Assembly: GCA_947304155.1 (NCBI GenBank)
Contig: CAMZAD010000003.1
Location: 7,345 to 71,344 of the forward strand
Length of the DNA stretch: 64,000 nucleotides
Reading direction: 5' to 3'
DNA from: an uncultured Candidatus Saccharibacteria bacterium
GTDB taxonomy: Bacteria; Patescibacteriota; Saccharimonadia; Saccharimonadales; Saccharimonadaceae
Shown here: one piece after another, positions 1 to 64,000 of the stretch
Position numbering within the stretch: the first letter of the stretch is position 1
How the letters are laid out: every line of letters starts with the position of its first letter
The notes under the pieces: generated by a model
What the model was told of the DNA's origin: nothing
Seen by the model: only the letters and a program-made list of their open reading frames with translations
The model's database searches: none
Program-made: the position numbers and the translations under genes

Positions 1-64
1 ATATTATACACATTTTCTCTAAAAAGTAAAGCCTCACCGCTGTTATTCCCCTATTTTCATGGTT

Positions 65-92
65 TTGACATTACATTTTTGTATAATATAAT
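65..92 (+). promoter_or_regulatory. Sigma-70-type promoter of uppP; transcript apparently leaderless
   Basis: TTGACA 65-70, 16-nt spacer, TATAAT 87-92. The ATG at 100 lies 7 nt after the -10 box and there is no Shine-Dalgarno. Confidence 0.5.
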
Positions 93-99
93 ATCTTTT

Positions 100-906
100 A
101 TGAATATATTTGAATCATTTGTCTTAGGACTCACCCAAGGCGTGACGGAGTTTATCCCAGTTTCTTCGTCTGGACACCTTGAAATAGTGCAAAGATTACT
201 GGGTGGCGGGCGCGCCGAAGATTTCCATCTTTTCTTGGAACTCATTAACTTCGGTACACTCTTTGCGTTGCTTTGGTATTACCGCAAGCGCATCATTAAA
301 ATCTTAAACGACATCTTTAAAAAGCACGACTGGTATATGGCAATCAACTTGCTTCTTACCTCAATCCCAGCCGGTATCATCGGAATTTTGCTTTCAAAGT
401 TCATCGAGAGCGCCTCATTCTTCTCATCACTTTGGACCATCGCTACAGCAATTGGTGTAGTTGGTCTTTTGATGATTTTCGTCGAGAAACTTCCACATTT
501 CTCAAAACTTAAAGATGAAGAAAAACTAACCCCAATGCGCGCTCTTGGCATTGGTCTCGCCCAAACTTTTGCTCTCATTCCTGGCGTTTCTCGCTCTGGT
601 TCAACCATCTTGGCTGGCCGCGTAATGGGTATGGATTCAAAAGCTTCAGCAAACTATTCATTCATGGCATCAATTCCAATCATGATTGGCGTTTGTCTTA
701 AATCACTTTTGTCTAGCACATCACGTGCTTACATTGGCGCAAACTGCGGAATGTTAATCTTCTCAAACATCGTTGCATTTGTCTTCGGTATGATTGCACT
801 CACATTTGTGATTAGGTTCCTCGAAAAGAAGAATTCACTTCAAGCATTTGGTTACTACCGTGTAGCACTTGCAGCAATTATCTTTATCGTATTAATCTTG
901 CAATAA
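100..906 (+). CDS. uppP: Undecaprenyl-diphosphatase (BacA/UppP)
   Basis: N-terminal GLTQGVTEFIPVSSSGHL and PGVSRSGSTI motifs and multiple hydrophobic segments typical of UppP. The ORF-track TTG start at 79 lies inside the promoter, so ATG 100 (MNIFESF...) is preferred. Confidence 0.9.
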   Translation: MNIFESFVLGLTQGVTEFIPVSSSGHLEIVQRLLGGGRAEDFHLFLELINFGTLFALLWYYRKRIIKILNDIFKKHDWYMAINLLLTSIPAGIIGILLSKFIESASFFSSLWTIATAIGVVGLLMIFVEKLPHFSKLKDEEKLTPMRALGIGLAQTFALIPGVSRSGSTILAGRVMGMDSKASANYSFMASIPIMIGVCLKSLLSSTSRAYIGANCGMLIFSNIVAFVFGMIALTFVIRFLEKKNSLQAFGYYRVALAAIIFIVLILQ

Positions 907-939
907 AAAAATCCCCCGGCAAGTCCGGGGGATTTTTTA
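904..939. terminator. Bidirectional intrinsic terminator between uppP and the convergent surface-protein gene
   Basis: Hairpin ATCCCCCGG-caagt-CCGGGGGAT (911-933) flanked by an A-run on the left and a T-run on the right. Confidence 0.8.
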
Positions 940-2841
940 TTCTTCTGATTTTATTTTGTTTCTTTTTCTAATGGTCAAGGCAACGAAGACGGAGCAAATA
1001 ATTGAGCCGAGTGAGAAGGCTGGAGTAGCTGATTCTATCCAGGTGTTTCCAGAAACACCAGTGTTTGGAACATCTGGTGAAAGTGGAACTAACTTAGCAC
1101 TTAAATAAACATTTGCATCTGGCATTGTAAACTTATTTTGCTGAACCTTAATCTTACGACCTGATGCATCTTTGGCTTCGACAACAATCATGTAGCCTTC
1201 AGGAGCTTCGCCAGTTTCAACTGTAATTACATCAGTTTCAACGGCTGGATTTTTTGAAACGCTCGTAATATATTCTTCGCTGCCAGCCTCAATGTAGATA
1301 TCGCGTGGACCAACGACGTGATACATTTGTTTGTTATTGTGTTCAACTTGAACTTCTTGATAGCCGTCTTTAATGTAGTCTTCTACAGGGAAATCATAAT
1401 AACCGCCAGAGATATATTTCATTTCAATTTCGTAGACTGAGACGGTACCATCATTAATAGTATTGAAGGTGCCATCTTCAATTGAGATAGTAACAAGATC
1501 AACAATTTCTTGTGGGTGGTTCATTGGGTTAGTGAAGCTGAATGGAACTACGGCATCATAGTCACCAGTTTTAATCACGACGTCGATTGGTTGTTTGGTG
1601 GTGTGTTGTGCAACTGAGATTGCTGCACCAACTGTAGTTGAGCCGTTGGCGTTGCCTATAACGTAGTATGGACTTGTGACAGTGATATGGACATCATCAA
1701 CTTCAAGCCTGCCGGCGCGAATTTCAACACCACCAACACCGACAATCGTAGTACCATTAAGTTTTGTTACGCCATTAATTTGTGGCGCATAAATTCCGAG
1801 GCCATGTGATGCGATAAGCGTTGCGGCGTTAACTGTGAATTTGGCGTTCGTGCCTTCATTTCTACCAGAGTCGGAACCGTTGCCCGAAATGGCGTTGCCC
1901 CATGACTTAATAACTACGCCGTCATTAACTGTAATATCTGAGTTTTTAAAGCCGACGATGCCATTGCTACCTTTATTATCGTCAACGCCATTTTCTGCGA
2001 GGATGGTGCCGCCATTAAAGACACCGACTGAGCCATCCTGGAAGCTAACTGCAACGTCGTCATCTGAATTTGTCTTAATAAGGCCATTATTCATTACGAG
2101 AGTTGAATTTTCATTGGCCCTAACTCCGAGACCTTCACTTTCAATAACACCATTATTGATGGTAATTTCACCAGCGTGATAGACCGCAAAATCTTTAGCG
2201 TAGATTTTACCGTTATTTAGAGTAAGTTCAGTTCCATTAGCGCCGTAAATTGCGATATACGAAGACGAGGTCTCAACCGAGCCGCCATTAATCGTGATTT
2301 TATCGCCAACATTCTTACTATAAATTGTGTAAGATGGAGCTGAGATTTTACCACCATTAACCGTAATATCACCATTTATAAGATAAATGCCGCGGTTTTC
2401 ATCACCGCCACTAGCGATAATTGAGCCAGAGTTAAGCTCAAGAGTGGCATGAATTGCGGCTACATCGGTAGTCCCCAACCTACCAACGCGCATAATGTAG
2501 TTTTCGTTATAATTTCCAACGATTTTACCATTTTTATCTGCTGACGAATCAAAAATCACAGCGTCCGTGTAGACAAAGAGACATTTGTTATCTGCAAGAG
2601 TCAAGGTATTACCATTAAGGTCGAGATTAATTGGAGCCTTCATTGTATAGCTACCGTTAAGTGTAATATTAGCACCAAGTTTAACGTCGCCACCAGTGCC
2701 GGTATTAAATCTGTTCAAGAGCTCATCTTCTGTGGTTACAGTAATCACATCAGCTGCAAAAGCCGATTTTGGCGTGATAAACCCACCCATAGCCATGGCG
2801 AGTATTACCAGCACGAGAACGCGTTTTATAATACGCTTCAT
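937..2841 (-). CDS. Secreted beta-helix-repeat surface protein with LPXTG-like (VPNTG) sorting signal
   Basis: Signal peptide (MKRIIKRVLVLVILAMAMGGFITPKSAFA). Many degenerate N-G-G/N-x-I repeats (INGGSVETSS, LNNGKIYAKD, INNGVIESEG, MNNGLIKTNS) suggest a parallel beta-helix. C-terminus has VPNTG, then a hydrophobic stretch, then an RKRNKIK tail. Confidence 0.6.
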   Translation of the reverse strand: MKRIIKRVLVLVILAMAMGGFITPKSAFAADVITVTTEDELLNRFNTGTGGDVKLGANITLNGSYTMKAPINLDLNGNTLTLADNKCLFVYTDAVIFDSSADKNGKIVGNYNENYIMRVGRLGTTDVAAIHATLELNSGSIIASGGDENRGIYLINGDITVNGGKISAPSYTIYSKNVGDKITINGGSVETSSSYIAIYGANGTELTLNNGKIYAKDFAVYHAGEITINNGVIESEGLGVRANENSTLVMNNGLIKTNSDDDVAVSFQDGSVGVFNGGTILAENGVDDNKGSNGIVGFKNSDITVNDGVVIKSWGNAISGNGSDSGRNEGTNAKFTVNAATLIASHGLGIYAPQINGVTKLNGTTIVGVGGVEIRAGRLEVDDVHITVTSPYYVIGNANGSTTVGAAISVAQHTTKQPIDVVIKTGDYDAVVPFSFTNPMNHPQEIVDLVTISIEDGTFNTINDGTVSVYEIEMKYISGGYYDFPVEDYIKDGYQEVQVEHNNKQMYHVVGPRDIYIEAGSEEYITSVSKNPAVETDVITVETGEAPEGYMIVVEAKDASGRKIKVQQNKFTMPDANVYLSAKLVPLSPDVPNTGVSGNTWIESATPAFSLGSIICSVFVALTIRKRNKIKSEE

Positions 2842-2944
2842 AACCTCTCTTTTATCTTTTTATATTGACCTTTTATGATTCTATTGTTCACTAAAAGGAT
2901 TGTTTTGTCAATAGTTTTTATGCTTATTTCGAGAGTAGAAAAGT

Positions 2945-3550
2945 TTATTTTATAATTGCGAGCGTTTCTTTAACTGACAAGTGCTTAGTTGGGTGTGTAC
3001 GGAGCCACTCATCTACAGCACGGCTTGAACCAGGAAGTTCTGGATTATTATAATCATGCACAACAATAATTGCGTCTTTCGTCATGCGATTTTCAACAAG
3101 TTTCAAGCTAGTTTTGATGCTAGTATAAAGATCGCCGTCAAGGAAGGCGAAGCAGATTTTCTCTGGAACATCTTCGACTGGGTCCAAATCTTCAAAGAAG
3201 CCTTTTTTGATTTTTGGAAGTTTAAGACCAAAGCGTTTGAATTTTTCAATCACTTCACGCTTTGTAACAAGCAATTCGCCAGCTTTAAACTGATCGCCCG
3301 CGGCACTTTGGTCTTCCTTAGTTTTAGCTGGGAGGCCTTCAAAAGAATCATAAAGCCAAAGGATTTTTTCAGAATTTTTTTTCTCAAGCAGACGTTTAAA
3401 GAGCACACTCGTGTCGCCACGATAGCAGCCAAATTCCACCACGTCTCCTTCGAGGTTCAAAGTCTGCTCAAGTAGTTCAAGCAAAGTGTCGGTCTCGATT
3501 TTAGTAACTTGTTGTGGTTCATCCGCCTTAGTTTTATGATTTTTTGCCAT
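2945..3550 (-). CDS. Class I SAM-dependent methyltransferase, TylF/macrocin-O-methyltransferase-like
   Basis: VVEFGCYRGDTS (SAM-binding glycine loop), DSFEGLP, FLDGDLYTS and VVHDY motifs are laid out as in the TylF family. Confidence 0.65.
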   Translation of the reverse strand: MAKNHKTKADEPQQVTKIETDTLLELLEQTLNLEGDVVEFGCYRGDTSVLFKRLLEKKNSEKILWLYDSFEGLPAKTKEDQSAAGDQFKAGELLVTKREVIEKFKRFGLKLPKIKKGFFEDLDPVEDVPEKICFAFLDGDLYTSIKTSLKLVENRMTKDAIIVVHDYNNPELPGSSRAVDEWLRTHPTKHLSVKETLAIIK

Positions 3551-3585
3551 ATATAATATATATTATACAATATTTATCAGTTTTT

Positions 3586-3617
3586 GCAAAAGAAAAAGCC
3601 GCTTTGTTTTGCGGCTT
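3586..3617 (-). terminator. Intrinsic terminator of dnaK
   Basis: Hairpin AAGCCGC (3596-3602) / GCGGCTT (3611-3617), followed on the minus strand by a T-rich run (complement of 3586-3595). Confidence 0.7.
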
Positions 3618-3636
3618 CTTCCCTAACCTTTTTAGA

Positions 3637-5526
<1,890 letters not shown>

Positions 5527-5544
5527 ATTATTTTTCCTTTCTTT

Positions 5545-5571
5545 TTAGCACTCATATATTATGTTTGCTAA
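5545..5571. promoter_or_regulatory. CIRCE-like operator (imperfect) in the dnaK 5' UTR
   Basis: TTAGCACTC-N9-GTTTGCTAA, with two mismatches in the right arm relative to the CIRCE consensus TTAGCACTC-N9-GAGTGCTAA. Confidence 0.55.
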
Positions 5572-5582
5572 TTCTTGCCTAT

Positions 5583-5611
5583 ATTATAGACCATTAGCAC
5601 TCATTATGCAA
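5583..5611 (-). promoter_or_regulatory. dnaK promoter overlapping CIRCE
   Basis: On the minus strand: TTGCAT (complement of 5606-5611), 17-nt spacer, TATAAT (complement of 5583-5588). The -35 lies in the spacer of the perfect CIRCE. Confidence 0.55.
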
Positions 5612-5620
5612 GAGTGCTAA
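5594..5620. promoter_or_regulatory. CIRCE operator (HrcA binding site), perfect consensus
   Basis: TTAGCACTC-attatgcaa-GAGTGCTAA, an exact match to the CIRCE inverted repeat. Confidence 0.85.
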
Positions 5621-5676
5621 TACAGGGGTGGCACGAGAAAAATAATGGTTTTTTGAAGATTTTTAGAAACTCTAGA

Positions 5677-6294
5677 TTATTTCTTGCTAAGTGGGAAGGC
5701 TGCAATGATACCGACGCCGAGAGCACTAACGATATCCCACATTGTGTCTTGGACGCCTGGAGCGATTAATTCTTGCATTGAACCGCCAAAGATTTCGTCA
5801 TAAAGAAATTCAAAGCATTCCCAACCAGCGGCAGTTAAGGCGACAAAAGCGACAATGAAGAGCCAGGTGAATCTTGAGTCGTAGTGTTTTACTTTGGTTG
5901 AACTATTTGTGACTTTTACGGTCATACCATCATAGTTACGATCAAGGATTTCCTTTGCAATCACAGCAGAGACGAGACCAGAAGTTGCGTGGACAATTTT
6001 ATCGAAGCATGGGTTGCCGAAAATATACCAAGTTTTATAGAGGTCAAAGTCAATACCCATAACCATTGCTAGAGCCAGAAAGAGCACATAGACAGTCTGG
6101 AGTCTAGCGGAAGTATTGAACCCGAATAATTTAATGAAGTCCGGGATGAATGGCAAAACAATTGTTACGAGATAGCTGCCAGTTTTTGGCCAAGCTTCTG
6201 GCGCAAAAATATGCGCAATAAAGAGCCCTACCCCGAAGAGCGAAATGATAATTTTTAATATTAAATTAATCTTCTCAAGAGTCTTAGTTTTCAT
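5677..6294 (-). CDS. Integral membrane protein, unknown function
   Basis: 205-aa ORF with several hydrophobic segments and no recognisable motif. TGaTAAAAT box lies 6 nt upstream of the ATG. Confidence 0.45.
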   Translation of the reverse strand: MKTKTLEKINLILKIIISLFGVGLFIAHIFAPEAWPKTGSYLVTIVLPFIPDFIKLFGFNTSARLQTVYVLFLALAMVMGIDFDLYKTWYIFGNPCFDKIVHATSGLVSAVIAKEILDRNYDGMTVKVTNSSTKVKHYDSRFTWLFIVAFVALTAAGWECFEFLYDEIFGGSMQELIAPGVQDTMWDIVSALGVGIIAAFPLSKK

Positions 6295-6325
6295 ACCCTT
6301 ATTTTATCATATTTATAGATGTAGT

Positions 6326-7156
6326 CTATTTTTTTAGCCTCCTTACCCCTTTTACTATCTCTTTTCGAAATTGGAAAATCAGAATAAAAATACCAAGGGC
6401 CATGATAAAAATTGCGAGGCCGAGCGCAGAGAAACTATTTTCGGCAGTGTCGCCAAGCTTTGGCACGTCGAGCGCATAATCGGCGCCGTCATTAGACTCG
6501 ATTTTCTTACAACGGTTCGTTTCAGGATTTAAGTATTTCCCTTCCGGGCAAGTTTTCTCGTTACCGACACCGGTTGAAGTGGTTTTTCCAGACGAGTCTT
6601 CCTTGTCTTTATTACAGCGATTCGTATCGAGGTTTAGATGATAACCCTCGTTGCAAATCTTTACAACGGTTGCTTCCCCAGTGGCAGGGTCATAGGTAGT
6701 AATAGTTTTACCAGTTGAGGTTTCTTCGATAGTTTGAAGATTTTTACAGCGATTAGTTTTTGGATTTAGGAACTTTCCTTCTGGACAGGTCTTAGCCGTT
6801 ACCTCTGGAATGGAAGTATCAATTTCAGGGTCCACTTCATCGTCTGCCACAACCTGGGCTGAATCGTCTTCGGAAATATTACTAAGCGTTGCCTTGAAGC
6901 TGCTAGCCGAGAAAACGCCAATATTCCCGGCTACAGCTAAAGGTGTTTGGACTCCCGCAAAAAAGTAATTTCTGCGGTATATGAGAGCCTCGTCACCCCT
7001 CCGTTCCTCCTCGGAGCCATAATCATTCAATAAATCTCCAGTTGGAGAGTTGACGAGCAAATCTAATTTCGGCGGTTCGTTTAACAGTCCAGCATTTAAG
7101 TCTATGCCGGCAAAGATGCTAGCGGCCGTCAAAAAGATAGTTAAAAATGTTGCCAT
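6326..7156 (-). CDS. Surface protein with three C-x-EG-x-x-LN-x-x-TNRC mini-repeats and a C-terminal membrane anchor
   Basis: Start moved to MATFLTIFLTAASIFA (signal-like; GAGGT SD 7 nt upstream). Repeats are CPEGKFLNPKTNRCK, CNEGYHLNLDTNRCNK, CPEGKYLNPETNRCKK. C-terminal TM is ALGLAIFIMALGIFILIF, followed by a basic tail. Confidence 0.5.
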   Translation of the reverse strand: MATFLTIFLTAASIFAGIDLNAGLLNEPPKLDLLVNSPTGDLLNDYGSEEERRGDEALIYRRNYFFAGVQTPLAVAGNIGVFSASSFKATLSNISEDDSAQVVADDEVDPEIDTSIPEVTAKTCPEGKFLNPKTNRCKNLQTIEETSTGKTITTYDPATGEATVVKICNEGYHLNLDTNRCNKDKEDSSGKTTSTGVGNEKTCPEGKYLNPETNRCKKIESNDGADYALDVPKLGDTAENSFSALGLAIFIMALGIFILIFQFRKEIVKGVRRLKK

Positions 7157-7311
7157 AGTATTACCTCGTTTACTTAACGACGGCACTATATCAAAGTCCA
7201 AAAATAACACAAGCATAAGCGTCTTATTTTACAAAATAACAGGGGTAATTTCAGACTTTTTTAATTGCCATAAGCGTTTATAAATTAGCATAAGTGTGTT
7301 ATAATGCGAAT

Positions 7312-8022
7312 ATGGATGGTCTTTTATCTGGAGATGGTGTACAGATTTGCATTATTTTTCTGGCTGCGCTAGTAAATGCATCTCTTCAACTTGGACTAGG
7401 TTCCCTGCTTTTGCTATACCACGCCAGCCTCGGTAAACACATCAAGAAAAAGACTAAAATACTCGCATCAAATTACATTCTTGGCTCATTAGTCTTCATT
7501 GGCTTAATGGTGGCCGCGAGCAGTTTCATTATCGCAACAGTAGCCGGCAGCACTCTCCCAGTAGAAGTTTTATCACTTCTCGTTGTCATCATGTTTATCC
7601 TCGCAGTAATTATCTGGTTCTTCTATTACCAAACTAAGCGCTCGACTGAACTATGGCTACCAAGATCGGTCTCAAGATACATTAGCACCCGCGCGAAAAT
7701 CACCGAAAGCAATACTGAAGCATTCTCGCTCGGTATGCTCGCAACCTTCGCTGAAATGCCGTTCTCAGCCGTGTTGATGGTTGTAGCCGGAAACTCAGTA
7801 ATCACATTATCTACCAACTGGCTCCAAATTCTCTCGGTCATCGGATACACATTAATCGCAATCCTACCGCTTCTAGTTTTAAGATTCTGTATCCGGCATG
7901 GCAAGACCGTGGTGGACATACAAAAATGGCGCATGAAAAACAAAAGTTTCCTAAAAGTGATGTCTGGAGTCGGATTCGTCACACTCGCAACGTTCATTAT
8001 CGCATTTAAGATTATGGGGTAG
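7312..8022 (+). CDS. Polytopic membrane protein, unknown function
   Basis: About six hydrophobic segments. The ORF-track GTG at 7294 lies within TGtTATAAT (7297-7305). ATG 7312 is 6 nt downstream of the -10 box. Confidence 0.45.
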   Translation: MDGLLSGDGVQICIIFLAALVNASLQLGLGSLLLLYHASLGKHIKKKTKILASNYILGSLVFIGLMVAASSFIIATVAGSTLPVEVLSLLVVIMFILAVIIWFFYYQTKRSTELWLPRSVSRYISTRAKITESNTEAFSLGMLATFAEMPFSAVLMVVAGNSVITLSTNWLQILSVIGYTLIAILPLLVLRFCIRHGKTVVDIQKWRMKNKSFLKVMSGVGFVTLATFIIAFKIMG

Positions 8023-8024
8023 TA

Positions 8025-8267
8025 ATGAGAGAAGAAGTCACTAAGGAAAAGATTAGAGACGATATCCTGAGAGAAGCGCGAGTTTTAAAAATTCAGATTG
8101 GAACCGCGGAAATAATCGCAGATAAAGTTTCAGAAAAAGTGTTTGGTTGGAGTAAGAAGCGTTCAATAATTACAGTGGATGACTTGAACCATCAAATCGC
8201 AAAAGAAGTAGCAAAGTTTAATAAAGATTTGGCATATTTATTTGAAAGCCGAGGAAAGATAATTTAA
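8025..8267 (+). CDS. Small cytoplasmic protein, possibly ATP-cone-like (tentative)
   Basis: 80-aa ORF starting 3 nt after the preceding stop. Weak resemblance to ATP-cone domains (EKIRDDI...; DDLNHQIAKEVAKFNKDLAYLFESR). Not verifiable here. Confidence 0.3.
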   Translation: MREEVTKEKIRDDILREARVLKIQIGTAEIIADKVSEKVFGWSKKRSIITVDDLNHQIAKEVAKFNKDLAYLFESRGKII

Positions 8268-8278
8268 GAAGGAGGTAT

Positions 8279-9709
8279 ATGAAGAAATTTGATTATGATT
8301 TAGTAGTGATTGGCAGCGGCGCAGCTGGCGGAACCGCAGCAATGATGGCCGCAAAATCTGGCCTTAAAACTGCGCTTGTTGAAGCTGGTGCGTGGGGTGG
8401 TACAAATGTAAATCGCCGCGATATTCCTTCTGCCGCAGCATTGCATTTCTCACAAACCTTCTTTGGCGCAATCGAAATGAGCCGACTTGGTCTTTCTTCA
8501 ACCGCCCTCAAATATAACTATCCTTCAGTCTTAAACTGGAACCTCGTCGCCCAAAAACGTGCTGGCGCAAACAGCAAAAAAGACTTCGAAGAAGCTGGCA
8601 TTAAATGTATTTCAGGCTTTGCACAATTCATTTCAGCAAACGAAATTTCAGCTGGCGATGCTGGCAAAATCTCTGCTAAGAATTTCATCATTGCAACTGG
8701 CGCAACTCCAATTGATCCAGGTATTACTGGTGCAGCTGAAGCTGGCTGTTTACTTCCTGATGACGTCTTTACTTTACGTAGATTACCAAAGGTTGTAATG
8801 GTAGTTGGTGGCGGCAGCACAGGTTGTGAAGTCGCTGAATACCTTGCCGAGATGGGCTCAAAAGTTTTGATTGCAGAAATTTCTGAGCGCTTGCTTCCAA
8901 AGGAAGATCCAGAAGCTGGTGAGGTAATTGAAAAGAGATTCTCAAAGACATTAGATATGAAAGTCTTGACCAGTACTCGCGTTGTTGCAGCTACAAAAGC
9001 TGGCATGGAAGTTTTGCCATCTGGCCGCAAGACTCAAGTTATTAAGGTTAACTTGATGCGTGGCGGACAAGAAAAATCCGTCAAAGTTGAAGCAGTTGTG
9101 CTCGCAACTGGCTCTGAGCCAGCTGTCGACTTAGGCCTTTCTAACGCTGGCGTAAAATTCAGCAACAAAGGCATTAACGTCCTCCCAACTATGCAAACTA
9201 CCGTAAAAAATATCTACGCAGTTGGCGACGTTGCAAACGTCACAACCGAAAAACGTGCAGACGTAGTTGATATTTCTTCAACCGAGAAGGCAAGCTACGA
9301 AGCAGCAACCGCAGCGGCAAACCTCATTAACAAGGCTAAAACAGTTGTAGTTTACAAAGGCTTCGTTCGCATGACCAACACCTTCCCTCGCGTGGCTGCA
9401 ATTGGCTTAACTGAAGACGAGTGCATTAGTCGCGATTTGAAATATAAGCAAGTACTCGTACCACTTTCAGCTGTTTCAGCTTCAAACACCGAAGACTACC
9501 AAGATGGCTTCGTAAAGTTTGTCGTGAACCGCGAAAAGAAAATCATCGGTGCAACAATTGTCGCGCCATACGCCGATTTAATGATTCATGAAATTGCGCT
9601 CGCAATGCGCTCTGATCTCAAAGTAATTGAGCTCGCATCTTTGCCACACGTTGAACAAAGCTGGGGCGAAGCAGTTCACATCGCAGCAAGAAGAATTGCA
9701 AGAGGCTAA
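8279..9709 (+). CDS. FAD/NAD(P)-dependent pyridine nucleotide-disulfide oxidoreductase family protein lacking the redox-active CxxxxC
   Basis: YDLVVIGSGAAGGTAA (FAD GxGxxG), VVGGGSTGCEVAEY (NAD GxGxxG), AVGDV, and a C-terminal dimerisation region with HVEQS. AGGAGG SD upstream. Active-site region reads GGTNVNRRDIPSAA. Confidence 0.8.
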   Translation: MKKFDYDLVVIGSGAAGGTAAMMAAKSGLKTALVEAGAWGGTNVNRRDIPSAAALHFSQTFFGAIEMSRLGLSSTALKYNYPSVLNWNLVAQKRAGANSKKDFEEAGIKCISGFAQFISANEISAGDAGKISAKNFIIATGATPIDPGITGAAEAGCLLPDDVFTLRRLPKVVMVVGGGSTGCEVAEYLAEMGSKVLIAEISERLLPKEDPEAGEVIEKRFSKTLDMKVLTSTRVVAATKAGMEVLPSGRKTQVIKVNLMRGGQEKSVKVEAVVLATGSEPAVDLGLSNAGVKFSNKGINVLPTMQTTVKNIYAVGDVANVTTEKRADVVDISSTEKASYEAATAAANLINKAKTVVVYKGFVRMTNTFPRVAAIGLTEDECISRDLKYKQVLVPLSAVSASNTEDYQDGFVKFVVNREKKIIGATIVAPYADLMIHEIALAMRSDLKVIELASLPHVEQSWGEAVHIAARRIARG

Positions 9710-9710
9710 T

Positions 9711-11345
9711 TTGAAACGCACAAAAAAAGACGGTTTTGGAAAACGAAATCGTCTTTTTGATGTGCTTTTCATGGTGATTTTAATCGCGATTTATTCGATT
9801 GTTAGTTTTATTAATCTTGGCGACTGGAATTCACCGCAAACTTTTTATAGGTTCGGGACAGGCGAGACGGTAAACTTTATTTTACCAGAGAAAACTGAAG
9901 TTTCCAGCATGATGATTTATGTTGGAACTTGTAATAATGATTTTAGCTTGAGCTATCGTTATTCGAGAAAAGATGCCGATAAAAGTAGCGATTTTTCGGA
10001 CGAGGATTTTTACGCTTTTCAGAGCACTGGAATAAGTGGGCCATTTAGATGGGAGCGGATTGGACTCGGTAAGACTGCGCGAGTTTTCTCAATCAAGAAC
10101 ACGAGTGGGCGCACGATTTACCTTGGCGAAGTGGCATTTATCAAGGATGGCACGCCAATCGGTGGTGTTGATGCACGAAAAATCGTAGCGTATCAGAGTG
10201 AGAACGACGACGCAAATGTTTTGACCGACGAACAGAGCTTAGTGCCAGAACAATCGAACTTCATGAATTCATCTTACTTTGATGAACTATATTTTGCACA
10301 GACTGCTTACCAATATGCGAACGGACAATATGGCTATGAAAATGTCCATCCACCGCTTGGAAAAATCTTGCAGTCTATCCCGATTACTTTAACCGGGCAC
10401 ATGTCGCCACTTACTTGGAGATTAGCCGGAAACATCGCGGGAATTCTAATAATTCTTGTAGTGTACTTTTTGGCAGAAGAGGTTTTTGGTAGCAAGAGCT
10501 ACGCGAGACTAGCGGCAGTTTTAGTTTCACTTTGTGGACTACATTTCGTGCAGACGAGGGTTGGGACGATTGATTCACATCTCTGTTTATTTACGGCACT
10601 GTCGTTCTTGTTTATGTTGAAATTTATTCATAAGGACAAGTGGCGATATTTCGTTTTGTCTGGACTTTTCTTTGGATGCGCGGCATCTGTAAAGTGGAGC
10701 GGGTTCTTTGGCGGAATTGGTCTTGCGATAATGTTCTTCTATCATATCTATAATACTCGCTTTAAGCTAAAAAAGAAGAAAGAAAGTGCCTTTGCAATTT
10801 TGATGGGCGCACTTTGTTTTGTGTTAGTTCCGGCCGTGATTTACTTTGGTTCGTATCTTCTTTTCCCTGCCACGACCAACGCAAAGTCGTTTAACGATGT
10901 GATTGCGCAAGGCAACCATCTTTACACTTTCCACGCCACACTTCAAGACAATCACCCATCTGCGTCTCCGTGGTTCTCGTGGCCAGTTTCTGGCAAGCCG
11001 TTCCTTTACTATTTGAACGATGGTAAGGTAATTAAGCTATTTGGCAATTATGTGATTTGTTATACTTCGCTTCTTGGCCTGGCGCTAACGGCATACTATG
11101 CAATTCGTAAAAAGGATAAGAAGTCCTGCTTCATGCTCGTGGCATTCTTGTCGCTACTCTTGCCATACATGTTTATTTCGCGCACAATGTATCTTTATCA
11201 TTATTTGCCGGCGAGTATTTTTGCGATTTTGATGCTCGTAAATGTCTTTAGGTTAGTGCCGGAAACAAGAAGATATATTTATTATTTCCTAGTAGCCGTA
11301 CTAGTTTGTTTCATCGTTTCCTACCCAGCGATGACTGGTGTTTAA
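9711..11345 (+). CDS. GT-C family (PMT/GT39-like) polyprenol-phosphate-sugar-dependent protein glycosyltransferase
   Basis: YFDELYFAQTAYQY...ENVHPPLGKIL loop (DE motif plus HPPLGK) followed by many TM segments. Start is uncertain: TTG 9711 just after the previous stop, or ATG 9771. The ORF-track start at 9627 overlaps the upstream gene. Confidence 0.75.
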   Translation: MKRTKKDGFGKRNRLFDVLFMVILIAIYSIVSFINLGDWNSPQTFYRFGTGETVNFILPEKTEVSSMMIYVGTCNNDFSLSYRYSRKDADKSSDFSDEDFYAFQSTGISGPFRWERIGLGKTARVFSIKNTSGRTIYLGEVAFIKDGTPIGGVDARKIVAYQSENDDANVLTDEQSLVPEQSNFMNSSYFDELYFAQTAYQYANGQYGYENVHPPLGKILQSIPITLTGHMSPLTWRLAGNIAGILIILVVYFLAEEVFGSKSYARLAAVLVSLCGLHFVQTRVGTIDSHLCLFTALSFLFMLKFIHKDKWRYFVLSGLFFGCAASVKWSGFFGGIGLAIMFFYHIYNTRFKLKKKKESAFAILMGALCFVLVPAVIYFGSYLLFPATTNAKSFNDVIAQGNHLYTFHATLQDNHPSASPWFSWPVSGKPFLYYLNDGKVIKLFGNYVICYTSLLGLALTAYYAIRKKDKKSCFMLVAFLSLLLPYMFISRTMYLYHYLPASIFAILMLVNVFRLVPETRRYIYYFLVAVLVCFIVSYPAMTGV

Positions 11346-12899
11346 TTATTTAATTTTATGAACTGAAAGATTTGGATTTTGCTCAACGAGCTCATATTTT
11401 TCAACCGATTCAAGGATGACTACCTCGCCGCTGCAGTTTACTCTAGTAGAATAGATGAAATAGATGTGGTCATATTTGTCGTAGAAGCGGGCGATAGCGG
11501 CGGCGATTTGATCGCTTGTAGCTTCATTAAAGTTTTGGCGCTTTAGAGCATCTTGATCATATTTTAAGTATTTTAGGTCGTTATAGAAAACGTCTTCTAG
11601 AATGTCATATTCAGTATAGTCTTTACCAAGAGAGGCACGTGTGGCTGGATTAAAGACCCTGTGACCGACAATATCTCCAACGATAAAGAGCGAGCCTTTT
11701 TCGTATCGCTTAACATTAATAGATGAGTTATTGCTGGCGTAGAAATGGTCATTTAAATCTCGGTATGCATTATAAAAACAAGATGGGATTGAGAATAGAA
11801 TTAGAAGTGTGAGGACGTAGTGGAAGAATGGTTTTTTGAGATTTGAATTTAAAAACTTTAAAGTCTCAATTTTATTTAGGAGCTTCGCAATTTTTGATTC
11901 CTTTTTTTCTGGCTCGAGATTAGAAATCCATAGAACGAGGAGCATCTCCAGAAGAAGTGTAGCAAATTTTTGTGGAAAGACGGCAAGGTTCGCATAGATA
12001 ATTGAGAAGCTTACAAGGAAGAACAAAATGCTACCAATTCCATAAAAAGCGTATTTCAGGCTGTTTGAGATAAGGCTCAAAATAAGGACGACGAAGATGA
12101 TTACAACCGCTGGAAGCATGATTTGATGATAAAACCCGACCGTCTCACCAATAATTGTCGCAATAAGATCTACAAAATTCTGAAAGATTGACATAGTAAA
12201 ACTCTGAGTAACAACACCGTGCTCAATTAACGTGCCAATAATAACAGGAACAACCGTAATGAATGATAGAATCTCTGGAATAAGGGCGGTGGCAATATTT
12301 GAGAGTTTCTGTTTTTTGTTCTGTTTGGTCTTTATTTCTTCAGCAATGAACCCGAGAGACAAGAGCCCGACGATGCCATACATCAGAATGTGGGTCTGGA
12401 GCATAAAAGCGAGCGCTAAGCCGTAAAAGAGTGGCTTTTTGTGGCGATTCTTATAAGCGAGACAGACGAGACAGACGGCAAGTGGGATTAAAGAGTAATC
12501 TCTTGCAATGACTGGCAAGAAATAGAAGAAGCAGGACGATAGCAAAAAGAAGGTTTTTGTTGGATACCCGAATGGCGCATATCTAAAGAAAAGGAAGACT
12601 GCGACGGCGACAAAGAATAGAGAGATGAAGCTCGCGGTAATTAGGGGGAAGCCGAGCTTAGAAAATGGAGCAAGGATGATTTGCCAAAGCAAAGGATGCG
12701 GCTCGACGGCATTTACTTCATAGATATTAGTTGGAGTGATTTTTTCAGAAAGAAGCCAAGAGATTGCCTCGTCATCCCAGGCTTCGTGAGTTAAAACTAG
12801 AGGAATGTGAATCAGGACAAAGATTGCCGCAGCAATGATTGCAATAAAAAGTTTGTGGACATTCGCCCAGTCCGCTATCTGTTTTAACCTCCTAAACAT
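11346..12899 (-). CDS. Polytopic membrane protein, probable GT-C-type glycosyltransferase
   Basis: N-terminal TM followed by THEAWDDEAISW (acidic first-loop motif as in GT-C enzymes), many TMs, and a soluble C-terminal domain. TATAAT lies 6 nt upstream of the ATG. Confidence 0.45.
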   Translation of the reverse strand: MFRRLKQIADWANVHKLFIAIIAAAIFVLIHIPLVLTHEAWDDEAISWLLSEKITPTNIYEVNAVEPHPLLWQIILAPFSKLGFPLITASFISLFFVAVAVFLFFRYAPFGYPTKTFFLLSSCFFYFLPVIARDYSLIPLAVCLVCLAYKNRHKKPLFYGLALAFMLQTHILMYGIVGLLSLGFIAEEIKTKQNKKQKLSNIATALIPEILSFITVVPVIIGTLIEHGVVTQSFTMSIFQNFVDLIATIIGETVGFYHQIMLPAVVIIFVVLILSLISNSLKYAFYGIGSILFFLVSFSIIYANLAVFPQKFATLLLEMLLVLWISNLEPEKKESKIAKLLNKIETLKFLNSNLKKPFFHYVLTLLILFSIPSCFYNAYRDLNDHFYASNNSSINVKRYEKGSLFIVGDIVGHRVFNPATRASLGKDYTEYDILEDVFYNDLKYLKYDQDALKRQNFNEATSDQIAAAIARFYDKYDHIYFIYSTRVNCSGEVVILESVEKYELVEQNPNLSVHKIK

Positions 12900-13010
12900 A
12901 CCTAGATTATACTTATACTAGATTTTTTTGTCAAAATATGTTATAATTTATTTAACTAACGTTCTGAGTTACAGGCCGAGATCTTTAAAAATCGAAGGGA
13001 GGAAAAAATT

Positions 13011-13850
13011 ATGAAGAGATTGGTGGTTTTTCTTGTAACAATGTTTTTTCTCACTGGTTTGATTTCCTGTACTAATAATGCAGACGAGACTAGTGGGAAT
13101 ATCGCCTCTTCAAGTTCAATCGTTTCTTCTGAGCCTGAGACCTCCTCTATTGAGGTGGCAGGCAGCTCGATTGAAACCATTGAAAGTATTGAAGAGAGTA
13201 GTAGTACTGTTGAGACGAAAGAATCAACAGAGGCTTCCACGGAGCCGACCGAGGAATCCACGCCGGAGCCTACAGAAGAGCCTTCTGTAGAGCCAACCAC
13301 GGAATCTACGCCGGAACCTACATCTACTCCGGAGCCGACGGCAACGCCGACGCCGAAGCCAACCGAGGAACCGACTACGGAATCCACACCAGAGCCTACT
13401 GTTCAGCCGACGGTTCAGCCGACCTCTACGCCGACCCCGACTTATTCCACCGCGCTTGAGAGTTACATTGCAGATGGTAATCTTACAGACTCCGAATGTA
13501 ATTCTTATGCTACTGGACTTGGCGCTACTCGATATGCAATGGGTAAAGATAGTATTCTGTTTATATTTGGGGAGTCCTACACAATGTCGCTTGGAACAAG
13601 TGCAGACTCTGGAGGTGTGTATATTGCTATTGGCCATTTCACAACTTTCACCTACGATGACCCATTAATCAACACTTACTACTGTGAGGCTGGAGCCGGC
13701 TCCAATTCTAAGCTACAAATCTTTAGTGATGGGACTTATTGCACGCTTGAAGAAGTAATCTACTTTGAAAAGCTTGTTAGTTACATGAAGTCTCATCCTG
13801 ACCCCTACACAAAACCTTCGCTTGACGGCGTAGAGTGGTGGGAATGGTAA
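13011..13850 (+). CDS. Lipoprotein with Ser/Thr/Pro/Glu-rich linker and a C-terminal globular domain
   Basis: Lipobox LTGLIS-C at residue 20, GGGAGG SD upstream, and a long (S/T)EP(T/S) low-complexity linker. Confidence 0.65.
   Translation: MKRLVVFLVTMFFLTGLISCTNNADETSGNIASSSSIVSSEPETSSIEVAGSSIETIESIEESSSTVETKESTEASTEPTEESTPEPTEEPSVEPTTESTPEPTSTPEPTATPTPKPTEEPTTESTPEPTVQPTVQPTSTPTPTYSTALESYIADGNLTDSECNSYATGLGATRYAMGKDSILFIFGESYTMSLGTSADSGGVYIAIGHFTTFTYDDPLINTYYCEAGAGSNSKLQIFSDGTYCTLEEVIYFEKLVSYMKSHPDPYTKPSLDGVEWWEW
13221..13448 (+). repeat. Low-complexity Pro/Thr/Glu-coding repeats (PEPT-type) within the lipoprotein gene
   Basis: Encodes STEASTEPTEESTPEPTEEPSVEPTTESTPEPTSTPEPTATPTPKPTEEPTTESTPEPTVQPTVQPTSTPTPT. 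Confidence 0.8.
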
Positions 13851-13863
13851 TTTAAGTACTCCT

Positions 13864-13894
13864 AAAACCCTCGTTATTTTAACGAGGGTTTTTA
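13864..13894 (+). terminator. Intrinsic terminator of the lipoprotein gene
   Basis: AAAACCCTCGTT-atttt-AACGAGGGTTTT hairpin with a trailing T-run. Confidence 0.8.
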
Positions 13895-13928
13895 GTGGTC
13901 TAGATTTTTGAAGAGGACCACTTAAAAC

Positions 13929-13957
13929 TTGACAAAAATAAAAATATACGATAAAAT
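13929..13957 (+). promoter_or_regulatory. Promoter of the initiator-like tRNA gene
   Basis: TTGACA 13929-13934, 17-nt spacer, TAAAAT 13952-13957, about 17 nt upstream of the mature tRNA 5' end. Confidence 0.6.
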
Positions 13958-13974
13958 AAGTGGGTATTTAACAT

Positions 13975-14051
13975 CGCGGGGTAGAGCAGCCTGGTAGCTC
14001 GTTTGGCTCATAACCAAAAGGTCGTTGGTTCAAATCCAACCCCCGCCACCA
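13975..14051 (+). tRNA. tRNA-Met (CAU), initiator type (tRNA-fMet-like), CCA encoded
   Basis: CGCGGGGTAGAGCAGCCTGGTAGCTCG...CTCATAA...GGTTCAAATCC...CCCCGCCACCA is very close to my recollection of E. coli tRNA-fMet. C1 is unpaired with C72, and A73-CCA is encoded. Confidence 0.85.
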
Positions 14052-14063
14052 CGCAAGAAGTGT

Positions 14064-14089
14064 AGCAAGCAAAAAAGCTTGCTTTTTTA
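14064..14089 (+). terminator. Intrinsic terminator after tRNA-fMet
   Basis: AGCAAGC-aaaaaa-GCTTGCT hairpin followed by TTTTT. Confidence 0.7.
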
Positions 14090-14097
14090 GTTGCTTG

Positions 14098-15396
14098 TTA
14101 GAAGTTTGATAAGTTTTCTGATTCGCCATTATTGGCATCGCCAGCACAGCCGCTAACCGTACCATTATTGGCAACCCAACAGTTCATTGTCACCCAGAAG
14201 AGTTTCTTCAAGGTCGAGTCTTCACCACCAGTAAGATTTAGCTCAAATTCCGGATATGGGAAGGTTGTGTCCGTTAAATCAATGCGAGCTTCTACGCGGC
14301 GATACAAATCATTAGCGCGACCGGTTGAATCTACTCTAGCTTGTAAACTTGTGAAGATAAAACGTTCACTCTCATTGAACTCTGAAGTTTTATACATCGC
14401 AAGCGATACATCAGTTTCTGGCTCACCGTATGGAAGTGATAAAATCAAGAACGTGGCATTAGTATTGCGCTTATTCGAGTTTTTGAAGGTTTTTGGCAAA
14501 GTAATTTCCGCATAGCACATCCAGTCATTATCTTCATTACATTTAATTCTATATGGCTCATTCATACCCTTGTTAGCTGAATTTCCCCATTCTGCGACCG
14601 GGACCGAGTTGGTCGCAGCGTTTTTATCTGGCACAAAGTAAAGCATGCCGGTATCGGTTTGGTTTGAAGCTTTTGAAACGGACAACTCAGAAAGATTAAA
14701 TTCCTCGTCTGCCTGAATTAATCTCACACTAAGTGTGGTTGGCATTTGTTGATCGCCATCGCAAGAACCGGCTCTATAGAAGTATTCTGGACAGAATTTA
14801 ATTGAATGACCAGCATCTGAATGAGCTTTAACGGCGTTGGCTTGTGAGAACCAACGAATCTTGATGTAAGCATCACCACTTTCAGTGAAGCCAGTAATTG
14901 GGATAACTCGCATACGGTTGTTTGAATCAAGTGTAGTGCGATAATCTTCAAGGTTTTCTTGGATTGTAACGCAGGTATAAGACTGGAGCATGTTTGCGTT
15001 GTTGCCAGTATCGCTCGAGTTCTGAGTTTCCTGAATCACAACGGCATTTTCGGTAGATTCGTTTGCTTCACGAGTTAAGACATTTTTAACCGTTGAACAA
15101 TCTTGATTTTTCATGCCTTCGGTCATGTGTTTAATAATCTCACCACAATAACCGGTTCCGGCAACATAACCGCGAGCAAGACAATCATGGTAACGCGTAA
15201 TTGCGATTTTTGCATCTTCAACACCAGCAAGAGCGGAGTCATAGGCGGACTGAGAAAGGTCGTTATTAGTCGTTTTGGTCGCTTCAGAAATCATTAGTCT
15301 CGTGAAGGCGAGAGTAATAATCGACAAAATGATAATCGAGAATACCACGATAAACATTGAAGCGCCGCCACGTTTTTTCTCTTGGAATGCTTTCAT
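14098..15396 (-). CDS. PilX-like / minor-pilin-like pilus assembly protein
   Basis: N-terminus KKRGGASMFIVVFSIIILSIITLAFTRLM resembles the PilX N-terminal domain. It is the last gene of the pilin-like operon. AAAGGAGAG SD upstream. Confidence 0.55.
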   Translation of the reverse strand: MKAFQEKKRGGASMFIVVFSIIILSIITLAFTRLMISEATKTTNNDLSQSAYDSALAGVEDAKIAITRYHDCLARGYVAGTGYCGEIIKHMTEGMKNQDCSTVKNVLTREANESTENAVVIQETQNSSDTGNNANMLQSYTCVTIQENLEDYRTTLDSNNRMRVIPITGFTESGDAYIKIRWFSQANAVKAHSDAGHSIKFCPEYFYRAGSCDGDQQMPTTLSVRLIQADEEFNLSELSVSKASNQTDTGMLYFVPDKNAATNSVPVAEWGNSANKGMNEPYRIKCNEDNDWMCYAEITLPKTFKNSNKRNTNATFLILSLPYGEPETDVSLAMYKTSEFNESERFIFTSLQARVDSTGRANDLYRRVEARIDLTDTTFPYPEFELNLTGGEDSTLKKLFWVTMNCWVANNGTVSGCAGDANNGESENLSNF

Positions 15397-15408
15397 ATCT
15401 CTCCTTTC

Positions 15409-16305
15409 CTACTTCTTTTCACCGAATGCCTGAATTGCAAAATTAAATTTATTGATTGCACAGTATGCAAAATCTGTCGAGATTCCATCTGGTGGGTCAG
15501 AACAGAAGTTGCCAGTAGCGTTGATATTAATTCCACCGCGTAAAGTTGCAAGAACGAAGGCTGCAGAATAAAAACCAGAGCTACTCATATTATGAACGGT
15601 TGGAGCAAAGACGGTAAAGTCATACAAAGCAATATCACTCTCAGCATAAGTTGAGCTATTAGTTTGGTCTAGGAGTTCGACGTGAACTGATGGAGTAATT
15701 GAAAGTTCATAAATCGGATTGTCGTCATAGGCGTAGGTATTTTCAAGCATATGTTCGCGACATAGTTTTCTATCTACGTCAGTTAACTTCAAAAGTTTGT
15801 ATTCTTGAGTACTATTGCTTCCGAGTTTAAATGAGCCTCTATAGCTACCAGAGCTAAGATGTTCATAGTCGGTATTATTAATAGCATAAGCTGTGTTCCA
15901 AATGTAACTATATTGACCAGTGCAAAGCACACCATTAGTTGGCACATATTCTTCAGTACTACCACCATTAGTTTTAATTTTCACTTTACCATAGCGCTGC
16001 TGATAAATTAGTTTTCTAGCGTTGTCATTTATACAACTTGTATAGGCCGTGCTGCTAGCTTCATATTGACTGAGACAAATATTCTGGACGGTACGTGGAG
16101 GAGTTGAAGCAATGGCACGAGATATATCGTCGATAATACTACGACCACTCGCGTTGATGGTTTTAATTGAAAGACCTTTTTGGTAAGTCGCGGTAATATG
16201 GATTGTCAAAAAACCAATCGTGAGCAGAAGAATCGAAATGAACGTCAATGCAAAAGTAAGCTCAATGAGCGTAAAACCATTTTTTCTTGATGTTTTATTT
16301 CTCAT
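15409..16305 (-). CDS. Type IV pilin-like protein (prepilin-type N-terminal cleavage/methylation motif), large modular pilin
   Basis: MRNKTSRKNG|FTLIELTFALTFISILLL. The start at 16305 is preferred because an SD (AGGAAAGG) lies upstream. The ORF-track start 16326 is also possible. Confidence 0.75.
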   Translation of the reverse strand: MRNKTSRKNGFTLIELTFALTFISILLLTIGFLTIHITATYQKGLSIKTINASGRSIIDDISRAIASTPPRTVQNICLSQYEASSTAYTSCINDNARKLIYQQRYGKVKIKTNGGSTEEYVPTNGVLCTGQYSYIWNTAYAINNTDYEHLSSGSYRGSFKLGSNSTQEYKLLKLTDVDRKLCREHMLENTYAYDDNPIYELSITPSVHVELLDQTNSSTYAESDIALYDFTVFAPTVHNMSSSGFYSAAFVLATLRGGININATGNFCSDPPDGISTDFAYCAINKFNFAIQAFGEKK

Positions 16306-16318
16306 ACTTCCCTTTCCT

Positions 16319-17152
16319 TTAATCATTTAGCATTTCTGGATTATACAAACGAATCGTAGTTGAAAGGACAGATGGTGTTTCGTGGCCAGGTGCAAACCAA
16401 CAAGTTCGAATATGATAATCAATAAATTCTGGAGTTTTGTCTACACCTTTAGTAACATCTCTTGATGCAATCACCCAAATACCTTCGGCCTTTTCTACTG
16501 TATCAAAGACTGCTGCATTTTGCATCGTGGCAGTGCCGCCAGTAGCACCACCGGCAGTATTTTCGGAAATTGCACCATCGTCATTAGTTTGGCCTGCGGC
16601 GTTCGAGAAAACTAATCGTGGATATACTGGTGCTTCAATGAATTTTTTCTGACCAACGTATTCATCGTCTGCTCTAATAATTGTAAAGTTAATATCGTTT
16701 GGATTTAGTTTTCTAGTATTAATCACAAAGGCGTGGTCTTTATAGATATTATGGATTGGATTGTCACTATTGTCTTTATCATAAAAAGCTGAACACTTGG
16801 TTGCGTTACTATATTTTGAGATTTCGGTTGGCAAGTTTACAGTACCGGTAGTTGTGCCTTCAATTGTGACGGAGTGGTCACGAGAAATGCGATACCATAA
16901 ACCTTGATAAGCGCGGTTATTTGGAGCTAGTTTGCTTTCAGAAAGATAGGCATTGTGGATGAAACGAATTGCCTCAGCTTGGGCATCAATTTCATTTCTA
17001 GCCATTTCGAGTTCCATCGCACCTTGGATTGCAGCAAGATCTTTATCCATAATTTGGAGCGACAAAACCGAGATTAGTGAAAATACGCCAATCGCAAAAG
17101 TCACTTCTATTAAAGTGTCACCTTTTTTAAGCCATTTCTTTACAAAGGACAT
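16319..17152 (-). CDS. Pilin-like protein with an atypical prepilin motif (G|DTLIEV)
   Basis: MSFVKKWLKKG|DTLIEVTFAIGVFSLISVL, with Glu at +5 and a hydrophobic helix. Overlaps the upstream gene by 13 nt. Confidence 0.65.
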   Translation of the reverse strand: MSFVKKWLKKGDTLIEVTFAIGVFSLISVLSLQIMDKDLAAIQGAMELEMARNEIDAQAEAIRFIHNAYLSESKLAPNNRAYQGLWYRISRDHSVTIEGTTTGTVNLPTEISKYSNATKCSAFYDKDNSDNPIHNIYKDHAFVINTRKLNPNDINFTIIRADDEYVGQKKFIEAPVYPRLVFSNAAGQTNDDGAISENTAGGATGGTATMQNAAVFDTVEKAEGIWVIASRDVTKGVDKTPEFIDYHIRTCWFAPGHETPSVLSTTIRLYNPEMLND

Positions 17153-18108
17153 TTCAACCTCGAATCTTCTTCCATTAATAGCTCAACTGATGTTTCAGAC
17201 ATACCACCTTTATAGGCTGCGCCACTATCATAAAGCCCGGATGAGCTGCTAATTCTAACTGCACGGCGTTGTTCATTAGATTGCAAGTCGTCTGAGCCAA
17301 TACAGAATTCAGTAGTTTGAGAAGTTTTCATTAAGTTGTTTTTAAGCGCGGTCATTAGGAGGTCATCTTTTCTGCTAGCAAAAGAAGTGCACGATGAGCC
17401 ATCTGGGAGAGCGGTATTAATATCATTAAGCCATTGTTGAATTTCAAGTGTGCCGGTGCCGGTATATTTAAATGAGCGAATAGTACCAGAAACTGGTGAG
17501 CGCACAATCATGATTGCGCCTTTATAAAGGTTTTTGTCGACAGTGGTATCCTCAATTCTTGCACCCCAACGCAAATCATAGGTATTCATATTGCCAGCAA
17601 GGCCGACTTTGCAAAGTGATTGATTAGTTTTTTGTGGCCTGATTGTAACGATGTTGGCTTGGACTTTTTCAAGCGCATCAATAGTATCGTCGAGACCACT
17701 AATGTCAATGTTATCAACAGAAGCTAGGCCAATAATATCATAGCGGTGGACTCTGCTAGAGTTCTGTTCGCCAAAGGTAACGAGTTGGCCGTAAACTGCA
17801 CAGTTAGTGCGGCCTGGATAATTATCTGAATCCGAGTTTTCTACGATAGTAGTTGAGCCACCAACAGTTTTATAGGCGCTCGAAATCGTACAATACTTGC
17901 TGCTTTCTTCATCTTTCTGACGAACGTTCTCAACGTTTGATGTTGCGGAGTAAGCGCTGCGTAAGTTTTCGACGAGATCGTTTAACGAATCAGTGTAGCG
18001 ACGATGGCTAACGGTTGATGAAATATTAACCATGATTGCTGCAAAGAAGAGACCAGAAATAGCCAAGAAAAGTGCAACTTCAATTAATGTAAAGCCTTTA
18101 GTTTTCAT
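17140..18108 (-). CDS. Type IV pilin-like protein (prepilin-type N-terminal motif)
   Basis: MKTKG|FTLIEVALFLAISGLFFAAIM. Start at 18108 is supported by a GAAAGGAAAA SD. The ORF-track start is 18147. Confidence 0.75.
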   Translation of the reverse strand: MKTKGFTLIEVALFLAISGLFFAAIMVNISSTVSHRRYTDSLNDLVENLRSAYSATSNVENVRQKDEESSKYCTISSAYKTVGGSTTIVENSDSDNYPGRTNCAVYGQLVTFGEQNSSRVHRYDIIGLASVDNIDISGLDDTIDALEKVQANIVTIRPQKTNQSLCKVGLAGNMNTYDLRWGARIEDTTVDKNLYKGAIMIVRSPVSGTIRSFKYTGTGTLEIQQWLNDINTALPDGSSCTSFASRKDDLLMTALKNNLMKTSQTTEFCIGSDDLQSNEQRRAVRISSSSGLYDSGAAYKGGMSETSVELLMEEDSRLKCPL

Positions 18109-18532
18109 TTGCAATTTTCCTTTCACAAAGTGTTTGGCGCGCGTCATAGTCTAACTCTTCTTCCATAGTCGTGATTTTATATTCATAAATGGCATAGAAC
18201 ATTTCCCTTGCGGTATTGTAGTAACCAATATTACAATAATAGACTGCACTGGCGAGACCATAATAATATTTATCTTTTACATCTCGGCTTTCCCAACCGT
18301 TCTTAAGCTCATTTTCGAGTTCTTTGTCGCGGCCTTTCGAATAATCATATTCGTCGACAGTGCGAAGAATCGCTTTGCGATGATAATTTGGGTCGTTGCC
18401 AGTGATTTTTTCGCTCACAGCCGGAAGAACCACAAATAACATTGCGACAAATAAGATGCTTAGTGTGATGATTATTTCGAAAAACATTTTTTTATAATTT
18501 ATCTCATCTTTTTTTGCGGTTTTTTTAACCAT
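18098..18532 (-). CDS. Small N-terminally anchored protein of the pilin operon, Tyr-rich, unknown function
   Basis: TM segment MFFEIIITLSILFVAMLFVVLPAV, AGGAGA SD upstream, and an 11-nt overlap with the downstream pilin gene. Confidence 0.5.
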   Translation of the reverse strand: MVKKTAKKDEINYKKMFFEIIITLSILFVAMLFVVLPAVSEKITGNDPNYHRKAILRTVDEYDYSKGRDKELENELKNGWESRDVKDKYYYGLASAVYYCNIGYYNTAREMFYAIYEYKITTMEEELDYDARQTLCERKIANEN

Positions 18533-18540
18533 TTCGTCTC

Positions 18541-21500
18541 CTAATACCTTGGGGCAAGCTCCCTAATATAGGTTGCGATTGCTTCGGAGTTGCCGCCAGC
18601 TTGGGTGCGGGACCAGATATATGTATCAGAGCGAAGGTTGAAGATTTCGGCAGGGGCAGCGGAACCGTTCTTGCTATCGGCATCTTGAACGTTATCACCG
18701 ACCGTGCGGTTCAGGACATTTGTGGTATCAGTACCATAGCCGTGGTGAGCGCCAGCCGTACGATTTAAGATAATGTTTTGAGCAAAGACTGGGCCATTTA
18801 CCATGAGTGTTCTATAACACTTCGATCTCTCCTTAACTGCGGTTATCATATCAAACTGCAAAGAGCCATCTGGATTAAAGCCCACAGTAGAGTCAGCACT
18901 GTTCAAGTTAAAGTCTGAACAAGTGTTAACATCAGTTTCAGAGAAGAGCCATGCATCAATACGATTAACGTCCTGAGTGATGTTGATTTTATTTGCAAAG
19001 ATGAGAATTTGAGGAAGGGTAGCTGGAGCAGTGGTTTTGCTGTTTTTGTAGGTAGATAGTTTTGTAGGATTATAGCTTTGCTCACAGTACTTATTCAACT
19101 CACTTGCACCGATATAACAGATGTTTTTATCGATTGTGACAGTACCAGTTGAATAAATAATTAAGGTGTTATCAACAACATTACCAGAAGAAATGGCAGC
19201 ATCCGACAAGAAGCGCTTTACAAGCATGCTATTATTTATCACAGCAGTATTGTATGAGCTAGCACCAGCAACGGTACCCTTCTTAATTTCTGAAATCTTA
19301 AGATCAGAATTAGTGTAAACATATTGAAGAGCAGATGAGGTTGTATAAAGTTTTTTACTACTACCAGTTCCAAGCGACGCAGAGAGACTTGCGGCCTTAT
19401 CACGATAGCGTGCTTTCATTTTTTCAATCACAGAAGCAACTGAAGTCGAAGCGTTGATTTGACTCTTACCGAGCTCATCTTTATTATCATTGCTAATTGT
19501 AAGTGGGCTAGAATTTTGTTTGAAGGAAGTTGCCTCAAGACCACTTTTTGCAAGCTTCAAGTAGTGATAGCCATTATTGTAGCCAAGACTTGCACCAGAG
19601 CCGAAGCCTTTTACCGTGTTCCCGGCAATAACGGCATAGTCTGCCCATGAGCCGAAGATAGTTTGGGTTGCACTATATCCAGAAGTATCTTCATCGACTT
19701 CCCCCTCGCCACTAGTATCTCCGCCGGTTGAACCATAGCCAATGCCTGCGCGTTTTTGAGTGATTGAAGTATTAATCTTGCCTTCAGTATAGATTGAACC
19801 GTTCCAAACTTGGAAGGTTGGTTTTTTAGCAACTGTGCGGCAAGATGCGTTTGAAATATTCCAATACGAACCGCCGTCCATAGCTGAGCCATCGGGATTA
19901 CTATTAGCAGTATTACCCTTACTATACTGAGTTTTTAGGGTATCTTTAAAGTCGTGAGAATCTGACGGATAAATACCAGCTGCAACACAGTATTTATAAC
20001 CGATATATTCTTTGTCGTCTGGAATAATTGAGACAAGGTTGCGACTTCCGGTTGTGCCGCCGAGACCAGCCATATTGAGATTTCCCTTAACGGAATCGTC
20101 GATAGTATGACATCCGGTTGTGCCAGAATAATACGAACATGGGTCTTTAGTAGATTTCGCGTTACCAGCAATATTGACGCTTTCTTTCTTGGTGGTTGGT
20201 GAAATCAAGAATTCAATCAACACAACCTTACTGTCTGCAGGAGTTGATGTGGCATATTTTTCTGAAGCATTTTTTGTAGTGTATTTATTTGCGCGTGGAA
20301 GAATCTGCCATGAGAAATTCGTGCTAATTGAAGTGCCTTGATATACGATATCTTCGGAGCTAACTGAGGCGGCGATTGAAGTTTCGAAGTTGTATGGTAC
20401 GAAGACATCGGCTATTTTTGTTTGGCGAGAGCCAGCAGAGACTGTGGTGTCATACTTGAAGGTGGTCGGGAAGGATGGAGTACCATAGTCATAGCTATCC
20501 CAACTACCGCCAATTTTATAACCATAGTCAGTAGCAGAGGACCATTGAGTACAATAATTTGGACCATGCACGCTTGTTGAATTCGTATGCCAGTGTCCAG
20601 GAGCACATGCACTAGACCAGTCATTTGTGCCAACATATTCATAGACTCCATTATAGTGTTGCGCGTATGTCCCATAAGTATAAGTATAAGTGCCACACGT
20701 CTTTGAAGTTGGACTTTGATTTGGACAGCTTGGTGTTGGCCCATTCATATTGCCGTTATGCGAAGATAATGCACCCGCAACACTGGTATTTTCCATATTA
20801 CTAATAACTGGTTCTGTTTTAGAAGTTGCACATTGACAGTTTGTTGCAGTAGTATGCTTATACTTTTCATACGCTTTAGCGCTGCTAAACTTATGGAATT
20901 GGGAAACATATTGACCTACTACGCTATTCACACCGGTTTTGGCAGCGGAATTACAATATGCTCCAGCAAGGTCAGGGACTTGATATCCACCGCTAATGAA
21001 ATCGCCATATGCATTACAATCAAAGTCGTAGCTAGTTAGGCTTGGCGAAATAACCGAAATACCATATTCGTCCGTTGAACCCGTAATGTCATTGCCGGTT
21101 CCAGTGACTGTAGCAAAGATACCTTTGGCGGTTGTGATGTGGTTATTATATATCGCTCGTCTAGGTGTAGTGTAATCAGAAATTGGACTGACGTGGGTTG
21201 TATTGTATTGAGGAATTGGATTTGTAACAAAACTGAAATCATCGCCCGTGATAATGTTATTCGCGCCAATTTCAACGTAGTGGTTCGAGAAAGCTGGAAC
21301 TATAGTTCTTTTATCATCCGTTACAGCCGAGACATATTCCGTATTGGTATTTGTCGCCTTTCGGACATACCGATCGCCAACGCAAATCTCATGCAGGAAG
21401 TGCACACTATCCCCTGGTTTCGCCAGGGTATACGTTATTTTATCACCATCCGTCCAACCAGAGTCGGCTGGATAATCAGTGCTATAACGATATGATGAAG

Positions 21501-22485
21501 TTGATGGGCCCCAAGTGTCTGATGAAACGTGCTTGCCATCAAGCGTCATGTTCTCAACCGCAATCCTAGTCTTAGTCTCACCAGCATAAGTTGTCATAGT
21601 GGTTTTTTCTTTACAGTTGATTGGGGTGATGTTTGTTGTGGTTGTAGTAGTGGTAGTGGTTGCCGCAGCATCAGAACAGAACCAACCAAGCTTCTTACTA
21701 CTCCAAGTCATGCCACCATTTTGCGGCTTAGCATAGAACTCAGCGTTTTCCATGAATTTTGCCCTCGTAGTATAGTAGTCCGAATACATCGACGTAATCG
21801 AGCTCCCAAGTGGCACACCAAAAGTTGTGCCGTTATAGACATACGAGTCAGTTGAAGTGAGCATTCCATAATTACTCAGGTAAGTATCGAGTGTTGATTG
21901 TGGGATAATCGGTATGCCATTTGCATCCGTTGAGTAATTCCAGTTGCGTTCATTACCATGCACGTTATAGTTCATAGTTACTGGTCCAACTAGGCCAGAA
22001 TAAACTTTTTGACCAGTTCCTGAGAAAGTATAATACCTTGTAAAGTAGATGTATGCGTAGCCGCCGCCGGTCTTACAGCCCGTAATGCGGATTTGTTTTC
22101 CATCATCGTTAAGCTCGAGGTTTACACCAGGGTTTCTTAGGACGCCATTATATAGCTCGGAGACAGAAAAGTTATCCGACGGAGCAGGAACTTTAAGCCA
22201 GAAACCACCGTTACTACTTGCCGTAGTATCGCTCCAGTGATAGCAATAGTGGTGAACGTTAGTGCCTTCTTTACAAGTTGGAACAGCCGAACCTCCTTCG
22301 CCGGAGCCACCCGTCTGCGTAGTTCCACCAAAAGTCGTTGAGGTGCTACCGTGACCGTGATTGTTCTCTGCGTAAACAATACCACCAATCGCGAGAGCTG
22401 ATAACGCAATTAAGGCAACACCAACAAAATTGGAAATAATATGCCCAACTTTTTCTTTATTAATTCTCGGTTTGATTGATTTCAT
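18541..22485 (-). CDS. Giant (1314 aa) secreted Cys/Thr/Tyr/Asn-rich protein, candidate pilus-associated adhesin
   Basis: Start at MKSIKPRINKEK (GGTGGAGAA SD; ATG 22485 follows the upstream stop at 22487-22489). Signal/anchor is VGVALIALSALAIGGIVYA. No motif I can assign. Contains a TTTTTTTTT run. Confidence 0.6.
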   Translation of the reverse strand: MKSIKPRINKEKVGHIISNFVGVALIALSALAIGGIVYAENNHGHGSTSTTFGGTTQTGGSGEGGSAVPTCKEGTNVHHYCYHWSDTTASSNGGFWLKVPAPSDNFSVSELYNGVLRNPGVNLELNDDGKQIRITGCKTGGGYAYIYFTRYYTFSGTGQKVYSGLVGPVTMNYNVHGNERNWNYSTDANGIPIIPQSTLDTYLSNYGMLTSTDSYVYNGTTFGVPLGSSITSMYSDYYTTRAKFMENAEFYAKPQNGGMTWSSKKLGWFCSDAAATTTTTTTTTNITPINCKEKTTMTTYAGETKTRIAVENMTLDGKHVSSDTWGPSTSSYRYSTDYPADSGWTDGDKITYTLAKPGDSVHFLHEICVGDRYVRKATNTNTEYVSAVTDDKRTIVPAFSNHYVEIGANNIITGDDFSFVTNPIPQYNTTHVSPISDYTTPRRAIYNNHITTAKGIFATVTGTGNDITGSTDEYGISVISPSLTSYDFDCNAYGDFISGGYQVPDLAGAYCNSAAKTGVNSVVGQYVSQFHKFSSAKAYEKYKHTTATNCQCATSKTEPVISNMENTSVAGALSSHNGNMNGPTPSCPNQSPTSKTCGTYTYTYGTYAQHYNGVYEYVGTNDWSSACAPGHWHTNSTSVHGPNYCTQWSSATDYGYKIGGSWDSYDYGTPSFPTTFKYDTTVSAGSRQTKIADVFVPYNFETSIAASVSSEDIVYQGTSISTNFSWQILPRANKYTTKNASEKYATSTPADSKVVLIEFLISPTTKKESVNIAGNAKSTKDPCSYYSGTTGCHTIDDSVKGNLNMAGLGGTTGSRNLVSIIPDDKEYIGYKYCVAAGIYPSDSHDFKDTLKTQYSKGNTANSNPDGSAMDGGSYWNISNASCRTVAKKPTFQVWNGSIYTEGKINTSITQKRAGIGYGSTGGDTSGEGEVDEDTSGYSATQTIFGSWADYAVIAGNTVKGFGSGASLGYNNGYHYLKLAKSGLEATSFKQNSSPLTISNDNKDELGKSQINASTSVASVIEKMKARYRDKAASLSASLGTGSSKKLYTTSSALQYVYTNSDLKISEIKKGTVAGASSYNTAVINNSMLVKRFLSDAAISSGNVVDNTLIIYSTGTVTIDKNICYIGASELNKYCEQSYNPTKLSTYKNSKTTAPATLPQILIFANKINITQDVNRIDAWLFSETDVNTCSDFNLNSADSTVGFNPDGSLQFDMITAVKERSKCYRTLMVNGPVFAQNIILNRTAGAHHGYGTDTTNVLNRTVGDNVQDADSKNGSAAPAEIFNLRSDTYIWSRTQAGGNSEAIATYIRELAPRY

Positions 22486-22486
22486 T

Positions 22487-23299
22487 TTAGTTCTCCACCT
22501 GGCTACTATCAGAATCAACTTTTACGAATTTTTTGAGGTCGTTGTCGTAATAATACATGTTATTTTCCCTGTTTTTTCTCCAGGATTCGCAGTACTCGTT
22601 GCCTTTTTTGATGTCGCCGAGCTTACCATAAAGCCTACATTTAATGTGGTCATAGAAATATTTTTGCTTGTCATTTAGTGTGATTTTTTGCTTATCAAAA
22701 TCCTGGATAAAATCATTGGTTTCACTAGTGCAGTCATATTCTATCGCGACATCATAAAGATATAAAGTATAAAGAATTTTATGCTCTTTTGATGGGTTCT
22801 TTGTTTTTATTAACGCATTGCCATTATCGATAATTTTGGCGCAGCGTAGAATACTATCTTCGTAGATTCCTTCAATTATTTCAGCTTCAATGGTTGCGCT
22901 GAATTTCTTTTCAAGCAATTCGCCACTTGGAATATCGTCAATTTCATAATCGCCAATATTAATATCGGCTGGCTTCTCATAGTTGTCATCGTCAGGAACT
23001 GCGATTGGGACATCCTTTGGCGAAGTAAGACAAATTACCAAAAACACTGCGCCAACAATCAAGGCAACAAGAATGAGAAAAATGCCGAGTGAGAGGATTT
23101 TGTGTTTTTTAATCCAAAGGTTGCGGGAGTTGCGCCTTGCGTCGCGTTTTTCGCGCTTCAGTCTTTTCTTCTCAAGCTCCGCTTCGGAAGGGGCTGTTTT
23201 TTTAGTGTCTGAAGAATTAGCCTCTGGAAAAATTTCCCAAGGATGCTTATTTACCTCATTCACAGGAGGCTGCGAATTATCTTGACCTTCGTTCCCCAT
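22487..23299 (-). CDS. Bitopic membrane protein, unknown function (first gene upstream of the giant protein)
   Basis: Charged N-terminal region, TM ILSLGIFLILVALIVGAVFLVICL, and an extracytoplasmic Tyr/Cys-containing domain. Confidence 0.5.
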   Translation of the reverse strand: MGNEGQDNSQPPVNEVNKHPWEIFPEANSSDTKKTAPSEAELEKKRLKREKRDARRNSRNLWIKKHKILSLGIFLILVALIVGAVFLVICLTSPKDVPIAVPDDDNYEKPADINIGDYEIDDIPSGELLEKKFSATIEAEIIEGIYEDSILRCAKIIDNGNALIKTKNPSKEHKILYTLYLYDVAIEYDCTSETNDFIQDFDKQKITLNDKQKYFYDHIKCRLYGKLGDIKKGNEYCESWRKNRENNMYYYDNDLKKFVKVDSDSSQVEN

Positions 23300-23343
23300 A
23301 CTACTTATGATTATATTTTATGCAAGCAAAATAGTCAACGAAA

Positions 23344-23796
23344 TTACAGATTAAAAAGGAAGGTCATCCATTGGTCGAAATTGGTTTTTTCGTTCAAAAT
23401 TGCCTTCTCTTCGGCAGTGTTTTCTTTGTGCTTATTTTTGGCTTCGTCAGAATTTTTTGGCAGCGCAATCATCGTCTCGCCTTTTTGCTTTTTGTTCTGC
23501 AATTTTCGGGCGGCAAGTTCTTGATATTCTTCTGAAGCGTAGTAATCGTTTTCAAGTTCGTCGTTTTCGACTTGAACCTTCAAATATGCGAGAGTGGTTT
23601 TTCGTTCAATAATTTCCTGCTGCAATTCCCAGTTGCGCATGAGCGAAGAAATTGTGCCAATCATGAAAAAGACAATCATCACAGGAATCGCAAAAAGTAC
23701 CACGCGTTCTGGCGCGAGGATTTCTTGCGTAAGTTTCGCTTTGAGACGGCGAACCTTCGCTTCAAGGCGCTGTTTTCTCGATCGTTTTTCTACCAC
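23344..23796 (-). CDS. Septum formation initiator family protein (FtsB/DivIC-like)
   Basis: Single TM (VVLFAIPVMIVFFMIGTI) followed by a coiled coil and an ...YYASEEYQELAARKLQNKKQKGE motif typical of DivIC/FtsB. GTG start is uncertain. Confidence 0.55.
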   Translation of the reverse strand: MVEKRSRKQRLEAKVRRLKAKLTQEILAPERVVLFAIPVMIVFFMIGTISSLMRNWELQQEIIERKTTLAYLKVQVENDELENDYYASEEYQELAARKLQNKKQKGETMIALPKNSDEAKNKHKENTAEEKAILNEKTNFDQWMTFLFNL

Positions 23797-23822
23797 TTCA
23801 CAAAACCTGTTATGCTTTAATT

Positions 23823-23845
23823 AGTATAGCATTTTGTGCTATACT
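23823..23845. promoter_or_regulatory. Perfect 9-bp inverted repeat carrying back-to-back extended -10 boxes (divergent promoters or an operator)
   Basis: AGTATAGCA-ttttg-TGCTATACT. It reads TGcTATACT on both strands, facing tRNA-Ile2 (+) and the ftsB-like gene (-). Confidence 0.45.
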
Positions 23846-23859
23846 TTTAAAGTACTACT

Positions 23860-23935
23860 GGGGGCATAGCTCAGTGGTTAGAGCAGTCGGCTCATAACCG
23901 ATTGGTCGCTGGTTCAAGCCCAGCTGCCCCCACCA
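23860..23935 (+). tRNA. tRNA with CAU anticodon, most likely tRNA-Ile2 (lysidine-dependent); elongator tRNA-Met not excluded
   Basis: GGGGGCATAGCTCAGTGGTTAGAGCAGTCGGCTCATAACCGATTGGTCGCTGGTTCAAGCCCAGCTGCCCCCACCA. The D arm, variable region and T arm closely resemble my recollection of E. coli ileX. The acceptor stem is fully paired. Confidence 0.8.
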
Positions 23936-23950
23936 AAGTTTTTATATAAT

Positions 23951-23973
23951 TCGGCATTTTCGCCGATTTTTTT
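23951..23973 (+). terminator. Weak intrinsic terminator after tRNA-Ile2
   Basis: TCGGC-attttc-GCCGA hairpin followed by T7. Confidence 0.45.
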
Positions 23974-23978
23974 AGTGA

Positions 23979-23999
23979 CAAAAAAGAGCCCCCGGCTCT
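23979..23999 (-). terminator. Orphan minus-strand intrinsic terminator with no annotated upstream gene
   Basis: AGAGCC-ccc-GGCTCT hairpin (23985-23999). The A-run on the plus strand (23980-23985) gives a T-run after the stem on the minus strand. Confidence 0.5.
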
Positions 24000-24141
24000 A
24001 CTACACTAAGTGTGTAAAAGTCGGTAGGTTGGGATATTTAGACGCTCGCCCATACACGGCCTTTTCTACTAAATTTTATATAAGTATTAAGCATAATACA
24101 GCATTTTTGTGGTAGGATTATCAGCAGAAGCGCCTGTCTGA

Positions 24142-24170
24142 TTGACTATTTATAGTTTTTATGGTATAAT
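24142..24170 (+). promoter_or_regulatory. Near-consensus promoter with extended -10 for the 164-aa orphan gene
   Basis: TTGACT 24142-24147, 17-nt spacer, TGgTATAAT 24162-24170. AGGGAGG SD lies before ATG 24217. Confidence 0.7.
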
Positions 24171-24216
24171 TATAGGTATGTAGCACTTTAACTCATTTTA
24201 AAGGGAGGGTTTAAAA

Positions 24217-24711
24217 ATGAAGAGACCAGAAATTAAACAGGCAGTTTTCCAGCCCGGGATGGACCGGGGAATCAACACTATGGTGCTTCGTGAAATCTTC
24301 AAGATTATGGGCGTCAAACACGTCATGAACGAAGATAGCTTCACGGCGCAACCGGGATGGGAAGTATGGGGCGTTCGCATCGAGGACAAGCATGACGAAG
24401 GTGAATCTACCCCGCACTACATTCTAACCGTCGGCGAAGGAGACTTTTTAGGCTGCAAGGCAAAGATGTACTTTGTCCGTTATTGCGACTATCACTCAAC
24501 CGAATTGGGCGATATCGAGACGGCCCCTGGGACTTGGCAGATTACGCTCTGGCTACCTTATCCAAGCTTCTTTGATGAGCTCGGTTGCTATTCTGAGTTA
24601 GAGAAACTAGCACAGAGAATCAGTGATGCTTATGAGGAAGCGATGATCAAGGCGTTGCCAGATTATGAGATCCTTGCCTCAAAAGTTATGCCTGAAGTAA
24701 GGCATGGATAA
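24217..24711 (+). CDS. Hypothetical cytoplasmic protein (164 aa), no recognisable family
   Basis: Strong promoter, SD and terminator define a monocistronic unit. Composition looks more GC-rich than the flanks. No motif recognised. Confidence 0.55.
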   Translation: MKRPEIKQAVFQPGMDRGINTMVLREIFKIMGVKHVMNEDSFTAQPGWEVWGVRIEDKHDEGESTPHYILTVGEGDFLGCKAKMYFVRYCDYHSTELGDIETAPGTWQITLWLPYPSFFDELGCYSELEKLAQRISDAYEEAMIKALPDYEILASKVMPEVRHG

Positions 24712-24732
24712 TCTCTAAGTTTTAGTTCTACG

Positions 24733-24759
24733 GCCTAGGCAATTTGCCTGGGCTTTTTT
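24733..24759 (+). terminator. Intrinsic terminator of the 164-aa gene
   Basis: GCCTAGGCA-att-TGCCTGGGC hairpin followed by TTTTTT. Confidence 0.75.
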
Positions 24760-24793
24760 CTTGCCAAAATTTTTATCAAAATTATTTCAACAA

Positions 24794-25396
24794 TTACAAA
24801 ACTTTCTTCTGCCAAGATTTTTCGCCACATTTTGGACAGCGAAGATGGCGGGTGCGACCCATGTGCATCGCAAAGAAGACTGGCCAGTATTTCGGCACAT
24901 ATTTATGCCCACATTTCTCGCACTTATAATACCCCGCAATCTGTTCGATACGAAGTCCAAAAAGCATCGTCACGATAAATAGAGCGAAGCCAATACCCAT
25001 AATCACCAATCTGTTCCACTCTGGCATATCGATAGCTGCGGCGATAATTACTAGAGTAAAGAGTGTAACGACAGCAATGCCGCCAAGCACCCATTCGAGA
25101 CTGAGCAGCTGTTTATCCTTTTGTTCTTTCTGCCTTGCAAGTTCGAGCAAATTTTCTTCGAGTTTCTTTTCATTATTTTTCATATCTACAATTTCTCCAC
25201 TGAATAAATCATTAATTGTAATCCCAAGAAGTTTGCAGAGAGCTGGCATTTTTGAAGTGTCTGGTAGACAGATGCCGCGTTCCCATTTTGAGATTGAGCG
25301 GTTCGAAAGATCAAGCTCCTCCGCAAGGCTCTCCTGCGTGAAGCCTTTTTCGGCGCGCTTTTTTGCGATGAATTTTCCAATTTTTCTTAAATCCAT
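24794..25396 (-). CDS. Membrane-anchored XRE-family HTH regulator with a C-terminal zinc-ribbon
   Basis: HTH_3 region (FIAKKRAEKGFTQESLAEELDLSNRSISKWERG), two TM segments, and CEKCGH...CPKCGE (CxxC...CxxC). Start at MDLRK (25396) has an AAGGAG SD. The ORF-track start is 25456. Confidence 0.75.
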   Translation of the reverse strand: MDLRKIGKFIAKKRAEKGFTQESLAEELDLSNRSISKWERGICLPDTSKMPALCKLLGITINDLFSGEIVDMKNNEKKLEENLLELARQKEQKDKQLLSLEWVLGGIAVVTLFTLVIIAAAIDMPEWNRLVIMGIGFALFIVTMLFGLRIEQIAGYYKCEKCGHKYVPKYWPVFFAMHMGRTRHLRCPKCGEKSWQKKVL

Positions 25397-25485
25397 TAGG
25401 CTCCTTTTTGTTAATTGTAATTCAATTTTAGTTACTGGGCGCCAAAAAGACCACAAACTGTAGGTAGAATTTTAAAAAACATAAG

Positions 25486-25512
25486 AAAAAGAGCCTTTTT
25501 GGGGCTCTTTTT
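25486..25512. terminator. Bidirectional hairpin terminator downstream of the 68-aa gene
   Basis: AGAGCC-tttttgg-GGCTCT flanked by A- and T-runs. Confidence 0.6.
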
Positions 25513-25535
25513 ACCTAAATAAGCTAAGTCTCTTA

Positions 25536-25742
25536 TTATTTCTTCTTTGAAAGAGTCAAGAAACCGTTGCGTGGGTTCTCGTTAACTTGGCGATCTGCTG
25601 GGAGGTCGCAAGGAGTACCCTTAGCGTTGTTTTCAGTCTTTGTGAAGAAGTAAATCGTTTGAGGTTTACCGCCACGAAGTGTAACTTCTGATTTGTGTAA
25701 GTAATAGGTGATGCCTTTGCTGTTAGTAATGCTGTAGGCCAT
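25536..25742 (-). CDS. Small basic protein (68 aa), unknown function
   Basis: AAGGAGG SD precedes the ATG and a terminator follows. Sequence is MAYSITNSKGITYYLHKSEVTLRGGKPQTIYFF... Confidence 0.5.
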   Translation of the reverse strand: MAYSITNSKGITYYLHKSEVTLRGGKPQTIYFFTKTENNAKGTPCDLPADRQVNENPRNGFLTLSKKK

Positions 25743-25830
25743 ATTTCCTCCTTAGTTTATATATTCTTATCTTATGCTAGTTTTAATCTGGTGTCAAGGG
25801 ATTACAAGGGGAAAATCAAACTTTTTGTGC

Positions 25831-26616
25831 TTATTTTATAATCAAAAGCGCAATTCTTATTAAAATCCAGGTGATAATCCTATAAATAATGATAATTACA
25901 AGGAGTGCAGCGACAATCATCAGAAAGCCAGCAATGGTTGGAGCCCAGACTGGTGAAGCGAAGTCATAACGGAAGAGCGCAGTAGAGGGAATCGTTGCCG
26001 CAATCTGTTCAGTAATATAATCCGAAGCTGGATACTTAGCGATTTCAGTAGTCATACAATTCAAGAAGCCCGGGGAATTCCAAGACCAGCGGTTCTTAAT
26101 CGCAAGTGGTTGGCAGACGGCGTTGGCCTTTGCATAGATGTTACCGTTTGGGTTTTTATCTGTAATAGTTACTGCAATTTCCTTCGCCTTATTAATTGCG
26201 ATTGCGGCGAGACGGTTATACTGGTGTTCAAGATAAATCGGACCAGTACCAAAAGTGAGGTTTGTGATACCATTTTTCTCGACAAAATTCACAATCGTAT
26301 GTGATTCAGTGAACTCCTTTAAAGCCTTCATCTTTTCGGTAATATCGGCAGTAATTTCCTCTTGAGTTTTTTGAGTCGTTCCCTCTGGGACTTGGCCATT
26401 TTCGTCCTCGCCCGCAAGGTCTGCCTCTACTACTGCGGCCTTCAACTCGTTCATTTTAAGGTGGTCAAAGCGCAAAAAAGTTGCAGTTAAAAAGAGAATT
26501 GGAATTAAAACTAAAATCAAGTGCCAGGTGCGGATGCTTTTTCTGAAGTTCAAAAAGTGGTTGGAACGCTGTTCCTTCTGTTCTTCCTTAATTCGTTTCT
26601 TCCAGATACCACCCAT
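25831..26616 (-). CDS. Membrane protein with N- and C-terminal TM segments, unknown function
   Basis: 261-aa ORF. TGaTATAAT lies 9 nt upstream of the ATG. Confidence 0.45.
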   Translation of the reverse strand: MGGIWKKRIKEEQKEQRSNHFLNFRKSIRTWHLILVLIPILFLTATFLRFDHLKMNELKAAVVEADLAGEDENGQVPEGTTQKTQEEITADITEKMKALKEFTESHTIVNFVEKNGITNLTFGTGPIYLEHQYNRLAAIAINKAKEIAVTITDKNPNGNIYAKANAVCQPLAIKNRWSWNSPGFLNCMTTEIAKYPASDYITEQIAATIPSTALFRYDFASPVWAPTIAGFLMIVAALLVIIIIYRIITWILIRIALLIIK

Positions 26617-26626
26617 TGTTATTTAA

Positions 26627-27928
26627 TTATATCACGTTAAAGATTTGGCGAAGCCAGGCATCAGCTGGACCGGCGGTCATGAGAATTACTAGGTAATTGT
26701 CTTTTTGATATTTTAAGATTTGTTCTTTTAACTCGTCGTTTAGTTCTGCTGCTTCCCCAACTTCTTTATTTTCAAGCGTTTCAATAAATTCATTTGGGGA
26801 AATCACGCGTAGGGAAGAGTCTTCACGAGTAAGATAGGTTGGAAGCCAGAAAATTTTCGTCACTCCGGTGAAGGCGTTTTTATAGTCAGATATCACTTCG
26901 TGCTGTCTTGTGTTTTGATGTGGTTCATAAAGCACGACTACGCCAGCTTTATTCAATCTTTCGCATTCTTCCTTGGCAATTTCTACAGTTGCAGCAATTT
27001 CCTCTGGGTGATGGGCATAATCTGAATAGATTCCGTCTGCGATTTTCTCGAAACGACGACCAACACCTGGAAACTGGTTGATAATCTTAATAATTTCCTC
27101 GTCTTCTACTTCGCGACCTTCATGAGCACACATACGCTTTATAGCTTGAAATGCGGTGTTAGCATCTTCGCGGCGAGCGGCGCCAGCCAAGTTGATTCTT
27201 GGGTCAGTGCTGAGACAAACGTAAGTGTTAACTCCGTCTTCAGCAAGGTCGGCTGGGTTATAAGTTACGGCGTCCGCGTTTGCAAAAATCACATTTTTAC
27301 TCTTAATTTCAAATTCGCGAAAGGCATCTTTATATTCCTGTTCAGTTTTATAGATGTCTGGGTGATCGTATGAGACAAAAGTAATCAGAGAGAGCCATGG
27401 CGAGAAGTGAAGAAAGTTGTGGTCATACTCATCGGCTTCATAGATAAAGAATTCGTCACCTTCTTCATAGCTTCCAGATTTAGCGAAGCCAAGGGTGGTG
27501 CCAACAAGATAAGCGGCCTTAAGGCCAAGTTTCTTCGCAGTCCAAATAATCATGCTGGTGGTCGTGGTCTTGCCGTGAGTGCCGGCAACAGCAACTAGTT
27601 TTAAACCAAGTTGGTCAATCAAAAAGGCAATCAGTTCGTCGCGCTTTGAGGTTTTAATGCCAAGCTTTTTAGCGCGAAGTAACTCTGGGTGGTCACCTGG
27701 AAGGGCGGAAGTATAGACAAACCAATCAATCTTATTTTCGCCATTTTTGCGTTCAAAAAAGCTACCATCTTGGGTGCCAATTTCAAAATCAATGCCAGCG
27801 TTTTTTAGTTCATCAACAATTGGACCGGCGTTTTTATCGGAGCCAGTAACATTAAGCCCTGCATTTTTTGCCATCAGAGCAAGTGGCCCCATCCCAGTGC
27901 CAGATATACCAGAGATATAAATATTCAT
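26627..27928 (-). CDS. Mur ligase family enzyme (MurC / Mpl-like, UDP-N-acetylmuramate-adding)
   Basis: N-terminal Rossmann YISGISGTGMGPLALMAKNAGLNVTGSD, ATP-binding VAVAGTHGKTTTTSMI, and a central and C-terminal Mur ligase layout. I cannot separate MurC from Mpl by eye. Confidence 0.75.
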   Translation of the reverse strand: MNIYISGISGTGMGPLALMAKNAGLNVTGSDKNAGPIVDELKNAGIDFEIGTQDGSFFERKNGENKIDWFVYTSALPGDHPELLRAKKLGIKTSKRDELIAFLIDQLGLKLVAVAGTHGKTTTTSMIIWTAKKLGLKAAYLVGTTLGFAKSGSYEEGDEFFIYEADEYDHNFLHFSPWLSLITFVSYDHPDIYKTEQEYKDAFREFEIKSKNVIFANADAVTYNPADLAEDGVNTYVCLSTDPRINLAGAARREDANTAFQAIKRMCAHEGREVEDEEIIKIINQFPGVGRRFEKIADGIYSDYAHHPEEIAATVEIAKEECERLNKAGVVVLYEPHQNTRQHEVISDYKNAFTGVTKIFWLPTYLTREDSSLRVISPNEFIETLENKEVGEAAELNDELKEQILKYQKDNYLVILMTAGPADAWLRQIFNVI

Positions 27929-27941
27929 ATATCTATTATAG

Positions 27942-28898
27942 TTATTTTGCGAGAATTTTACAAACCAAGAGGGCCATCTCTAATCCGTCCGGAATTGGCT
28001 CACCAGGGAGAACGATGCCAGTTTCGTGGATTTTTACTAGTTCAGATTCTTCTGGAAGGCCAAGATATGAGCGAATAAAGTCGACGATTTCTGGCTTTTT
28101 GATTTCGTTGCCGTTTGGCGCGAACAGAGAAGCATCCTTCCCGTTTTTCCCTAGCTCAATTTCGAGAGTTTGGTTCTCGTCAACAATTCTTACATTTAAG
28201 CGGTCGCAGACTGCTTTTAATAATTCGGTTGCTTCACCATTTTTAAGCTTCAAAGCAACTCTTGAGAAATCAGTCTCTACGCGAGTGTCTTTTGAATTTG
28301 AGATTGGTCCAACTTTCTTCAAATAGTTTTCAACGTGATCAACATAACGGGCAACAGCTTCGTCATGCAAATCCTCATTCAGTTCAGTCGTGGCAGTTTC
28401 AAATCCAGTCTCGGTATTTAGTGCGTGTTCAATTACGTTCACGCCAGCCTGAGTAAGTGGGGTGCCATAGGGAAGACTGCGAGCTTTACCCTCGTAATTC
28501 ACACCGCCAGGCATACTTGCTTCAAGTCCACCAATCTCCTCGCCGCATTCAAAGATTTCAATTTTAATTTCATCATCTTCAAAATAAATTGCGATGCCGG
28601 CATCATATTTAAGCTCAAAGAAAGCCACATTTAAAGCTGGGACTGACAGAGAACCAGCGTCACCATGTTCAACTCCGACTGTTTCCAAAGCTTCCTCAAA
28701 GAAGCGAAGTTTTTCTTCGGCTTCTTCGGTGCCATCATGACAAAGTAAAACACGGAGTGGACGTTCGGCACCAGATTCAGACTCGCGCGCGTTACCCATG
28801 TATCTTAAGAATCCCATTGTAAGAGCCTGAACGAAACCTGGCGTGATGGCGTCTACCGGTTGACTGATAATTCCATCTTTAAAAAACTGAGTGGCCAT
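27942..28898 (-). CDS. Truncated phosphohexomutase (GlmM/PGM)-like protein lacking the catalytic Ser loop (tentative)
   Basis: The N-terminus is collinear with GlmM (FFKDGIIS ~ FGTDGVRG; AITPGFVQAL; RVLLCHDGT ~ VLVGRDTR), but the TASHNP loop position reads IAIYFEDDEIKI. Only 318 aa. Confidence 0.35.
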   Translation of the reverse strand: MATQFFKDGIISQPVDAITPGFVQALTMGFLRYMGNARESESGAERPLRVLLCHDGTEEAEEKLRFFEEALETVGVEHGDAGSLSVPALNVAFFELKYDAGIAIYFEDDEIKIEIFECGEEIGGLEASMPGGVNYEGKARSLPYGTPLTQAGVNVIEHALNTETGFETATTELNEDLHDEAVARYVDHVENYLKKVGPISNSKDTRVETDFSRVALKLKNGEATELLKAVCDRLNVRIVDENQTLEIELGKNGKDASLFAPNGNEIKKPEIVDFIRSYLGLPEESELVKIHETGIVLPGEPIPDGLEMALLVCKILAK

Positions 28899-29764
28899 TA
28901 TTTCTCCTTCTTTGCGAGTACCAAGATAATTTCAGTATCAATTACAGCGAGCACATCCTCTTTAGTACTACCACGAGAAAGATCTGAAACTGGAGCGTTA
29001 AAACCTTGGAGAATTGGACCAGCAGCGGTGTATCCACCAAAACGCTCGATGGCTTTATAAAGGATGTTTCCAGCATTCAAATCTGGTGCAATCAAGACAT
29101 TGGCGCGTCCTGCTACCCTTGAACCAGGAGCCTTTTTATTGCCAATCGCCTCGTCAATTGCAGCATCAAGCTGAAGCTCGCCGTCAATTGCAATCTCTGG
29201 GAAATTAGTGTTCACCTTATGAATGACAGACTTAATGCGATTGATGCTTTCGTCATTGCCACCAGAGCCGAGAGTAGAGAACGACAGCATTGCGATTCTT
29301 GGCTCGGTATTTTCAAGGCTGATTTTTCCCTCTTTATTTCTTGCAGCAAAAACGTCTTTAGCGGTTTCATAAGTTTGAATCACGATGTCATAAAGCATGT
29401 GCGCGTCTGGATTTTTACAAGCAGCGGCGTCGCCTAAAACATAAATGCTGTCGCCCTTAGTTAAGATAAAGCTGGCAGAAAAAGTCTTCTTCAAAGGTCT
29501 GGCAGTTTGTTCGTCATATTCAATAATGTCAGCATTTTTAACGCCGATGATGTCGCGACAGGAAATAATTACATCTTTAGATGGACATTCAATCCCGGCC
29601 ACCATCGCGTCGGCTTCATGATTTTTCACTTTTTCACAAGCTTGCTCAATAGTGTCTGCAAAAACTGGGACAAATCTGTCACCATATTTTTGGACCGCTT
29701 CGTCGATTGCGGCTTTTACAATCTCATTTTTGTATTCTGGAAATACGATTTTTACTGCTACCAT
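28898..29764 (-). CDS. pta: Phosphate acetyl/butyryl-transferase (PTA_PTB family)
   Basis: AMVAGIECPSKDVI, LSFSTLGSGG, IDGELQLDAAI and ANVLIAPDLNAGNILYKAIERF...GPILQGFNAPVSDLSRG motifs. Start at MVAVKIVFPE (29764) lies 7 nt after TGgTATAAT. The ORF-track start is 29854. Confidence 0.8.
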   Translation of the reverse strand: MVAVKIVFPEYKNEIVKAAIDEAVQKYGDRFVPVFADTIEQACEKVKNHEADAMVAGIECPSKDVIISCRDIIGVKNADIIEYDEQTARPLKKTFSASFILTKGDSIYVLGDAAACKNPDAHMLYDIVIQTYETAKDVFAARNKEGKISLENTEPRIAMLSFSTLGSGGNDESINRIKSVIHKVNTNFPEIAIDGELQLDAAIDEAIGNKKAPGSRVAGRANVLIAPDLNAGNILYKAIERFGGYTAAGPILQGFNAPVSDLSRGSTKEDVLAVIDTEIILVLAKKEK

Positions 29765-31187
29765 ACAGTAAATTATACCATATAACAGGTAAGAGATAGA
29801 TATGAAGGGCGTTTGGAAGCCCAGAGAAAAAGAGGAGAGTAAAGGCGTAGGCAATCACGAGAGTGAGCGTAAAGAATTCAAATTTGATTTTTTGGAATTT
29901 AATAAGTGCACAGGTCGAGACTGTTGCAAGCAACACGCCGACAATGCCGGTTTCAAGCAAAAGCTCAAGATACTGGTTTTGAACAATTTCTTTGGCGGTG
30001 CCTTGGGTTGGATATTTCTTCAGTATCTCTGTTCCGGCGCTGCCGAGACCGGTGCCAACAAAGATATTTTCCGGCTCATCATTCCAGATATCAAGCGCCA
30101 TTTTCGAAAGTTCAAGTCTGCGGTTGGTTGACTCTGCGATATATCCGTCAAAGAGAATATCATCTGAAGTGTCTTGGTCGGAGACCTCTGAGTTGGCGCT
30201 GCCGAGATTATCAACCTCAGTACTAAAACCAGCATCAACTGGTGGCTCCGAAATAGTTTCACTATTAGCCGTGTCTATGTTTTTATTATCTCTAATGTCG
30301 ATCTTGCCAAGCGAGAGTTGATGAATAACCTTTGCGACGCCGTCATAATAAGTTTCATTTGTTGGACTCAGCGCCGTGAAAAGACCTTGCATATTCAAGG
30401 TAAAGACAAAGGCAAAAACAGAGGTAAATGCTAGCTTTAGAATATATCTTTTATCTTTGAAGAATCTGATAATTATAATAGCTATCATAATCAAGAAGGC
30501 AAAGATGGCGCCGCGAGAAAGCGTGAGAAATAGGGTGGAGATAATAATAAATAGTGCCGTGATACTGTGTATTTGACTTTTCTTTGAATTATTATATAAC
30601 AGGGAATTACAGAGTAGAACTATTGGCGCAAGGAGTAGGCTACCCATAAATTGCGGTTCAATAGTAAAGCCGTTTGGATGCGGGAAGCCGAGTGTAGTGT
30701 AAGTACAGCCTGAGCAAAGTTGGGTTACTTCGCGGCCAACGCCAAACACATCTAAGATACATTGAATCCAGCAGAGAACAGAGAAGGTTACGGCCGTGAT
30801 TAGTGTTATTTTGACAAATTTATTTTTTGTTTTCTTATTTGTCATGTTTTTCGATATTGTCAACAGTGCCAGGGTTAGGCACCAAATTATGCCGGCAGTT
30901 AAGATTCCGCGGAGCTGATTACTTGACCAGAGAACTGAAAGCGTAGCAAAAACCGGGAAGGAAATCACTCCTATAAGGAGACTGAATTTAGGTTTTTTGA
31001 GGGAACTTCTTATTATATTATATATATCAGGGAAAGAGAGAATAACGAAGGCAACTAGCCAGAGAAGCGGCAGTGAGAGCTCAAAATACATTGAGTCGTT
31101 TTGACCAAGGAAAATTATTGGAAAATACGAGCAACAGAGAACTACTGGCAGTGCGTAAATTAGGATATTTAGTATTTTAGAGCGCAT
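29724..31187 (-). CDS. O-antigen ligase / polymerase-like (Wzy_C domain) polytopic membrane protein
   Basis: Many TMs with the characteristic FLTLSRGAIFAFLIMI segment and a large external loop. Confidence 0.65.
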   Translation of the reverse strand: MRSKILNILIYALPVVLCCSYFPIIFLGQNDSMYFELSLPLLWLVAFVILSFPDIYNIIRSSLKKPKFSLLIGVISFPVFATLSVLWSSNQLRGILTAGIIWCLTLALLTISKNMTNKKTKNKFVKITLITAVTFSVLCWIQCILDVFGVGREVTQLCSGCTYTTLGFPHPNGFTIEPQFMGSLLLAPIVLLCNSLLYNNSKKSQIHSITALFIIISTLFLTLSRGAIFAFLIMIAIIIIRFFKDKRYILKLAFTSVFAFVFTLNMQGLFTALSPTNETYYDGVAKVIHQLSLGKIDIRDNKNIDTANSETISEPPVDAGFSTEVDNLGSANSEVSDQDTSDDILFDGYIAESTNRRLELSKMALDIWNDEPENIFVGTGLGSAGTEILKKYPTQGTAKEIVQNQYLELLLETGIVGVLLATVSTCALIKFQKIKFEFFTLTLVIAYAFTLLFFSGLPNALHIYLLPVIWYNLLYGSSKNRISRIQK

Positions 31188-32385
31188 TGATTTCCTCCTT
31201 TATTTTTTTATTAAATTTATCAGCAGAGAATCGCTGGGCCGACCTCTTTATCGTGGCTTTTCTGAAGCGTTTTTTCTCAAATTTTTTCAAAGCAAGACAA
31301 AGGGAATTGACGGTCTGAGAGCTAAAGAATATGCCATTTTTTTCAGGCTTAATATAATCCATCGCGCCGCCTTTTTTATAGGCAATCACCGGACAACCAA
31401 CCGACATCGCCTCAACTGGGGCAATTCCAAAAGGCTCTTCTGATGTAAAAATAAAACCTTTGGCCTTAGAGGCAATTACAGCGAGAGTCTCCTGATCTTG
31501 TGGTTTTAGGAACGTAATAAAAGGAGAATCATGCGCGAGTTTTTTTAACTTTTTATTTTCTGGGCCTTCACCAATTAAAACTAAATGTTTTTTTAACTTT
31601 ATGCAGGCCAGTACAGCAAGGTCGAGGCGCTTCCAGTTGACTTGGCGGGAGTAGTTGAGATAGAAATGCTTTGGCAAGTTTTCCACAAGTTGAAAAACTG
31701 TGCAAAACTTTTGTTCGGAATTCGCCGCTTGACTTTCTTGCATTTTTATTGTTTTATTATGTGATTTATTTGTTTGACATTTCCCTTTTTCTATTTTATA
31801 GTTATCCACAGCCTGCGAGAAAGTATCCACATTAACAGGGGGATTTATTACTTTTGCTTCCCTCTTATAATATCTTTTAATTTGCCTTTTGGCATACTCA
31901 CTAATTGTAATAATTTCAGTTGGATTTTTTGCTGCAGCAAAATCTTTTTTACGTAAAGTCGGCGTAAGTAGCTTAAAAACTGGCCTAATTAACGGGTTTA
32001 GAACCCCGAAGCCCGGATTTTTAAGATATTCATCATATTTACCCCAGTAATACTGGGTTGGAACGTGGCAATAACAGAGGTGGACGCCGGTAGTTTTGAT
32101 GAATTTGGCGTCACAACCAGTGACAGAAATCACCAAATCATAACCCGACAAATCAAGCTTCTTAAAATACCTCTGGCGAAGCGGAACGATGAGGCGGCGA
32201 GACGAGGCTGGGAGGAAGTTAAACCAGCTCGTTCTAACATCAGCGTCTTTAAAGCACTTAATTCTCTGCTCTTTATACTGACTAGTATAGATTGGAGCGT
32301 CTGGAAAAAGTTTATGAAAGGCCAAGAAGACCTGCTCGGCGCCACCAAATTCAGTTAGCCAATCAAAAACTAGAGCAACTTTCAT
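31177..32385 (-). CDS. Glycosyltransferase, GT4 (GT-B fold) family
   Basis: MKVALVFDWLTEFGGAEQV N-terminus and EEPFGIAPVEAMSVGCPVIAYKKGGAMDYI (E-x7-E region). Confidence 0.75.
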   Translation of the reverse strand: MKVALVFDWLTEFGGAEQVFLAFHKLFPDAPIYTSQYKEQRIKCFKDADVRTSWFNFLPASSRRLIVPLRQRYFKKLDLSGYDLVISVTGCDAKFIKTTGVHLCYCHVPTQYYWGKYDEYLKNPGFGVLNPLIRPVFKLLTPTLRKKDFAAAKNPTEIITISEYAKRQIKRYYKREAKVINPPVNVDTFSQAVDNYKIEKGKCQTNKSHNKTIKMQESQAANSEQKFCTVFQLVENLPKHFYLNYSRQVNWKRLDLAVLACIKLKKHLVLIGEGPENKKLKKLAHDSPFITFLKPQDQETLAVIASKAKGFIFTSEEPFGIAPVEAMSVGCPVIAYKKGGAMDYIKPEKNGIFFSSQTVNSLCLALKKFEKKRFRKATIKRSAQRFSADKFNKKIKEEINAL

Positions 32386-33806
32386 CTGGCGCCTTTCCCT
32401 GTTAAGACAACCTTAATAGTTCGAATTAGGATTTGGAGGTCAAAGCGGATTGACCAGTTTTTAACGTAGTAAATGTCAAGCGCGCGACGTTCCTCAAAGC
32501 TGATGTCGCGACGGCCAGAAACCTGGGCGAGGCCAGTAAGGCCAGATTTAACGCTTAGAAGCAACGAGCGGTCGCCGTAGTTTTTAAGTTCACCTGGAAT
32601 TAGAGCTCTTGGACCGACGAGCGAAATGTCACCTTTTAGAACGTTAAATAGCTGCGGAAGTTCATCAAGTGAAGTTTTTCTAAGGAAGTTGCCAAAACCC
32701 GTGATACGTGGATCATCCGACAAGAAATCACCATTTAGGCGATATTTTTTGATATACTCTTTAGCATTCTTAATTATTCCTTGTTTTTGCATCAGGCGGA
32801 AGGCCTGCTCTGGTGTCATATCACAGTATTCCTTCTTCATTGAGCGGAACTTATAAATTTTGACTTTCTGATTATAGCGACTGAGGCGAACTTGGGTGTA
32901 GAACGCAGGCATTTTTGGATAGGCGAGTTTTTGAATTAAGAAAATAACCGCCATTGGAATTAGTGCCAAAATAAAGAGGACGCTACCAAGAAGAAGGTCG
33001 GTAGTGCGTTTAATAAACTTCGCGCCACCCATTAAAGGCGTAGCTTTAACAAGGATGGTTGGCGTGTTAGCAAGAAGCTCAAGTTCTCCCATGTGTTGAG
33101 AGAGCTCGGTTTCGGTTGGTACAAAATAATATCTTAAGTGACGTTCAACCGCCTGTCGATAAACATATTCGGTCTTCTCATTGTCAGTCTGAAAAATCAC
33201 ATCGGCATTGGTTTTTGAGAGTGCAGTTTTAAGAGATGAGAAACGCAAATCGCGGAACTTTTTTGGAATAAATTTGGTTTTTGAAACGATACCAACGATA
33301 CGATAGCCCTCTTCCGGAGAGCTGACGATGTTTTCAATTAGGTGTGTTGTGCTGATATTATCTCCAATAATAACTGCACGAGAAAGACCAATCTTTTTAT
33401 ATAGAATAAATTTTCGGACCTTCTTTATGATAACGCGAATCAAAACTAGCAATACAAAACACGTAATCGCAGCATAGATTGCAATTGGGCGCACTGGAAA
33501 AAGATTACCATTAATAAAGAAGTCGACCGTAATAATTGACATGACGCCAATCACGGATGCCGCCGCTAGCCTCGTAAACTCCTGAATATGTGAGCGACTC
33601 AGAATAATATTGTGGCTATAAAGCCCGAGCGCCATCAGAATAAAAATCCAAATCGGAAGCAAGAAAATTGCAATTACAAAAAGTTCTGACGGGTTTACAA
33701 CGAAGTAATATGGCCTGGAATCGATGTGAATGCGAATATAGAACGCAAAAAGAAATGAGGCGACGATTGCGATAATGTCACCAATTATCAACGCCACCCG
33801 AAACAC
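32382..33806 (-). CDS. Polyprenyl-phosphate hexose-1-phosphate transferase (bacterial sugar transferase, WbaP/WcaJ-like initiating enzyme)
   Basis: N-terminal TMs, a central domain, and a C-terminal KFRSM...DELPQLFNVLKGDISLVGPRA...GLTGLAQV motif set. GTG start. Confidence 0.85.
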   Translation of the reverse strand: MFRVALIIGDIIAIVASFLFAFYIRIHIDSRPYYFVVNPSELFVIAIFLLPIWIFILMALGLYSHNIILSRSHIQEFTRLAAASVIGVMSIITVDFFINGNLFPVRPIAIYAAITCFVLLVLIRVIIKKVRKFILYKKIGLSRAVIIGDNISTTHLIENIVSSPEEGYRIVGIVSKTKFIPKKFRDLRFSSLKTALSKTNADVIFQTDNEKTEYVYRQAVERHLRYYFVPTETELSQHMGELELLANTPTILVKATPLMGGAKFIKRTTDLLLGSVLFILALIPMAVIFLIQKLAYPKMPAFYTQVRLSRYNQKVKIYKFRSMKKEYCDMTPEQAFRLMQKQGIIKNAKEYIKKYRLNGDFLSDDPRITGFGNFLRKTSLDELPQLFNVLKGDISLVGPRALIPGELKNYGDRSLLLSVKSGLTGLAQVSGRRDISFEERRALDIYYVKNWSIRFDLQILIRTIKVVLTGKGAR

Positions 33807-33884
33807 TAGTCCTGTCTCTTTCTTGATACTGACCTCCTGTGTGTAATTTTATTATATCACAGAGAGACAACAGAGGACGATTTA

Positions 33885-33893
33885 TGTTATAAT
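33885..33893 (+). promoter_or_regulatory. Extended -10 box of glf (leaderless layout)
   Basis: TGtTATAAT at 33885-33893. ATG 33900 is 6 nt downstream with no SD. Confidence 0.5.
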
Positions 33894-33899
33894 GGCCTT

Positions 33900-35066
33900 A
33901 TGAATATTGAAGGTTATGACTTAATTGTGGTAGGTGCCGGTTTTTATGGTGCGACCGTAGCCGAAAGAATGGCTAAAAAAGGTAAAAAGGTTTTAGTAAT
34001 TGATCGTCGCGAACACGTGGCTGGCAACGCCTATTCGTATCGCGATGAGAAGACCGGGATTGATATCCATAAATATGGTTCTCACATTTTCCATACTGAA
34101 GATGATGAGGTCTGGGAATATATTACTCAGTTCACAGATTTTAATGACTATGTTCACACAGTTCCAACTCGCCACGATGGCAAACTCTACCCAATGCCAA
34201 TCAACCTTGATACGATCAACTTGCTTTATGGGACCAACATGGATGCCGAGGAAGCCGAGAAATTCGTAGCTGAGGAAGCGAAGAAAGCTGGAATAACAAA
34301 TCCAAAGAACTTTGAGGAAAAAGGTATTTCCCTGGTTGGCGAAAAACTCTATACAACCTTCATTAAGAATTATTCTGAAAAACAATGGAGTACTTCCGCA
34401 ACTAATCTTTCTGCAGATATTTTGTCGCGTATCCCAGTGCGTTATTCTCATGACGACCGCTACTTCATGACCGCTAAACATCAAGGTATTCCTGTAAATG
34501 GTTACGGCGCAATCGTTGATAAAATGCTTGATAACGAGAATATTACTTTAAGGCTCTCAACTGCTTTTTCAACAATTATTGATGAGATTCCAGAAAACAT
34601 TCCTGTAGTTTATTGTGGTCAGGTTGATGAACTCTTAGATTATGAGCTTGGCGTCTTGCCATATCGTAGCTTAAAATTCGAAGCTGAATGGGTTGATGAG
34701 AATTCAGACGATGCTTCAGCTAAAGACTCTAAACTCGGTCACGCCGTGATTAACGAGGCTGATGCTGACGTTGCTTACACTCGCACACATTTCTATAAGT
34801 ACTACCAAATTCACGAGCCAGAAGTACTTAAACAACCAAAGTCTTATGTAGTACGTGAATATCCAGCAGATTTTGTGCGCGGCGGCGAAGCCTACTACCC
34901 AATCAACAACGAACAAAACGAAGAGTTATATGCAAAATATGTTGAGCTCTTGCACGAACGTTATCCAAACATTATGCTCGGCGGCAGGCTTGGTGCTTAT
35001 CGCTACTGGGATATGGACAAGGCTATCAAGAACGCGCTTGATTTTGTAAAAACACTCGAGGTGTAA
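33900..35066 (+). CDS. glf: UDP-galactopyranose mutase
   Basis: YDLIVVGAGFYGATVAERMAKKGKKVLVIDRREHVAGNAYS...KYGSHIFHT and ...GGRLGAYRYWDMD are characteristic of Glf. Confidence 0.9.
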   Translation: MNIEGYDLIVVGAGFYGATVAERMAKKGKKVLVIDRREHVAGNAYSYRDEKTGIDIHKYGSHIFHTEDDEVWEYITQFTDFNDYVHTVPTRHDGKLYPMPINLDTINLLYGTNMDAEEAEKFVAEEAKKAGITNPKNFEEKGISLVGEKLYTTFIKNYSEKQWSTSATNLSADILSRIPVRYSHDDRYFMTAKHQGIPVNGYGAIVDKMLDNENITLRLSTAFSTIIDEIPENIPVVYCGQVDELLDYELGVLPYRSLKFEAEWVDENSDDASAKDSKLGHAVINEADADVAYTRTHFYKYYQIHEPEVLKQPKSYVVREYPADFVRGGEAYYPINNEQNEELYAKYVELLHERYPNIMLGGRLGAYRYWDMDKAIKNALDFVKTLEV

Positions 35067-35068
35067 TT

Positions 35069-36019
35069 TTGTCAAAAAAAGAGGCTACTTTAGTTTCGAT
35101 TATTGTTCCAGTTTTTAATCTCGAACATGAAATTTCGAAGTGCCTCTTTTCTATTTTGTTTCAAAAATACCAGAACTATGAAGTGATTGTGATTGATGAC
35201 GGCTCGACCGATAATTCCCTTTCGATTTGTAAGAATTTTTCAAAAAAGGATTCTAGAATTAAAGTCTTTCATCAAAATAATCTTGGACTTTCTGCTGCGA
35301 GAAATACTGGAATTAAAAAGACAAGCGGCGATTTGATTGCTTTTATTGATGGCGATGATAATGTTGACCCAACTTTTATTAGTAGATTAGTTGAAGCATT
35401 AAAGAAGAGCCGTGCAGATATTGCAGTTTGCGGATACAGCGAATTTCATGGTAATAAATTCAAAAGCTTCGCTCCTAAAAGCAAAGTTACATCTGGGAAA
35501 GAAGCACTTTTTTCTCTTCTAACTCGGCAAGAAAATTTGGATATTTTAGCTTGGAATAAGATTTACAAAAAATCGTTGTTTGATAATATTTCTTTTCCGG
35601 CTGGCAAAAATCACGAAGATAATTTAACGACTTATAAACTCTATGCGAACGCAAAAAAAGTCGCTTATTTAAATGAGCCACTGTACAATTACATTCGCCA
35701 CAAAAACTCAATCACAAAAAAGGAGAAAGTTTTAGACCTTCTAAATAGCAAGCTTGATGCGGTTCGTGAACAAAAGACATTCTTTGAGGAGGATGATGAG
35801 ATACTTAAAAAAGTTAAGTTCGCAGAACTTTTGGCATGGTTCCAATTTGTTGATTATGCACTAATTGGAAAGATTTCAAAAAAATATTACGAAACTTATC
35901 GCAAAAATATTTTAAATGAGAAGTTTGAATTTATAGATTTTAAGAGACGAGGTTATCGGATTTTACTTCGTCTTGGTGATGGATTTTTATATAAGTTTTA
36001 TCGCAAGATTATTCATTAA
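35069..36019 (+). CDS. Glycosyltransferase family 2
   Basis: VSIIVPVFN...VIVIDDGSTDNS...AFIDGDD (DxD) motifs. TTG start 2 nt after the glf stop. Confidence 0.8.
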   Translation: MSKKEATLVSIIVPVFNLEHEISKCLFSILFQKYQNYEVIVIDDGSTDNSLSICKNFSKKDSRIKVFHQNNLGLSAARNTGIKKTSGDLIAFIDGDDNVDPTFISRLVEALKKSRADIAVCGYSEFHGNKFKSFAPKSKVTSGKEALFSLLTRQENLDILAWNKIYKKSLFDNISFPAGKNHEDNLTTYKLYANAKKVAYLNEPLYNYIRHKNSITKKEKVLDLLNSKLDAVREQKTFFEEDDEILKKVKFAELLAWFQFVDYALIGKISKKYYETYRKNILNEKFEFIDFKRRGYRILLRLGDGFLYKFYRKIIH

Positions 36020-36752
36020 ATAATTTAAAATATGCATCCGCAACTTTACTTGGTTTATCATCTTTAACTATTTTACCGTTTTCAATTAGAATTGCACGGT
36101 CACAAAAACGACGCACATTCTCCATATCGTGTGTAACTAGGATGATCGTTTGTTTCCCTTTTAGGTCTTCAAAATATTTATTACATTTCTCTTGGAAGGC
36201 AGCGTCACCAACCGCCAAAACTTCATCAAGAATTAGAATGTCACCGCGAGCACGAATCGCAATTGAAAAAGCGAGGCGAACTTGCATGCCACTCGAATAA
36301 TTTTTAAGTTTTTGATGCATGAATGGAGCGAGTTCAGCGAAATCAACAATTTCATCATACATCTCGTCCATTTCTTTATTTGAGAATCCAAGCAAGGCAC
36401 CATTCAAATAAACATTTTCTCGCCCAGTTAATTCTGGATTAAAGCCAACTCCAAGTTCAATAAACGGAACAATTGTGCCATTTATTTTGATATTACCAGA
36501 ATCTGGAACATAGATTTTTGAAAGCGTTTTTAGAAGCGTAGATTTACCAGAACCATTACGACCAACAATACCGAGAAATTCACCTTTTTTAACTTTGAAG
36601 CTAATACTCTTCAAGACTTCCTGCTTTTGATATCCTTTGATTCCGCGAAGCCTACAGAAAATCGCCTGTTTTAATCCCCAGGATTTTTCGGTTGGGAGTT
36701 TAAATGATTTATTTAGATTTTTTACAACTACTGAATATTTTGCGTTTGCCAT
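36009..36752 (-). CDS. Polysaccharide/teichoic-acid ABC exporter, ATP-binding subunit (Wzt/TagH-like)
   Basis: Walker A GIVGRNGSGKSTLLK, signature YSSGMQVRLAF, Walker B ILILDEVLAVGD. Start at MANAKYS (GGAGGAAA SD). The ORF-track start is 36812. Confidence 0.85.
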   Translation of the reverse strand: MANAKYSVVVKNLNKSFKLPTEKSWGLKQAIFCRLRGIKGYQKQEVLKSISFKVKKGEFLGIVGRNGSGKSTLLKTLSKIYVPDSGNIKINGTIVPFIELGVGFNPELTGRENVYLNGALLGFSNKEMDEMYDEIVDFAELAPFMHQKLKNYSSGMQVRLAFSIAIRARGDILILDEVLAVGDAAFQEKCNKYFEDLKGKQTIILVTHDMENVRRFCDRAILIENGKIVKDDKPSKVADAYFKLFNE

Positions 36753-36753
36753 T

Positions 36754-37566
36754 TTAGATTTCCTCCGCAAAATATTTTGATTTTTTCTTAAACACCAAAA
36801 TCCCGACTGCAAGAATAATAATTGTAATTAGAATCGGAATAAATTTCAGGAAAATATTTTCAATAATTCCCCACCCAGTGATAGTTTCAGGTGTAATCAA
36901 ACTAAATCTAATGTCCTGAATAACTTGCGCAATTGGATTTAGCATCAAAATTTTTGCAGCAAATTCATTATATGAAACCACAAGTGAAAGTGGATAAATA
37001 ATCGGCACTGCGTAAAAGAGTGCTTGAAGCAGAACTTCCCAAATACTGCCGATGTCACGATACTTAACGTTAATACTGCCAAGAAATAGTGCCAAACCAA
37101 TTGATAATAAATAAAGTTCTAAAACTAGAATTGGCACGAGCAGCCACGACAGGCTAAAGCTAACGCCTGAGGCGAGCGCAAAGATAACCACTACAAGAAG
37201 ATTAATTCCGAGATTTATCAAAGCCGTAGTAGTGGCAGAAAGAACAATAATCCATTTTGGAAAATAAATTTTTCGCATTAAACCCGAGCGAATAATCAAT
37301 GATTGAATGCCTTGGTTCGTGCACTCAGTAAAGAAACTCCAGAGCACCGTGCCAGTAAGCAGATATACTGGATAGAATGGAATCTCATCACCAAAACGGA
37401 GGAACTTAGCAAACACCAAATAAAGAATGCCAAAAAGTAACATTGGGCGAATTAAAGCCCAAAGATAGCCTAAAACCGAACCTTGATAACGAAGCTTAAA
37501 ATCGGTCTTTGTCAGTTCGTTCAGCAAAATGCGGTTTTTTCGAGTAAAGACCTCCGGCATTTTCAT
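36754..37566 (-). CDS. ABC-2 type polysaccharide exporter permease (Wzm/TagG-like)
   Basis: FKLRYQGSVLGYLWALIRPML N-terminal signature and six hydrophobic segments. The ORF-track TTG 37584 overlaps a TATAAT box, so ATG 37566, 6 nt after it, is preferred. Confidence 0.8.
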   Translation of the reverse strand: MKMPEVFTRKNRILLNELTKTDFKLRYQGSVLGYLWALIRPMLLFGILYLVFAKFLRFGDEIPFYPVYLLTGTVLWSFFTECTNQGIQSLIIRSGLMRKIYFPKWIIVLSATTTALINLGINLLVVVIFALASGVSFSLSWLLVPILVLELYLLSIGLALFLGSINVKYRDIGSIWEVLLQALFYAVPIIYPLSLVVSYNEFAAKILMLNPIAQVIQDIRFSLITPETITGWGIIENIFLKFIPILITIIILAVGILVFKKKSKYFAEEI

Positions 37567-37580
37567 ATCTTTATTATACA

Positions 37581-37612
37581 ACAAAAATCCCCTCTATATA
37601 TTAGAGGGGATT
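37581..37612 (-). terminator. Intrinsic terminator after the 240-aa membrane protein gene
   Basis: AATCCCCTCT-atatatt-AGAGGGGATT hairpin with T5 after the stem on the minus strand. Confidence 0.7.
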
Positions 37613-37625
37613 TTCTACTTTTTAA

Positions 37626-38348
37626 TTAGAAGCTGAAGCCGCTAGAAAGACCACCGAGGAGAAGTCCTGCGAAGAGATCTTTAAGAATTACTGTTACGAT
37701 GAAGTAAGTTACGATGAATGTAACAGTGATAGTTATGAAGTGATAGAAGATTTTCTTATCGCCTTCAAGAGCAACTTCACGATCAATGAGGCTGATCAAG
37801 AGTGCGCCAGTGTAAGCGCAAGTTGCGACTGAAAGGATAATTGTACCATCAGTCCAGATGTTACCAAGAAGAGTGATAACAATTGAAAGAATCATGTATG
37901 GAACGATTGCTACTGCAACGATACCAAGAAGTTTAACAAAATTAACTTGCTTCTTCATGATAAGTGCGATGATGTATGAAACACCTGCCATGAGAACAAT
38001 AGCGCCAGCTGCAAACAAAAGACCGTAGCCGATTGCTTGGAGATAGTTGACGTTGCCAAGTTGACCAAAGTCGATTTTAGTTTCGCACTTTAGACCAAGA
38101 AGGCTGCAGCTCTTTACGAAGATTGAGCTAATCATTGCGTTGAGGACATTGATGATTGTTGAAACAATCACAATCAAGCCTGCAGCGATGAGTGAAGTTT
38201 TTGCATCTTTGAATGCATCAACTTCTTTAGCGTTTGATGCTGGTTTGATGGCAACTTTTTTAGTGATGCCACAAATATTCTTTAAGGTTGCACCAAAGTC
38301 AAAACCTTTTGCAGCAGGTTTTGCTTCAGCGGCTTTAGTTTCTTCCAT
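37626..38348 (-). CDS. Polytopic membrane protein (Yip1-like topology?), unknown function
   Basis: Charged N-terminus then about five TMs. Has its own TGgTATAAT promoter, SD and terminator, embedded in the glycan locus. Confidence 0.45.
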   Translation of the reverse strand: MEETKAAEAKPAAKGFDFGATLKNICGITKKVAIKPASNAKEVDAFKDAKTSLIAAGLIVIVSTIINVLNAMISSIFVKSCSLLGLKCETKIDFGQLGNVNYLQAIGYGLLFAAGAIVLMAGVSYIIALIMKKQVNFVKLLGIVAVAIVPYMILSIVITLLGNIWTDGTIILSVATCAYTGALLISLIDREVALEGDKKIFYHFITITVTFIVTYFIVTVILKDLFAGLLLGGLSSGFSF

Positions 38349-38378
38349 ATAAAACCCTTTAAATTAATATTAGTTTCA

Positions 38379-39434
38379 TTATACCACTTTTTTAGTTTTA
38401 GCAAAAACCTTATGCATAAACGAGAGTAAAAGGTTCTTAAACTTAAAGATTGGACGCAAGAATACATAGGGTGCCGGGTGTTTAGTACCAAACTTTAATT
38501 CATGTGCGCGCTTTTCATGGTCCTTTACAAAGAAATTTGGATTAAACTTTAATTTTTTATAATCCTCTTTTGCAACCTTGGCAAATCTTAGCGCTTTAAA
38601 AAGTCCGAGGCGATTTAGATTCCAGTTATACGCCCTAAACCTACAGGCTTTAGCGATTTCTTTGAACTCCGATTTCTGTTTTAAAAACTTTTCAATTTCG
38701 TCATATTCAGTTTTGACAGCAAAGATTTTTTGGTCACTTTTTACGCTTGAGCTGTTATTGTCCTTGCGGTAATAATAGAGTGGTTGCTCAATACAATAAA
38801 CGCTCTCAGCCGAGGCAAAAGTCTTAAAGGCAAAGCCTGCATCTTGGTAACTTGCGCCTGGTGTAGTTAGAAATTTAATATGGTTTTTCTCGAGCATTTC
38901 CCTCTTATAAATTGCCGACCAAATCGTTGGTTGGGTTAGAAAAATTTTTTGATTTTCTTTTGGATTAATTTCTACACCTTTTTTCGTGACGCGTGAAGTT
39001 GTTTTAACTCCATCCTTAGACGAGGTGATTTTAAGTTCATGAAAAATTCTTTCTGGGTTCGTCTTCCAAGTTTTACCATAAAAATTCATGAAGCCACATT
39101 TTATAATATCGGCTTTCTTGCTCGTGAGTATTTTATAAAAATCACGGTGAATAAAATCATCTGGCTCGACGATTCCAATATACTCGCCTTTTGCTAGCTT
39201 CATTCCCTCATTCATTGAGTCGCCATAGCCAGTATTTTTCTTATCAATAATTTTAAAACGTTTATCTTCTTTGGCGTATTTTTTCAAAATTTCTAAAGTG
39301 TTATCAGTGCTGCCATCATTAATTAAGATGACCTCAAAGTTTTTAAAACTTTGGTTTTTAATACTATCAAGACAGAGTGGCAAAAACTCAGCGACGTTAT
39401 AAGCTGGGACTAGAATCGAAAGTTTAGTTTTCAT
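38379..39434 (-). CDS. Glycosyltransferase family 2
   Basis: LSILVPAYN...VILINDGSTDNT...VEPDD motifs. Confidence 0.8.
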   Translation of the reverse strand: MKTKLSILVPAYNVAEFLPLCLDSIKNQSFKNFEVILINDGSTDNTLEILKKYAKEDKRFKIIDKKNTGYGDSMNEGMKLAKGEYIGIVEPDDFIHRDFYKILTSKKADIIKCGFMNFYGKTWKTNPERIFHELKITSSKDGVKTTSRVTKKGVEINPKENQKIFLTQPTIWSAIYKREMLEKNHIKFLTTPGASYQDAGFAFKTFASAESVYCIEQPLYYYRKDNNSSSVKSDQKIFAVKTEYDEIEKFLKQKSEFKEIAKACRFRAYNWNLNRLGLFKALRFAKVAKEDYKKLKFNPNFFVKDHEKRAHELKFGTKHPAPYVFLRPIFKFKNLLLSFMHKVFAKTKKVV

Positions 39435-39435
39435 T

Positions 39436-40404
39436 TTAACGCCTAAATTTTACAATTATTTCTGCAACTATTAGTTTGAAGAATGGGGTGTGTTGAAGTT
39501 TATGACCAAATGATTGTTTGCTGCGTGCCACAGCGAGAGCATGGGAAACTTTCCAACGTGAAAGCACGCGTTTTAAATATTGCTGTTTCTTTTTACTTGG
39601 TTTTTTGCCGGCAAACTTTTCGACGTCTTTGAAGCTTTTAAGCCAGTTTCCCCAGGAGAGTGATGAATCTCCAACAATGCTAGTTGGTGTGCCATAAAAA
39701 TAATGATAGAGCGGCTCCAAAATAAATTCGATACGAGAATAATGTACGCGATTGGCGTAGTTTAAATAGTTCAAATTAAACTTCACGTCTTCAGCAAAAG
39801 ACATCGTTTCGTCGAAGCGTAAATCGAAGTGTTTAATAATGTCATTTCGATACATTTTATTTGAAACAGCATAAAGACGACCATCCGTATACATCAAGCG
39901 CAAAACAAAATCATAAAAATCTTCATCTGGTTGGCGGAGCTTCACTTCTTTTAGATAAATGTTTTTCTTGTGTTTTGTGCCGAGACGTTCATAACGCACG
40001 CCAGAAACCACCAATCCAACTTTTAGGTCTTTTGAATTTAGACCGTCATATTTAACAATTGTATCGTGTAGTTTTTGATAGAAGTTTTTATCAACCTTGT
40101 CGTCTGAGTCAGTAAAAGTAATAAGCTTGCCTGTTGATTTTTCAATACCAAGATTTCTTGCAGCAGAAACACCACTATTCTCTTGATGAAATAGCTTAAT
40201 ACTTGGAGAATTTTTGCCGTTAAATTTTAGACTGTACTGACGAACAAACTCCTTAATATAAAGGTAGGAGTCGTCCGTCGAGCCATCGTCAATAATTAAA
40301 ATCTCAAGGTTTTTGTAAGGACCTTTAATAATACTGAGCACGAGTTTAACTGCGGCTTTGCCAGTATTATAAACCGGGATTACAATTGAGATTTTTTCAT
40401 CCAC
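39436..40404 (-). CDS. Glycosyltransferase family 2
   Basis: ISIVIPVYN...ILIIDDGSTDDS...FTDSDD motifs. Confidence 0.8.
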   Translation of the reverse strand: MDEKISIVIPVYNTGKAAVKLVLSIIKGPYKNLEILIIDDGSTDDSYLYIKEFVRQYSLKFNGKNSPSIKLFHQENSGVSAARNLGIEKSTGKLITFTDSDDKVDKNFYQKLHDTIVKYDGLNSKDLKVGLVVSGVRYERLGTKHKKNIYLKEVKLRQPDEDFYDFVLRLMYTDGRLYAVSNKMYRNDIIKHFDLRFDETMSFAEDVKFNLNYLNYANRVHYSRIEFILEPLYHYFYGTPTSIVGDSSLSWGNWLKSFKDVEKFAGKKPSKKKQQYLKRVLSRWKVSHALAVARSKQSFGHKLQHTPFFKLIVAEIIVKFRR

Positions 40405-41405
40405 TATGCGTTCCTTAGATATTTGATTGTATCGCGCATGGCGTCTTCAACAACGTGTTCAGCTTTCCAACCAAGTTCACGTTCGGCTTTTGAAGGATTT
40501 GCACAAAGCATAGCTAAGTCGCCTGGTCGGCGTGGAGCAATTTTATATGGGAGTTTTTCGCCGCTAGCTTTTTCAAAAGCGTTTACCATTTCAAGTACTG
40601 AAGTACCAGTGCCAGTGCCGAGATTAAAGACTGAAACACCTTGTTTGCTTTTCTCGAGAGCCAAGATGTGGCCTTTTGCGAGGTCAACAACGTGAATATA
40701 GTCACGAATACAAGTGCCGTCACGGGTATCATAGTCGTCACCATAGACATTAAGCTCAGCGATTTCGCCCTTTGAAACCTTCATGATAATTGGCATGAGG
40801 TTGTTTGGAATGCCATTTGGATCTTCGCCAATTAGGCCAGATTCATGGTTTCCAACTGGGTTAAAATAGCGCAAAATTGTGATTTCAAAATCTGGATTTG
40901 AGACAGAAAAGTCTTTCAGGATTTCCTCAATCATGTACTTTGTGCGGCCGTATGGGTTGGAGATTGTGCGGCCGGTTGGCAAAGTTTCATCAAGAATACC
41001 AGATGCTGGCGGTTCACCATAGACAGTTGCAGAAGATGAGAAAATAATCTTCTTAACATTGTGGCTCTTCATTGATTTTAGAATATTGATGGTGCCACCA
41101 ATATTTGTTTCGTAATATTCAAGTGGTTTTTTAACTGATTCAGCCACTGCTTTAAGACCAGCAAAATGAATTACAGCATCAAAGTTTCCTTCAGCAAAAA
41201 CTTTTTCAACGCCTTCGGCATCGGTCATATCAACTTGATGAAAGACTGGCTTTTTACCAGCGATTTTCTCAATTTTATCGAGAACTTCAACTTTTGAGTT
41301 AAAAAGATTATCTAAAATTTCAACTTCATAACCACGGTTAATAAGCTCAATTACAGTATGTGAGCCGATATAGCCCATCCCGCCTGTAGCAAGAATTTTT
41401 CCCAT
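40404..41405 (-). CDS. galE: UDP-glucose 4-epimerase
   Basis: ILATGGMGYIGSHTV (GxxGxxG), SSSATVYG, YGRTK (YxxxK). Start at MGKIL with a GGAG SD. The ORF-track start is 41417. Confidence 0.9.
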   Translation of the reverse strand: MGKILATGGMGYIGSHTVIELINRGYEVEILDNLFNSKVEVLDKIEKIAGKKPVFHQVDMTDAEGVEKVFAEGNFDAVIHFAGLKAVAESVKKPLEYYETNIGGTINILKSMKSHNVKKIIFSSSATVYGEPPASGILDETLPTGRTISNPYGRTKYMIEEILKDFSVSNPDFEITILRYFNPVGNHESGLIGEDPNGIPNNLMPIIMKVSKGEIAELNVYGDDYDTRDGTCIRDYIHVVDLAKGHILALEKSKQGVSVFNLGTGTGTSVLEMVNAFEKASGEKLPYKIAPRRPGDLAMLCANPSKAERELGWKAEHVVEDAMRDTIKYLRNA

Positions 41406-41460
41406 AAAAATCTCCAATTAAAATTATATCTATTATAACATGATTGGAGTTTTTATTGGA

Positions 41461-43386
41461 TTACTTGTAGATTGTGCCGCCAGTGTAGCGTTGATATTTG
41501 CCGTCAATCACATCTGAGCGTGGCCAGCCAAAGCGGCCGGTTTCATAGCCTGCTTTTGCCCACTTTTCACGAATCTTACCATAGGAAATATACCAACCTT
41601 TGCCGTCGTTTCCTACAATGTAGCCGTGTTCATATTCTTGCCACTTCATGCCGGTGCGGGTATTTTCTTTAATGTCTGAGGTTGGGAAGCCGAGAAGGCC
41701 TGCTTCATAGTTATACTTTGCCCAGACGTTACGTGAGCGGCCGTAAGAGATAAACCAACCTTTTTTATCGTTACCAACGATAACGCCATTTTCATAATTC
41801 TGCCATTTGATGCCGGTGCCAGCGTTTTCCTTAATGTCTGAGGTTGGGAAGCCGAGAAGGCCTGCTTCATAGTTATACTTTGCCCAAACCTCACGAGATT
41901 TGCCAATCGAAATAAACCAGCCTTTTCTGTCGTTTCCTACAATGTAGCCTTTTTCAAATTGTTGCCACTCAATACCAGTTTTAGCGTTCTTTGAGCGGAC
42001 ATTGACCGGATAACCTAAGGTCGCAACTTGAGAATTATATTTCTTGTAAATCGTATTGTCGACATATTTATAGCCTTTATCATCTTTACCGGCGAGCACA
42101 CCGTTTTCGCATTCAAGAATATTTACGCCACTTTTTGCAACTGAAACAGTTTTGATATTGCCAAGTTGAGCACGGCTCGAGAGCCATGAAAGGTAAATCT
42201 TACCGTCTAAAATCTTGGTTTCATTCCCTGCAACATAGGCGAGACCTTTTTCAAAAATCAGAACAGTTTGTTCGGCACCTTTTTCATCTTTTAAATTAAT
42301 TACTTCATCTTTAACTTCACCTAAGTCTTTAATTCTCTTCTTGTCTAGAGCGTTATAAACTGCTGTTGCTTCAGCTGAGAGAGTTGGAGCTGGAGTTTCT
42401 AGTTCTTCAGTAGACTCAGCTGGAGTTTGTTGTTGTGATTCCGAAGGAGTTTGCTCGGTTGGTTGTTCTGGCTCGGTTTGAGCAGGTTGTTCAGGTTCAG
42501 GAGTTGATTCTGGTTCAGCAGCTGGAGTTACTTTAGTTGGATCACCAAACCAGTCGCTAAAGTAAATGAAGAAGTTTCTGTTACCGTAGGCACCACATGG
42601 AGCCGTGCCAGTATAAGCCCTAAGCGCACCAGCGTTTGGTTGATATGGCGTGTAACGATAAAGTGATGAAGTTGCAAGGTTTTCAATATAAACTACTGAG
42701 CCACCACAAGATTTTGAAGGGTTATATTGAATGTAGTTATTGCCAAGTGGATAGTTAGTCCAGCCACCAGTTAAGACGGTGTGGAATAATTTCGCAGCGT
42801 TTCGAACTTGGTTTCTGAAGCCATAATACTTTGAGTCACAGGCAGCAGTATCAGGACAACCATAGCCAGTTGCACTACGATATTGAATGTGATTTGGCCA
42901 GGTATCCGTCACAAGACCTTGCTCTTTTTGGAGAAGTACAATCAAAACCTGTGGATTAATTTGATAATCTTGGCCGGCTTGCCAAATAATATGTGCAGCG
43001 GTTTCCTTATTGCCAGTTTCATTATTATCAAAAAGTTCATCAGCCATACAAACGAAGTGGCCGTTTTCAATGTGATATTGAAGTTTAGGATAATTTCTTG
43101 CGCGTTCAATGCCAGTGTCATTACACTTGTTCTTGGATTTAAGGAATATTTGGATTTCTTCTTCGGTCATTGAGTTATAGTCGCTCATTACTTCGTCGGA
43201 CATAATATTTCCAGGCTTAAAGAGCGACAAATTAGCGGCACTAGTTTCGGACATGTTGTGAGTAAAAATAAAGCTGAAGGTGGCAATCATTGCAAAAACA
43301 AAGACCATCAACATGATATAGCGACGATCAGTACGCCTTTTTTGGGCGCTAGCGCTAATCATTCTGTAGATAGTGTTCTCTTTCAA
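41461..43386 (-). CDS. Secreted cell-wall-associated protein with C-terminal LGFP repeats
   Basis: N-terminal TM/signal, a conserved domain (INPQVLIVLLQKEQGLV), a Pro/Glu/Thr linker, then repeats of about 54 aa ending in AGLLGFPTSD (LGFP motif). TTG start with an AAGAAGGGG SD. Confidence 0.7.
   Translation of the reverse strand: MKENTIYRMISASAQKRRTDRRYIMLMVFVFAMIATFSFIFTHNMSETSAANLSLFKPGNIMSDEVMSDYNSMTEEEIQIFLKSKNKCNDTGIERARNYPKLQYHIENGHFVCMADELFDNNETGNKETAAHIIWQAGQDYQINPQVLIVLLQKEQGLVTDTWPNHIQYRSATGYGCPDTAACDSKYYGFRNQVRNAAKLFHTVLTGGWTNYPLGNNYIQYNPSKSCGGSVVYIENLATSSLYRYTPYQPNAGALRAYTGTAPCGAYGNRNFFIYFSDWFGDPTKVTPAAEPESTPEPEQPAQTEPEQPTEQTPSESQQQTPAESTEELETPAPTLSAEATAVYNALDKKRIKDLGEVKDEVINLKDEKGAEQTVLIFEKGLAYVAGNETKILDGKIYLSWLSSRAQLGNIKTVSVAKSGVNILECENGVLAGKDDKGYKYVDNTIYKKYNSQVATLGYPVNVRSKNAKTGIEWQQFEKGYIVGNDRKGWFISIGKSREVWAKYNYEAGLLGFPTSDIKENAGTGIKWQNYENGVIVGNDKKGWFISYGRSRNVWAKYNYEAGLLGFPTSDIKENTRTGMKWQEYEHGYIVGNDGKGWYISYGKIREKWAKAGYETGRFGWPRSDVIDGKYQRYTGGTIYK
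41464..42024 (-). repeat. Tandem ~162-bp coding repeats (LGFP units), with an identical 55-nt core at 41670-41724 and 41832-41886
   Basis: The string TAATGTCTGAGGTTGGGAAGCCGAGAAGGCCTGCTTCATAGTTATACTTTGCCCA occurs twice, 162 nt apart. Confidence 0.85.
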
Positions 43387-43475
43387 TGGAGCCCCTTCTT
43401 ATTACTTTATTTTGTTTTTGTTTTTAACCTTTATGCTTATAATTTTAGCATATTTTCTTTAGCACTGTCAAATTT

Positions 43476-44057
43476 TTATATCTTAATTGTGCCAGAAACT
43501 TTGCCGGTTTTAGTTCCAGCCTTAATGTTAACTGTGAAGTTATAGGTGCCAGAGCTAATGCCAGAAGTTGGGACATCAAACCCTTCACAGCTACTAGAAT
43601 CTGCGCCAGAGTTAATTGTGTTGACGGTTTTCTTTACGTAGTCGCCGTTTGAGGTTTTCATCTCTAGCTCGCAAGAGCCAGTCTGAGTTAATAGTTCATA
43701 TATCACGATCCTAAGTTGATAATTACCATTTGCTACTTCATTTTTAGTAATGCTTATATCTAGCTCATTTGGATTAGTTTTTTCAACTTTTTCATATTGA
43801 CTTGGGGTTTGAGTATTCTCAACTTGATCGTCACTAATATTAGTTTTCTCGTCAGTGTTTTGTTGCTGTTTTTGCTCAAGCTCGGTGCGGTTTACTACGG
43901 TATTAGAAGCAGTTTCCATTTCTGGCTCGGAGGTGCGTTTCTTTGGCGCAAAGACCGACAAAACTAGTAGCGTAATTCCGCCAACAAATGCAATGATAAA
44001 TAGTGCGTAGAGTAGACCGAGGTTAGATTCTTTCTTTAATGTCTTTTTTCTACTCAT
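43476..44057 (-). CDS. N-terminally anchored secreted protein with a C-terminal two-Cys beta-rich domain, unknown function
   Basis: TM LGLLYALFIIAFVGGITLLVLSVF, GGAGA SD upstream, and Cys residues in ...TGSCELEM... and ...SSSCEGF... Confidence 0.5.
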   Translation of the reverse strand: MSRKKTLKKESNLGLLYALFIIAFVGGITLLVLSVFAPKKRTSEPEMETASNTVVNRTELEQKQQQNTDEKTNISDDQVENTQTPSQYEKVEKTNPNELDISITKNEVANGNYQLRIVIYELLTQTGSCELEMKTSNGDYVKKTVNTINSGADSSSCEGFDVPTSGISSGTYNFTVNIKAGTKTGKVSGTIKI

Positions 44058-44076
44058 CTTCGTCTCCGTTTCTTAA

Positions 44077-45165
44077 TTATTTTTCGTAGAGCCCACTATG
44101 TTTTTTGTTGTCGTATATTAAAGTTGGTATGCTTTTAGCGTGAATTACATCGTCCACAATCTTTTTATTGTTTTCGATAGTATTTGCAACTTCTTCAGAA
44201 TTCATTAACTCTTTAATCTTATTAATGTCTTCGTCTTTAACGCCAAATTCTTTTAGCCATTTCGAGAAGAGGTCAACTACTTCTTGCTCACTTAGGTTGT
44301 TATTAAGTTGAACTTGCCAGTCAATTCCCTTTTCATCTTTTTCAGTGAATAGTCTTGTAATAATTTTCTGAGCCAAGAAGTTGTCGTTTTCGGATTTACT
44401 TTCCTTTTGGTCTGCATAAACTTGTACTGCAACTAGGAACTCAGTGGCAACCTTAGAGTTCTTAAATCTATAGCCATCTTCATTTTTAATTGGATAGATT
44501 AAGACGTAGGTTTTGTGGTTCTTAAAGAAGTCGGTTTTAAGCTGATTGCGATATGACTTCATACAGACTACGCATCCTGGATCAATAATGTCGTAGGCAA
44601 CGTTATTATTTGTCATTGAATCTTGTGGATTTAAGATCGACAAATGTTTTGCGTCTTTAAAGTCATTTTCACCCCAAGATTTCATACGATCTGGGATAGC
44701 ACCAAAGATTTCACCCCACTCACCGATACTACGGCCGATTTGGTCAAAGAAGCCGTGGGTTTCACTGGCGTCAATTGAACAGCCCTCGGTAGAGTTAAGA
44801 CTACAAGCACTTGGTTTTGAAACATTACAAGTACCAAATACCCAGAGTGCGAGGAGTGACTTGATTGCAATCACGATAGACCAAACCGTAATAAGAACAA
44901 TTAAGACTGAAACAATCTCAATAATAATACTGATTGGTTTAACAAGTTTTGGACGTTTTAAAATAACTTTCTTTAGAATCGTATTCTTAACGTCATCTTT
45001 AAAGTTAGTGTCACATTTTTGCAAGCGAATCTTCTTAAAGACACAGTGCCAAGCCTTTTTAAAGACAGCAAGATATTTTTTACCAATCTCGCGCTTAAAG
45101 ATACTCAAAAAGGCGACAACGATGCCTACTAAACAAAGAATAATAAACGCTGCAACACAGACCAT
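44077..45165 (-). CDS. Membrane-anchored DsbA-like thiol:disulfide oxidoreductase
   Basis: Two N-terminal TMs, then a thioredoxin-like domain with DPGCVVCMKSY (CxxC) and a C-terminal cis-Pro-like SIPTLIY motif. TATAAT lies 6 nt upstream of the ATG. Confidence 0.6.
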   Translation of the reverse strand: MVCVAAFIILCLVGIVVAFLSIFKREIGKKYLAVFKKAWHCVFKKIRLQKCDTNFKDDVKNTILKKVILKRPKLVKPISIIIEIVSVLIVLITVWSIVIAIKSLLALWVFGTCNVSKPSACSLNSTEGCSIDASETHGFFDQIGRSIGEWGEIFGAIPDRMKSWGENDFKDAKHLSILNPQDSMTNNNVAYDIIDPGCVVCMKSYRNQLKTDFFKNHKTYVLIYPIKNEDGYRFKNSKVATEFLVAVQVYADQKESKSENDNFLAQKIITRLFTEKDEKGIDWQVQLNNNLSEQEVVDLFSKWLKEFGVKDEDINKIKELMNSEEVANTIENNKKIVDDVIHAKSIPTLIYDNKKHSGLYEK

Positions 45166-45183
45166 ACTAAGATTATACTCCCC

Positions 45184-46431
45184 TTATGCTATTTTTGAAA
45201 GTTCACTAATCACCTTATCTATCTGTTCTGGCGTATTTTGATAGCCAAGAGAAAGGCGGATTAATGGTGGGAAGTGCATTTTATGATCGGTGTAATAGTG
45301 AACACAGAAGTAGCCAGTGCGAGCCATGATACCATCTTCAGCGAGCGCCTCGCCTAAGAGATGCGAGTCAAGGTCATCAACATAGAATGACATCGTGGAA
45401 GTTGGTTCATAGTTCAAGAGATGGAAGCGGCCATTTGTTCTATTCTTCTCGCGCTGTTCTTTTGTTTTGTCAATTTCACCAACCGTGCCATGCTCTTTGA
45501 AGAAGTCAAAGAGTTTTTGCTCATTTTCCTGAAGGATCTTCTTCTTGTCTTTTGGAATTTTCTCAAGCCAATCAATTGCAGCGCCAAGAGCAATGATTTC
45601 ACCCCAAGCCTGGAGGCCGGATTCAAATTTAGTATAGAGATGGTCTTTATTGTCACTTGAGAGAAGATAAGTTTCAAGGTCAACATCATCAACCATGCCA
45701 CCACCAATGAAAGAGGTGTCAATTAAATCTACAAAATCCTTGCGAACAATCATGCCGCCAAGAGATGGCGCATACATCTTGTGAGCTGAGAAACAAATTG
45801 CGTCGGGTTCGGTTTTCTCGAGAATCTCTTTGCTGTGAGCCATAGCCTGAGCGGCGTCGATAATAATGTAACCACCAGACTGCTTAACTGCTTTAATTAT
45901 TTCGTTGATATTTTTCAGAGTGCGACCGTCAATGTTACTAGCTGCATTTAAAACAACGAGGGACTTTGAAGGAATATCCTTGATTTTAACGGAGCCATCA
46001 GAGTTGCGACTTATAACCTTGCGCTTAATGCCGTGCTTTTTTGCAAAGGTGATAGTCGAGAGAAATGGAGAGTTGTGCTCAATGTCACTAGTGATGACAT
46101 ATTTAATTTTTGCCTTTTTGGCATCAAATTGCGAAAGAAGAAGATTTAAACCGTAGGTAGTGTTGAGAGTGAAGCTAACAAAATAATCTTTCTTTTTTAG
46201 TTTCAGATAATCAAGGACCTTTTCGCGAGTAGCATTAACTTTCTCGTCTGTAATTCTTCCCCATTTATATTTCACGCGCTCACCACAAGAGTTAAATTCC
46301 TTGTAATAAGCTTCAAGTGCATTGATTACTGGTTCTGGGCGAAGTGATTGGCAGGCGCCATCAAGGTAAATATCTTTCTCATCTAAATAGCTGAAGACAT
46401 CTTCTGTTTCGGTTTTTTTGAATAATCCCAT
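45184..46431 (-). CDS. Class V aminotransferase / cysteine desulfurase (SufS/CsdA-like)
   Basis: YLDGACQSLRP, ICFSAHKMYAPSLGG (PLP-Lys) and ARTGYFCVHY (active-site Cys loop). AGGAGGAAAA SD upstream. Confidence 0.75.
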   Translation of the reverse strand: MGLFKKTETEDVFSYLDEKDIYLDGACQSLRPEPVINALEAYYKEFNSCGERVKYKWGRITDEKVNATREKVLDYLKLKKKDYFVSFTLNTTYGLNLLLSQFDAKKAKIKYVITSDIEHNSPFLSTITFAKKHGIKRKVISRNSDGSVKIKDIPSKSLVVLNAASNIDGRTLKNINEIIKAVKQSGGYIIIDAAQAMAHSKEILEKTEPDAICFSAHKMYAPSLGGMIVRKDFVDLIDTSFIGGGMVDDVDLETYLLSSDNKDHLYTKFESGLQAWGEIIALGAAIDWLEKIPKDKKKILQENEQKLFDFFKEHGTVGEIDKTKEQREKNRTNGRFHLLNYEPTSTMSFYVDDLDSHLLGEALAEDGIMARTGYFCVHYYTDHKMHFPPLIRLSLGYQNTPEQIDKVISELSKIA

Positions 46432-46485
46432 AGTTTTCCTCCTTCTTATAAGTTTTCCACAATTCCACAGTATCGTGTTCGGGTT

Positions 46486-47502
46486 TTAGTGTTCGGTTTT
46501 AATTTTTTGTTCGGTTTTACAGATTGGACAGGGCACCTTTTTGGACATTTCGAGGTTTCTAGACTGGCGATTTGAAACAATAAATAGTGGACGGTTTTGA
46601 GTTTCGGCGTGGATATGTGAAATATAGAGCGCCGTGATTGCCTGTGAGATTAAAACGAGGCCTACTAAGAATGTAATAAAGATTGTCATCTGGACAGCAC
46701 CATTCCAATAGAGGTGAAGTGGGTCACCAAGAATGTATTGGTTGATAATACAGAACATACCAAGAATAAATGAACCGATTGTAATAAAGAGACCAACATA
46801 GCCAAAGATTAGAAGTGGAGTAGTCGACATTGAAATAAAGCTATCTATTGCAAGATTAAAGAGCTTCTTGATGTTGTACGAAGGTTTACCAGCCATACGC
46901 TTGCCGTAAGTATAGTAAATATTCTTACAGTTATAGCCAAGCCAGTCTACGAGACCACGGGTGATGCGATTGTGCTCTGTGAGCTGATTATATTCATCCA
47001 CAACTACACGATCCATTAAACGAAAGTCAGTAGAGCCTGGGACGGTTGATTTGTTACCCATGATTCTAAGCAAGCAATAGAAGAGTTTTGAGCCAAGTTT
47101 TGGAATTAGGCCGTGTTTAGTATAGTGGTCACGAACACCGGTTACAACTTCATAACCTTCTTCCCAAGCGGCGAGGAATTCTGGAATCTTTTCTGGCGGT
47201 TGTTGGCCATCAGAATCAAGAGTTAAGACAGCGTCGCCAGTAGCATATTTCAAACCAGCTGAGAGAGCCATCTCTTTACCGAAATTTCTGACGAGCGAGA
47301 CTACCTTAATATTTTGGTCTTTTTCAGCGTAACCCTGAACAATCTCAAGAGTCTTATCCTTTGAGCCATCATTTACAATTACAATTTCAACTTTATATTT
47401 GTCGATTTTCTTAAGAGCTGGGAGAAGTCTCTCATCCAAGAAGCTCTTAATCCCCTTTTCTTCATTACAGACTGGTATGACAATTGATATTTTCTTATTC
47501 AT
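46486..47502 (-). CDS. GT2 polyprenol-phosphate glycosyltransferase (GtrB/ArnC/Ppm1-like) with C-terminal TMs and a CPIC motif in the short tail
   Basis: ISIVIPVCNEE...IVIVNDGSKDKT...TLDSDGQ catalytic domain, two C-terminal TMs, and a tail with CPICKTEQ. Confidence 0.75.
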   Translation of the reverse strand: MNKKISIVIPVCNEEKGIKSFLDERLLPALKKIDKYKVEIVIVNDGSKDKTLEIVQGYAEKDQNIKVVSLVRNFGKEMALSAGLKYATGDAVLTLDSDGQQPPEKIPEFLAAWEEGYEVVTGVRDHYTKHGLIPKLGSKLFYCLLRIMGNKSTVPGSTDFRLMDRVVVDEYNQLTEHNRITRGLVDWLGYNCKNIYYTYGKRMAGKPSYNIKKLFNLAIDSFISMSTTPLLIFGYVGLFITIGSFILGMFCIINQYILGDPLHLYWNGAVQMTIFITFLVGLVLISQAITALYISHIHAETQNRPLFIVSNRQSRNLEMSKKVPCPICKTEQKIKTEH

Positions 47503-47833
47503 TTTCGATTCCTTCTAGACCAAGAATTTTGGCGGCCTTAAGTAAGACTGTTTTTTCTTCTTCACTGACTTGAGCAAGTCTAGTTTTAAACAAGCTGGTA
47601 GTTTCTGGGAAAGATAAATCAACGATTTCAAGTGAGCGAGCAGAGCCATCATCACCTTTTTTGAGTGCGCCAATTGCAACAAGGTCGTCAATGTGTTCCG
47701 CAACAGAGGCAACGGATTTTAGCTCGAGGCCGGCAGCAATCTCACGATAAGTTGGAGAGATGCCATTTTGCTGAGTAAAGTCAGCAATAAAATCCAAAAT
47801 ACGCTGTTTTTTCTTCGTAATTTTCATTCCCAT
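47495..47833 (-). CDS. LexA N-terminal (winged-helix) DNA-binding domain protein without the S24 peptidase domain
   Basis: QRILDFIADFTQQNGISPTYREIAAGLELKSVASVAEHIDDLVAIGALKK matches the LexA DNA-binding domain. Only 112 aa with no Ser/Lys protease region. The start could also be 47827. Confidence 0.6.
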   Translation of the reverse strand: MGMKITKKKQRILDFIADFTQQNGISPTYREIAAGLELKSVASVAEHIDDLVAIGALKKGDDGSARSLEIVDLSFPETTSLFKTRLAQVSEEEKTVLLKAAKILGLEGIENE

Positions 47834-47856
47834 ATCTCTCTTATTATATCATATAG

Positions 47857-49572
47857 CTAGTCTGAATAACCGACGCCAAGGATAATAACAAAGTCTACAT
47901 TCTTAGTATTTACTCCTGATGGGAGCGTGCTCTGGTCGAGAATTTTAACGCCATAATAAGTCTCTAACTTTTCACGAGTAGCAGTTTTATCATTAACTAC
48001 ATAGACATAGAGTTTTTCAAAGTAGTCACCAGCTGGAGCATTACCAGTTGAAACTGAAGTGAAACCGGCGCCAGTTAATTCTTCTTTCTCTTTTGTAGCG
48101 GCGCCTTCAACACCAGAAGCATTTAAAATCAAGATTTTAGCATTCTCAGCCTTCATCGGATCAGCGTTAAGTTGGCTTTTAACTAGCCTTTGAATAGCTG
48201 AGTAGTTGGTTTGTCCAGCTGTTGGAAAAGTATAAGAGATACCGTTAATGCGGCCAGTAGTAAAGAGTCGTCGCTGGCTACCATAAAGTTGAACTGGGCG
48301 GATTGATTCAATGCCATTTTCAGCAACAAACTTAGCGGCGGCACTAATATCATCTGCCGTGAAGTCAGTACGGATATTATCCCCAAGAATATTAAACATA
48401 TTAATTAGCCAGCCAATCGAAATCTGCTGAGATGAAAGTTTTTCTTTCATCGCAACTAGAATCTTCTGTTGAGAGTTCCCCCTCGTGAAATCGCCATAAT
48501 CAGTACCGTGGCGAGCACGGGCAAGACCTAGCGCACGTTCGCCGTTGAGTTTAGTTGGAACGCCAGCTTTAATATAAGTTTTAGTCATATCATCATGAAT
48601 ATTTTCATCAAGTGTGACTGTGATGCCGCCAAGTGCATCAACAATTTGAATTAGCGACATCCAGTTAATATGGACATAATATTGGATATCAAGGCCAACC
48701 ATTGAACTCACACGATTTCTTAAGGCATCAGCGCCAGCTTTTTCATTACCTTTCTTACTATTACAGAAATAGAGTTCATTAATCTTGCTTGTATTAGTAC
48801 AGGTATCAGTTTTAAGGTCGCGTGGGAGACTAAACATTGCCACGTCGCGTGTATTTTGATCAATCGAGACCACCATGATTGAGTCGGTAAGTTGCGAGCC
48901 ACTGTGGGTTCCTTTACCTTCACTTCCCTTCATATCATAGCCAGAGGTACCAAAGACTAGAATATTAGTGCGGCCGTTCGAGTCGGTCTTAAAACGCTGG
49001 TCACCAGGAATTACGATTGAGCGGACTAGGTCCAAAAGACCTGATTGGCCGCCAGTGATTTTCATCACAATTGAATCTCCCCAAAAATATGCCACGAGGC
49101 CAACAATTAAAAGTGGAATAACAATAAAGGATAGAATTTTGTGTCTAAAAATAAACTTTTTCTTATGTTTTTTAGTTTTTTTCTTCTCTTTTTTGATATC
49201 ATCCGAATCAAATTCAATAATCTCATCGTCTTCTTCTATGCCAAGAACGTCACGTTCATACGAACGTTGGCCTGTGGCAGCCATAGTCTTGACATTCTTC
49301 TTCTCAAAATATGATTCTTTTTCTTCTTTTGCAACATTCTCAATTTTCTTAGAAATGTTTACAGTTTCAAGTTTTTTTGTAGCTTTCTTCTCACCAAAAA
49401 CAACTGCTTCAGTGGCGGCGCCAATGTTTCGCTTCCTTGAGCGTGAAGCTAACGGGTCACCAGATTCATAAGAAAAATAGCCAGATGAAAAAATTTTTTG
49501 TTTTATTGGCGAAGTTAGCGCTTTTTTCTCAGAGCGCGGCTTAAGACCGTCAATAAACGAGTTGTTGGACAT
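47857..49572 (-). CDS. LytR-CpsA-Psr (LCP) family glycopolymer-to-peptidoglycan ligase
   Basis: Cytoplasmic N-terminus, a TM, an LCP core (NILVFGTSG...SDSIMVVSID...FSLPRDL...ARARH...DFTRGNSQQ), and a C-terminal LytR_C-like region. GGAGGAAA SD upstream. Confidence 0.85.
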   Translation of the reverse strand: MSNNSFIDGLKPRSEKKALTSPIKQKIFSSGYFSYESGDPLASRSRKRNIGAATEAVVFGEKKATKKLETVNISKKIENVAKEEKESYFEKKNVKTMAATGQRSYERDVLGIEEDDEIIEFDSDDIKKEKKKTKKHKKKFIFRHKILSFIVIPLLIVGLVAYFWGDSIVMKITGGQSGLLDLVRSIVIPGDQRFKTDSNGRTNILVFGTSGYDMKGSEGKGTHSGSQLTDSIMVVSIDQNTRDVAMFSLPRDLKTDTCTNTSKINELYFCNSKKGNEKAGADALRNRVSSMVGLDIQYYVHINWMSLIQIVDALGGITVTLDENIHDDMTKTYIKAGVPTKLNGERALGLARARHGTDYGDFTRGNSQQKILVAMKEKLSSQQISIGWLINMFNILGDNIRTDFTADDISAAAKFVAENGIESIRPVQLYGSQRRLFTTGRINGISYTFPTAGQTNYSAIQRLVKSQLNADPMKAENAKILILNASGVEGAATKEKEELTGAGFTSVSTGNAPAGDYFEKLYVYVVNDKTATREKLETYYGVKILDQSTLPSGVNTKNVDFVIILGVGYSD

Positions 49573-49626
49573 TTTCCTCCGCTTTATTGATTAATTATAG
49601 CATAAGCGAGACTCATTTTACAGATA

Positions 49627-49635
49627 TGGTATAAT
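49627..49635 (+). promoter_or_regulatory. Extended -10 box of rnpA (leaderless layout)
   Basis: TGgTATAAT at 49627-49635. ATG 49642 is 6 nt downstream with no SD. Confidence 0.5.
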
Positions 49636-49641
49636 GTTTAT

Positions 49642-49983
49642 ATGTTAGCAAAGAGATACCGTTTTCATTCCCGTGGTGGCGTAAACTATACCTATCAAAA
49701 AGGCAAAACTATTCGCACGCCAAAAATGTCTTTAGTTTATGCTGACAACTCCAGAAACCACCAAAGATTTGCGGTAGTTATTTCTAAGAAAGTTATCAAG
49801 TCTGCGGTCGGCAGAAACCGTGTGCGACGTAGGGTTTATGAAGCAATTAGGTCGCTCTTACCAGAATTTCCCGAGAAGAAAGATTGCATCTTTGTAGTTT
49901 ATTCAAGAGAAGTAAAAGATATGCCCTTCTCTGAAATTCAAAACAATATCAAAAATCTACTTGAACAATGTAAGATTGCATAA
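49642..49983 (+). CDS. rnpA: Ribonuclease P protein component
   Basis: KRYRFHSRG..., FAVVISKKVIKSAVGRNRVRRRVYEAIR (RNR motif), and typical size (113 aa). Confidence 0.85.
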   Translation: MLAKRYRFHSRGGVNYTYQKGKTIRTPKMSLVYADNSRNHQRFAVVISKKVIKSAVGRNRVRRRVYEAIRSLLPEFPEKKDCIFVVYSREVKDMPFSEIQNNIKNLLEQCKIA

Positions 49984-50009
49984 AAAACTAGCCCGAAGGC
50001 CAGTTTTTT
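49982..50009. terminator. Bidirectional hairpin between the convergent rnpA and jag genes
   Basis: A-run, GCC-cgaa-GGC core with an extended imperfect stem, then a T-run. Overlaps the jag stop codon. Confidence 0.45.
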
Positions 50010-50487
50010 ATTCTTCGTCTGAAGCAACACCTGCTTTTTTACTAATAATAAGGTGACGAGCACGTCCTTCACCTTCTGAGTGAGTCTCAATATCTGAGTA
50101 ATCTTGGGCGAGTTTGTGGACAACGCGGCGATCTGCAGCGTTAAGCTCAATTGTCATTGGTTCACCAGTTTCACGAACTTTCTTAATCCAGTTCTCTGCT
50201 TTTTGCTCAATGCGGTCTGCGCGTTGGCGCTTGTAGTCAGCAACATCAACGTTCACGCGAGTGATTTCTGCATCGCGAGCAACAAGACTCTGGCTAACAA
50301 TATATTGCAATGAACGAAGATTATCAGCGTTGCGGCCAATTAAAAGTGAGTTTAAAGAAGTTGATGGAACACTAAGTTGAATAACATCATCTTCTACGGT
50401 TGACCAGACAGCGACATTAATGCCAAAGAATGACAAGAGGTCTTCTAGATATTTTGTTGCAAAACGGATAGACTCATCACGATTCAT
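50008..50487 (-). CDS. jag: Jag/KhpB-type RNA-binding protein (KH + R3H domains)
   Basis: KH-like region (LIGRNADNLRSLQYIV) and R3H (LNAADRRVVHKLAQDY...EGEGRARHLII). Located immediately downstream of yidC. Confidence 0.8.
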   Translation of the reverse strand: MNRDESIRFATKYLEDLLSFFGINVAVWSTVEDDVIQLSVPSTSLNSLLIGRNADNLRSLQYIVSQSLVARDAEITRVNVDVADYKRQRADRIEQKAENWIKKVRETGEPMTIELNAADRRVVHKLAQDYSDIETHSEGEGRARHLIISKKAGVASDEE

Positions 50488-50506
50488 TTTTTCTCCTTAC
50501 TTTCTC

Positions 50507-51544
50507 CTAGCCTGTTTTAGACTGGGATTTTTTCTTAGTTTTGGAGTTTTTATTTTTCACATCTTTTGCAGTGATGCGGGTGATGCGTGTACCAGTTTTT
50601 GCATTTTCAATTACTTCTGCTTCTTTAATCTGTTTAGTCTTCTGTTTCAATTCCTTCAAGATTGCGCGATCAGTATTGTCGTCCATTTCATCATCAACAC
50701 GATTCAAGATGATGCGATATTGGAAGTTAGAGATAATGTTGCTGAGCATGTAATACAAAATCAATGCACCTTGGAAGTTGATTGTAATCATCAACATCAT
50801 GAGTGGCATCATAATTGTCATCTGACCAGAGACCATCGCATTGAGGTCTTCTTGATTTGGATCCTTACCACTCTTTGCATCAGCAACCATTTGCTTCCAA
50901 GCAGATTTTGTAGCACCTTTCTTCTTGGTTGAGGCGGTTTGCAACTTTGAGGTAAAATATTGAACTACAGCAGAAGTGAGCGCAAAGATTAAGATAATAA
51001 TTTGAGACATTGAACTGAAGCCTGGCTTTACAGACAAGTCTACCTGACCGAAGAGCATTGGTTTAAAGTCATAAGTATTCTCTTTACTATTCTCAAGATA
51101 AGTCTTTTGAAGTTCAATTACTTCATCAATACGTTCAAGTGAAGCGATTGGTGCATAAGCACGTTTTTCAAGATAGTCGCTTGTTGTTGGAGTCACCATT
51201 ACGCGAATTGCAGTAAAGAGTGCGATGAAGATTGGAATCTGAATAAAGAGCATCCAAATTGAAGCCATCGGCTTGTAATTATTACGCTTATAGAGATCCA
51301 TCATCTGGAGAGACTCAAGTTGTTTATTTCCATTGCAGCGCTTACGAATTTCGGTTAGCTCTGGTTGGAGCTTGCGCATAATCTTAGTCTGGTGAAGTTG
51401 TTTCTTCATGATTGGCCAGGTGATGAACTTTACAATAACAGTAAAGAGAATCACAGCAACACCGAAGTCACCAATAAAGTTATAGATGACAAAAAGAATA
51501 TTAACGATTGGGTTGACAATTAAAAAATCAATTAACTCAAACAT
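50507..51544 (-). CDS. yidC: Membrane protein insertase YidC (monoderm short type, basic C-terminal tail)
   Basis: GDFGVAVILFTVIVKFITWPIMKKQ...KLQPELTEIRKR motif block, five TMs, and a Lys-rich tail. Confidence 0.9.
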   Translation of the reverse strand: MFELIDFLIVNPIVNILFVIYNFIGDFGVAVILFTVIVKFITWPIMKKQLHQTKIMRKLQPELTEIRKRCNGNKQLESLQMMDLYKRNNYKPMASIWMLFIQIPIFIALFTAIRVMVTPTTSDYLEKRAYAPIASLERIDEVIELQKTYLENSKENTYDFKPMLFGQVDLSVKPGFSSMSQIIILIFALTSAVVQYFTSKLQTASTKKKGATKSAWKQMVADAKSGKDPNQEDLNAMVSGQMTIMMPLMMLMITINFQGALILYYMLSNIISNFQYRIILNRVDDEMDDNTDRAILKELKQKTKQIKEAEVIENAKTGTRITRITAKDVKNKNSKTKKKSQSKTG

Positions 51545-51589
51545 ATTGAAATAATTATACTATAAGGGGAGAAAAAACACAAATAAGGA

Positions 51590-53398
51590 TTAAACCATCT
51601 TGGTGTGATTAACGTTTGTACTTTCTCCATCATCAATATAACCACCACCCTGTTTTACAATATCCTCATTCTCACTTGCATGAGAGAAGTTAGCAGTGCG
51701 GAGCTCACGGTAAAGGGCTGATTTTTCAAACACCTCAGTATTACGACCAAAGGCTGAGACGCGACCTTTATCAAGCACAATTACCTGGTCACCCATCTTC
51801 ATAATATCTGGGTTATGAGTAATCACAATGATTGTATGGTCATCCTTCAAGTCCGAAAGAATTTCCAAAATACCTGGAACCTCAACTAGATCAATATTTG
51901 CAGTAACCTCATCAAATAACAAAACCTCTGCACCAGTGAGTAGGGCGCGAGCAATCGCAAGGCGCCTGAGCTGACCATTAGTTAAGATTTGGTCATCTTC
52001 ATCAATAATCGTATTAATACCATATGGAAGCCTCTCAATATCTTTATAAATACCGACTCGTTTTAATGCAGCAATTTGATGTTTTAAAGATGGGTCAATT
52101 AATGAAAGGTTATCTTTTATACTCATCTTAAAGATGAATGATTTTTGGAAGACACCAGAGACATTTGAAGAATAAACCTTCTTAGTGTAGTTATAGATTG
52201 ACTCATCATCAATTAAAATTGAGCCAGATTTTATACGATAGAGACGATAAAGCAAATTCATTACCGTAGTTTTACCGGCACCTGGGTAACCAACAATAAC
52301 AGTTATTTCATTCGGCAGGGCTTTAAAGCTAATATTTTTAAGAATCTTCTTACCCTTTGATTCATAAAAGACATGGTCAAAACGAATAACACCATTAATA
52401 TAGTCATTATCTACATCGCCATAAGAAATATCACTTGATTCATTTTTAAAGCTTAAGATATGCTCAATGCGTTTTATGCGAACTATGTAATGAGAAATAT
52501 TTAGGCTTTGCTCAAGAATGTTATCCGTGCGACTGGTTACCATTTCAAAATATGAAATCAAAAGAACAAGCTTATCAAGAGTCATCTTATTATTAAGAAC
52601 AAGGTAAGACAAGAAGACATAGAGCATAATCTTGCCAATATAGACAATCATTGGGAGAGTGCAATAACGAGATGAGATATAGCTATATTTTTTATCATAG
52701 TGTTGGTCATAGCAATAACGATAACGATCGAGTTTTTTAGTTAGATTTGGCATCATATTAAGTGACTTAATTTGCTTAAGACTGCCAAGCATCTGATTTA
52801 GAATATCAATAATCTTATCATTGTATTTTCTCGTTCCCTCATAATACTTTGCAATATTCCTGGAGTTATTATTCATCAAATAAAGATAAAGACCATCAAT
52901 CACGAGAGCAATTACCGCAACAATAATATTTATACTAGCAAAAATACAGAAGATTACCGCCAGTAAGACGAAGCCAGTTAAAACATCAGCAGTAGCATCA
53001 ACCGCATAAACTACATAGGATATATCTTCTGAACAGGTATCTGTAATTTTACCTCGATCAATCTTACTTATAATGCTGTCATTATTGGCAATGTGCTCAA
53101 AAAGATTTTGCTGGATAATATTGTAATAGTGATGAGAAAGATCCACATACATCATATAATTCCACTTTAGAGCAAGACATTGTGCTAAGTAAAATATAAT
53201 ATAAAGGATTACATAAATCCAAATTGCAGAAAATTCACCTTGATTACTTAAAACAGCAATAATACCAGCTGTTGCAATAGGTGGCAGAAGCGTGGTCAAA
53301 TAATAAAGCATATCGGAAATAAAAAGCTCAATCACTTGAAGCTTCTTCCCCGGCGCCAAAGCAAAGATTGATTTCAAAGAATCAATATAATTTCGCAT
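51590..53398 (-). CDS. Fused ABC exporter (N-terminal six-TM domain + C-terminal ATPase)
   Basis: Walker A GYPGAGKTTVMN, signature-like LTNGQLRRLAIARAL, Walker B LLFDEVTANID. TGtTAAAAT lies 6 nt upstream of the ATG. Confidence 0.8.
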   Translation of the reverse strand: MRNYIDSLKSIFALAPGKKLQVIELFISDMLYYLTTLLPPIATAGIIAVLSNQGEFSAIWIYVILYIIFYLAQCLALKWNYMMYVDLSHHYYNIIQQNLFEHIANNDSIISKIDRGKITDTCSEDISYVVYAVDATADVLTGFVLLAVIFCIFASINIIVAVIALVIDGLYLYLMNNNSRNIAKYYEGTRKYNDKIIDILNQMLGSLKQIKSLNMMPNLTKKLDRYRYCYDQHYDKKYSYISSRYCTLPMIVYIGKIMLYVFLSYLVLNNKMTLDKLVLLISYFEMVTSRTDNILEQSLNISHYIVRIKRIEHILSFKNESSDISYGDVDNDYINGVIRFDHVFYESKGKKILKNISFKALPNEITVIVGYPGAGKTTVMNLLYRLYRIKSGSILIDDESIYNYTKKVYSSNVSGVFQKSFIFKMSIKDNLSLIDPSLKHQIAALKRVGIYKDIERLPYGINTIIDEDDQILTNGQLRRLAIARALLTGAEVLLFDEVTANIDLVEVPGILEILSDLKDDHTIIVITHNPDIMKMGDQVIVLDKGRVSAFGRNTEVFEKSALYRELRTANFSHASENEDIVKQGGGYIDDGESTNVNHTKMV

Positions 53399-53414
53399 AT
53401 GTTTATTTTAACAT

Positions 53415-53436
53415 AAAAATAGCCCTGATGGGGCTA
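53415..53436 (-). terminator. Intrinsic terminator of rpmH
   Basis: TAGCCC-loop-GGGCTA hairpin (53420-53436) followed on the minus strand by T5. Confidence 0.65.
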
Positions 53437-53440
53437 CTTT

Positions 53441-53578
53441 TTAATAAGTAAGGCGTGCGCGACCTTTAATACGACGACGCTTCAAAACTTTTTGACCGTT
53501 TTTGGTAGCATTACGTTTCATGAAGCCGTGCTCTTGCTTGCGCTGACGCTTATGTGGTTGATAAGTACGCTTTGGCAT
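53441..53578 (-). CDS. rpmH: 50S ribosomal protein L34 (not in the ORF track because it is under 60 aa)
   Basis: The reverse strand translates to [45 protein letters not shown], the canonical L34 sequence pattern. Confidence 0.9.
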
Positions 53579-53823
53579 TATTACCCTTTTCTTTTATAAT
53601 ATTTGTAATTTATCTAATATTATACCTTAGTTTTCCCCATTTTTCAAGAAGTTTTCCACATAGTTTTTAGGGATACCCTAAAGCCTGTGGAGAACTCCCT
53701 TTCCCTGTTAAATTTTTTCATATTATACAATATTTAATTTTTATAGATAAAAAGCTGTGGAAAAGTCAAAATTATCTGCTATAATGTAGTCATCAAAGGT
53801 CGGTGGGATTAAGGAGGTAAGCT
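53579..53823. promoter_or_regulatory. oriC part 1 / dnaA promoter region (rpmH-dnaA intergenic) with DnaA boxes and an AT-rich tract
   Basis: TTTTCCACA at 53652-53660 (+), its complement at 53756-53764, TTCTCCACA complement at 53686-53694, AT-rich 53711-53750, TATAAT 53780-53785, and an AAGGAGG SD before ATG 53824. Confidence 0.7.
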
Positions 53824-55188
53824 ATGTTTGATGTGTGGAAAAATGTTTTAGCTGAGATTGAACAGCTTATTTCCCGCGAAAAATTCATCACTTATCTTCA
53901 AAAAACTACTCTTGAATCAATTGAAGATGGGCATATAAAAATTGGCGTGCCAAATGTGTTTATGAGCACAAATGTACGTAGACTTTTTGATAAAAATATT
54001 CGAGAGGCTCTTAAAAACAACAATATTGAGGTAGTTGATACAGAATATATAATCGTAAACACGACCAATAAGGTTAAAAAATCTCGCGAAGTTGATATTA
54101 GTAAACCAGAAAAGAAAACTTTTGATACAAAAAAAATCAGTAATACTCCTATTTATAGCACTATTTCCACAGGGTTGCAGCCAGATTACACCTTCGACAC
54201 CTTTGTTGTAGGTAGTAATAATGATTTGGCTTTCTCGGTTGCTAAGCGTATCTGCGAAGAACCTGGTGGAAAATATAATCCTTTCTTCCTTTATGGTAAG
54301 TCCGGCCTTGGTAAAACCCACCTTGTTCAAGCAATCGGCAATGAACTCTTAAAAAAGAATCCTAAATTAAAAATTCTCTATACCCCAGTAAATCATTTTT
54401 ACGACGACTTTATTAATTCAATTCGTAAAAATCAGCAGGATTTCTTTAAGAAAAAATATGGAAACCTTGATGTTTTAATTATTGATGATTTTCAATTAAT
54501 TACCGGTAAAGAGAAAAGTCAGGAGGAATTCTTCAACCTCTTTAATGACATGCACCTTTCTAATCGTCAGATCATTATTACATCAGATCGCTTACCAAGT
54601 GAAATTAAGACGGTTGACCCAAGGTTAGCTTCAAGGCTAACCCAGACCGGTGCCTATGATATTCAACTTCCTTCTTTTGAGGATCGCTGCGCAATCTTAA
54701 GTGCGAAGGCTGAGCTTAATCATGTAAATATTGAACGCGAAGCAATCGAATATATTGCAGAAAACGTTAAAACAAACATTCGCGACCTTGGTGCTGAATA
54801 TGATAAGCTACTCGCTTATGCTGATTTACGCGGCGTAACCCCACTTGAGATTATTAATTCCGGCTATAGTAACCCATCCACTTCTGTAGCAAGACACAAT
54901 ACAGTTACTCCAAAGAAGATTATTGATAAGACTGCAAAATTTTATAGCATGGAAACTTCGGTCATGCTCAGCAAAAGTCGCGTTTCAAATATCAAGAATG
55001 CCCGCCAAGTAGCGATGTATCTTATGCAAAGAGAACTTGGACTTTCTACCACTAAAATTGCGCGCGAACTCGGCATGAAAGACCACACCACTATTATGAA
55101 TGGTCTTGATCGCATCGAAAGTTCTATGAAGATGGATTTTAAACTCCGTGAAGAGATTAACCAAATAAGAGAAAAAATCTATGAATAA
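53824..55188 (+). CDS. dnaA: Chromosomal replication initiator DnaA
   Basis: AAA+ Walker A GKSGLGKTHL, Walker B LIIDDFQ, and the C-terminal DNA-binding helix (ARQVAMYLMQRELGLSTTKIARELGMKDHTTIMNG). Confidence 0.97.
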   Translation: MFDVWKNVLAEIEQLISREKFITYLQKTTLESIEDGHIKIGVPNVFMSTNVRRLFDKNIREALKNNNIEVVDTEYIIVNTTNKVKKSREVDISKPEKKTFDTKKISNTPIYSTISTGLQPDYTFDTFVVGSNNDLAFSVAKRICEEPGGKYNPFFLYGKSGLGKTHLVQAIGNELLKKNPKLKILYTPVNHFYDDFINSIRKNQQDFFKKKYGNLDVLIIDDFQLITGKEKSQEEFFNLFNDMHLSNRQIIITSDRLPSEIKTVDPRLASRLTQTGAYDIQLPSFEDRCAILSAKAELNHVNIEREAIEYIAENVKTNIRDLGAEYDKLLAYADLRGVTPLEIINSGYSNPSTSVARHNTVTPKKIIDKTAKFYSMETSVMLSKSRVSNIKNARQVAMYLMQRELGLSTTKIARELGMKDHTTIMNGLDRIESSMKMDFKLREEINQIREKIYE

Positions 55189-55435
55189 TGTGGAAAAGTA
55201 TGCGAAAAACTTTGCGGAAAAATCGTGGAAAAAATATGGAAAAGTTTTAGTGGAAAACTTCCAAAAAGTCGCTTTTACACAAAAATATCGTGAATGTGGG
55301 AAAGTTTTACATAGGTTTATCGCAAAGTTTTACACAACTAAAATCAGCCTTTTATATCTGTTAAATTCGAGTTATACACATTATCCACATAGCCTACTAC
55401 TATTACTACTAAATTATTAATAAAGGAGGAGAAAA
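55189..55435. promoter_or_regulatory. oriC part 2 (dnaA-dnaN intergenic): dense DnaA-box array plus an AT-rich unwinding-like tract
   Basis: Reverse-oriented boxes at 55189-55197, 55213-55221, 55224-55232, 55235-55243, 55249-55257. Forward boxes TTTTACACA 55273-55281 and 55328-55336, TTATACACA 55372-55380, perfect TTATCCACA 55381-55389. AT-rich tactac repeats at 55393-55425. Confidence 0.8.
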
Positions 55436-56539
55436 ATGGAACTAAACGCAAACCAAAGTAAGCTTGCTAAGGCCCTATCGGTTGTTAGTCGTGTAGCTGC
55501 TGGTAGTAAAGCAACTTTACCAATTTTAAACAATGTTCTTATAAGAGTAATCGATAATAAAGTAACATTAACCGCAACCAATCTAGATATGGCTGTAGTT
55601 GATTACTTACCAACTTCAAGCTCTAAAAATGGAGAAATCACTGTACCAGCAAGACTTTTAGCTGATTTTGTGGCAAACCTACCTAAGGGGGATGTAAAAA
55701 TTTCTGTAAAAGACACAAAAGTTACTATCTCTAGTGGAAAATATAAATCAGTTATGAATGGTTCCCTGGTTGATGATTTTCCTGAACTCCCTGAACTTGA
55801 TGAGAAAAAATCTGTAATCTTTAGAATTCCAGTTGATGATTTTAAAAATGGAATGAATAGTGTTAAAATCACTACCTCAAATGACACAACTAGACCTGCT
55901 CTTACTGGTGTATATTTTAATACTTATGAGTCAGGCCTTTACATTGCTGGTACAGATGGGTATAGATTGGCTGAGAAAAAGTTGATTAGTGGTATTTCGA
56001 GCGAAGTAAAAGCAATTGTTCCAACGAGTTCAATTAATGAGGTGCTTAGCTCAATTTCCGACGATGTGGAAGAAGTGGAAATTTTATTTGATGAATCACA
56101 AGTCTGCTTTAGAATGGGTGAAATTGAAATTACATCAAAGTATATTGATGGCTCATTCCCTGATTATCGTAAGTTAATTCCAGAAAAAACTGAAGTTGAT
56201 CTTGAACTTAAAAAATCTGAACTTCTTCGCGTAACTAAACTTGCAGCTTTATTTGCAAAGGAAGTCGGAGGTTCAATTATTCTTGAAACTTCAACTGAAA
56301 AAGGTGCTTTAGTAGTATCGTCGGTTGCTAATGAATTTGGTGAGAATGATTCGGAAATTGAAACTGAAATTTCTGGTGATGCAAGAGTAGTGCTTAATTC
56401 TAGATTCTTACTTGACGCTTTAAATGTGCTTGATGATGAAGATATTAAGGTTGGAATTTCTGGAGCACTTCAGCCAATTCGAATTGAAAATACTAAGAAA
56501 CAAGATTATATTCACATAATAATGCCACTGAAGGGGTAA
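55436..56539 (+). CDS. dnaN: DNA polymerase III beta sliding clamp
   Basis: Typical length and pattern (LPILNNVLI..., TATNLDM, RPALTGVYF..., TDGYRLA, IDGSFPDY). AAAGGAGGAG SD upstream. Confidence 0.95.
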   Translation: MELNANQSKLAKALSVVSRVAAGSKATLPILNNVLIRVIDNKVTLTATNLDMAVVDYLPTSSSKNGEITVPARLLADFVANLPKGDVKISVKDTKVTISSGKYKSVMNGSLVDDFPELPELDEKKSVIFRIPVDDFKNGMNSVKITTSNDTTRPALTGVYFNTYESGLYIAGTDGYRLAEKKLISGISSEVKAIVPTSSINEVLSSISDDVEEVEILFDESQVCFRMGEIEITSKYIDGSFPDYRKLIPEKTEVDLELKKSELLRVTKLAALFAKEVGGSIILETSTEKGALVVSSVANEFGENDSEIETEISGDARVVLNSRFLLDALNVLDDEDIKVGISGALQPIRIENTKKQDYIHIIMPLKG

Positions 56540-56542
56540 AAA

Positions 56543-57571
56543 TTGATTATAAAATCTATTAGTTTGAATAATTTTCGCTGCCACGAGAGTTTTACTTTTG
56601 ATTTTAAAAAGAAAACTTCCGTGATAGTTGGTGAAAATGGTAGTGGAAAAACTTCGATTTTAGAAGCAATTTATGAGGCGGCATGTGGAAAAAGTTTTCG
56701 TGCGGTGGACGCGGATATTTTGAAGCGTGATATGGATTATTATCGGATTGAGCTTCTTTATCTTAATGGTGAAAAAACTATAGTAGTTTATGGTGATGAT
56801 GGGAATGGCGGAATAAAAAAGAATTTTTTAGTGGGTGGTAAAAAATATTTGAGGCTGCCAAAAAAATATCGCTATCCGATTGTTTTATTTTTGCCGGATG
56901 ACTTGCATTTAATTAGCTCTTCCCCAACTAGAAAGCGTGAATTTTTTGATCGTATTGTGGCGGAATTCTATGATACTTATTCGACTGTTTTAAATCGTTA
57001 TGAAAAAGCTTTAAAACAACGAAATGATTTATTGAAACAATGTGCGGAGTATTCTGAAGAAGTGGTGTCACAAATGATTTTTTCATGGAATGTGATGCTT
57101 AGTAAATATGGAACGGAAATTCGTGAAAAGCGTAAAAAAGTAGTTGAAGAAATTAATCAAAGGCTTACGGAAACTTATCGCTCGATTGCAAAAAATCAGG
57201 ATGAAGTTTTTGTGGAATATAAAATTAATGATGGTGAGTGCTCTGAAAGTGAATATCTTAAAAAACTTGAAATGAGTCTTCGTCGAGATTTAATTTTGGG
57301 GCACACAAGTTTTGGTGTACATCGTGATAGTTATGAATTTTTGTTTAATGGAACAGATGCAAATGGTTCGGCGAGTCGCGGTGAAGTCCGTTCAATTATT
57401 TTAGCTTTAAAATTTATTGAAGCACAATTAATTTTTGAGAAGAATGGTAAAAAACCAATTGTGTTGCTTGATGATGTTTTTTCGGAACTTGATGAAACTA
57501 GACAAAAAAGTTTAACGAGAAATTTTAAAGACAATCAAGTTATTATTACAAGTGTTGAAGTTAGTGAGTAA
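56543..57571 (+). CDS. recF: DNA replication/repair protein RecF
   Basis: Walker A GENGSGKTSILEAIY, signature-like GSASRGEVRS, Walker B LLDDVFSELD. TTG start 3 nt after the dnaN stop. Confidence 0.9.
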   Translation: MIIKSISLNNFRCHESFTFDFKKKTSVIVGENGSGKTSILEAIYEAACGKSFRAVDADILKRDMDYYRIELLYLNGEKTIVVYGDDGNGGIKKNFLVGGKKYLRLPKKYRYPIVLFLPDDLHLISSSPTRKREFFDRIVAEFYDTYSTVLNRYEKALKQRNDLLKQCAEYSEEVVSQMIFSWNVMLSKYGTEIREKRKKVVEEINQRLTETYRSIAKNQDEVFVEYKINDGECSESEYLKKLEMSLRRDLILGHTSFGVHRDSYEFLFNGTDANGSASRGEVRSIILALKFIEAQLIFEKNGKKPIVLLDDVFSELDETRQKSLTRNFKDNQVIITSVEVSE

Positions 57572-58090
57572 TTATTTTTTATAAATTACGTTGTTATTTT
57601 GGTCTGTAATTGTAACTAAAAGATTGAACATATCTGATTTTGAGTCTGTAGTTAAGAAATATTTTATTCCGGCGTCTGAAACTAATTCTGCAGTGGTAAT
57701 ATCTTGATTTTCTTCATTGATATTAATAGTGTCTTTAATGACACTAATTCTTTTTATGCCCTCAAGCTTATTAAAATATTCTAAAATGTTAGTTGTTAGT
57801 ATTTCGTATTGTTTGTAACTAAAACCAATTGAAATAAAATCATCAAAACCAACAAGCTCGACACTTTCTGGAAAGTCACCAATTTCAGATTCTTGATTAA
57901 TTTTATAGATAGTTTGGCCTGAAAGCGGGTCGGTTTCTTCTGATGTTTCCCCACCAGTTGTGAAAGTGGTGGTGCTTGTAAGGATGAGGATAATTACTAT
58001 TAAAACTACAATAATTAGAATAAAGAAAACTGGAATGATGAAACGATATTTACGGAGGAAATCTTGAAAATTTAAATTCTTATTTTTCAT
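57572..58090 (-). CDS. Small N-terminally membrane-anchored protein, copy 1 (partner of hydrolase copy 1)
   Basis: MKNKNLNFQDFLRKYRFIIPVFFILIIVVLIVIILIL TM plus a ~120-aa external domain. Paralogue of 59527-60048. 4-nt ATGA overlap with the upstream gene. Confidence 0.6.
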   Translation of the reverse strand: MKNKNLNFQDFLRKYRFIIPVFFILIIVVLIVIILILTSTTTFTTGGETSEETDPLSGQTIYKINQESEIGDFPESVELVGFDDFISIGFSYKQYEILTTNILEYFNKLEGIKRISVIKDTININEENQDITTAELVSDAGIKYFLTTDSKSDMFNLLVTITDQNNNVIYKK

Positions 58091-59499
58091 CTTTTAATTC
58101 CTTTGATATTATAGCTTGACATGCCGCTTCGTTTAAAAATGCCATTTACGACAGCAGTAGGATCATAAGCTTTATTTCCTCTTCTTGTAGAGTCGGCGAT
58201 AAGCCATTTTCCATCCTCGCTTCTTCCGTAAATACCGATATAATGTCCGCCTGTGGAAAATGGAGCTGCGCCGGTTCCACTAGTGTGAATCATCCACCCA
58301 TCATTTAGTGCTTCATTAATTACATTGACAGTATCACCAATATCACGAACGGTGATGTTTTTGTATTGTAGACCATAATGTTCTGCTAAAACTTTAGTAA
58401 TACTCCAAGATGAGCCTGCCCAGTTTCCATTGGAGTCTTTAGCATGCTGTCCGGCTTTTCCGGCAACATCTGCGGTATCACTTGGCAGAATTTCCCTGCC
58501 AAGCAAAGCGGTTGCTAACATAGCAAAAGAGGTTGGCCCACAACCTGATTCTGAAATAGATGTACCGGTTTTTCCATGAATTCCATCTGGACCATACATA
58601 AGATTTCCCCAGCGACTATCACTTTGATAGTATTGTGGAAAATCGCCCGTATAAGGCGATGTACTGTAGGAACATTGAATAACTCCGCCTGTTCCAAAGT
58701 CAACTTGGCTTAAGTCTACTGGAGATATACCAGCAGCTTGTTTGGCGTAGTTAAGACGGGTTGTAAAGGCTTTGTAAGCGGCTTTTGATAATTCTGGATG
58801 AGCAATAAGATTTGCGTATGTTTTAGGATCTTGTATGTTGTCTACGCCGTCCGCAGTGGTTTGATATGAAGAAGCTGGAGTTTCGTAGTCCCTAAATACA
58901 ATAAAGGTGGCTTCTTCGAGGCTAGTTGAGTTTAAGCGGGTTCTGTATGCTGTAAGTTCATTATTTAAGAAGGCTAGTTGTACTGATATGTTATTAACTT
59001 TTCCGTCATTTGAGCTGTTTGCAAAATCTTGAAGGGCTTTTACACGGCCTTTTGAAGTCCATTGTGCAATGCCAAAGCCACCTTTAAAAGTTTTTTCACC
59101 GCTAGTATTGATTAGACGGAAGTTATCATCAACTGTGATATTTTTATTTTCTGGATATTTTTTCTCGAGAGCAAGAGGATTAATGTGGGATTCGGCCATC
59201 AAGTTGCCGATGATAGCATAGGCGGCGTTGGTGGTAAAGCCTTTATTTAAAAGAAAGGCGAGGGCAATGGATTGATTGTCGCCATTTGAGTTAGGATTAT
59301 TTGTAAATGAGAGGTAGGTTGAAGTGGCGCCGTTACATGCACCAAAACCACCTGGGTCGTAAAAAATGATGTGGCTGTTTATTTGTTTGTCGGAGAGACT
59401 GTCGACTTTGTTGGCATAAACTGCAGTTGGTGAGATGAGACAAAATGTAAGAATAAGAAAAGAAGAGATAAAAACATTAAAAAATTTTTTGACCTTCAT
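58087..59499 (-). CDS. Secreted two-domain peptidoglycan hydrolase, copy 1 (lysozyme-like N-domain + C39-like/papain-like Cys peptidase C-domain)
   Basis: Signal peptide. AIIGNLMAESHINP...FKGGFGIAQWTS resembles the phage-tail-lysozyme-type domain. YYQSDSRWGN...ESGCGPTSFAMLA...GGHYIGIYG resembles a C39-like peptidase domain. Confidence 0.65.
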   Translation of the reverse strand: MKVKKFFNVFISSFLILTFCLISPTAVYANKVDSLSDKQINSHIIFYDPGGFGACNGATSTYLSFTNNPNSNGDNQSIALAFLLNKGFTTNAAYAIIGNLMAESHINPLALEKKYPENKNITVDDNFRLINTSGEKTFKGGFGIAQWTSKGRVKALQDFANSSNDGKVNNISVQLAFLNNELTAYRTRLNSTSLEEATFIVFRDYETPASSYQTTADGVDNIQDPKTYANLIAHPELSKAAYKAFTTRLNYAKQAAGISPVDLSQVDFGTGGVIQCSYSTSPYTGDFPQYYQSDSRWGNLMYGPDGIHGKTGTSISESGCGPTSFAMLATALLGREILPSDTADVAGKAGQHAKDSNGNWAGSSWSITKVLAEHYGLQYKNITVRDIGDTVNVINEALNDGWMIHTSGTGAAPFSTGGHYIGIYGRSEDGKWLIADSTRRGNKAYDPTAVVNGIFKRSGMSSYNIKGIKR

Positions 59500-59526
59500 A
59501 TGCTATTATTATAGCATAAGCGGGTA

Positions 59527-60048
59527 TTATTTCTTATAAACAGTGGTATTGTTTTGGTCTATGATTTCAAAAGATAGCTCAAGAATGCTTTCTTTTGTGT
59601 CGGTTTTTAATGTGTAGGTTTGGTTTGTGTTTGTGATGACTTTAGTATAACGAATAGAATCATTGTCAGTATATTCCATACTGTCTTTTATAATACTAAC
59701 TCTTGTAATACCTTTTTCATTAAAGAAGGTTGAGATATTTGTGGTTAAAAAGTCATATTGTGTGTATGTAAAGCCGGTAGTGATATAAATATCAAAACCA
59801 ACTAATTCAATATAGGACGTTCCTTCTGGATTTTCATTTTCTTGATTAATTTTATAAATGGTTTGACCTGAGAGTGGGTCGACTTCTTCTGATGCTTCCC
59901 CGCCTGAAACTAGTGTGGAATCATTTGTAGGTGAGAAAAATGCAAAGAATACTATAACGATAATAACTATTGGAATAATAAAAAGAATTGGGATAATAAA
60001 ACGGTGTTTGCGAAGAAAATCACGTTGGGTTAAATTTTTGTTTTTCAT
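59527..60048 (-). CDS. Small N-terminally membrane-anchored protein, copy 2
   Basis: MKNKNLTQRDFLRKHRFIIPILFIIPIVIIVIVFFAFF TM. Collinear with copy 1 (DPLSGQTIYKINQE shared). 4-nt overlap with the upstream hydrolase. Confidence 0.6.
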   Translation of the reverse strand: MKNKNLTQRDFLRKHRFIIPILFIIPIVIIVIVFFAFFSPTNDSTLVSGGEASEEVDPLSGQTIYKINQENENPEGTSYIELVGFDIYITTGFTYTQYDFLTTNISTFFNEKGITRVSIIKDSMEYTDNDSIRYTKVITNTNQTYTLKTDTKESILELSFEIIDQNNTTVYKK

Positions 60049-61391
60049 AGCCTAATTCCGTTGATGTTTGTGTTACCGTTACTGTATCCAAGAATGCCAT
60101 TAATAACTATTTGTGGGCTATAAGCTTTATTTCCCCTACTAGAATCGGCAACTAACCATTTTCCATCTTCGGTTACCCCATAGATTCCAATAAAGTGTCC
60201 GCCTTCAGAAAATGGAACAGATCCTCTTCCACTAACATGAATCATCCAGCCTTGAGAAAGTTTTTCGGTGATTCTTTGTCCAATCTCACTAGCGTTTTTG
60301 GCGGTGATTTTTTCATATTTAAGTCCATAGTGGTTAGCGAGTATTTGGGTAATTTTCCAGGAAGAGCCCTCCCATTTTCCGTTTGATTGAGCGTGCATGC
60401 CTGCTTTTCCGGCAATGTCGGCAGTTTCACTTGGTAAGATTTCTCGTTTAAGTAATGCGGTTGCTAACATGGCAAAAGAAGTTGGCCCGCAACCTGATTC
60501 TGAGATAGTCGTTCCAGTATTTCCATGTATTCCGCTTGGGCCAAACATGAGATTTCCCCAACGTTTATCATTCTGATAGTATTGTGGGAAGTTTCCGGTG
60601 TATGGGGCTGTGCTATAGCTAGAACAATATAATGAGGATGAAGTGCTTGGAGAGAATGAAGATGAGAGGCCGCCAACTTGTTTTGCATACTTTAGACGAG
60701 TATTAAAAGCGGAGTATGCTGCTCTAGATAATTCTGGATGAGCCATGAGATTTGTGTATGATTCAGGGGCGCGAATATTATTTACACCATCTGTGGTGGT
60801 TTGGTATGAAGAGGCTGGTCTTTCGTAGTCTTTAAATACGATAAAGGTAGCTTCTTCAAGGCTGGAAGCGGTATTTAAATTAGTCTTATGTTGGTTTAGT
60901 TCTTGAACCAGAAACTTAGCTTGAACCACAATGTCGTTGACTTTTCCGCCATTTGTATTATTTGCGAAATTTTGAAGATTTTGAACGCGACCAATCGAGG
61001 TCCATTGCGCAATGCCGAAACCACCTTTGAAGGTTTTCTCGTTGTTGGAAATTAAACGGAAGCTGTCGTCTACTGTAATGCTTTTGTTTTCTGGATATTT
61101 TTTCTCGAGAGCAAGAGGATTAAGGCCAGATTCGCTTTGTAAATTACCAATAACTGCATATGCTGCGTTAGTAGTGTAACCATTGCTAATTAATAAGTTG
61201 TATACAATAGAAACATTATCTCCAAAACCTACAGTACTGTTTTCACAGTTGCTGCTGCTTGGGTCGAAGTAGAAAATATTACTATTGTCAAAGAAATCCC
61301 AGTCTTCCTCACTTAAGGCGAAAACTTGGAGTGGAGCAAGTGAGAGTGAGAGTGAAAAAATGGCGCTTAAAATAATACGAAGTTTTTTCAT
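60045..61391 (-). CDS. Secreted two-domain peptidoglycan hydrolase, copy 2
   Basis: Signal peptide MKKLRIILSAIFSLSLSLAPLQVFA. Same GNLQSESGLNP...GGFGIAQWTS and ESGCGPTSFAMLA...GGHFIGIYG motifs as copy 1. Confidence 0.65.
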   Translation of the reverse strand: MKKLRIILSAIFSLSLSLAPLQVFALSEEDWDFFDNSNIFYFDPSSSNCENSTVGFGDNVSIVYNLLISNGYTTNAAYAVIGNLQSESGLNPLALEKKYPENKSITVDDSFRLISNNEKTFKGGFGIAQWTSIGRVQNLQNFANNTNGGKVNDIVVQAKFLVQELNQHKTNLNTASSLEEATFIVFKDYERPASSYQTTTDGVNNIRAPESYTNLMAHPELSRAAYSAFNTRLKYAKQVGGLSSSFSPSTSSSLYCSSYSTAPYTGNFPQYYQNDKRWGNLMFGPSGIHGNTGTTISESGCGPTSFAMLATALLKREILPSETADIAGKAGMHAQSNGKWEGSSWKITQILANHYGLKYEKITAKNASEIGQRITEKLSQGWMIHVSGRGSVPFSEGGHFIGIYGVTEDGKWLVADSSRGNKAYSPQIVINGILGYSNGNTNINGIRL

Positions 61392-64000
61392 ACTGCGTAG
61401 CTCCTGTTTCTGAGATCAAAGTACTCGGTTTTATTTGGTAGGATTGCTGCAAGATTCTCGAAAGTTGAAGAAAGATTGAATGAAACATTTGTTTCACTCT
61501 TCTCTACTGGTGGTTCATACTCTGCAAGGAATTGATAATAATCGATAAGAGCAATAAACTCTTCGGCTTCTTCTTTAGTTTTACCGGTGTATCTTGCGAG
61601 TAAGCCAGCCTCACTGGTGTCGATTGGATTTTTCTCGTAGTATTCTTCTTTGTAGGCGGTAGTCGGGTTGACTATATTGCCGTTCTCGTCGGTAACTTCG
61701 TCGAGTTTCATTTGAGTAGCGATGCGCATATCTTCGGTATAGTGTTGGAGATAGACGAGCTCTTCGTAGTGTATATTGTTTTCTTTGTCTAGAACACACC
61801 ATTTACCAGTGGCCCAACCTTCATTTTCTATACTCATGTCTTCAACTGCATTAGCAATGTCAATAATGTCGTTTAGAATTGGAAGATTATCTCCAAATCC
61901 GATGCTAGTATTAAGAGCGTTGGCGATATTTGCATCGTAAATACCAAATGGCGAATCACGCTCGTCGCAGAACATGATTTTTTTAGCAAGAGTTGAACCA
62001 TTTTTTACTTTAATTCTGCCATTCGCATCTTTTACGGTGTTATTACTGATTACTTTTTGATATTCTGATTCATTATAAGTGGTATTAAAGAAGTTTGTAT
62101 CTGTAGCGGTGATTTCTACGCCATACATATCACAGGCGGCGCCAATTCCATCAAGATACTGGCAGGTTTCTTTGTCTCCAAAAACGGTGTCATAGGCAAC
62201 TTCGGCAGCAACCTTAGTATTTTCTTCTCCGTCTGCAAACACACTACTGCCGAGATTTGCAAGAATATGGCCGAAGGAATTTGTAGTGATGGTTGAGAAT
62301 GAGCGAGTGTTAGAGAGGAGTGGATTTTTGCTTGTTATAACAGCAAGTTTGCTGGCAATTGAACCAAGGAAGGTGTCTGGACTTGAAATATCGAACGGAC
62401 TCTTGTTTTTGCGCTCAAGCTCAGACTCGTAGTTGTTGGCAATGGCGGTGGTGTTGGCATATGCTGTGGCGACGGATTTTGTAGCAAGCATTTGACCTGA
62501 GGTGCTACGTGCAATCTTTTTATTTGAGAGAGCGGCACCTTCAACGAAGGTTTCGCCAGCAGGGATACCTGCGAGGCTTTCGGCGGTATTTTCAAAGAGG
62601 GTTTTAGCAATTTTTGGTATGAGCGCACTAAGCATACCAGTGATGGTTCCTGCTGCTGCGACATTAATAATTGTAGTTTTAGCAATTGTGGCGATAGATT
62701 TTATAAGACCGCCGCTAAGAATTCCAGCTACAATGCTAATTACAGCACTGGTGGCTTTAATGCCACCACAGGCTTTTACGCTTACTTTATTAATAGCAAA
62801 AGCTGTACCAGTGGCTAGGAAGGCAGATCCAATAGAGTAATTTTTTGTCTTTTTAATGTCTGGGTTAGCGCCGGCGAGAACATTAGCAAAGCCTTCTGCT
62901 TGAATTGGCGCACCGGTAACTGTTTTTTCTTCTCCATCTGTGACATCTACATAGGTTGTCGTGGCGGGCTCGTTAATAAAGTTTAAGAAGGCATTCATAT
63001 CGGCGGCGTTACCTTGGCCGGCTTTAGTCTTACTGACGTTTTCGATATCACCCATGAAGTAATTGATAGCTTGATAAATTTGGGCAGCAGCAATCGAAAC
63101 TGAGATCATATTGGCGATTCTTAGTGCCATACAGCCAGCAGCGGCAGTATTGGCGGCATGTCCAGCAACACGGCTAGCTGTGGTATCTAAAAAATTTCTG
63201 GCTTTATCCGTGGAGGATAATCTGGAATCTGAAGTGGTGTTACTAATACTTTCGCTGGCTATACGCTCCATAACTGGATTGCCATCACTGTCGAAGCGTG
63301 GGTTACCATCACTGTCGAGTGCCTGACGTTCAGAGAATGTGTCCCCTATCCCGGTGCTAGTAGAATTGTCAAAACGAGAGTTGCGAATTTTGTTGTATTC
63401 AGTTTTGTCACCAGTTTTGTAATTGCGGTAGATGTTGCGGGAAAGGCCGAGTTTAGTGAATGCAAAGGTGGCGCTGGCATCAAAGAAGTTTGAAGTGCGG
63501 CCACGTTTAGCTTTAGTGAAGGCTTCGCGGAAGGCAAGGTTAGTATCGTAGGTGTTTTTGAAGTTTGAAGAATCAATGGTTTGGCCTTGGAAGCTCAAGG
63601 TAAAACCCTCAGCTTTTGAACCATTAACTGTGACGCCTTGGGTTTCAAAGCGATCTTTGAGATATTTTGGAAAGTTGCCGCGTTTGCCGGCAAGAAGTTC
63701 TTCGGTGATACGGATGCTGTTTTCAGTGTATGAACCAAACATGGTATCGGTTGCACGAGTAATAAGGGTCTCAATCTGGTTGCCGAGTGAACCTACAAAA
63801 AGGAAGGCAATAGCAAGACCAGCGAGGGCGCCAATGATGGCGAGCAAAGCTGGAGATTTTTTGCCGAGGGATTTTAATTTGCCGCTTTTCTTTAAGTTTT
63901 TACTAAGAGCAGCGGAACGGGCGGCTTTGCTTCCCCGTCCAGTGTATTTGAAAGAATTTTCGATATCAGAAGCAGAGCTGGTTGATTTTTCTGGAGCTTC
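61388..64000 (-). CDS. Giant membrane protein (at least 870 aa, 5' end outside the window), unknown family; candidate channel/scaffold of a secretion or wall-breaching apparatus
   Basis: The reading frame stays open from 63847 to the window edge (…EAPEKSTSSASD…KSPALLAIIGALAG), so the ORF-track TTG start is probably internal. It has an N-terminal TM, central hydrophobic Gly/Ala/Ile-rich blocks, and a 4-nt overlap with the downstream hydrolase. Confidence 0.6.
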   Translation of the reverse strand, partial: EAPEKSTSSASDIENSFKYTGRGSKAARSAALSKNLKKSGKLKSLGKKSPALLAIIGALAGLAIAFLFVGSLGNQIETLITRATDTMFGSYTENSIRITEELLAGKRGNFPKYLKDRFETQGVTVNGSKAEGFTLSFQGQTIDSSNFKNTYDTNLAFREAFTKAKRGRTSNFFDASATFAFTKLGLSRNIYRNYKTGDKTEYNKIRNSRFDNSTSTGIGDTFSERQALDSDGNPRFDSDGNPVMERIASESISNTTSDSRLSSTDKARNFLDTTASRVAGHAANTAAAGCMALRIANMISVSIAAAQIYQAINYFMGDIENVSKTKAGQGNAADMNAFLNFINEPATTTYVDVTDGEEKTVTGAPIQAEGFANVLAGANPDIKKTKNYSIGSAFLATGTAFAINKVSVKACGGIKATSAVISIVAGILSGGLIKSIATIAKTTIINVAAAGTITGMLSALIPKIAKTLFENTAESLAGIPAGETFVEGAALSNKKIARSTSGQMLATKSVATAYANTTAIANNYESELERKNKSPFDISSPDTFLGSIASKLAVITSKNPLLSNTRSFSTITTNSFGHILANLGSSVFADGEENTKVAAEVAYDTVFGDKETCQYLDGIGAACDMYGVEITATDTNFFNTTYNESEYQKVISNNTVKDANGRIKVKNGSTLAKKIMFCDERDSPFGIYDANIANALNTSIGFGDNLPILNDIIDIANAVEDMSIENEGWATGKWCVLDKENNIHYEELVYLQHYTEDMRIATQMKLDEVTDENGNIVNPTTAYKEEYYEKNPIDTSEAGLLARYTGKTKEEAEEFIALIDYYQFLAEYEPPVEKSETNVSFNLSSTFENLAAILPNKTEYFDLRNRSYAV

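Follow-up and report, generated by a model that had tools for sequence, protein, structure and literature searches.

We found that seven co-directional genes of a gut or rumen Saccharibacterium (TM7) near Nanosyncoccus probably constitute the priming and tip module of its single (T4P-1 type) type IV pilus, split from the motor and platform genes. The genes (g1 to g7) are located in a 64 kb stretch of DNA (the window) and encode four minor pilin-like proteins (g4-g7), a very large non-pilin protein (g2) and two small anchored proteins (g1 and g3). Because g2 is joined to the minor pilins, and members of its family adjoin the motor genes in most relatives, g2 is a promising candidate for the pilus component that forms the tip or binds the host. 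More tentatively, the g2 family could be the missing tip protein of the essential Saccharibacteria T4P-1, a PilY1 analogue of unrelated fold that docks on the minor pilins by its ...ELPPR[Y/F/L]-COOH tail and whose N-terminal region sets the host that is recognised. The original prediction was of a tip/priming module separate from its machinery. Comparative genomics gives strong support to the minor pilins, the PilX-like subunit and the large non-pilin component of that prediction, and to their separation from the machinery; the likeness of the large protein to PilY1 is limited to position.

The seven minus-strand open reading frames that had been predicted, running from 23299 to 14098, were borne out. 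They are g1 (22487-23299; 270 aa), g2 (18541-22485; 1314 aa counted from the ATG), g3 (18098-18532; 144 aa), g4 (17140-18108; 322 aa, with G|FTLIE), g5 (16319-17152; 277 aa, with G|DTLIE), g6 (15409-16326; 305 aa, with G|FTLIE) and g7 (14098-15396; 432 aa). Adjacent genes either share 8-13 nt or lie 1-12 nt apart. There is a promoter-like site, TTGACT-17 nt-TATAAT (23310..23338, minus strand), with 11 of 12 consensus matches. The ATG of g1 lies 10 nt past the -10 hexamer of this site, and the predicted transcript would therefore be leaderless or nearly so. With its tight spacing and its own near-consensus putative promoter, the g1-g7 operon is one unit. Between the g7 stop codon and the adjacent tRNA gene is a hairpin (AGCAAGC-AAAAAA-GCTTGCT; 14064..14083) with a run of A before it and a run of T after it when read on the plus strand. 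This hairpin is a putative terminator for the tRNA gene, possibly acting in both directions.

We searched the window for other pilus genes using Pfam on all open reading frames of at least 120 aa, and tblastn with Saccharibacteria Pil proteins. Neither approach detected PilM, PilN, PilO, PilB, PilT, PilC, PilD or a major pilin within the 64 kb, confirming the expectation that assembly machinery and a major pilin would be absent. A six-frame search of the window for the prepilin motif recovered g4, g5, g6 and one spurious match.

Mapping by blastp and HMM onto 80 PilB loci showed g4-g7 to be orthologous to the four genes that close the canonical T4P-1 locus of Saccharibacteria, with the order kept. 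The published loci used for comparison were pilM1N1O1B1T C1 A1 D V1 Z1 W1 X1 of Nanosynbacter lyticus TM7x (Grossman et al., ISME J 2025, PMC12206443; gene names and positions from its Table S3) and SEML1_0104-0116, the T4P1 locus of Southlakia epibionticum (Wang et al., Cell 2023, PMC10633639). In this comparison, g4, g5, g6 and g7 correspond one-to-one to PilV1, PilZ1, PilW1 and PilX1 of Nanosynbacter TM7x and to SEML1_0113-0116 of Southlakia. The signal features are shared with these loci: the second protein has G|D, for instance, and the last is without Glu5. In contrast to these loci, the quartet in the window is detached from pilMNOBTC, pilA and pilD, is in one operon with g1, g2 and g3, and encodes proteins 60-70 aa longer. 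Most of the quartet is essential according to published data: in the Tn-seq results given in PMC10633639, SEML1_0113-0116 are all class I essential, and according to passages of PMC12206443, deletions of pilV1 and pilW1 in TM7x failed.

The order and features of g4-g7 match the GspH-I-J-K and FimU-PilV-PilW-PilX quartets, in which three subunits have a prepilin signal with Glu5 and the last subunit is large and lacks Glu5. Class III signal peptides are present in g4 (MKTKG|FTLIEV), g5 (KKG|DTLIEV) and g6 (RKNG|FTLIEL). Among Saccharibacteria orthologues, the class III motif was found in 81 of 86 H-type, 93 of 93 I-type and 79 of 82 J-type proteins, and, with Glu5, in none of 76 K-type (g7) proteins. 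By locus position, g4 is the PilV1 counterpart, a GspH-type minor pilin. Its best family match is NCBIfam GspH (E 1.2e-4), and it scored 18.6 bits against Pfam N_methyl (PF07963; cut-off 21.2), both being weak, N-terminal matches; with its counterpart from another Saccharibacteria locus (L034) as the tblastn query, the match had an E of 4e-14. The I-type minor pilin, g5, is the PilZ1 counterpart by position. It has Asp as its first mature residue, and G|DTxxE is present in all 93 of the 93 Saccharibacteria orthologues. There was no match of g5 to N_methyl or TIGR02532, and tblastn aligned it with its L034 counterpart in two segments around an internal insertion. The J-type minor pilin and PilW1 counterpart by position, g6, scored exactly at the cut-off for TIGR02532 (16.3 bits) and below the 21.2 cut-off for N_methyl (17.6 bits), and was tied by blastp to the penultimate gene of T4P-1 loci.

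The pilin-like proteins had been described as about twice the size of ordinary pilins, possibly modular pilins like those of Streptococcus sanguinis. The mature lengths of g4, g5 and g6 are 317, 266 and 288 aa, compared to medians of 246, 199 and 230 aa for their orthologues across Saccharibacteria. The proteins are not twofold enlarged, and these sizes are normal for GspH/I/J-type minor pilins. There was no added-domain match in Pfam and NCBIfam searches of g4-g6, and alignment with orthologues places the extra residues inside the globular part. The extra length appears to be internal insertion, with no detectable added domain, and gives the modular interpretation no support. Like PilB and PilC of S. 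sanguinis (PMC8179133), g4-g6 come from a monoderm-type envelope and are larger than a major pilin. Unlike in that system, the candidate adhesive function here is on a separate non-pilin protein.

The last gene, g7, encodes a PilX/GspK-type terminal subunit and is the counterpart of PilX1 and SEML1_0116 by position and by profile match. Homologues of g7 are called PilX in some sources. Its N-terminus (KRGGASMFIVVF...) is a hydrophobic helix without Glu5. A g7-type gene ends the H-I-J-K series in the canonical loci that reach that far, and the g7 family HMM matched the last gene of T4P-1 loci with E values of 1e-46 to 1e-88. In the AF2 model (pLDDT 79.8), a 64-residue helix (residues 11-74) is followed by beta domains, and the body is beta jelly-roll-like. 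Pfam PilX_N (PF14341) did not match g7 at E<=1 and matched one of 50 g7 homologues (E 0.0028). A sequence profile search with g7 against the PDB gave no match. Foldseek with the model against the PDB gave no match at E<=1e-3; the top matches were jelly-roll proteins. The H-I-J-K order and the large last subunit without Glu5 are shared with the GspH-GspI-GspJ-GspK tip of type II secretion systems (T2SS; ETEC GspIJK, PDB 3CI0), but GspK was not retrieved by Foldseek. In addition, the jelly-roll-like insert in g7 differs from the insert of GspK, which is alpha-helical. The orthologues of g7 in TM7x and Southlakia also have a jelly-roll-like insert, as described in passages of PMC12206443 and PMC10633639. 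ECOD analysis reported in the latter assigned SEML1_0116 a GspK-like pilin domain and a galactose-binding-like domain, placing this g7 orthologue with GspK.

The giant protein g2, secreted or anchored, shares the operon with g4-g7, has a signal-like N-terminus and is not a pilin. It begins with a signal or anchor segment (residues 1-39; ...IVYA|EN) and has no prepilin motif. The hydrophobic segment is about 21 residues long and so could be an uncleaved anchor, which would fit poorly with a location at the tip. Next in g2 comes a variable region with many Thr, Ser, Gly, Asn and Cys residues, and then a conserved C-terminal domain. There was no match of g2 to Pfam or NCBIfam at E<=1. A word-indexed search found only 12 full-length homologues, all unnamed. 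Identity of g2 to homologues is 26-32% in the N-terminal part and 42-48% in the C-terminal part.

The conserved C-terminal domain (18544..20415, minus strand; residues ~691-1314, ~600 residues) defines an unannotated family. A profile search identified 5,656 cluster representatives (clusters at 50% identity) at E<=1e-3 and 2,553 at E<=1e-30. The domain is always at the end of the protein, and family members span 373-1757 aa. The family profile has about 500 positions, and g2 matched it with 465 bits over residues 690-1314 and has all of the family-defining motifs: CRTIAKKP..QVW.G, FGSW.EY, PQ[IV].I.A..I.I...V.R[IV]DAWL, NGP[VI], RTAG and the terminal EL[PA]PR[YFL]-COOH. The AF2 fold of the domain is mostly beta, and pLDDT is 80-95 over most of its length; the exceptions are the C-terminal tail and three loop segments. 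No sequence match to the domain was obtained in the PDB, and Foldseek gave no match at E<=1e-3 in the PDB or BFVD. The most conserved motif of the family is the extreme tail, TYIRELAPRY-COOH in g2 (18544..18573, minus strand); about 190 of 192 family representatives end exactly in [VT]Y[TS][RTK]EL[PA]PR[YFL]. This tail has a pLDDT below 50 and is disordered in the AF2 monomer, though it is near-invariant in the family, and it may have a role in docking.

The two small proteins flank g2. The first, g1, is a bitopic protein that crosses the membrane once, with its N-terminus in the cytoplasm and a helical domain on the outside. Its N-terminus is conserved (MGNEGQ...KHPWEIFPE), and orthologues with 24-32% identity are in the same position in 10 loci. 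In other Saccharibacteria, the g2 family is preceded by an anchored protein with TPRs, to which g1 likely corresponds, judging from position and similarity. The counterpart of g1 in L034 has Pfam TPR domains; comparison of g1 by hhalign with an alignment of the TPR protein gave only a weak match (E 5e-5, probability 67%). The other protein, g3, is helical and N-terminally anchored, with a conserved motif (YYYGLASAxYYCNIGYYNTA). It is limited to the closest clade of the window, where orthologues in the closest loci have 35-47% identity. There was no Pfam or NCBIfam family match to g3, and its similarity to the TPR protein was confined to the transmembrane segment.

Comparison with Saccharibacteria T4P loci, which had been suggested along with the original prediction, also placed g2 relatives upstream of pilM. 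From the 80 PilB loci, we determined the canonical T4P-1 order to be [TPR]-[g2 family]-pilM-N-O-B-T-C-pilA-pilD-H-I-J-K. Of the 61 Saccharibacteria T4P-1 loci with enough upstream sequence, at least 46 have a g2-family member immediately before pilM, often preceded in turn by the small membrane protein with TPRs. The gene that precedes pilM1 in Nanosynbacter genomes (L093, L099) belongs to the g2 family; the T4P gene tables of the TM7x study (PMC12206443) do not list it, and we found no mention of the family in the literature passages searched on Saccharibacteria pili. The arrangement in the window is that of Nanosyncoccus-like gut lineages, in which the motor locus is without both ends and the ends are joined. 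None of 51 motor loci in the Nanosyncoccus-like group has a g2-family gene. The full operon, including the g2 family, is present in 11 fetched loci, and a g2-family gene is directly upstream of g4-g7 orthologues in L024, L025, L029, L031 and L032. The detached module and pilMNOBTC were found on separate contigs of the same assembly for CAZMWH01 (L032, L216), JAFQYO01 (L033, L209) and CAUQIL01 (L014, L140). Nanosyncoccus from the human mouth (G3) has a solitary g2 homologue, away from any pilin gene, and Southlakia-like loci have YchF, which is not a g2 relative, upstream of pilM. Because of these exceptions, the linkage of the g2 family to pilus genes is frequent and not obligatory.

The module might work as follows. 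After processing by PilD, which relatives encode in their T4P loci, the four pilin-like proteins would assemble in the membrane and start pilus growth, and the minor pilin complex would end at the pilus tip with g7 on top. Following export by Sec, g2 would be attached to this complex through its conserved C-terminal domain and ...ELAPRY-COOH tail. The variable N-terminal two thirds of g2 would then be on display at the tip and could bind a partner, plausibly the bacterial host. Helical and anchored in the membrane, g1 and g3 would help by holding g2 or loading it. In this way, g2 would do the job of PilY1 in Proteobacteria with an unrelated fold.

The comparison with PilY1 is one of position. 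A large Sec-exported non-pilin encoded beside four minor pilins, as with PilY1/PilC and FimU-PilV-PilW-PilX of the type IVa pili of Pseudomonas, Neisseria and Myxococcus (Treuner-Lange et al. 2020, as cited in PMC12206443), is common to both. In both, the C-terminal part is conserved and the N-terminal part varies. A VWA domain with a DxSxS motif is found at the N-terminus in one lineage of the g2 family, similar to P. aeruginosa PilY1, which has an N-terminal VWA domain; no VWA domain was found in g2 of the window. Faster N-terminal divergence and the VWA domain in one lineage could be regarded as adhesin-like traits of the family. Unlike PilY1, g2 has no beta-propeller, no match to the PilY1/PilC models or any other in Pfam and NCBIfam, and no fold neighbor in the PDB. 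Also unlike pilY1, the giant gene precedes the pilin genes instead of following pilX, and comes with genes for two small helical proteins that are anchored. Identification of g2 as PilY1 was therefore rejected, and the description "PilY1-like" applies to the location of the gene.

Alternatively, the g2 family could be a fixed part of the pilus machine in the envelope, for example a collar or anchor that spans the cell wall or S-layer, and no tip adhesin, with g4-g7 still acting as priming minor pilins. The small TPR protein would then be an assembly helper, loosely like a secretin with a TPR pilotin. The gene is between the TPR membrane protein and pilM-pilN-pilO in most lineages, the C-terminal domain shows strong conservation and occurs widely, and there were almost no recognisable adhesin domains in the N-terminal regions of 54 family members, all consistent with a collar. 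However, in split loci the gene departs from pilMNO and goes with the minor pilins or alone, and the N-terminal two thirds vary in length and sequence, which is unusual for a structural collar. Furthermore, Saccharibacteria are not known to have an outer membrane requiring a secretin. A collar seems unlikely.

It is quite improbable that the H-I-J-K quartet is instead the tip of a T2SS-like pseudopilus, with g2 as a cargo that is released or displayed after passage across the wall and is no stable component of a pilus. The GspH-I-J-K pattern, GspH as the best family match of g4 and the Sec-type N-terminus of g2 fit such a system, and passages of the Cell 2023 study (PMC10633639) describe a T2SS in Saccharibacteria. 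Against it, the linked machinery includes PilT, no T2SS-specific components were seen in any of the mapped PilB loci, and the machinery of cultured relatives makes visible retractile pili that drive twitching, as described in passages of PMC12206443 and PMC10633639. The tail of the g2 family does not discriminate here because an invariant tail suits a docking signal and an export signal alike. We also doubt strongly that g2 is an independent surface adhesin or wall protein that shares the operon for co-expression only and has no physical link to the pilus. The solitary homologue in oral G3 genomes and the 14 of 61 loci in which a g2-family gene is missing beside pilM would be expected in that case, but the adjacency recurs in two contexts, pilM and the minor pilins, across deep Saccharibacteria lineages, and 53 PilB loci of other phyla gave one weak match only.

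Saccharibacteria, like other ultrasmall Patescibacteria, spend their lives on host bacteria to which they are attached, and type IV pili are essential for this lifestyle (Cell 2023; ISME J 2025). As a tip component, the g2 family would be of interest for several reasons. It is a new family of about 5,600 clusters without annotation, Pfam model or structural neighbor, is linked phylum-wide to T4P-1, and provides a concrete, testable candidate for the tip of the essential pilus. The split locus is a natural experiment in which the g2 gene remained with the minor pilins and not with the motor, and the invariant C-terminal tail is a simple handle for mutagenesis. If g2 is at the tip, the role of PilY1 would have been filled at least twice by unrelated folds, and N-terminal sequence variation in the family could mark host range. 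An adhesin candidate has been published, PilX2, but it comes from a second, dispensable pilus. That second pilus is lacking in lineages like that of the window.

The original prediction also noted that the block is bracketed by two CAU tRNA genes on the opposite strand. ARAGORN identified both, tRNA-CAT (77 nt) at 13975-14051 and tRNA-CAT (76 nt) at 23860-23935, on the plus strand. Flanking tRNA genes could indicate a horizontally acquired island inserted between them, but this is contradicted by several observations. The operon and both tRNA genes are kept in several related species (30-57% protein identity), as are the genes for a Mur ligase, PTA, PMT and a pyridine-nucleotide oxidoreductase that flank the operon. 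The GC content of the block (0.405-0.431) is inside the range of the rest of the window, and there are no integrase or recombinase domains among window open reading frames of at least 120 aa. We consider an island extremely unlikely and rejected it; the two bracketing tRNA genes belong to a conserved synteny shared by at least six related species and do not mark a mobile block. The tRNA gene at 13975-14051, a conserved neighbor outside the module, has a C1/C72 mismatch, as read from the sequence, and has a counterpart after the g7 orthologue in L001, L003, L004, L005, L006, L009, L021, L025, L028 and L032. Between g1 and the tRNA gene at 23860-23935, likewise a conserved neighbor, is a 150-aa gene (23344-23796) whose counterpart in L003 has a weak DivIC match.

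The seven genes g1 to g7 lie in close succession on the minus strand of the window, with adjacent genes 1-12 nt apart or sharing 8-13 nt. They are g1 (22487-23299; 270 aa, bitopic), g2 (18541-22485; 1314 aa counted from an ATG, a start backed by homologue alignment), g3 (18098-18532; 144 aa), g4 (17140-18108; 322 aa, MKTKG|FTLIEV), g5 (16319-17152; 277 aa, KKG|DTLIEV), g6 (15409-16326; 305 aa, RKNG|FTLIEL) and g7 (14098-15396; 432 aa). All seven were present as described in the original prediction, and we regard the finding as real and beyond chance. ARAGORN called two tRNA-CAT genes where two flanking CAU tRNA genes had been placed, and there is a hairpin between g7 and the downstream tRNA gene. 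A near-consensus promoter-like sequence, TTGACT-17-TATAAT (23310-23338), ends 10 nt before the ATG of g1 (23297-23299). This leaves no space for a ribosome-binding site between the -10 hexamer and the ATG, which implies that g1 would be the leaderless first gene of the operon. A six-frame search of the window for the prepilin motif found g4, g5, g6 and one spurious match only. Pfam detected no pilus machinery or further pilin among window ORFs of at least 120 aa, and tblastn with Saccharibacteria queries found no PilM, N, O, B, T, C, PilD or major pilin in the window, confirming that neither assembly machinery nor a major pilin lies within these 64 kb.

We mapped the window proteins onto 80 Saccharibacteria PilB loci by blastp and with HMMs from our own alignments. 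The canonical locus starts with a small TPR membrane protein and a protein sharing g2's C-terminal domain, continues with pilM-pilN-pilO-pilB-pilT-pilC, and carries after pilC a major pilin gene, pilD, and genes for H-, I-, J- and K-type minor pilins, in that order. Pfam assigned PilM_2, T2SSE (twice) and T2SSF on one such locus. The K-type proteins of the PilB loci matched the HMM of the g7 family with E values of 1e-46 to 1e-88, and in a Nanosynbacter locus (L099) the N-termini were closely like those of g4-g7, including GDTLVE in the I-type protein. Among all fetched orthologues, the signal motif was G|FTxxE in 81/86 H-type proteins, 79/82 J-type proteins and 122/127 major pilins, and G|DTxxE in 93/93 I-type proteins; K-type proteins had none (0/76). 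Judged from orthology and this census, in which the largest, last subunit lacks Glu5, g4-g7 are the conserved, predicted priming set of T4P-1, the essential Saccharibacteria type IV pilus locus, and follow GspH-I-J-K logic. In TM7x the quartet is named PilV1, PilZ1, PilW1 and PilX1 (PMC12206443 Table S3), and deletions of pilV1 and pilW1 were reported as not obtainable (PMC12206443). Tables S1 and S2 of PMC10633639 class all four Southlakia counterparts (SEML1_0113-0116) as class I essential, annotate SEML1_0113 as GspH family, and give SEML1_0116, by ECOD, a GspK-like pilin domain and a galactose-binding-like domain.

Curated models were nearly blind to g4-g7: N_methyl fell below its cut-off, TIGR02532 was exactly at its cut-off for g6, and PilX_N matched 1/50 g7 homologues. 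Among the seven proteins, Pfam and NCBIfam matches were limited to weak pilin hits at the N-terminus, with none in g1, g2, g3 or g7. The AF2 model of g7 (pLDDT 79.8) has an N-terminal helix of 64 residues followed by a body rich in beta structure. A fold search of this model against the PDB gave nothing at E≤1e-3, the nearest Foldseek matches being non-significant jelly rolls, and PDB sequence profiles gave no match even at E≤10. The predicted structure agrees with published descriptions of PilX1; alone, it is no proof of a GspK fold.

The mature pilins g4, g5 and g6 (317, 266 and 288 aa) are longer than the phylum medians of 246, 199 and 230 aa. The extra residues of g5 sit between two conserved blocks and therefore form an internal insertion, and neither Pfam nor NCBIfam found an added domain in g4-g6. 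The proposal that these are modular pilins, like the bimodular ones of S. sanguinis, is consequently unsupported. The first mature residue of g5 (16319-17152) is Asp (G|DTLIE), kept in all 93 I-type orthologues of the comparison loci (L001-L249), whereas Phe takes this place in the other pilins. An acidic side chain is unusual at the site that PilD normally N-methylates.

The N-terminus of the giant protein g2 is signal-like (...NFVGVALIALSALAIGGIVYA|EN). The protein contains 22 Cys and consists to about 40% of Thr, Ser, Gly and Asn. Its conserved part is the C-terminal ~600 residues; distant relatives match this part only, always at their own extreme C-terminus. An exhaustive profile search for this domain in 1.84 billion cluster representatives recovered 5,656 proteins at E≤1e-3, of which 2,553 also passed E≤1e-30. 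The domain ends at most 1 residue from the C-terminus in 190 of 192 family representatives, and the last ten residues of the family read [VT]Y[TS][RTK]EL[PA]PR[YFL]. The terminal EL[PA]PR[YFL]-COOH, encoded at 18544-18573 in g2 and seen across the representatives (P0001-P0192), is to our knowledge unlike any known sorting signal (LPXTG, PEP-CTERM, GlyGly-CTERM). Family members named in any source queried were always "hypothetical". When 54 diverse members were searched with Pfam, two had any match, both to Ig-like DUF repeats, and adhesin domains were almost absent. An N-terminal VWA domain bearing a DxSxS motif occurs in a single lineage only; P. aeruginosa PilY1 also has an N-terminal VWA domain. 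In the AF2 model of g2 residues 115-1314, the C-terminal domain is a largely beta structure that includes a single long helix and has a pLDDT of 80-95 apart from three loop segments, the N-terminal part is of low confidence (mostly 30-60), and the invariant tail (below 50) is predicted to be disordered in the monomer.

The protein is not a PilY1 or PilC homologue: it matched nothing in Pfam or NCBIfam, its C-terminal domain matched no PDB sequence profile even at E≤10, and Foldseek of the model against the PDB and BFVD gave nothing at E≤1e-3. Sub-threshold Foldseek matches of the g2 and g7 models were generic Ig-like or jelly-roll sandwiches. Homology to PilY1 is thus ruled out, and the suggested PilY1-like adhesin survives as a likeness of position. 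Two tandem family members lie upstream of pilM in L037 (5584-7560 and 8117-10192) and in L040-L042 and L044. In the complete genome of Candidatus Minimicrobia vallesae IHU2 (L089), the g2-family gene appears broken (6364-7279; fragments of 105 and 217 aa), as does the g7 orthologue (17609-18752; pieces of 299 and 85 aa), which could reflect pseudogenisation or sequencing frameshifts.

The g2 family is linked to the motor genes in other genomes. Of the 61 T4P-1 loci whose sequence reaches far enough upstream, at least 46 have a member ending no more than 400 bp before pilM, and in one further locus the member overlaps pilM. A small, overlapping TPR membrane protein gene sometimes precedes it. 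This pair resembles g1 and g2, the match of g1 to the TPR profile being weak and suggestive only; g3 has no similarity to the TPR proteins beyond the transmembrane segment. In five loci (L024, L025, L029, L031 and L032) a family member is followed directly by g4-g7 orthologues, and the full g1-g7 operon was present in 11 fetched loci. Conversely, in the Nanosyncoccus-like and ruminant-gut group, 51 PilC loci carry pilMNOBTC with major pilins and pilD, and among them we found no g2-family member (0/51) and a single g7 relative (1/51). Both halves were recovered on separate contigs of one assembly in CAZMWH01 (module L032, motor L216), JAFQYO01 (L033, L209) and CAUQIL01 (L014, L140); genome contigs were scanned twice for PilB and once for PilC, and the loci returned belonged to Saccharibacteria lineages other than the window's closest clade, with such pairs coming only from its sister groups. 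Given the linkage upstream of pilM, the split loci and the same-assembly pairs, the window thus probably joins the two ends of an ancestral locus whose motor genes moved elsewhere, and the g2 family would have stayed with the minor pilins at the split. The original prediction, a minor-pilin tip or priming module apart from its machinery, was right in substance.

PilN is 360-545 aa in the Nanosyncoccus-like/ruminant-gut group (L199-L249, e.g. L226, L245, L246), the same group whose motor locus lost the tip module, and ~240 aa in G1. In a control on 914 kb of sequence from other phyla, covering 53 PilB loci, there was no match to g7 and one weak match to the profile of the g2 C-terminal domain, an ORF segment starting near 4665 (+) in a Candidatus Nomurabacteria locus (L154; E 8e-8, 29.6 bits), ~5 kb upstream of PilB. 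By this match, the family may extend past Saccharibacteria.

The orthology and order of the genes, their signal features, the linkage of the family and the split arrangement are direct observations, and we infer from them how the module might work. PilD-processed g4-g6, with g7 unprocessed or differently processed, would form a priming complex. The giant protein would dock on it through its conserved domain and tail and be carried to the pilus tip, where its variable N-terminal region would bind a target plausibly carried by the host bacterium. Both g1 and g3 would act as anchored helpers. The identity of g2 to its homologues is 26-32% in the N-terminal region and 42-48% in the C-terminal part. 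Against this model, a g2-family member occurs by itself in oral G3 genomes, no family gene adjoins pilM in Southlakia-like loci, and the N-terminus of g2 might be an uncleaved anchor. It seems unlikely that the family is instead a fixed envelope component of the pilus machine, and somewhat less likely still, to an equal degree, that g2 is secretion cargo or an unrelated adhesin merely co-expressed with pilus genes.

That the block is a genomic island is very improbable. The tRNA genes had been taken as the bracket of a distinct block, but the operon is bracketed by both tRNA-CAT genes also in L001, L003, L004, L005, L021 and L028, where they are conserved neighbours, and its GC content is inside the range of the window. 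Composition and conserved synteny therefore rule out an island between tRNA genes and indicate a stable chromosomal operon. A word-indexed protein database held only 12 full-length g2 homologues, all without a name and none with a Pfam domain; their contigs encode the same seven genes with Mur ligase, PTA, PMT and pyridine-nucleotide oxidoreductase as neighbours. When a single genome was scanned for each species, 36 loci emerged, nearly all labelled Candidatus Saccharibacteria. The closest of these came from the gut or rumen of goat and roe deer; Candidatus Nanosyncoccus nanoralicus, a member of oral group G3, was ~30% identical.

The minor-pilin part arranges a known system in a new way, and within the literature searched the association of the g2 family with type IV pili appears undescribed. 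In Nanosynbacter the g2-family gene comes immediately before pilM1. The TM7x gene list starts at pilM1 (TM7x_00415), with TM7x_00410 absent from the tables of that study, which puts forward PilX2, from the dispensable T4P-2, as the adhesin and states that lineages outside G1 retain locus one only (PMC12206443). We found no mention of the family in the searched passages of the Southlakia (PMC10633639) and TM7i studies, and searching full texts for Saccharibacteria together with PilY1 gave nothing further of relevance. The family offers a testable candidate for the tip of an essential pilus in an important, poorly understood group.

Besides the operon, the window contains housekeeping genes, a large glycan-synthesis cluster and the replication origin region, with dnaA-dnaN-recF at 53.8-57.6 kb. 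A PMT-family protein O-mannosyltransferase (9627-11345) lies 2.7 kb from the operon, with an equally placed orthologue in L001. The 20 kb glycan cluster (26627-47502) encodes Wzy, several glycosyltransferases, UDP-galactopyranose mutase, an ABC-2 exporter and an LGFP-repeat protein. Glycosylation of the pilins or g2 is possible; O-glycosylation is predicted for some TM7x pilins (PMC12206443). Some 120 bp before the downstream tRNA gene, 13011-13850 (+) encodes a 279-aa protein with a lipoprotein-like signal, a long Thr/Pro/Glu-rich linker and no family match, and the long antisense ORFs around it are artefacts of biased composition. Adjoining dnaA-dnaN-recF, 57572-63847 holds small ORFs, two paralogues (58087-59499 and 60045-61391) with Phage_lysozyme2 and Peptidase_C39_2 domains, and an 819-aa ORF (61388-63847) with no Pfam match. 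These genes may be the counterpart of the unusual, essential T4SS cluster SEML1_0006-0019 next to the Southlakia origin.

Follow-up and report, generated by a model that had tools for sequence, protein, structure and literature searches.

The window analyzed here, a stretch of DNA 64,000 nucleotides long, ends in five minus-strand genes that adjoin recF (57572-64000): the gene for a giant membrane protein, hyd1, sm1, hyd2 and sm2 (Table 1). Within this cluster, a unit of one hydrolase gene and one small-protein gene occurs twice. The cluster converges on dnaA-dnaN-recF (53824-57571), which marks its site as origin-proximal; positions 55381-55389 form a perfect DnaA box. An earlier, sequence-only reading had described the cluster as chained by 4-nt overlaps, and this is true of giant/hyd1, hyd1/sm1 and hyd2/sm2 but not of sm1/hyd2, where there is a 27-nt gap instead. 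The recF stop codon (TAA, 57569-57571) directly abuts that of sm2 (57572-57574, TTA on the plus strand), leaving zero intergenic bases, as that reading had stated. Also in keeping with it, we found no ATPase, relaxase or integrase in the examined parts of the window. For the ATPase, we attribute this to the window edge because the gene is expected just past 64000.

Table 1. Genes of the cluster and its conserved neighbors, in window coordinates.
Feature	Position	Strand	Remarks
Giant T4SS-associated membrane protein	61388..64000	(-)	3' partial, codons 45-914 of 914 aa
hyd1, secreted bifunctional peptidoglycan hydrolase, 448 aa	60045..61391	(-)	Pfam, phi29 gp13 and PrgK matches
sm1, anchored small protein, 173 aa	59527..60048	(-)	frame; 47% identical to sm2
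hyd2, second secreted bifunctional hydrolase, 470 aa	58087..59499	(-)	Pfam; L057 comparison
sm2, anchored protein, 172 aa, last gene of the operon	57572..58090	(-)	frame; L057 orthologue
dnaA	53824-55188	(+)	convergent conserved neighbor
dnaN	55436-56539	(+)	convergent conserved neighbor
recF	56543-57571	(+)	convergent conserved neighbor

The two hydrolases, which are 59.7% identical, have signal-peptide-like N-termini and each match two Pfam families: PF18013 (Phage_lysozyme2; E 1.2e-23 for hyd1 and 3e-19 for hyd2) and PF13529 (Peptidase_C39_2; E 8e-10 for hyd1, with both proteins at about 1e-9). The earlier description of a Sec-secreted, two-domain peptidoglycan hydrolase was thus borne out. 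The second domain is C39-like, not CHAP or NlpC/P60, and both proteins carry the Cys motif SGCGPTS and the His motif GGH(F/Y)IGIYG. The GNLQSES (hyd1) and GNLMAES motifs of the hydrolases align with the GNMQSES stretch of phi29 gp13, the glutamate of which is the catalytic residue (E45) in the gp13 structure. BLASTP also aligned hyd1 with the lysozyme domain of PrgK (E 8e-7). These similarities support classifying hyd1 and hyd2 as wall hydrolases of the VirB1/PrgK type found in type IV secretion systems (T4SSs), each a predicted lysozyme and cysteine peptidase. hyd2 is 85% identical to its orthologue in the closest relative (L057). hyd1 is a chimera, with the N-terminal 59 aa coming from a 'first-position' type of hydrolase and the remainder resembling hyd2. 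The pair that usually comes first, an SLT/NlpC-type hydrolase and a PEGA protein, is replaced in the window by a diverged copy of hyd2 and sm2.

By sequence inspection, sm1 and sm2 each have a short basic N-terminus, one hydrophobic segment (aa 17-39) and an ectodomain of ~130 aa, in agreement with the N-terminally anchored protein of ~172 aa originally noted after the hydrolase. sm2 is 92% identical to its L057 orthologue, and sm1 takes the slot that PEGA-domain proteins fill in relatives. The small proteins are lineage-specific in sequence, with only two database homologues. They had been proposed to be VirB8-like, but neither has a Pfam (including VirB8) or NCBIfam match, hhalign against PrgL and Orf13 gave a probability of 0.1%, and comparisons with other small-protein clusters were insignificant; at the level of sequence and profile, a VirB8-like identity is unsupported. 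The best signal obtained was a set of marginal HMM profile matches to PEGA proteins.

The giant protein was first read as a minus-strand frame of at least 870 codons open to the window edge, and this frame, its N-terminal transmembrane (TM) segment ALLAIIGALAGLAIAFLFVGSLG and both of the hydrophobic strings quoted for it are present. The full-length protein is P0001 (914 aa, 100% identical), of which just 44 residues fall outside the window. It begins with a basic cytoplasmic tail and one strong TM segment (aa 95-117; Kyte-Doolittle score 2.75 over 95-113), followed by a conserved alpha/beta domain (aa ~120-230), long helices and a moderately to weakly hydrophobic helical hairpin of two to three weak helices (aa ~454-509, with weak Kyte-Doolittle segments at 454-505). 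The C-terminal domain (aa ~650-870) is conserved and contains Cys. No match was found in Pfam (including TrbL, PF04610), NCBIfam or PHROG, and a sequence profile searched against PDB sequences returned no hits at E up to 10. An initial AF2 model built on 19 close homologues (pLDDT 47.5) was too poor for meaningful Foldseek comparison. A second model, built on 37 diverse homologues, reached only moderate confidence (pLDDT 65.4, pTM 0.68), with the hairpin region poorly predicted; searched against 350,542 PDB chains, this model, its hairpin at low confidence, matched nothing at E <0.5.

Homologues of the giant protein, which carry the names Ca. Saccharibacteria or Nanosyncoccus, form a family of 1037 clusters at 50% identity that has no Pfam model. 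A further homology search from the diverse alignment added only four sequences. Scanning 37 distant family members with Pfam revealed nothing beyond occasional insertions of SGNH or metallophosphoesterase domains, which suggest to us that the C-terminal half of the giant protein is extracellular. We also considered the C-terminal domain as a cryptic M15/LAS peptidase and rejected this, as the invariant columns hold no conserved His. A subfamily of stand-alone paralogues exists away from T4SS genes, these distant paralogues sitting alone beside dus.

Two checks suggested at the outset were to look for a VirB4-type ATPase and to examine synteny across related genomes. We clustered the ORFs of 51 related loci containing the giant gene and found a virB4 gene directly upstream of it, on the same strand, in 41. 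This adjacency holds even in lineages that are just 30-35% identical. On the other side, recF(-dnaN-dnaA) lies convergent downstream in all 40 loci that reach that far, 36 of which have a hydrolase gene after the giant gene, such that the position beside recF-dnaN-dnaA is conserved. Further upstream, relatives encode a TraC-like protein, PrgI (VirB3-like) and a polytopic protein of ~1050 aa, together with a T4SS pilin gene array that is divergent. Pfam searches of these neighbors in relatives identified VirB4 (P-loop_TraG 8e-29, AAA_10, DUF87), PrgI (PF12666, 7e-13), T4SS_pilin (PF18895, 5e-12) and PEGA (6e-9). The polytopic protein beside PrgI has at least six hydrophobic segments and occupies the prgH slot of pCF10. 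The canonical order is pilin array, polytopic protein, PrgI, TraC/TrsD-like, VirB4, giant, hydrolase, anchored small protein, an optional second hydrolase and small protein, and convergent recF.

Individual loci illustrate this order. In the closest relative (83% identity), a sequence for a C-terminal fragment of VirB4 (P-loop_TraG/AAA_10) precedes the giant gene by 65 nt. L063, an independent pre-annotated contig, reads Hsp20, six pilins, a 986-aa protein, PrgI, TraC-like, VirB4, giant (1134 aa), lysozyme+SGNH, a 318-aa protein and recF-dnaN-dnaA; neighbors annotated by Pfam as dnaA, dnaN or recF likewise occur in L001, L057, L061 and L063. For the window, the virB4, PrgI, polytopic and pilin genes are inferred from these relatives and would lie beyond 64000. 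In five GTDB-representative loci (eight exceptions if the redundant L002, L003 and L009 are counted), the giant gene is immediately preceded by a different gene. In the lineage of L001 and L008, divergent housekeeping genes are upstream and virB4 is not there, and no T4SS gene occurs within 10 kb of the distant family members L062 and L064. The hydrolase/small-protein pairs range from zero to two per locus and vary freely in number and type. The family of the giant protein is large and phylum-wide, has its gene directly after virB4, lacks a domain model or structural relative, and is uncharacterised.

The variable pairs, the persistence of the giant-hydrolase-small block at recF without adjacent virB4 in the L001/L008 lineage and the paralogues that stand alone beside dus would all suit a module for remodelling the cell wall or surface (in growth, division or host attachment) that is only adjacent to T4SS genes. 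We regard this as improbable, given the same-strand adjacency to virB4 in 41 of the 51 loci, lineages of just 30-35% identity included, the colinearity with prgJ-prgK-prgL of pCF10 and the fact that the corresponding Southlakia genes are essential along with the rest of their cluster. A second possibility, that the block is a remnant of prophage tail and lysis genes with the giant protein as tape-measure protein and the hydrolases as tail lysins, draws on the name of PF18013 ('phage tail lysozyme'), on matches of the hydrolases, via this domain, to PHROG endolysin and tape-measure families and to phi29 gp13, and on the central block of the giant protein, hydrophobic and rich in Gly/Ala, which superficially resembles tape-measure proteins. 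Direct comparison of the giant protein with phage proteins, which had also been suggested, argues against it: beyond the lack of a PHROG match, tblastn against 50,697 phage records and 72,556 plasmids gave no hit, and Foldseek of the model against BFVD returned nothing significant (best E 0.03, TM 0.06). Moreover, none of the 51 loci contains phage genes, and the block keeps one chromosomal position throughout the phylum. A prophage origin is effectively refuted.

We conclude that the five genes are very probably the promoter-distal end of a chromosomal, origin-proximal T4SS operon in a Saccharibacterium, a system that Southlakia epibionticum has as SEML1_0004-0019. In that organism, a T4SS cluster beside recF is essential for epibiotic growth by Tn-seq, and the published table gives a matching gene order in which 0004-0011 are essential or growth-defective (PMC10633639). 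Proximity to the origin and absence of a relaxase have been described for T4SSs of Patescibacteria, as have 'peptidase and lysozyme homologues immediately downstream of virB4' (PMC12102498). The system is related to the MPF-FATA conjugation machinery of monoderms but lacks a relaxase, and its requirement for epibiotic growth has been established in Southlakia only, by Tn-seq (PMC10633639). The T4SS reading is thus right, yet the system is already known and the window is a new example of it. The original proposal of a T4SS-like core next to recF holds as far as a monoderm-type cluster (VirB4, PrgI, TraC-like and pilins) is concerned, but its VirB6 and VirB8 identities are not supported; its alternative of a 'new wall-breaching module' falls because the cluster had been described, and its suggestion of an epibiotic role rather than conjugation is in line with Tn-seq and comparative studies in the literature (PMC10633639, PMC12102498).

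The VirB6 identity deserves separate consideration. If the giant protein were a VirB6-type channel subunit like Tn916 Orf15, ICEBs1 ConG or pCW3 TcpH, giant-hydrolase-small would equal Orf15-Orf14-Orf13. The order VirB4-giant-hydrolase-small with its 4-nt overlaps does match orf16-orf15-orf14-orf13 (Tn916-type element on pCF10), and some VirB6 proteins are known to be extended by large hydrophilic domains (PMC12857230). However, by the measure used for the giant protein, which has one strong TM segment and two to three weak helices, Orf15, PrgH and the cluster-10 polytopic protein have six to nine hydrophobic segments. Alignment by hhalign of giant profiles with PrgK, PrgH, Tn916 Orf15 and the cluster-10 protein produced nothing significant (probability at most 0.9% against Orf15 and PrgH, a weak test because the templates were single sequences), and neither Pfam TrbL nor, at E <0.5, any PDB chain was matched. 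In addition, relatives encode a separate polytopic protein of ~1050 aa beside PrgI, and its Southlakia counterpart, SEML1_0013, was annotated as TrbL/VirB6-like by structure. A VirB6-type subunit is thus unlikely. From its sequence and predicted structure, the giant protein is not demonstrably VirB6-like and should not be equated with VirB6. By position, size and family breadth it is the putative counterpart of SEML1_0007.

We propose that, in the T4SS operon, VirB4 would power a membrane channel made with the polytopic VirB6-like protein and PrgI. We infer that the giant protein would be anchored by its N-terminal TM segment, with two large conserved extracellular domains joined by a membrane-dipping hairpin, and would act as an extracytoplasmic scaffold or stalk in place of the non-catalytic N-terminal part of pCF10 PrgK. 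The Sec-exported lysozyme and Cys-peptidase enzymes, equivalent to the catalytic part of PrgK and to VirB1 in function, would open peptidoglycan locally, their target being the epibiont's own wall and possibly that of the host. The small anchored proteins may assist the hydrolases, one with each, as accessory components that evolve fast; they could be degenerate PEGA proteins. A rather unlikely extension is that the giant family may be a Patescibacteria-specific T4SS part that other T4SSs lack, perhaps an extracellular stalk or translocon whose conserved hydrophobic hairpin (aa ~454-509) inserts in the host envelope. If so, the VirB4 channel and pilus would be connected with the cytoplasm of the host, so that macromolecules could be taken up or delivered, and rapidly swapping hydrolase/small-protein pairs would tune the machine to host wall chemistry.

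No T4SS before that of Saccharibacteria had been reported as essential to the survival of the bacterium carrying it. The window adds no new kind of system; it offers leads for dissecting this machine, which are increments on published work and not a discovery. One such lead is the modularity and fast turnover of the hydrolase/small-protein units, with zero to two per locus, shuffled domains and the chimeric leader of hyd1, which would fit adaptation to the wall chemistry of the host or of the cell itself.

Among named systems, SEML1_0004-0019 of Southlakia ML1 (Wang et al. 2023, PMC10633639; Patescibacteria T4SS clade, Quinonero-Coronel et al. 2025, PMC12102498) is in the same phylum and, as in the window, lies directly after dnaA-dnaN-recF on the opposite strand. 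Both follow one order, from VirB4 (for the window, as read in relatives) to a protein of ~900-1100 aa without a Pfam match, a PF18013 lysozyme/Cys-peptidase and small exported or anchored proteins. The window's relatives also have in common with Southlakia the genes for PrgI, the TraC-like and polytopic proteins and the pilin array, and Hsp20 flanks the cluster there too. They differ in that SEML1_0007 has a reported C-terminal M15 (DD-peptidase-like) domain, which the 914-aa protein of the window lacks, and in that Southlakia has one triple-domain hydrolase, a PEGA protein and a prealbumin-like protein in place of the window's pair of lysozyme+C39 hydrolases and its two proteins of 172 and 173 aa, which are lineage-specific.

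The prgH-prgI-prgJ-prgK-prgL genes of pCF10, from the Enterococcus conjugative T4SS of MPF-FATA type, are colinear with the cluster, encoding a VirB6-like protein, PrgI, VirB4, a TM-anchored hydrolase of ~870 aa and an anchored protein of ~200 aa. PrgK, like hyd1 and hyd2, has PF18013 and a Cys peptidase domain (CHAP in PrgK) but combines anchor and catalysis in one protein, whereas here the giant protein and hydrolase are separate genes, and the giant protein has no detectable similarity to the N-terminal half of PrgK. Unlike pCF10, the locus lacks a nearby relaxase, coupling protein or adhesin, and relatives have VirB2-like pilins. In Tn916 (Orf16-Orf15-Orf14-Orf13) and ICEBs1 (ConE-ConG-CwlT), too, genes overlapping by 4 nt encode an ATPase, a large membrane protein, a bifunctional lysozyme/peptidase and an anchored small protein in this order. 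Unlike the giant protein, Orf15 and ConG are polytopic and VirB6-like, and Orf14 and CwlT have NlpC/P60 (C40) domains where hyd1 and hyd2 have a C39-like domain. Finally, Tn916 and ICEBs1 are mobile and encode a relaxase and an integrase, whereas the locus in the window is a fixed part of the chromosome.

The block at window 57572-64000 comprises five genes in series on the minus strand: a large membrane protein gene open to the window edge (giant) and two secreted two-domain peptidoglycan hydrolases (hyd1, hyd2), each followed by a small N-terminally anchored protein (sm1, sm2). The block described in the sequence-only reading is real. The stop codons of sm2 and recF touch, with zero bases between them, and the hydrophobic strings cited for the large protein are found in the giant frame. 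The proposed chaining by 4-nt overlaps holds at three junctions, but sm1 and hyd2 are separated by a 27-nt gap. The complete giant (P0001) is 914 aa long, so just 44 residues lie outside the window. The hydrolase/small-protein unit occurs twice, with 59.7% identity between hyd1 and hyd2 and 47% between sm1 and sm2.

Genes of the minus-strand block and three large ORFs elsewhere in the window
Feature	Position	Strand	Description
giant	61388 to beyond 64000	-	frame open 870 codons up to window edge
hyd1	60045-61391	-	448 aa
sm1	59527-60048	-	173 aa
hyd2	58087-59499	-	470 aa
sm2	57572-58090	-	172 aa
large ORF	18541-22518	-	1325 aa; no Pfam match at E up to 1e-5
large ORF	937-2841	-	634 aa; no Pfam match at E up to 1e-5
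large ORF	11346-12899	-	517 aa; no Pfam match at E up to 1e-5

Using the giant alignment, we retrieved 51 loci from GTDB species representatives, called ORFs by a simple longest-ORF heuristic and grouped their products by BLASTP. Every giant homolog came from Saccharibacteria. The canonical order begins with 4-6 divergent T4SS pilin genes, a ~1050-aa polytopic protein (cluster 10), PrgI and a ~290-aa TraC/TrsD-like protein, continues with VirB4 (~606 aa), the giant, a hydrolase and a PEGA-domain anchored protein, and ends, often after a second hydrolase and small protein, at convergent recF-dnaN-dnaA. Pfam identified the relatives' VirB4 (P-loop_TraG, 8e-29; AAA_10; DUF87) and its neighbors (PrgI, 7e-13; T4SS_pilin, 5e-12; PEGA, 6e-9). 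The gene immediately upstream of the giant is virB4 in 41 of the 51 loci; recF lies 0-5 genes downstream in each of the 40 loci long enough to show it, with a hydrolase after the giant in 36 of these 40. The entire arrangement, including a flanking Hsp20 gene, is present even on a pre-annotated contig (L063) whose giant is only 32% identical, and in the closest relative (83% identity) the C-terminal end of VirB4 lies 65 nt upstream of the giant start. None of the relatives' T4SS gene clusters is present in window 1-53000, where the large ORFs scanned were housekeeping, envelope or without a Pfam match. The missing secretion ATPase is therefore an edge effect, and the T4SS interpretation of the block is correct, with virB4, PrgI and pilins upstream of the giant in relatives.

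One lineage (L001/L008) is an exception, with the giant block at recF and no virB4 upstream. In two further loci, distant giant-family members of ~1050 aa (L062 10001-13189 and L064 816-3968; profile E about 1e-76 to 1e-80) adjoin dus and abhydrolase (alpha/beta-hydrolase) genes and lack any T4SS gene within 10 kb; they form a stand-alone paralog subfamily. Both cases leave some room for a giant family that can work independently of a T4SS, a reading we consider improbable beside that of a T4SS component.

The giant itself had no match in Pfam, NCBIfam or PHROGs, and tblastn returned zero matches in phage or plasmid collections. A profile search across 1.84 billion representatives recovered 1037 family clusters with an E cutoff of 1e-3, of which 450 also passed a cutoff of 1e-30. 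By hydropathy, the giant has one strong TM segment (peak at aa 95-113) behind a Lys/Arg-rich N-terminus, two paired helices of moderate hydrophobicity at ~454-509 and another, weaker one at ~330-352, whereas the same measure gave 6-9 hydrophobic segments each for Tn916 Orf15, pCF10 PrgH and the cluster 10 protein. Comparing two giant-family profiles with Orf15, PrgH, PrgK and cluster 10 by hhalign yielded nothing significant; the earlier likening of the giant to VirB6 is thus unsupported. An AF2 model from a diverse alignment (pLDDT 65.4, pTM 0.68; confident blocks at ~120-230, 340-450, 520-600 and 650-870) had no significant structural neighbor: the best E was 0.52 in PDB and 0.03 (TM 0.06) in BFVD.

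In some family members the sequence is interrupted by an SGNH-hydrolase or metallophosphoesterase domain, and the giant has conserved Cys pairs (C657/C667, C722/C779). Such wall-active modules, including a DD-peptidase-like domain in Southlakia, together with the Cys pairs point to an extracytoplasmic C-terminal half. The giant may be an exoplasmic scaffold held by an N-terminal anchor, with a hairpin that dips into the membrane, and would stand in for the non-catalytic part of PrgK. P0088 (L061 345-3686), P0164 and P0106 are among the giants with an SGNH/GDSL hydrolase or calcineurin-like phosphoesterase insertion. In L061, recF directly follows the SGNH-bearing giant and a separate hydrolase gene is absent, as though the giant had taken on the enzymatic role by fusion.

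Both hydrolases carry PF18013 (Phage_lysozyme2) and PF13529 (Peptidase_C39_2). Their lysozyme domain can be aligned to phi29 gp13, including the GN(L/M)QSES stretch, whose Glu is the catalytic residue of gp13 (E45), and also matches PrgK (BLASTP E 8e-7), which consists of PF18013 plus CHAP. The closest relative has the order giant, SLT/NlpC-type hydrolase, PEGA protein, hyd2 ortholog (85% identity), sm2 ortholog (92%) and recF; in the window, the first pair has given way to a second, diverged version of the hyd2/sm2 pair. When hyd1 was compared with L055 3417-4097, its first 59 residues (signal peptide plus EEDWDFFDNSNIFYFDP) were 83% identical to the N-terminus of the relative's first-position hydrolase, and the remainder is 60% identical to hyd2. 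Since it retains the leader of the displaced hydrolase, hyd1 is a chimera. This leader (~55 aa) is kept in first-position hydrolases of many loci despite differing catalytic domains, and KDWFFVNPAFYFP directly precedes the PrgK lysozyme domain; such a leader might serve in docking or targeting. Across loci, hydrolase/small-protein units number 0 to 2 and their catalytic domains are shuffled. L063 also encodes a 1314-aa protein (23402 onward) with PF18013 lysozyme and SGNH domains, on the origin region's other side past rpmH, rnpA, yidC and an R3H-domain protein; by its domains it is another large wall hydrolase close to the origin, the second in this relative.

For sm1 and sm2, nothing matched in Pfam, NCBIfam or PHROGs, and only two database homologs were found. 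They showed no significant profile similarity to the locus family's other small proteins, to pCF10 PrgL or to Tn916 Orf13, which leaves the proposed VirB8-like identity without support. A profile of sm1, sm2 and the L057 ortholog matched same-slot PEGA proteins marginally (E 5e-4 to 7e-4 among ~870 proteins), in alignments extending from the TM segment into the PEGA region.

Around dnaA-dnaN-recF (window 52001-58000), G+C falls to 0.33-0.36 from 0.39-0.44 elsewhere, and from about 56 kb the GC skew becomes strongly positive (0.26 for 56-58 kb). The low G+C and skew turn are consistent with a replication origin there. A 79-aa ORF between dnaA and dnaN (55181-55420, plus strand) has an 8-nt overlap with the dnaA stop, and a perfect DnaA box (TTATCCACA, 55381-55389) lies within it; a small ORF was called in the same place in L057, L061 and L063, and also appears in several ORF clusters. 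It may be a genuine small gene or else oriC sequence that happens to form an open frame. The three large ORFs tabulated sit amid envelope-biogenesis genes (PMT, Wzy, sugar transferase, Mur ligase, LGFP-repeat protein).

In Southlakia epibionticum ML1, dnaA (0001), dnaN (0002) and recF (0003) are followed on the opposite strand by 0004 (249 aa), 0005 (PEGA, 211 aa), 0006 (643 aa; PF18013, two lysozyme-like domains and a Cys protease), 0007 (a 1113-aa hypothetical protein with a DD-peptidase-like domain at its C-terminus), 0008 (VirB4), 0009, 0010 (PrgI), 0011, 0012 (NTF2-like, non-essential), 0013 (VirB6-like by structure), 0014-0019 (pilins) and 0020 (Hsp20), and by Tn-seq nearly all genes of this cluster are essential or growth-defective (Wang et al., 2023, PMC10633639). 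The T4SS clade spans Patescibacteria (Quinonero-Coronel et al., 2025, PMC12102498), and a review from 2025 regards the system as a newcomer that is now established in the T4SS superfamily. The positional counterpart of the giant is SEML1_0007, and from position, size and family breadth we infer that the two are homologous. Given this match, the window genes are the distal end of a known system. The T4SS here is not new, having already been published; the remaining interest lies in the uncharacterized giant family and the fast-evolving hydrolase modules.
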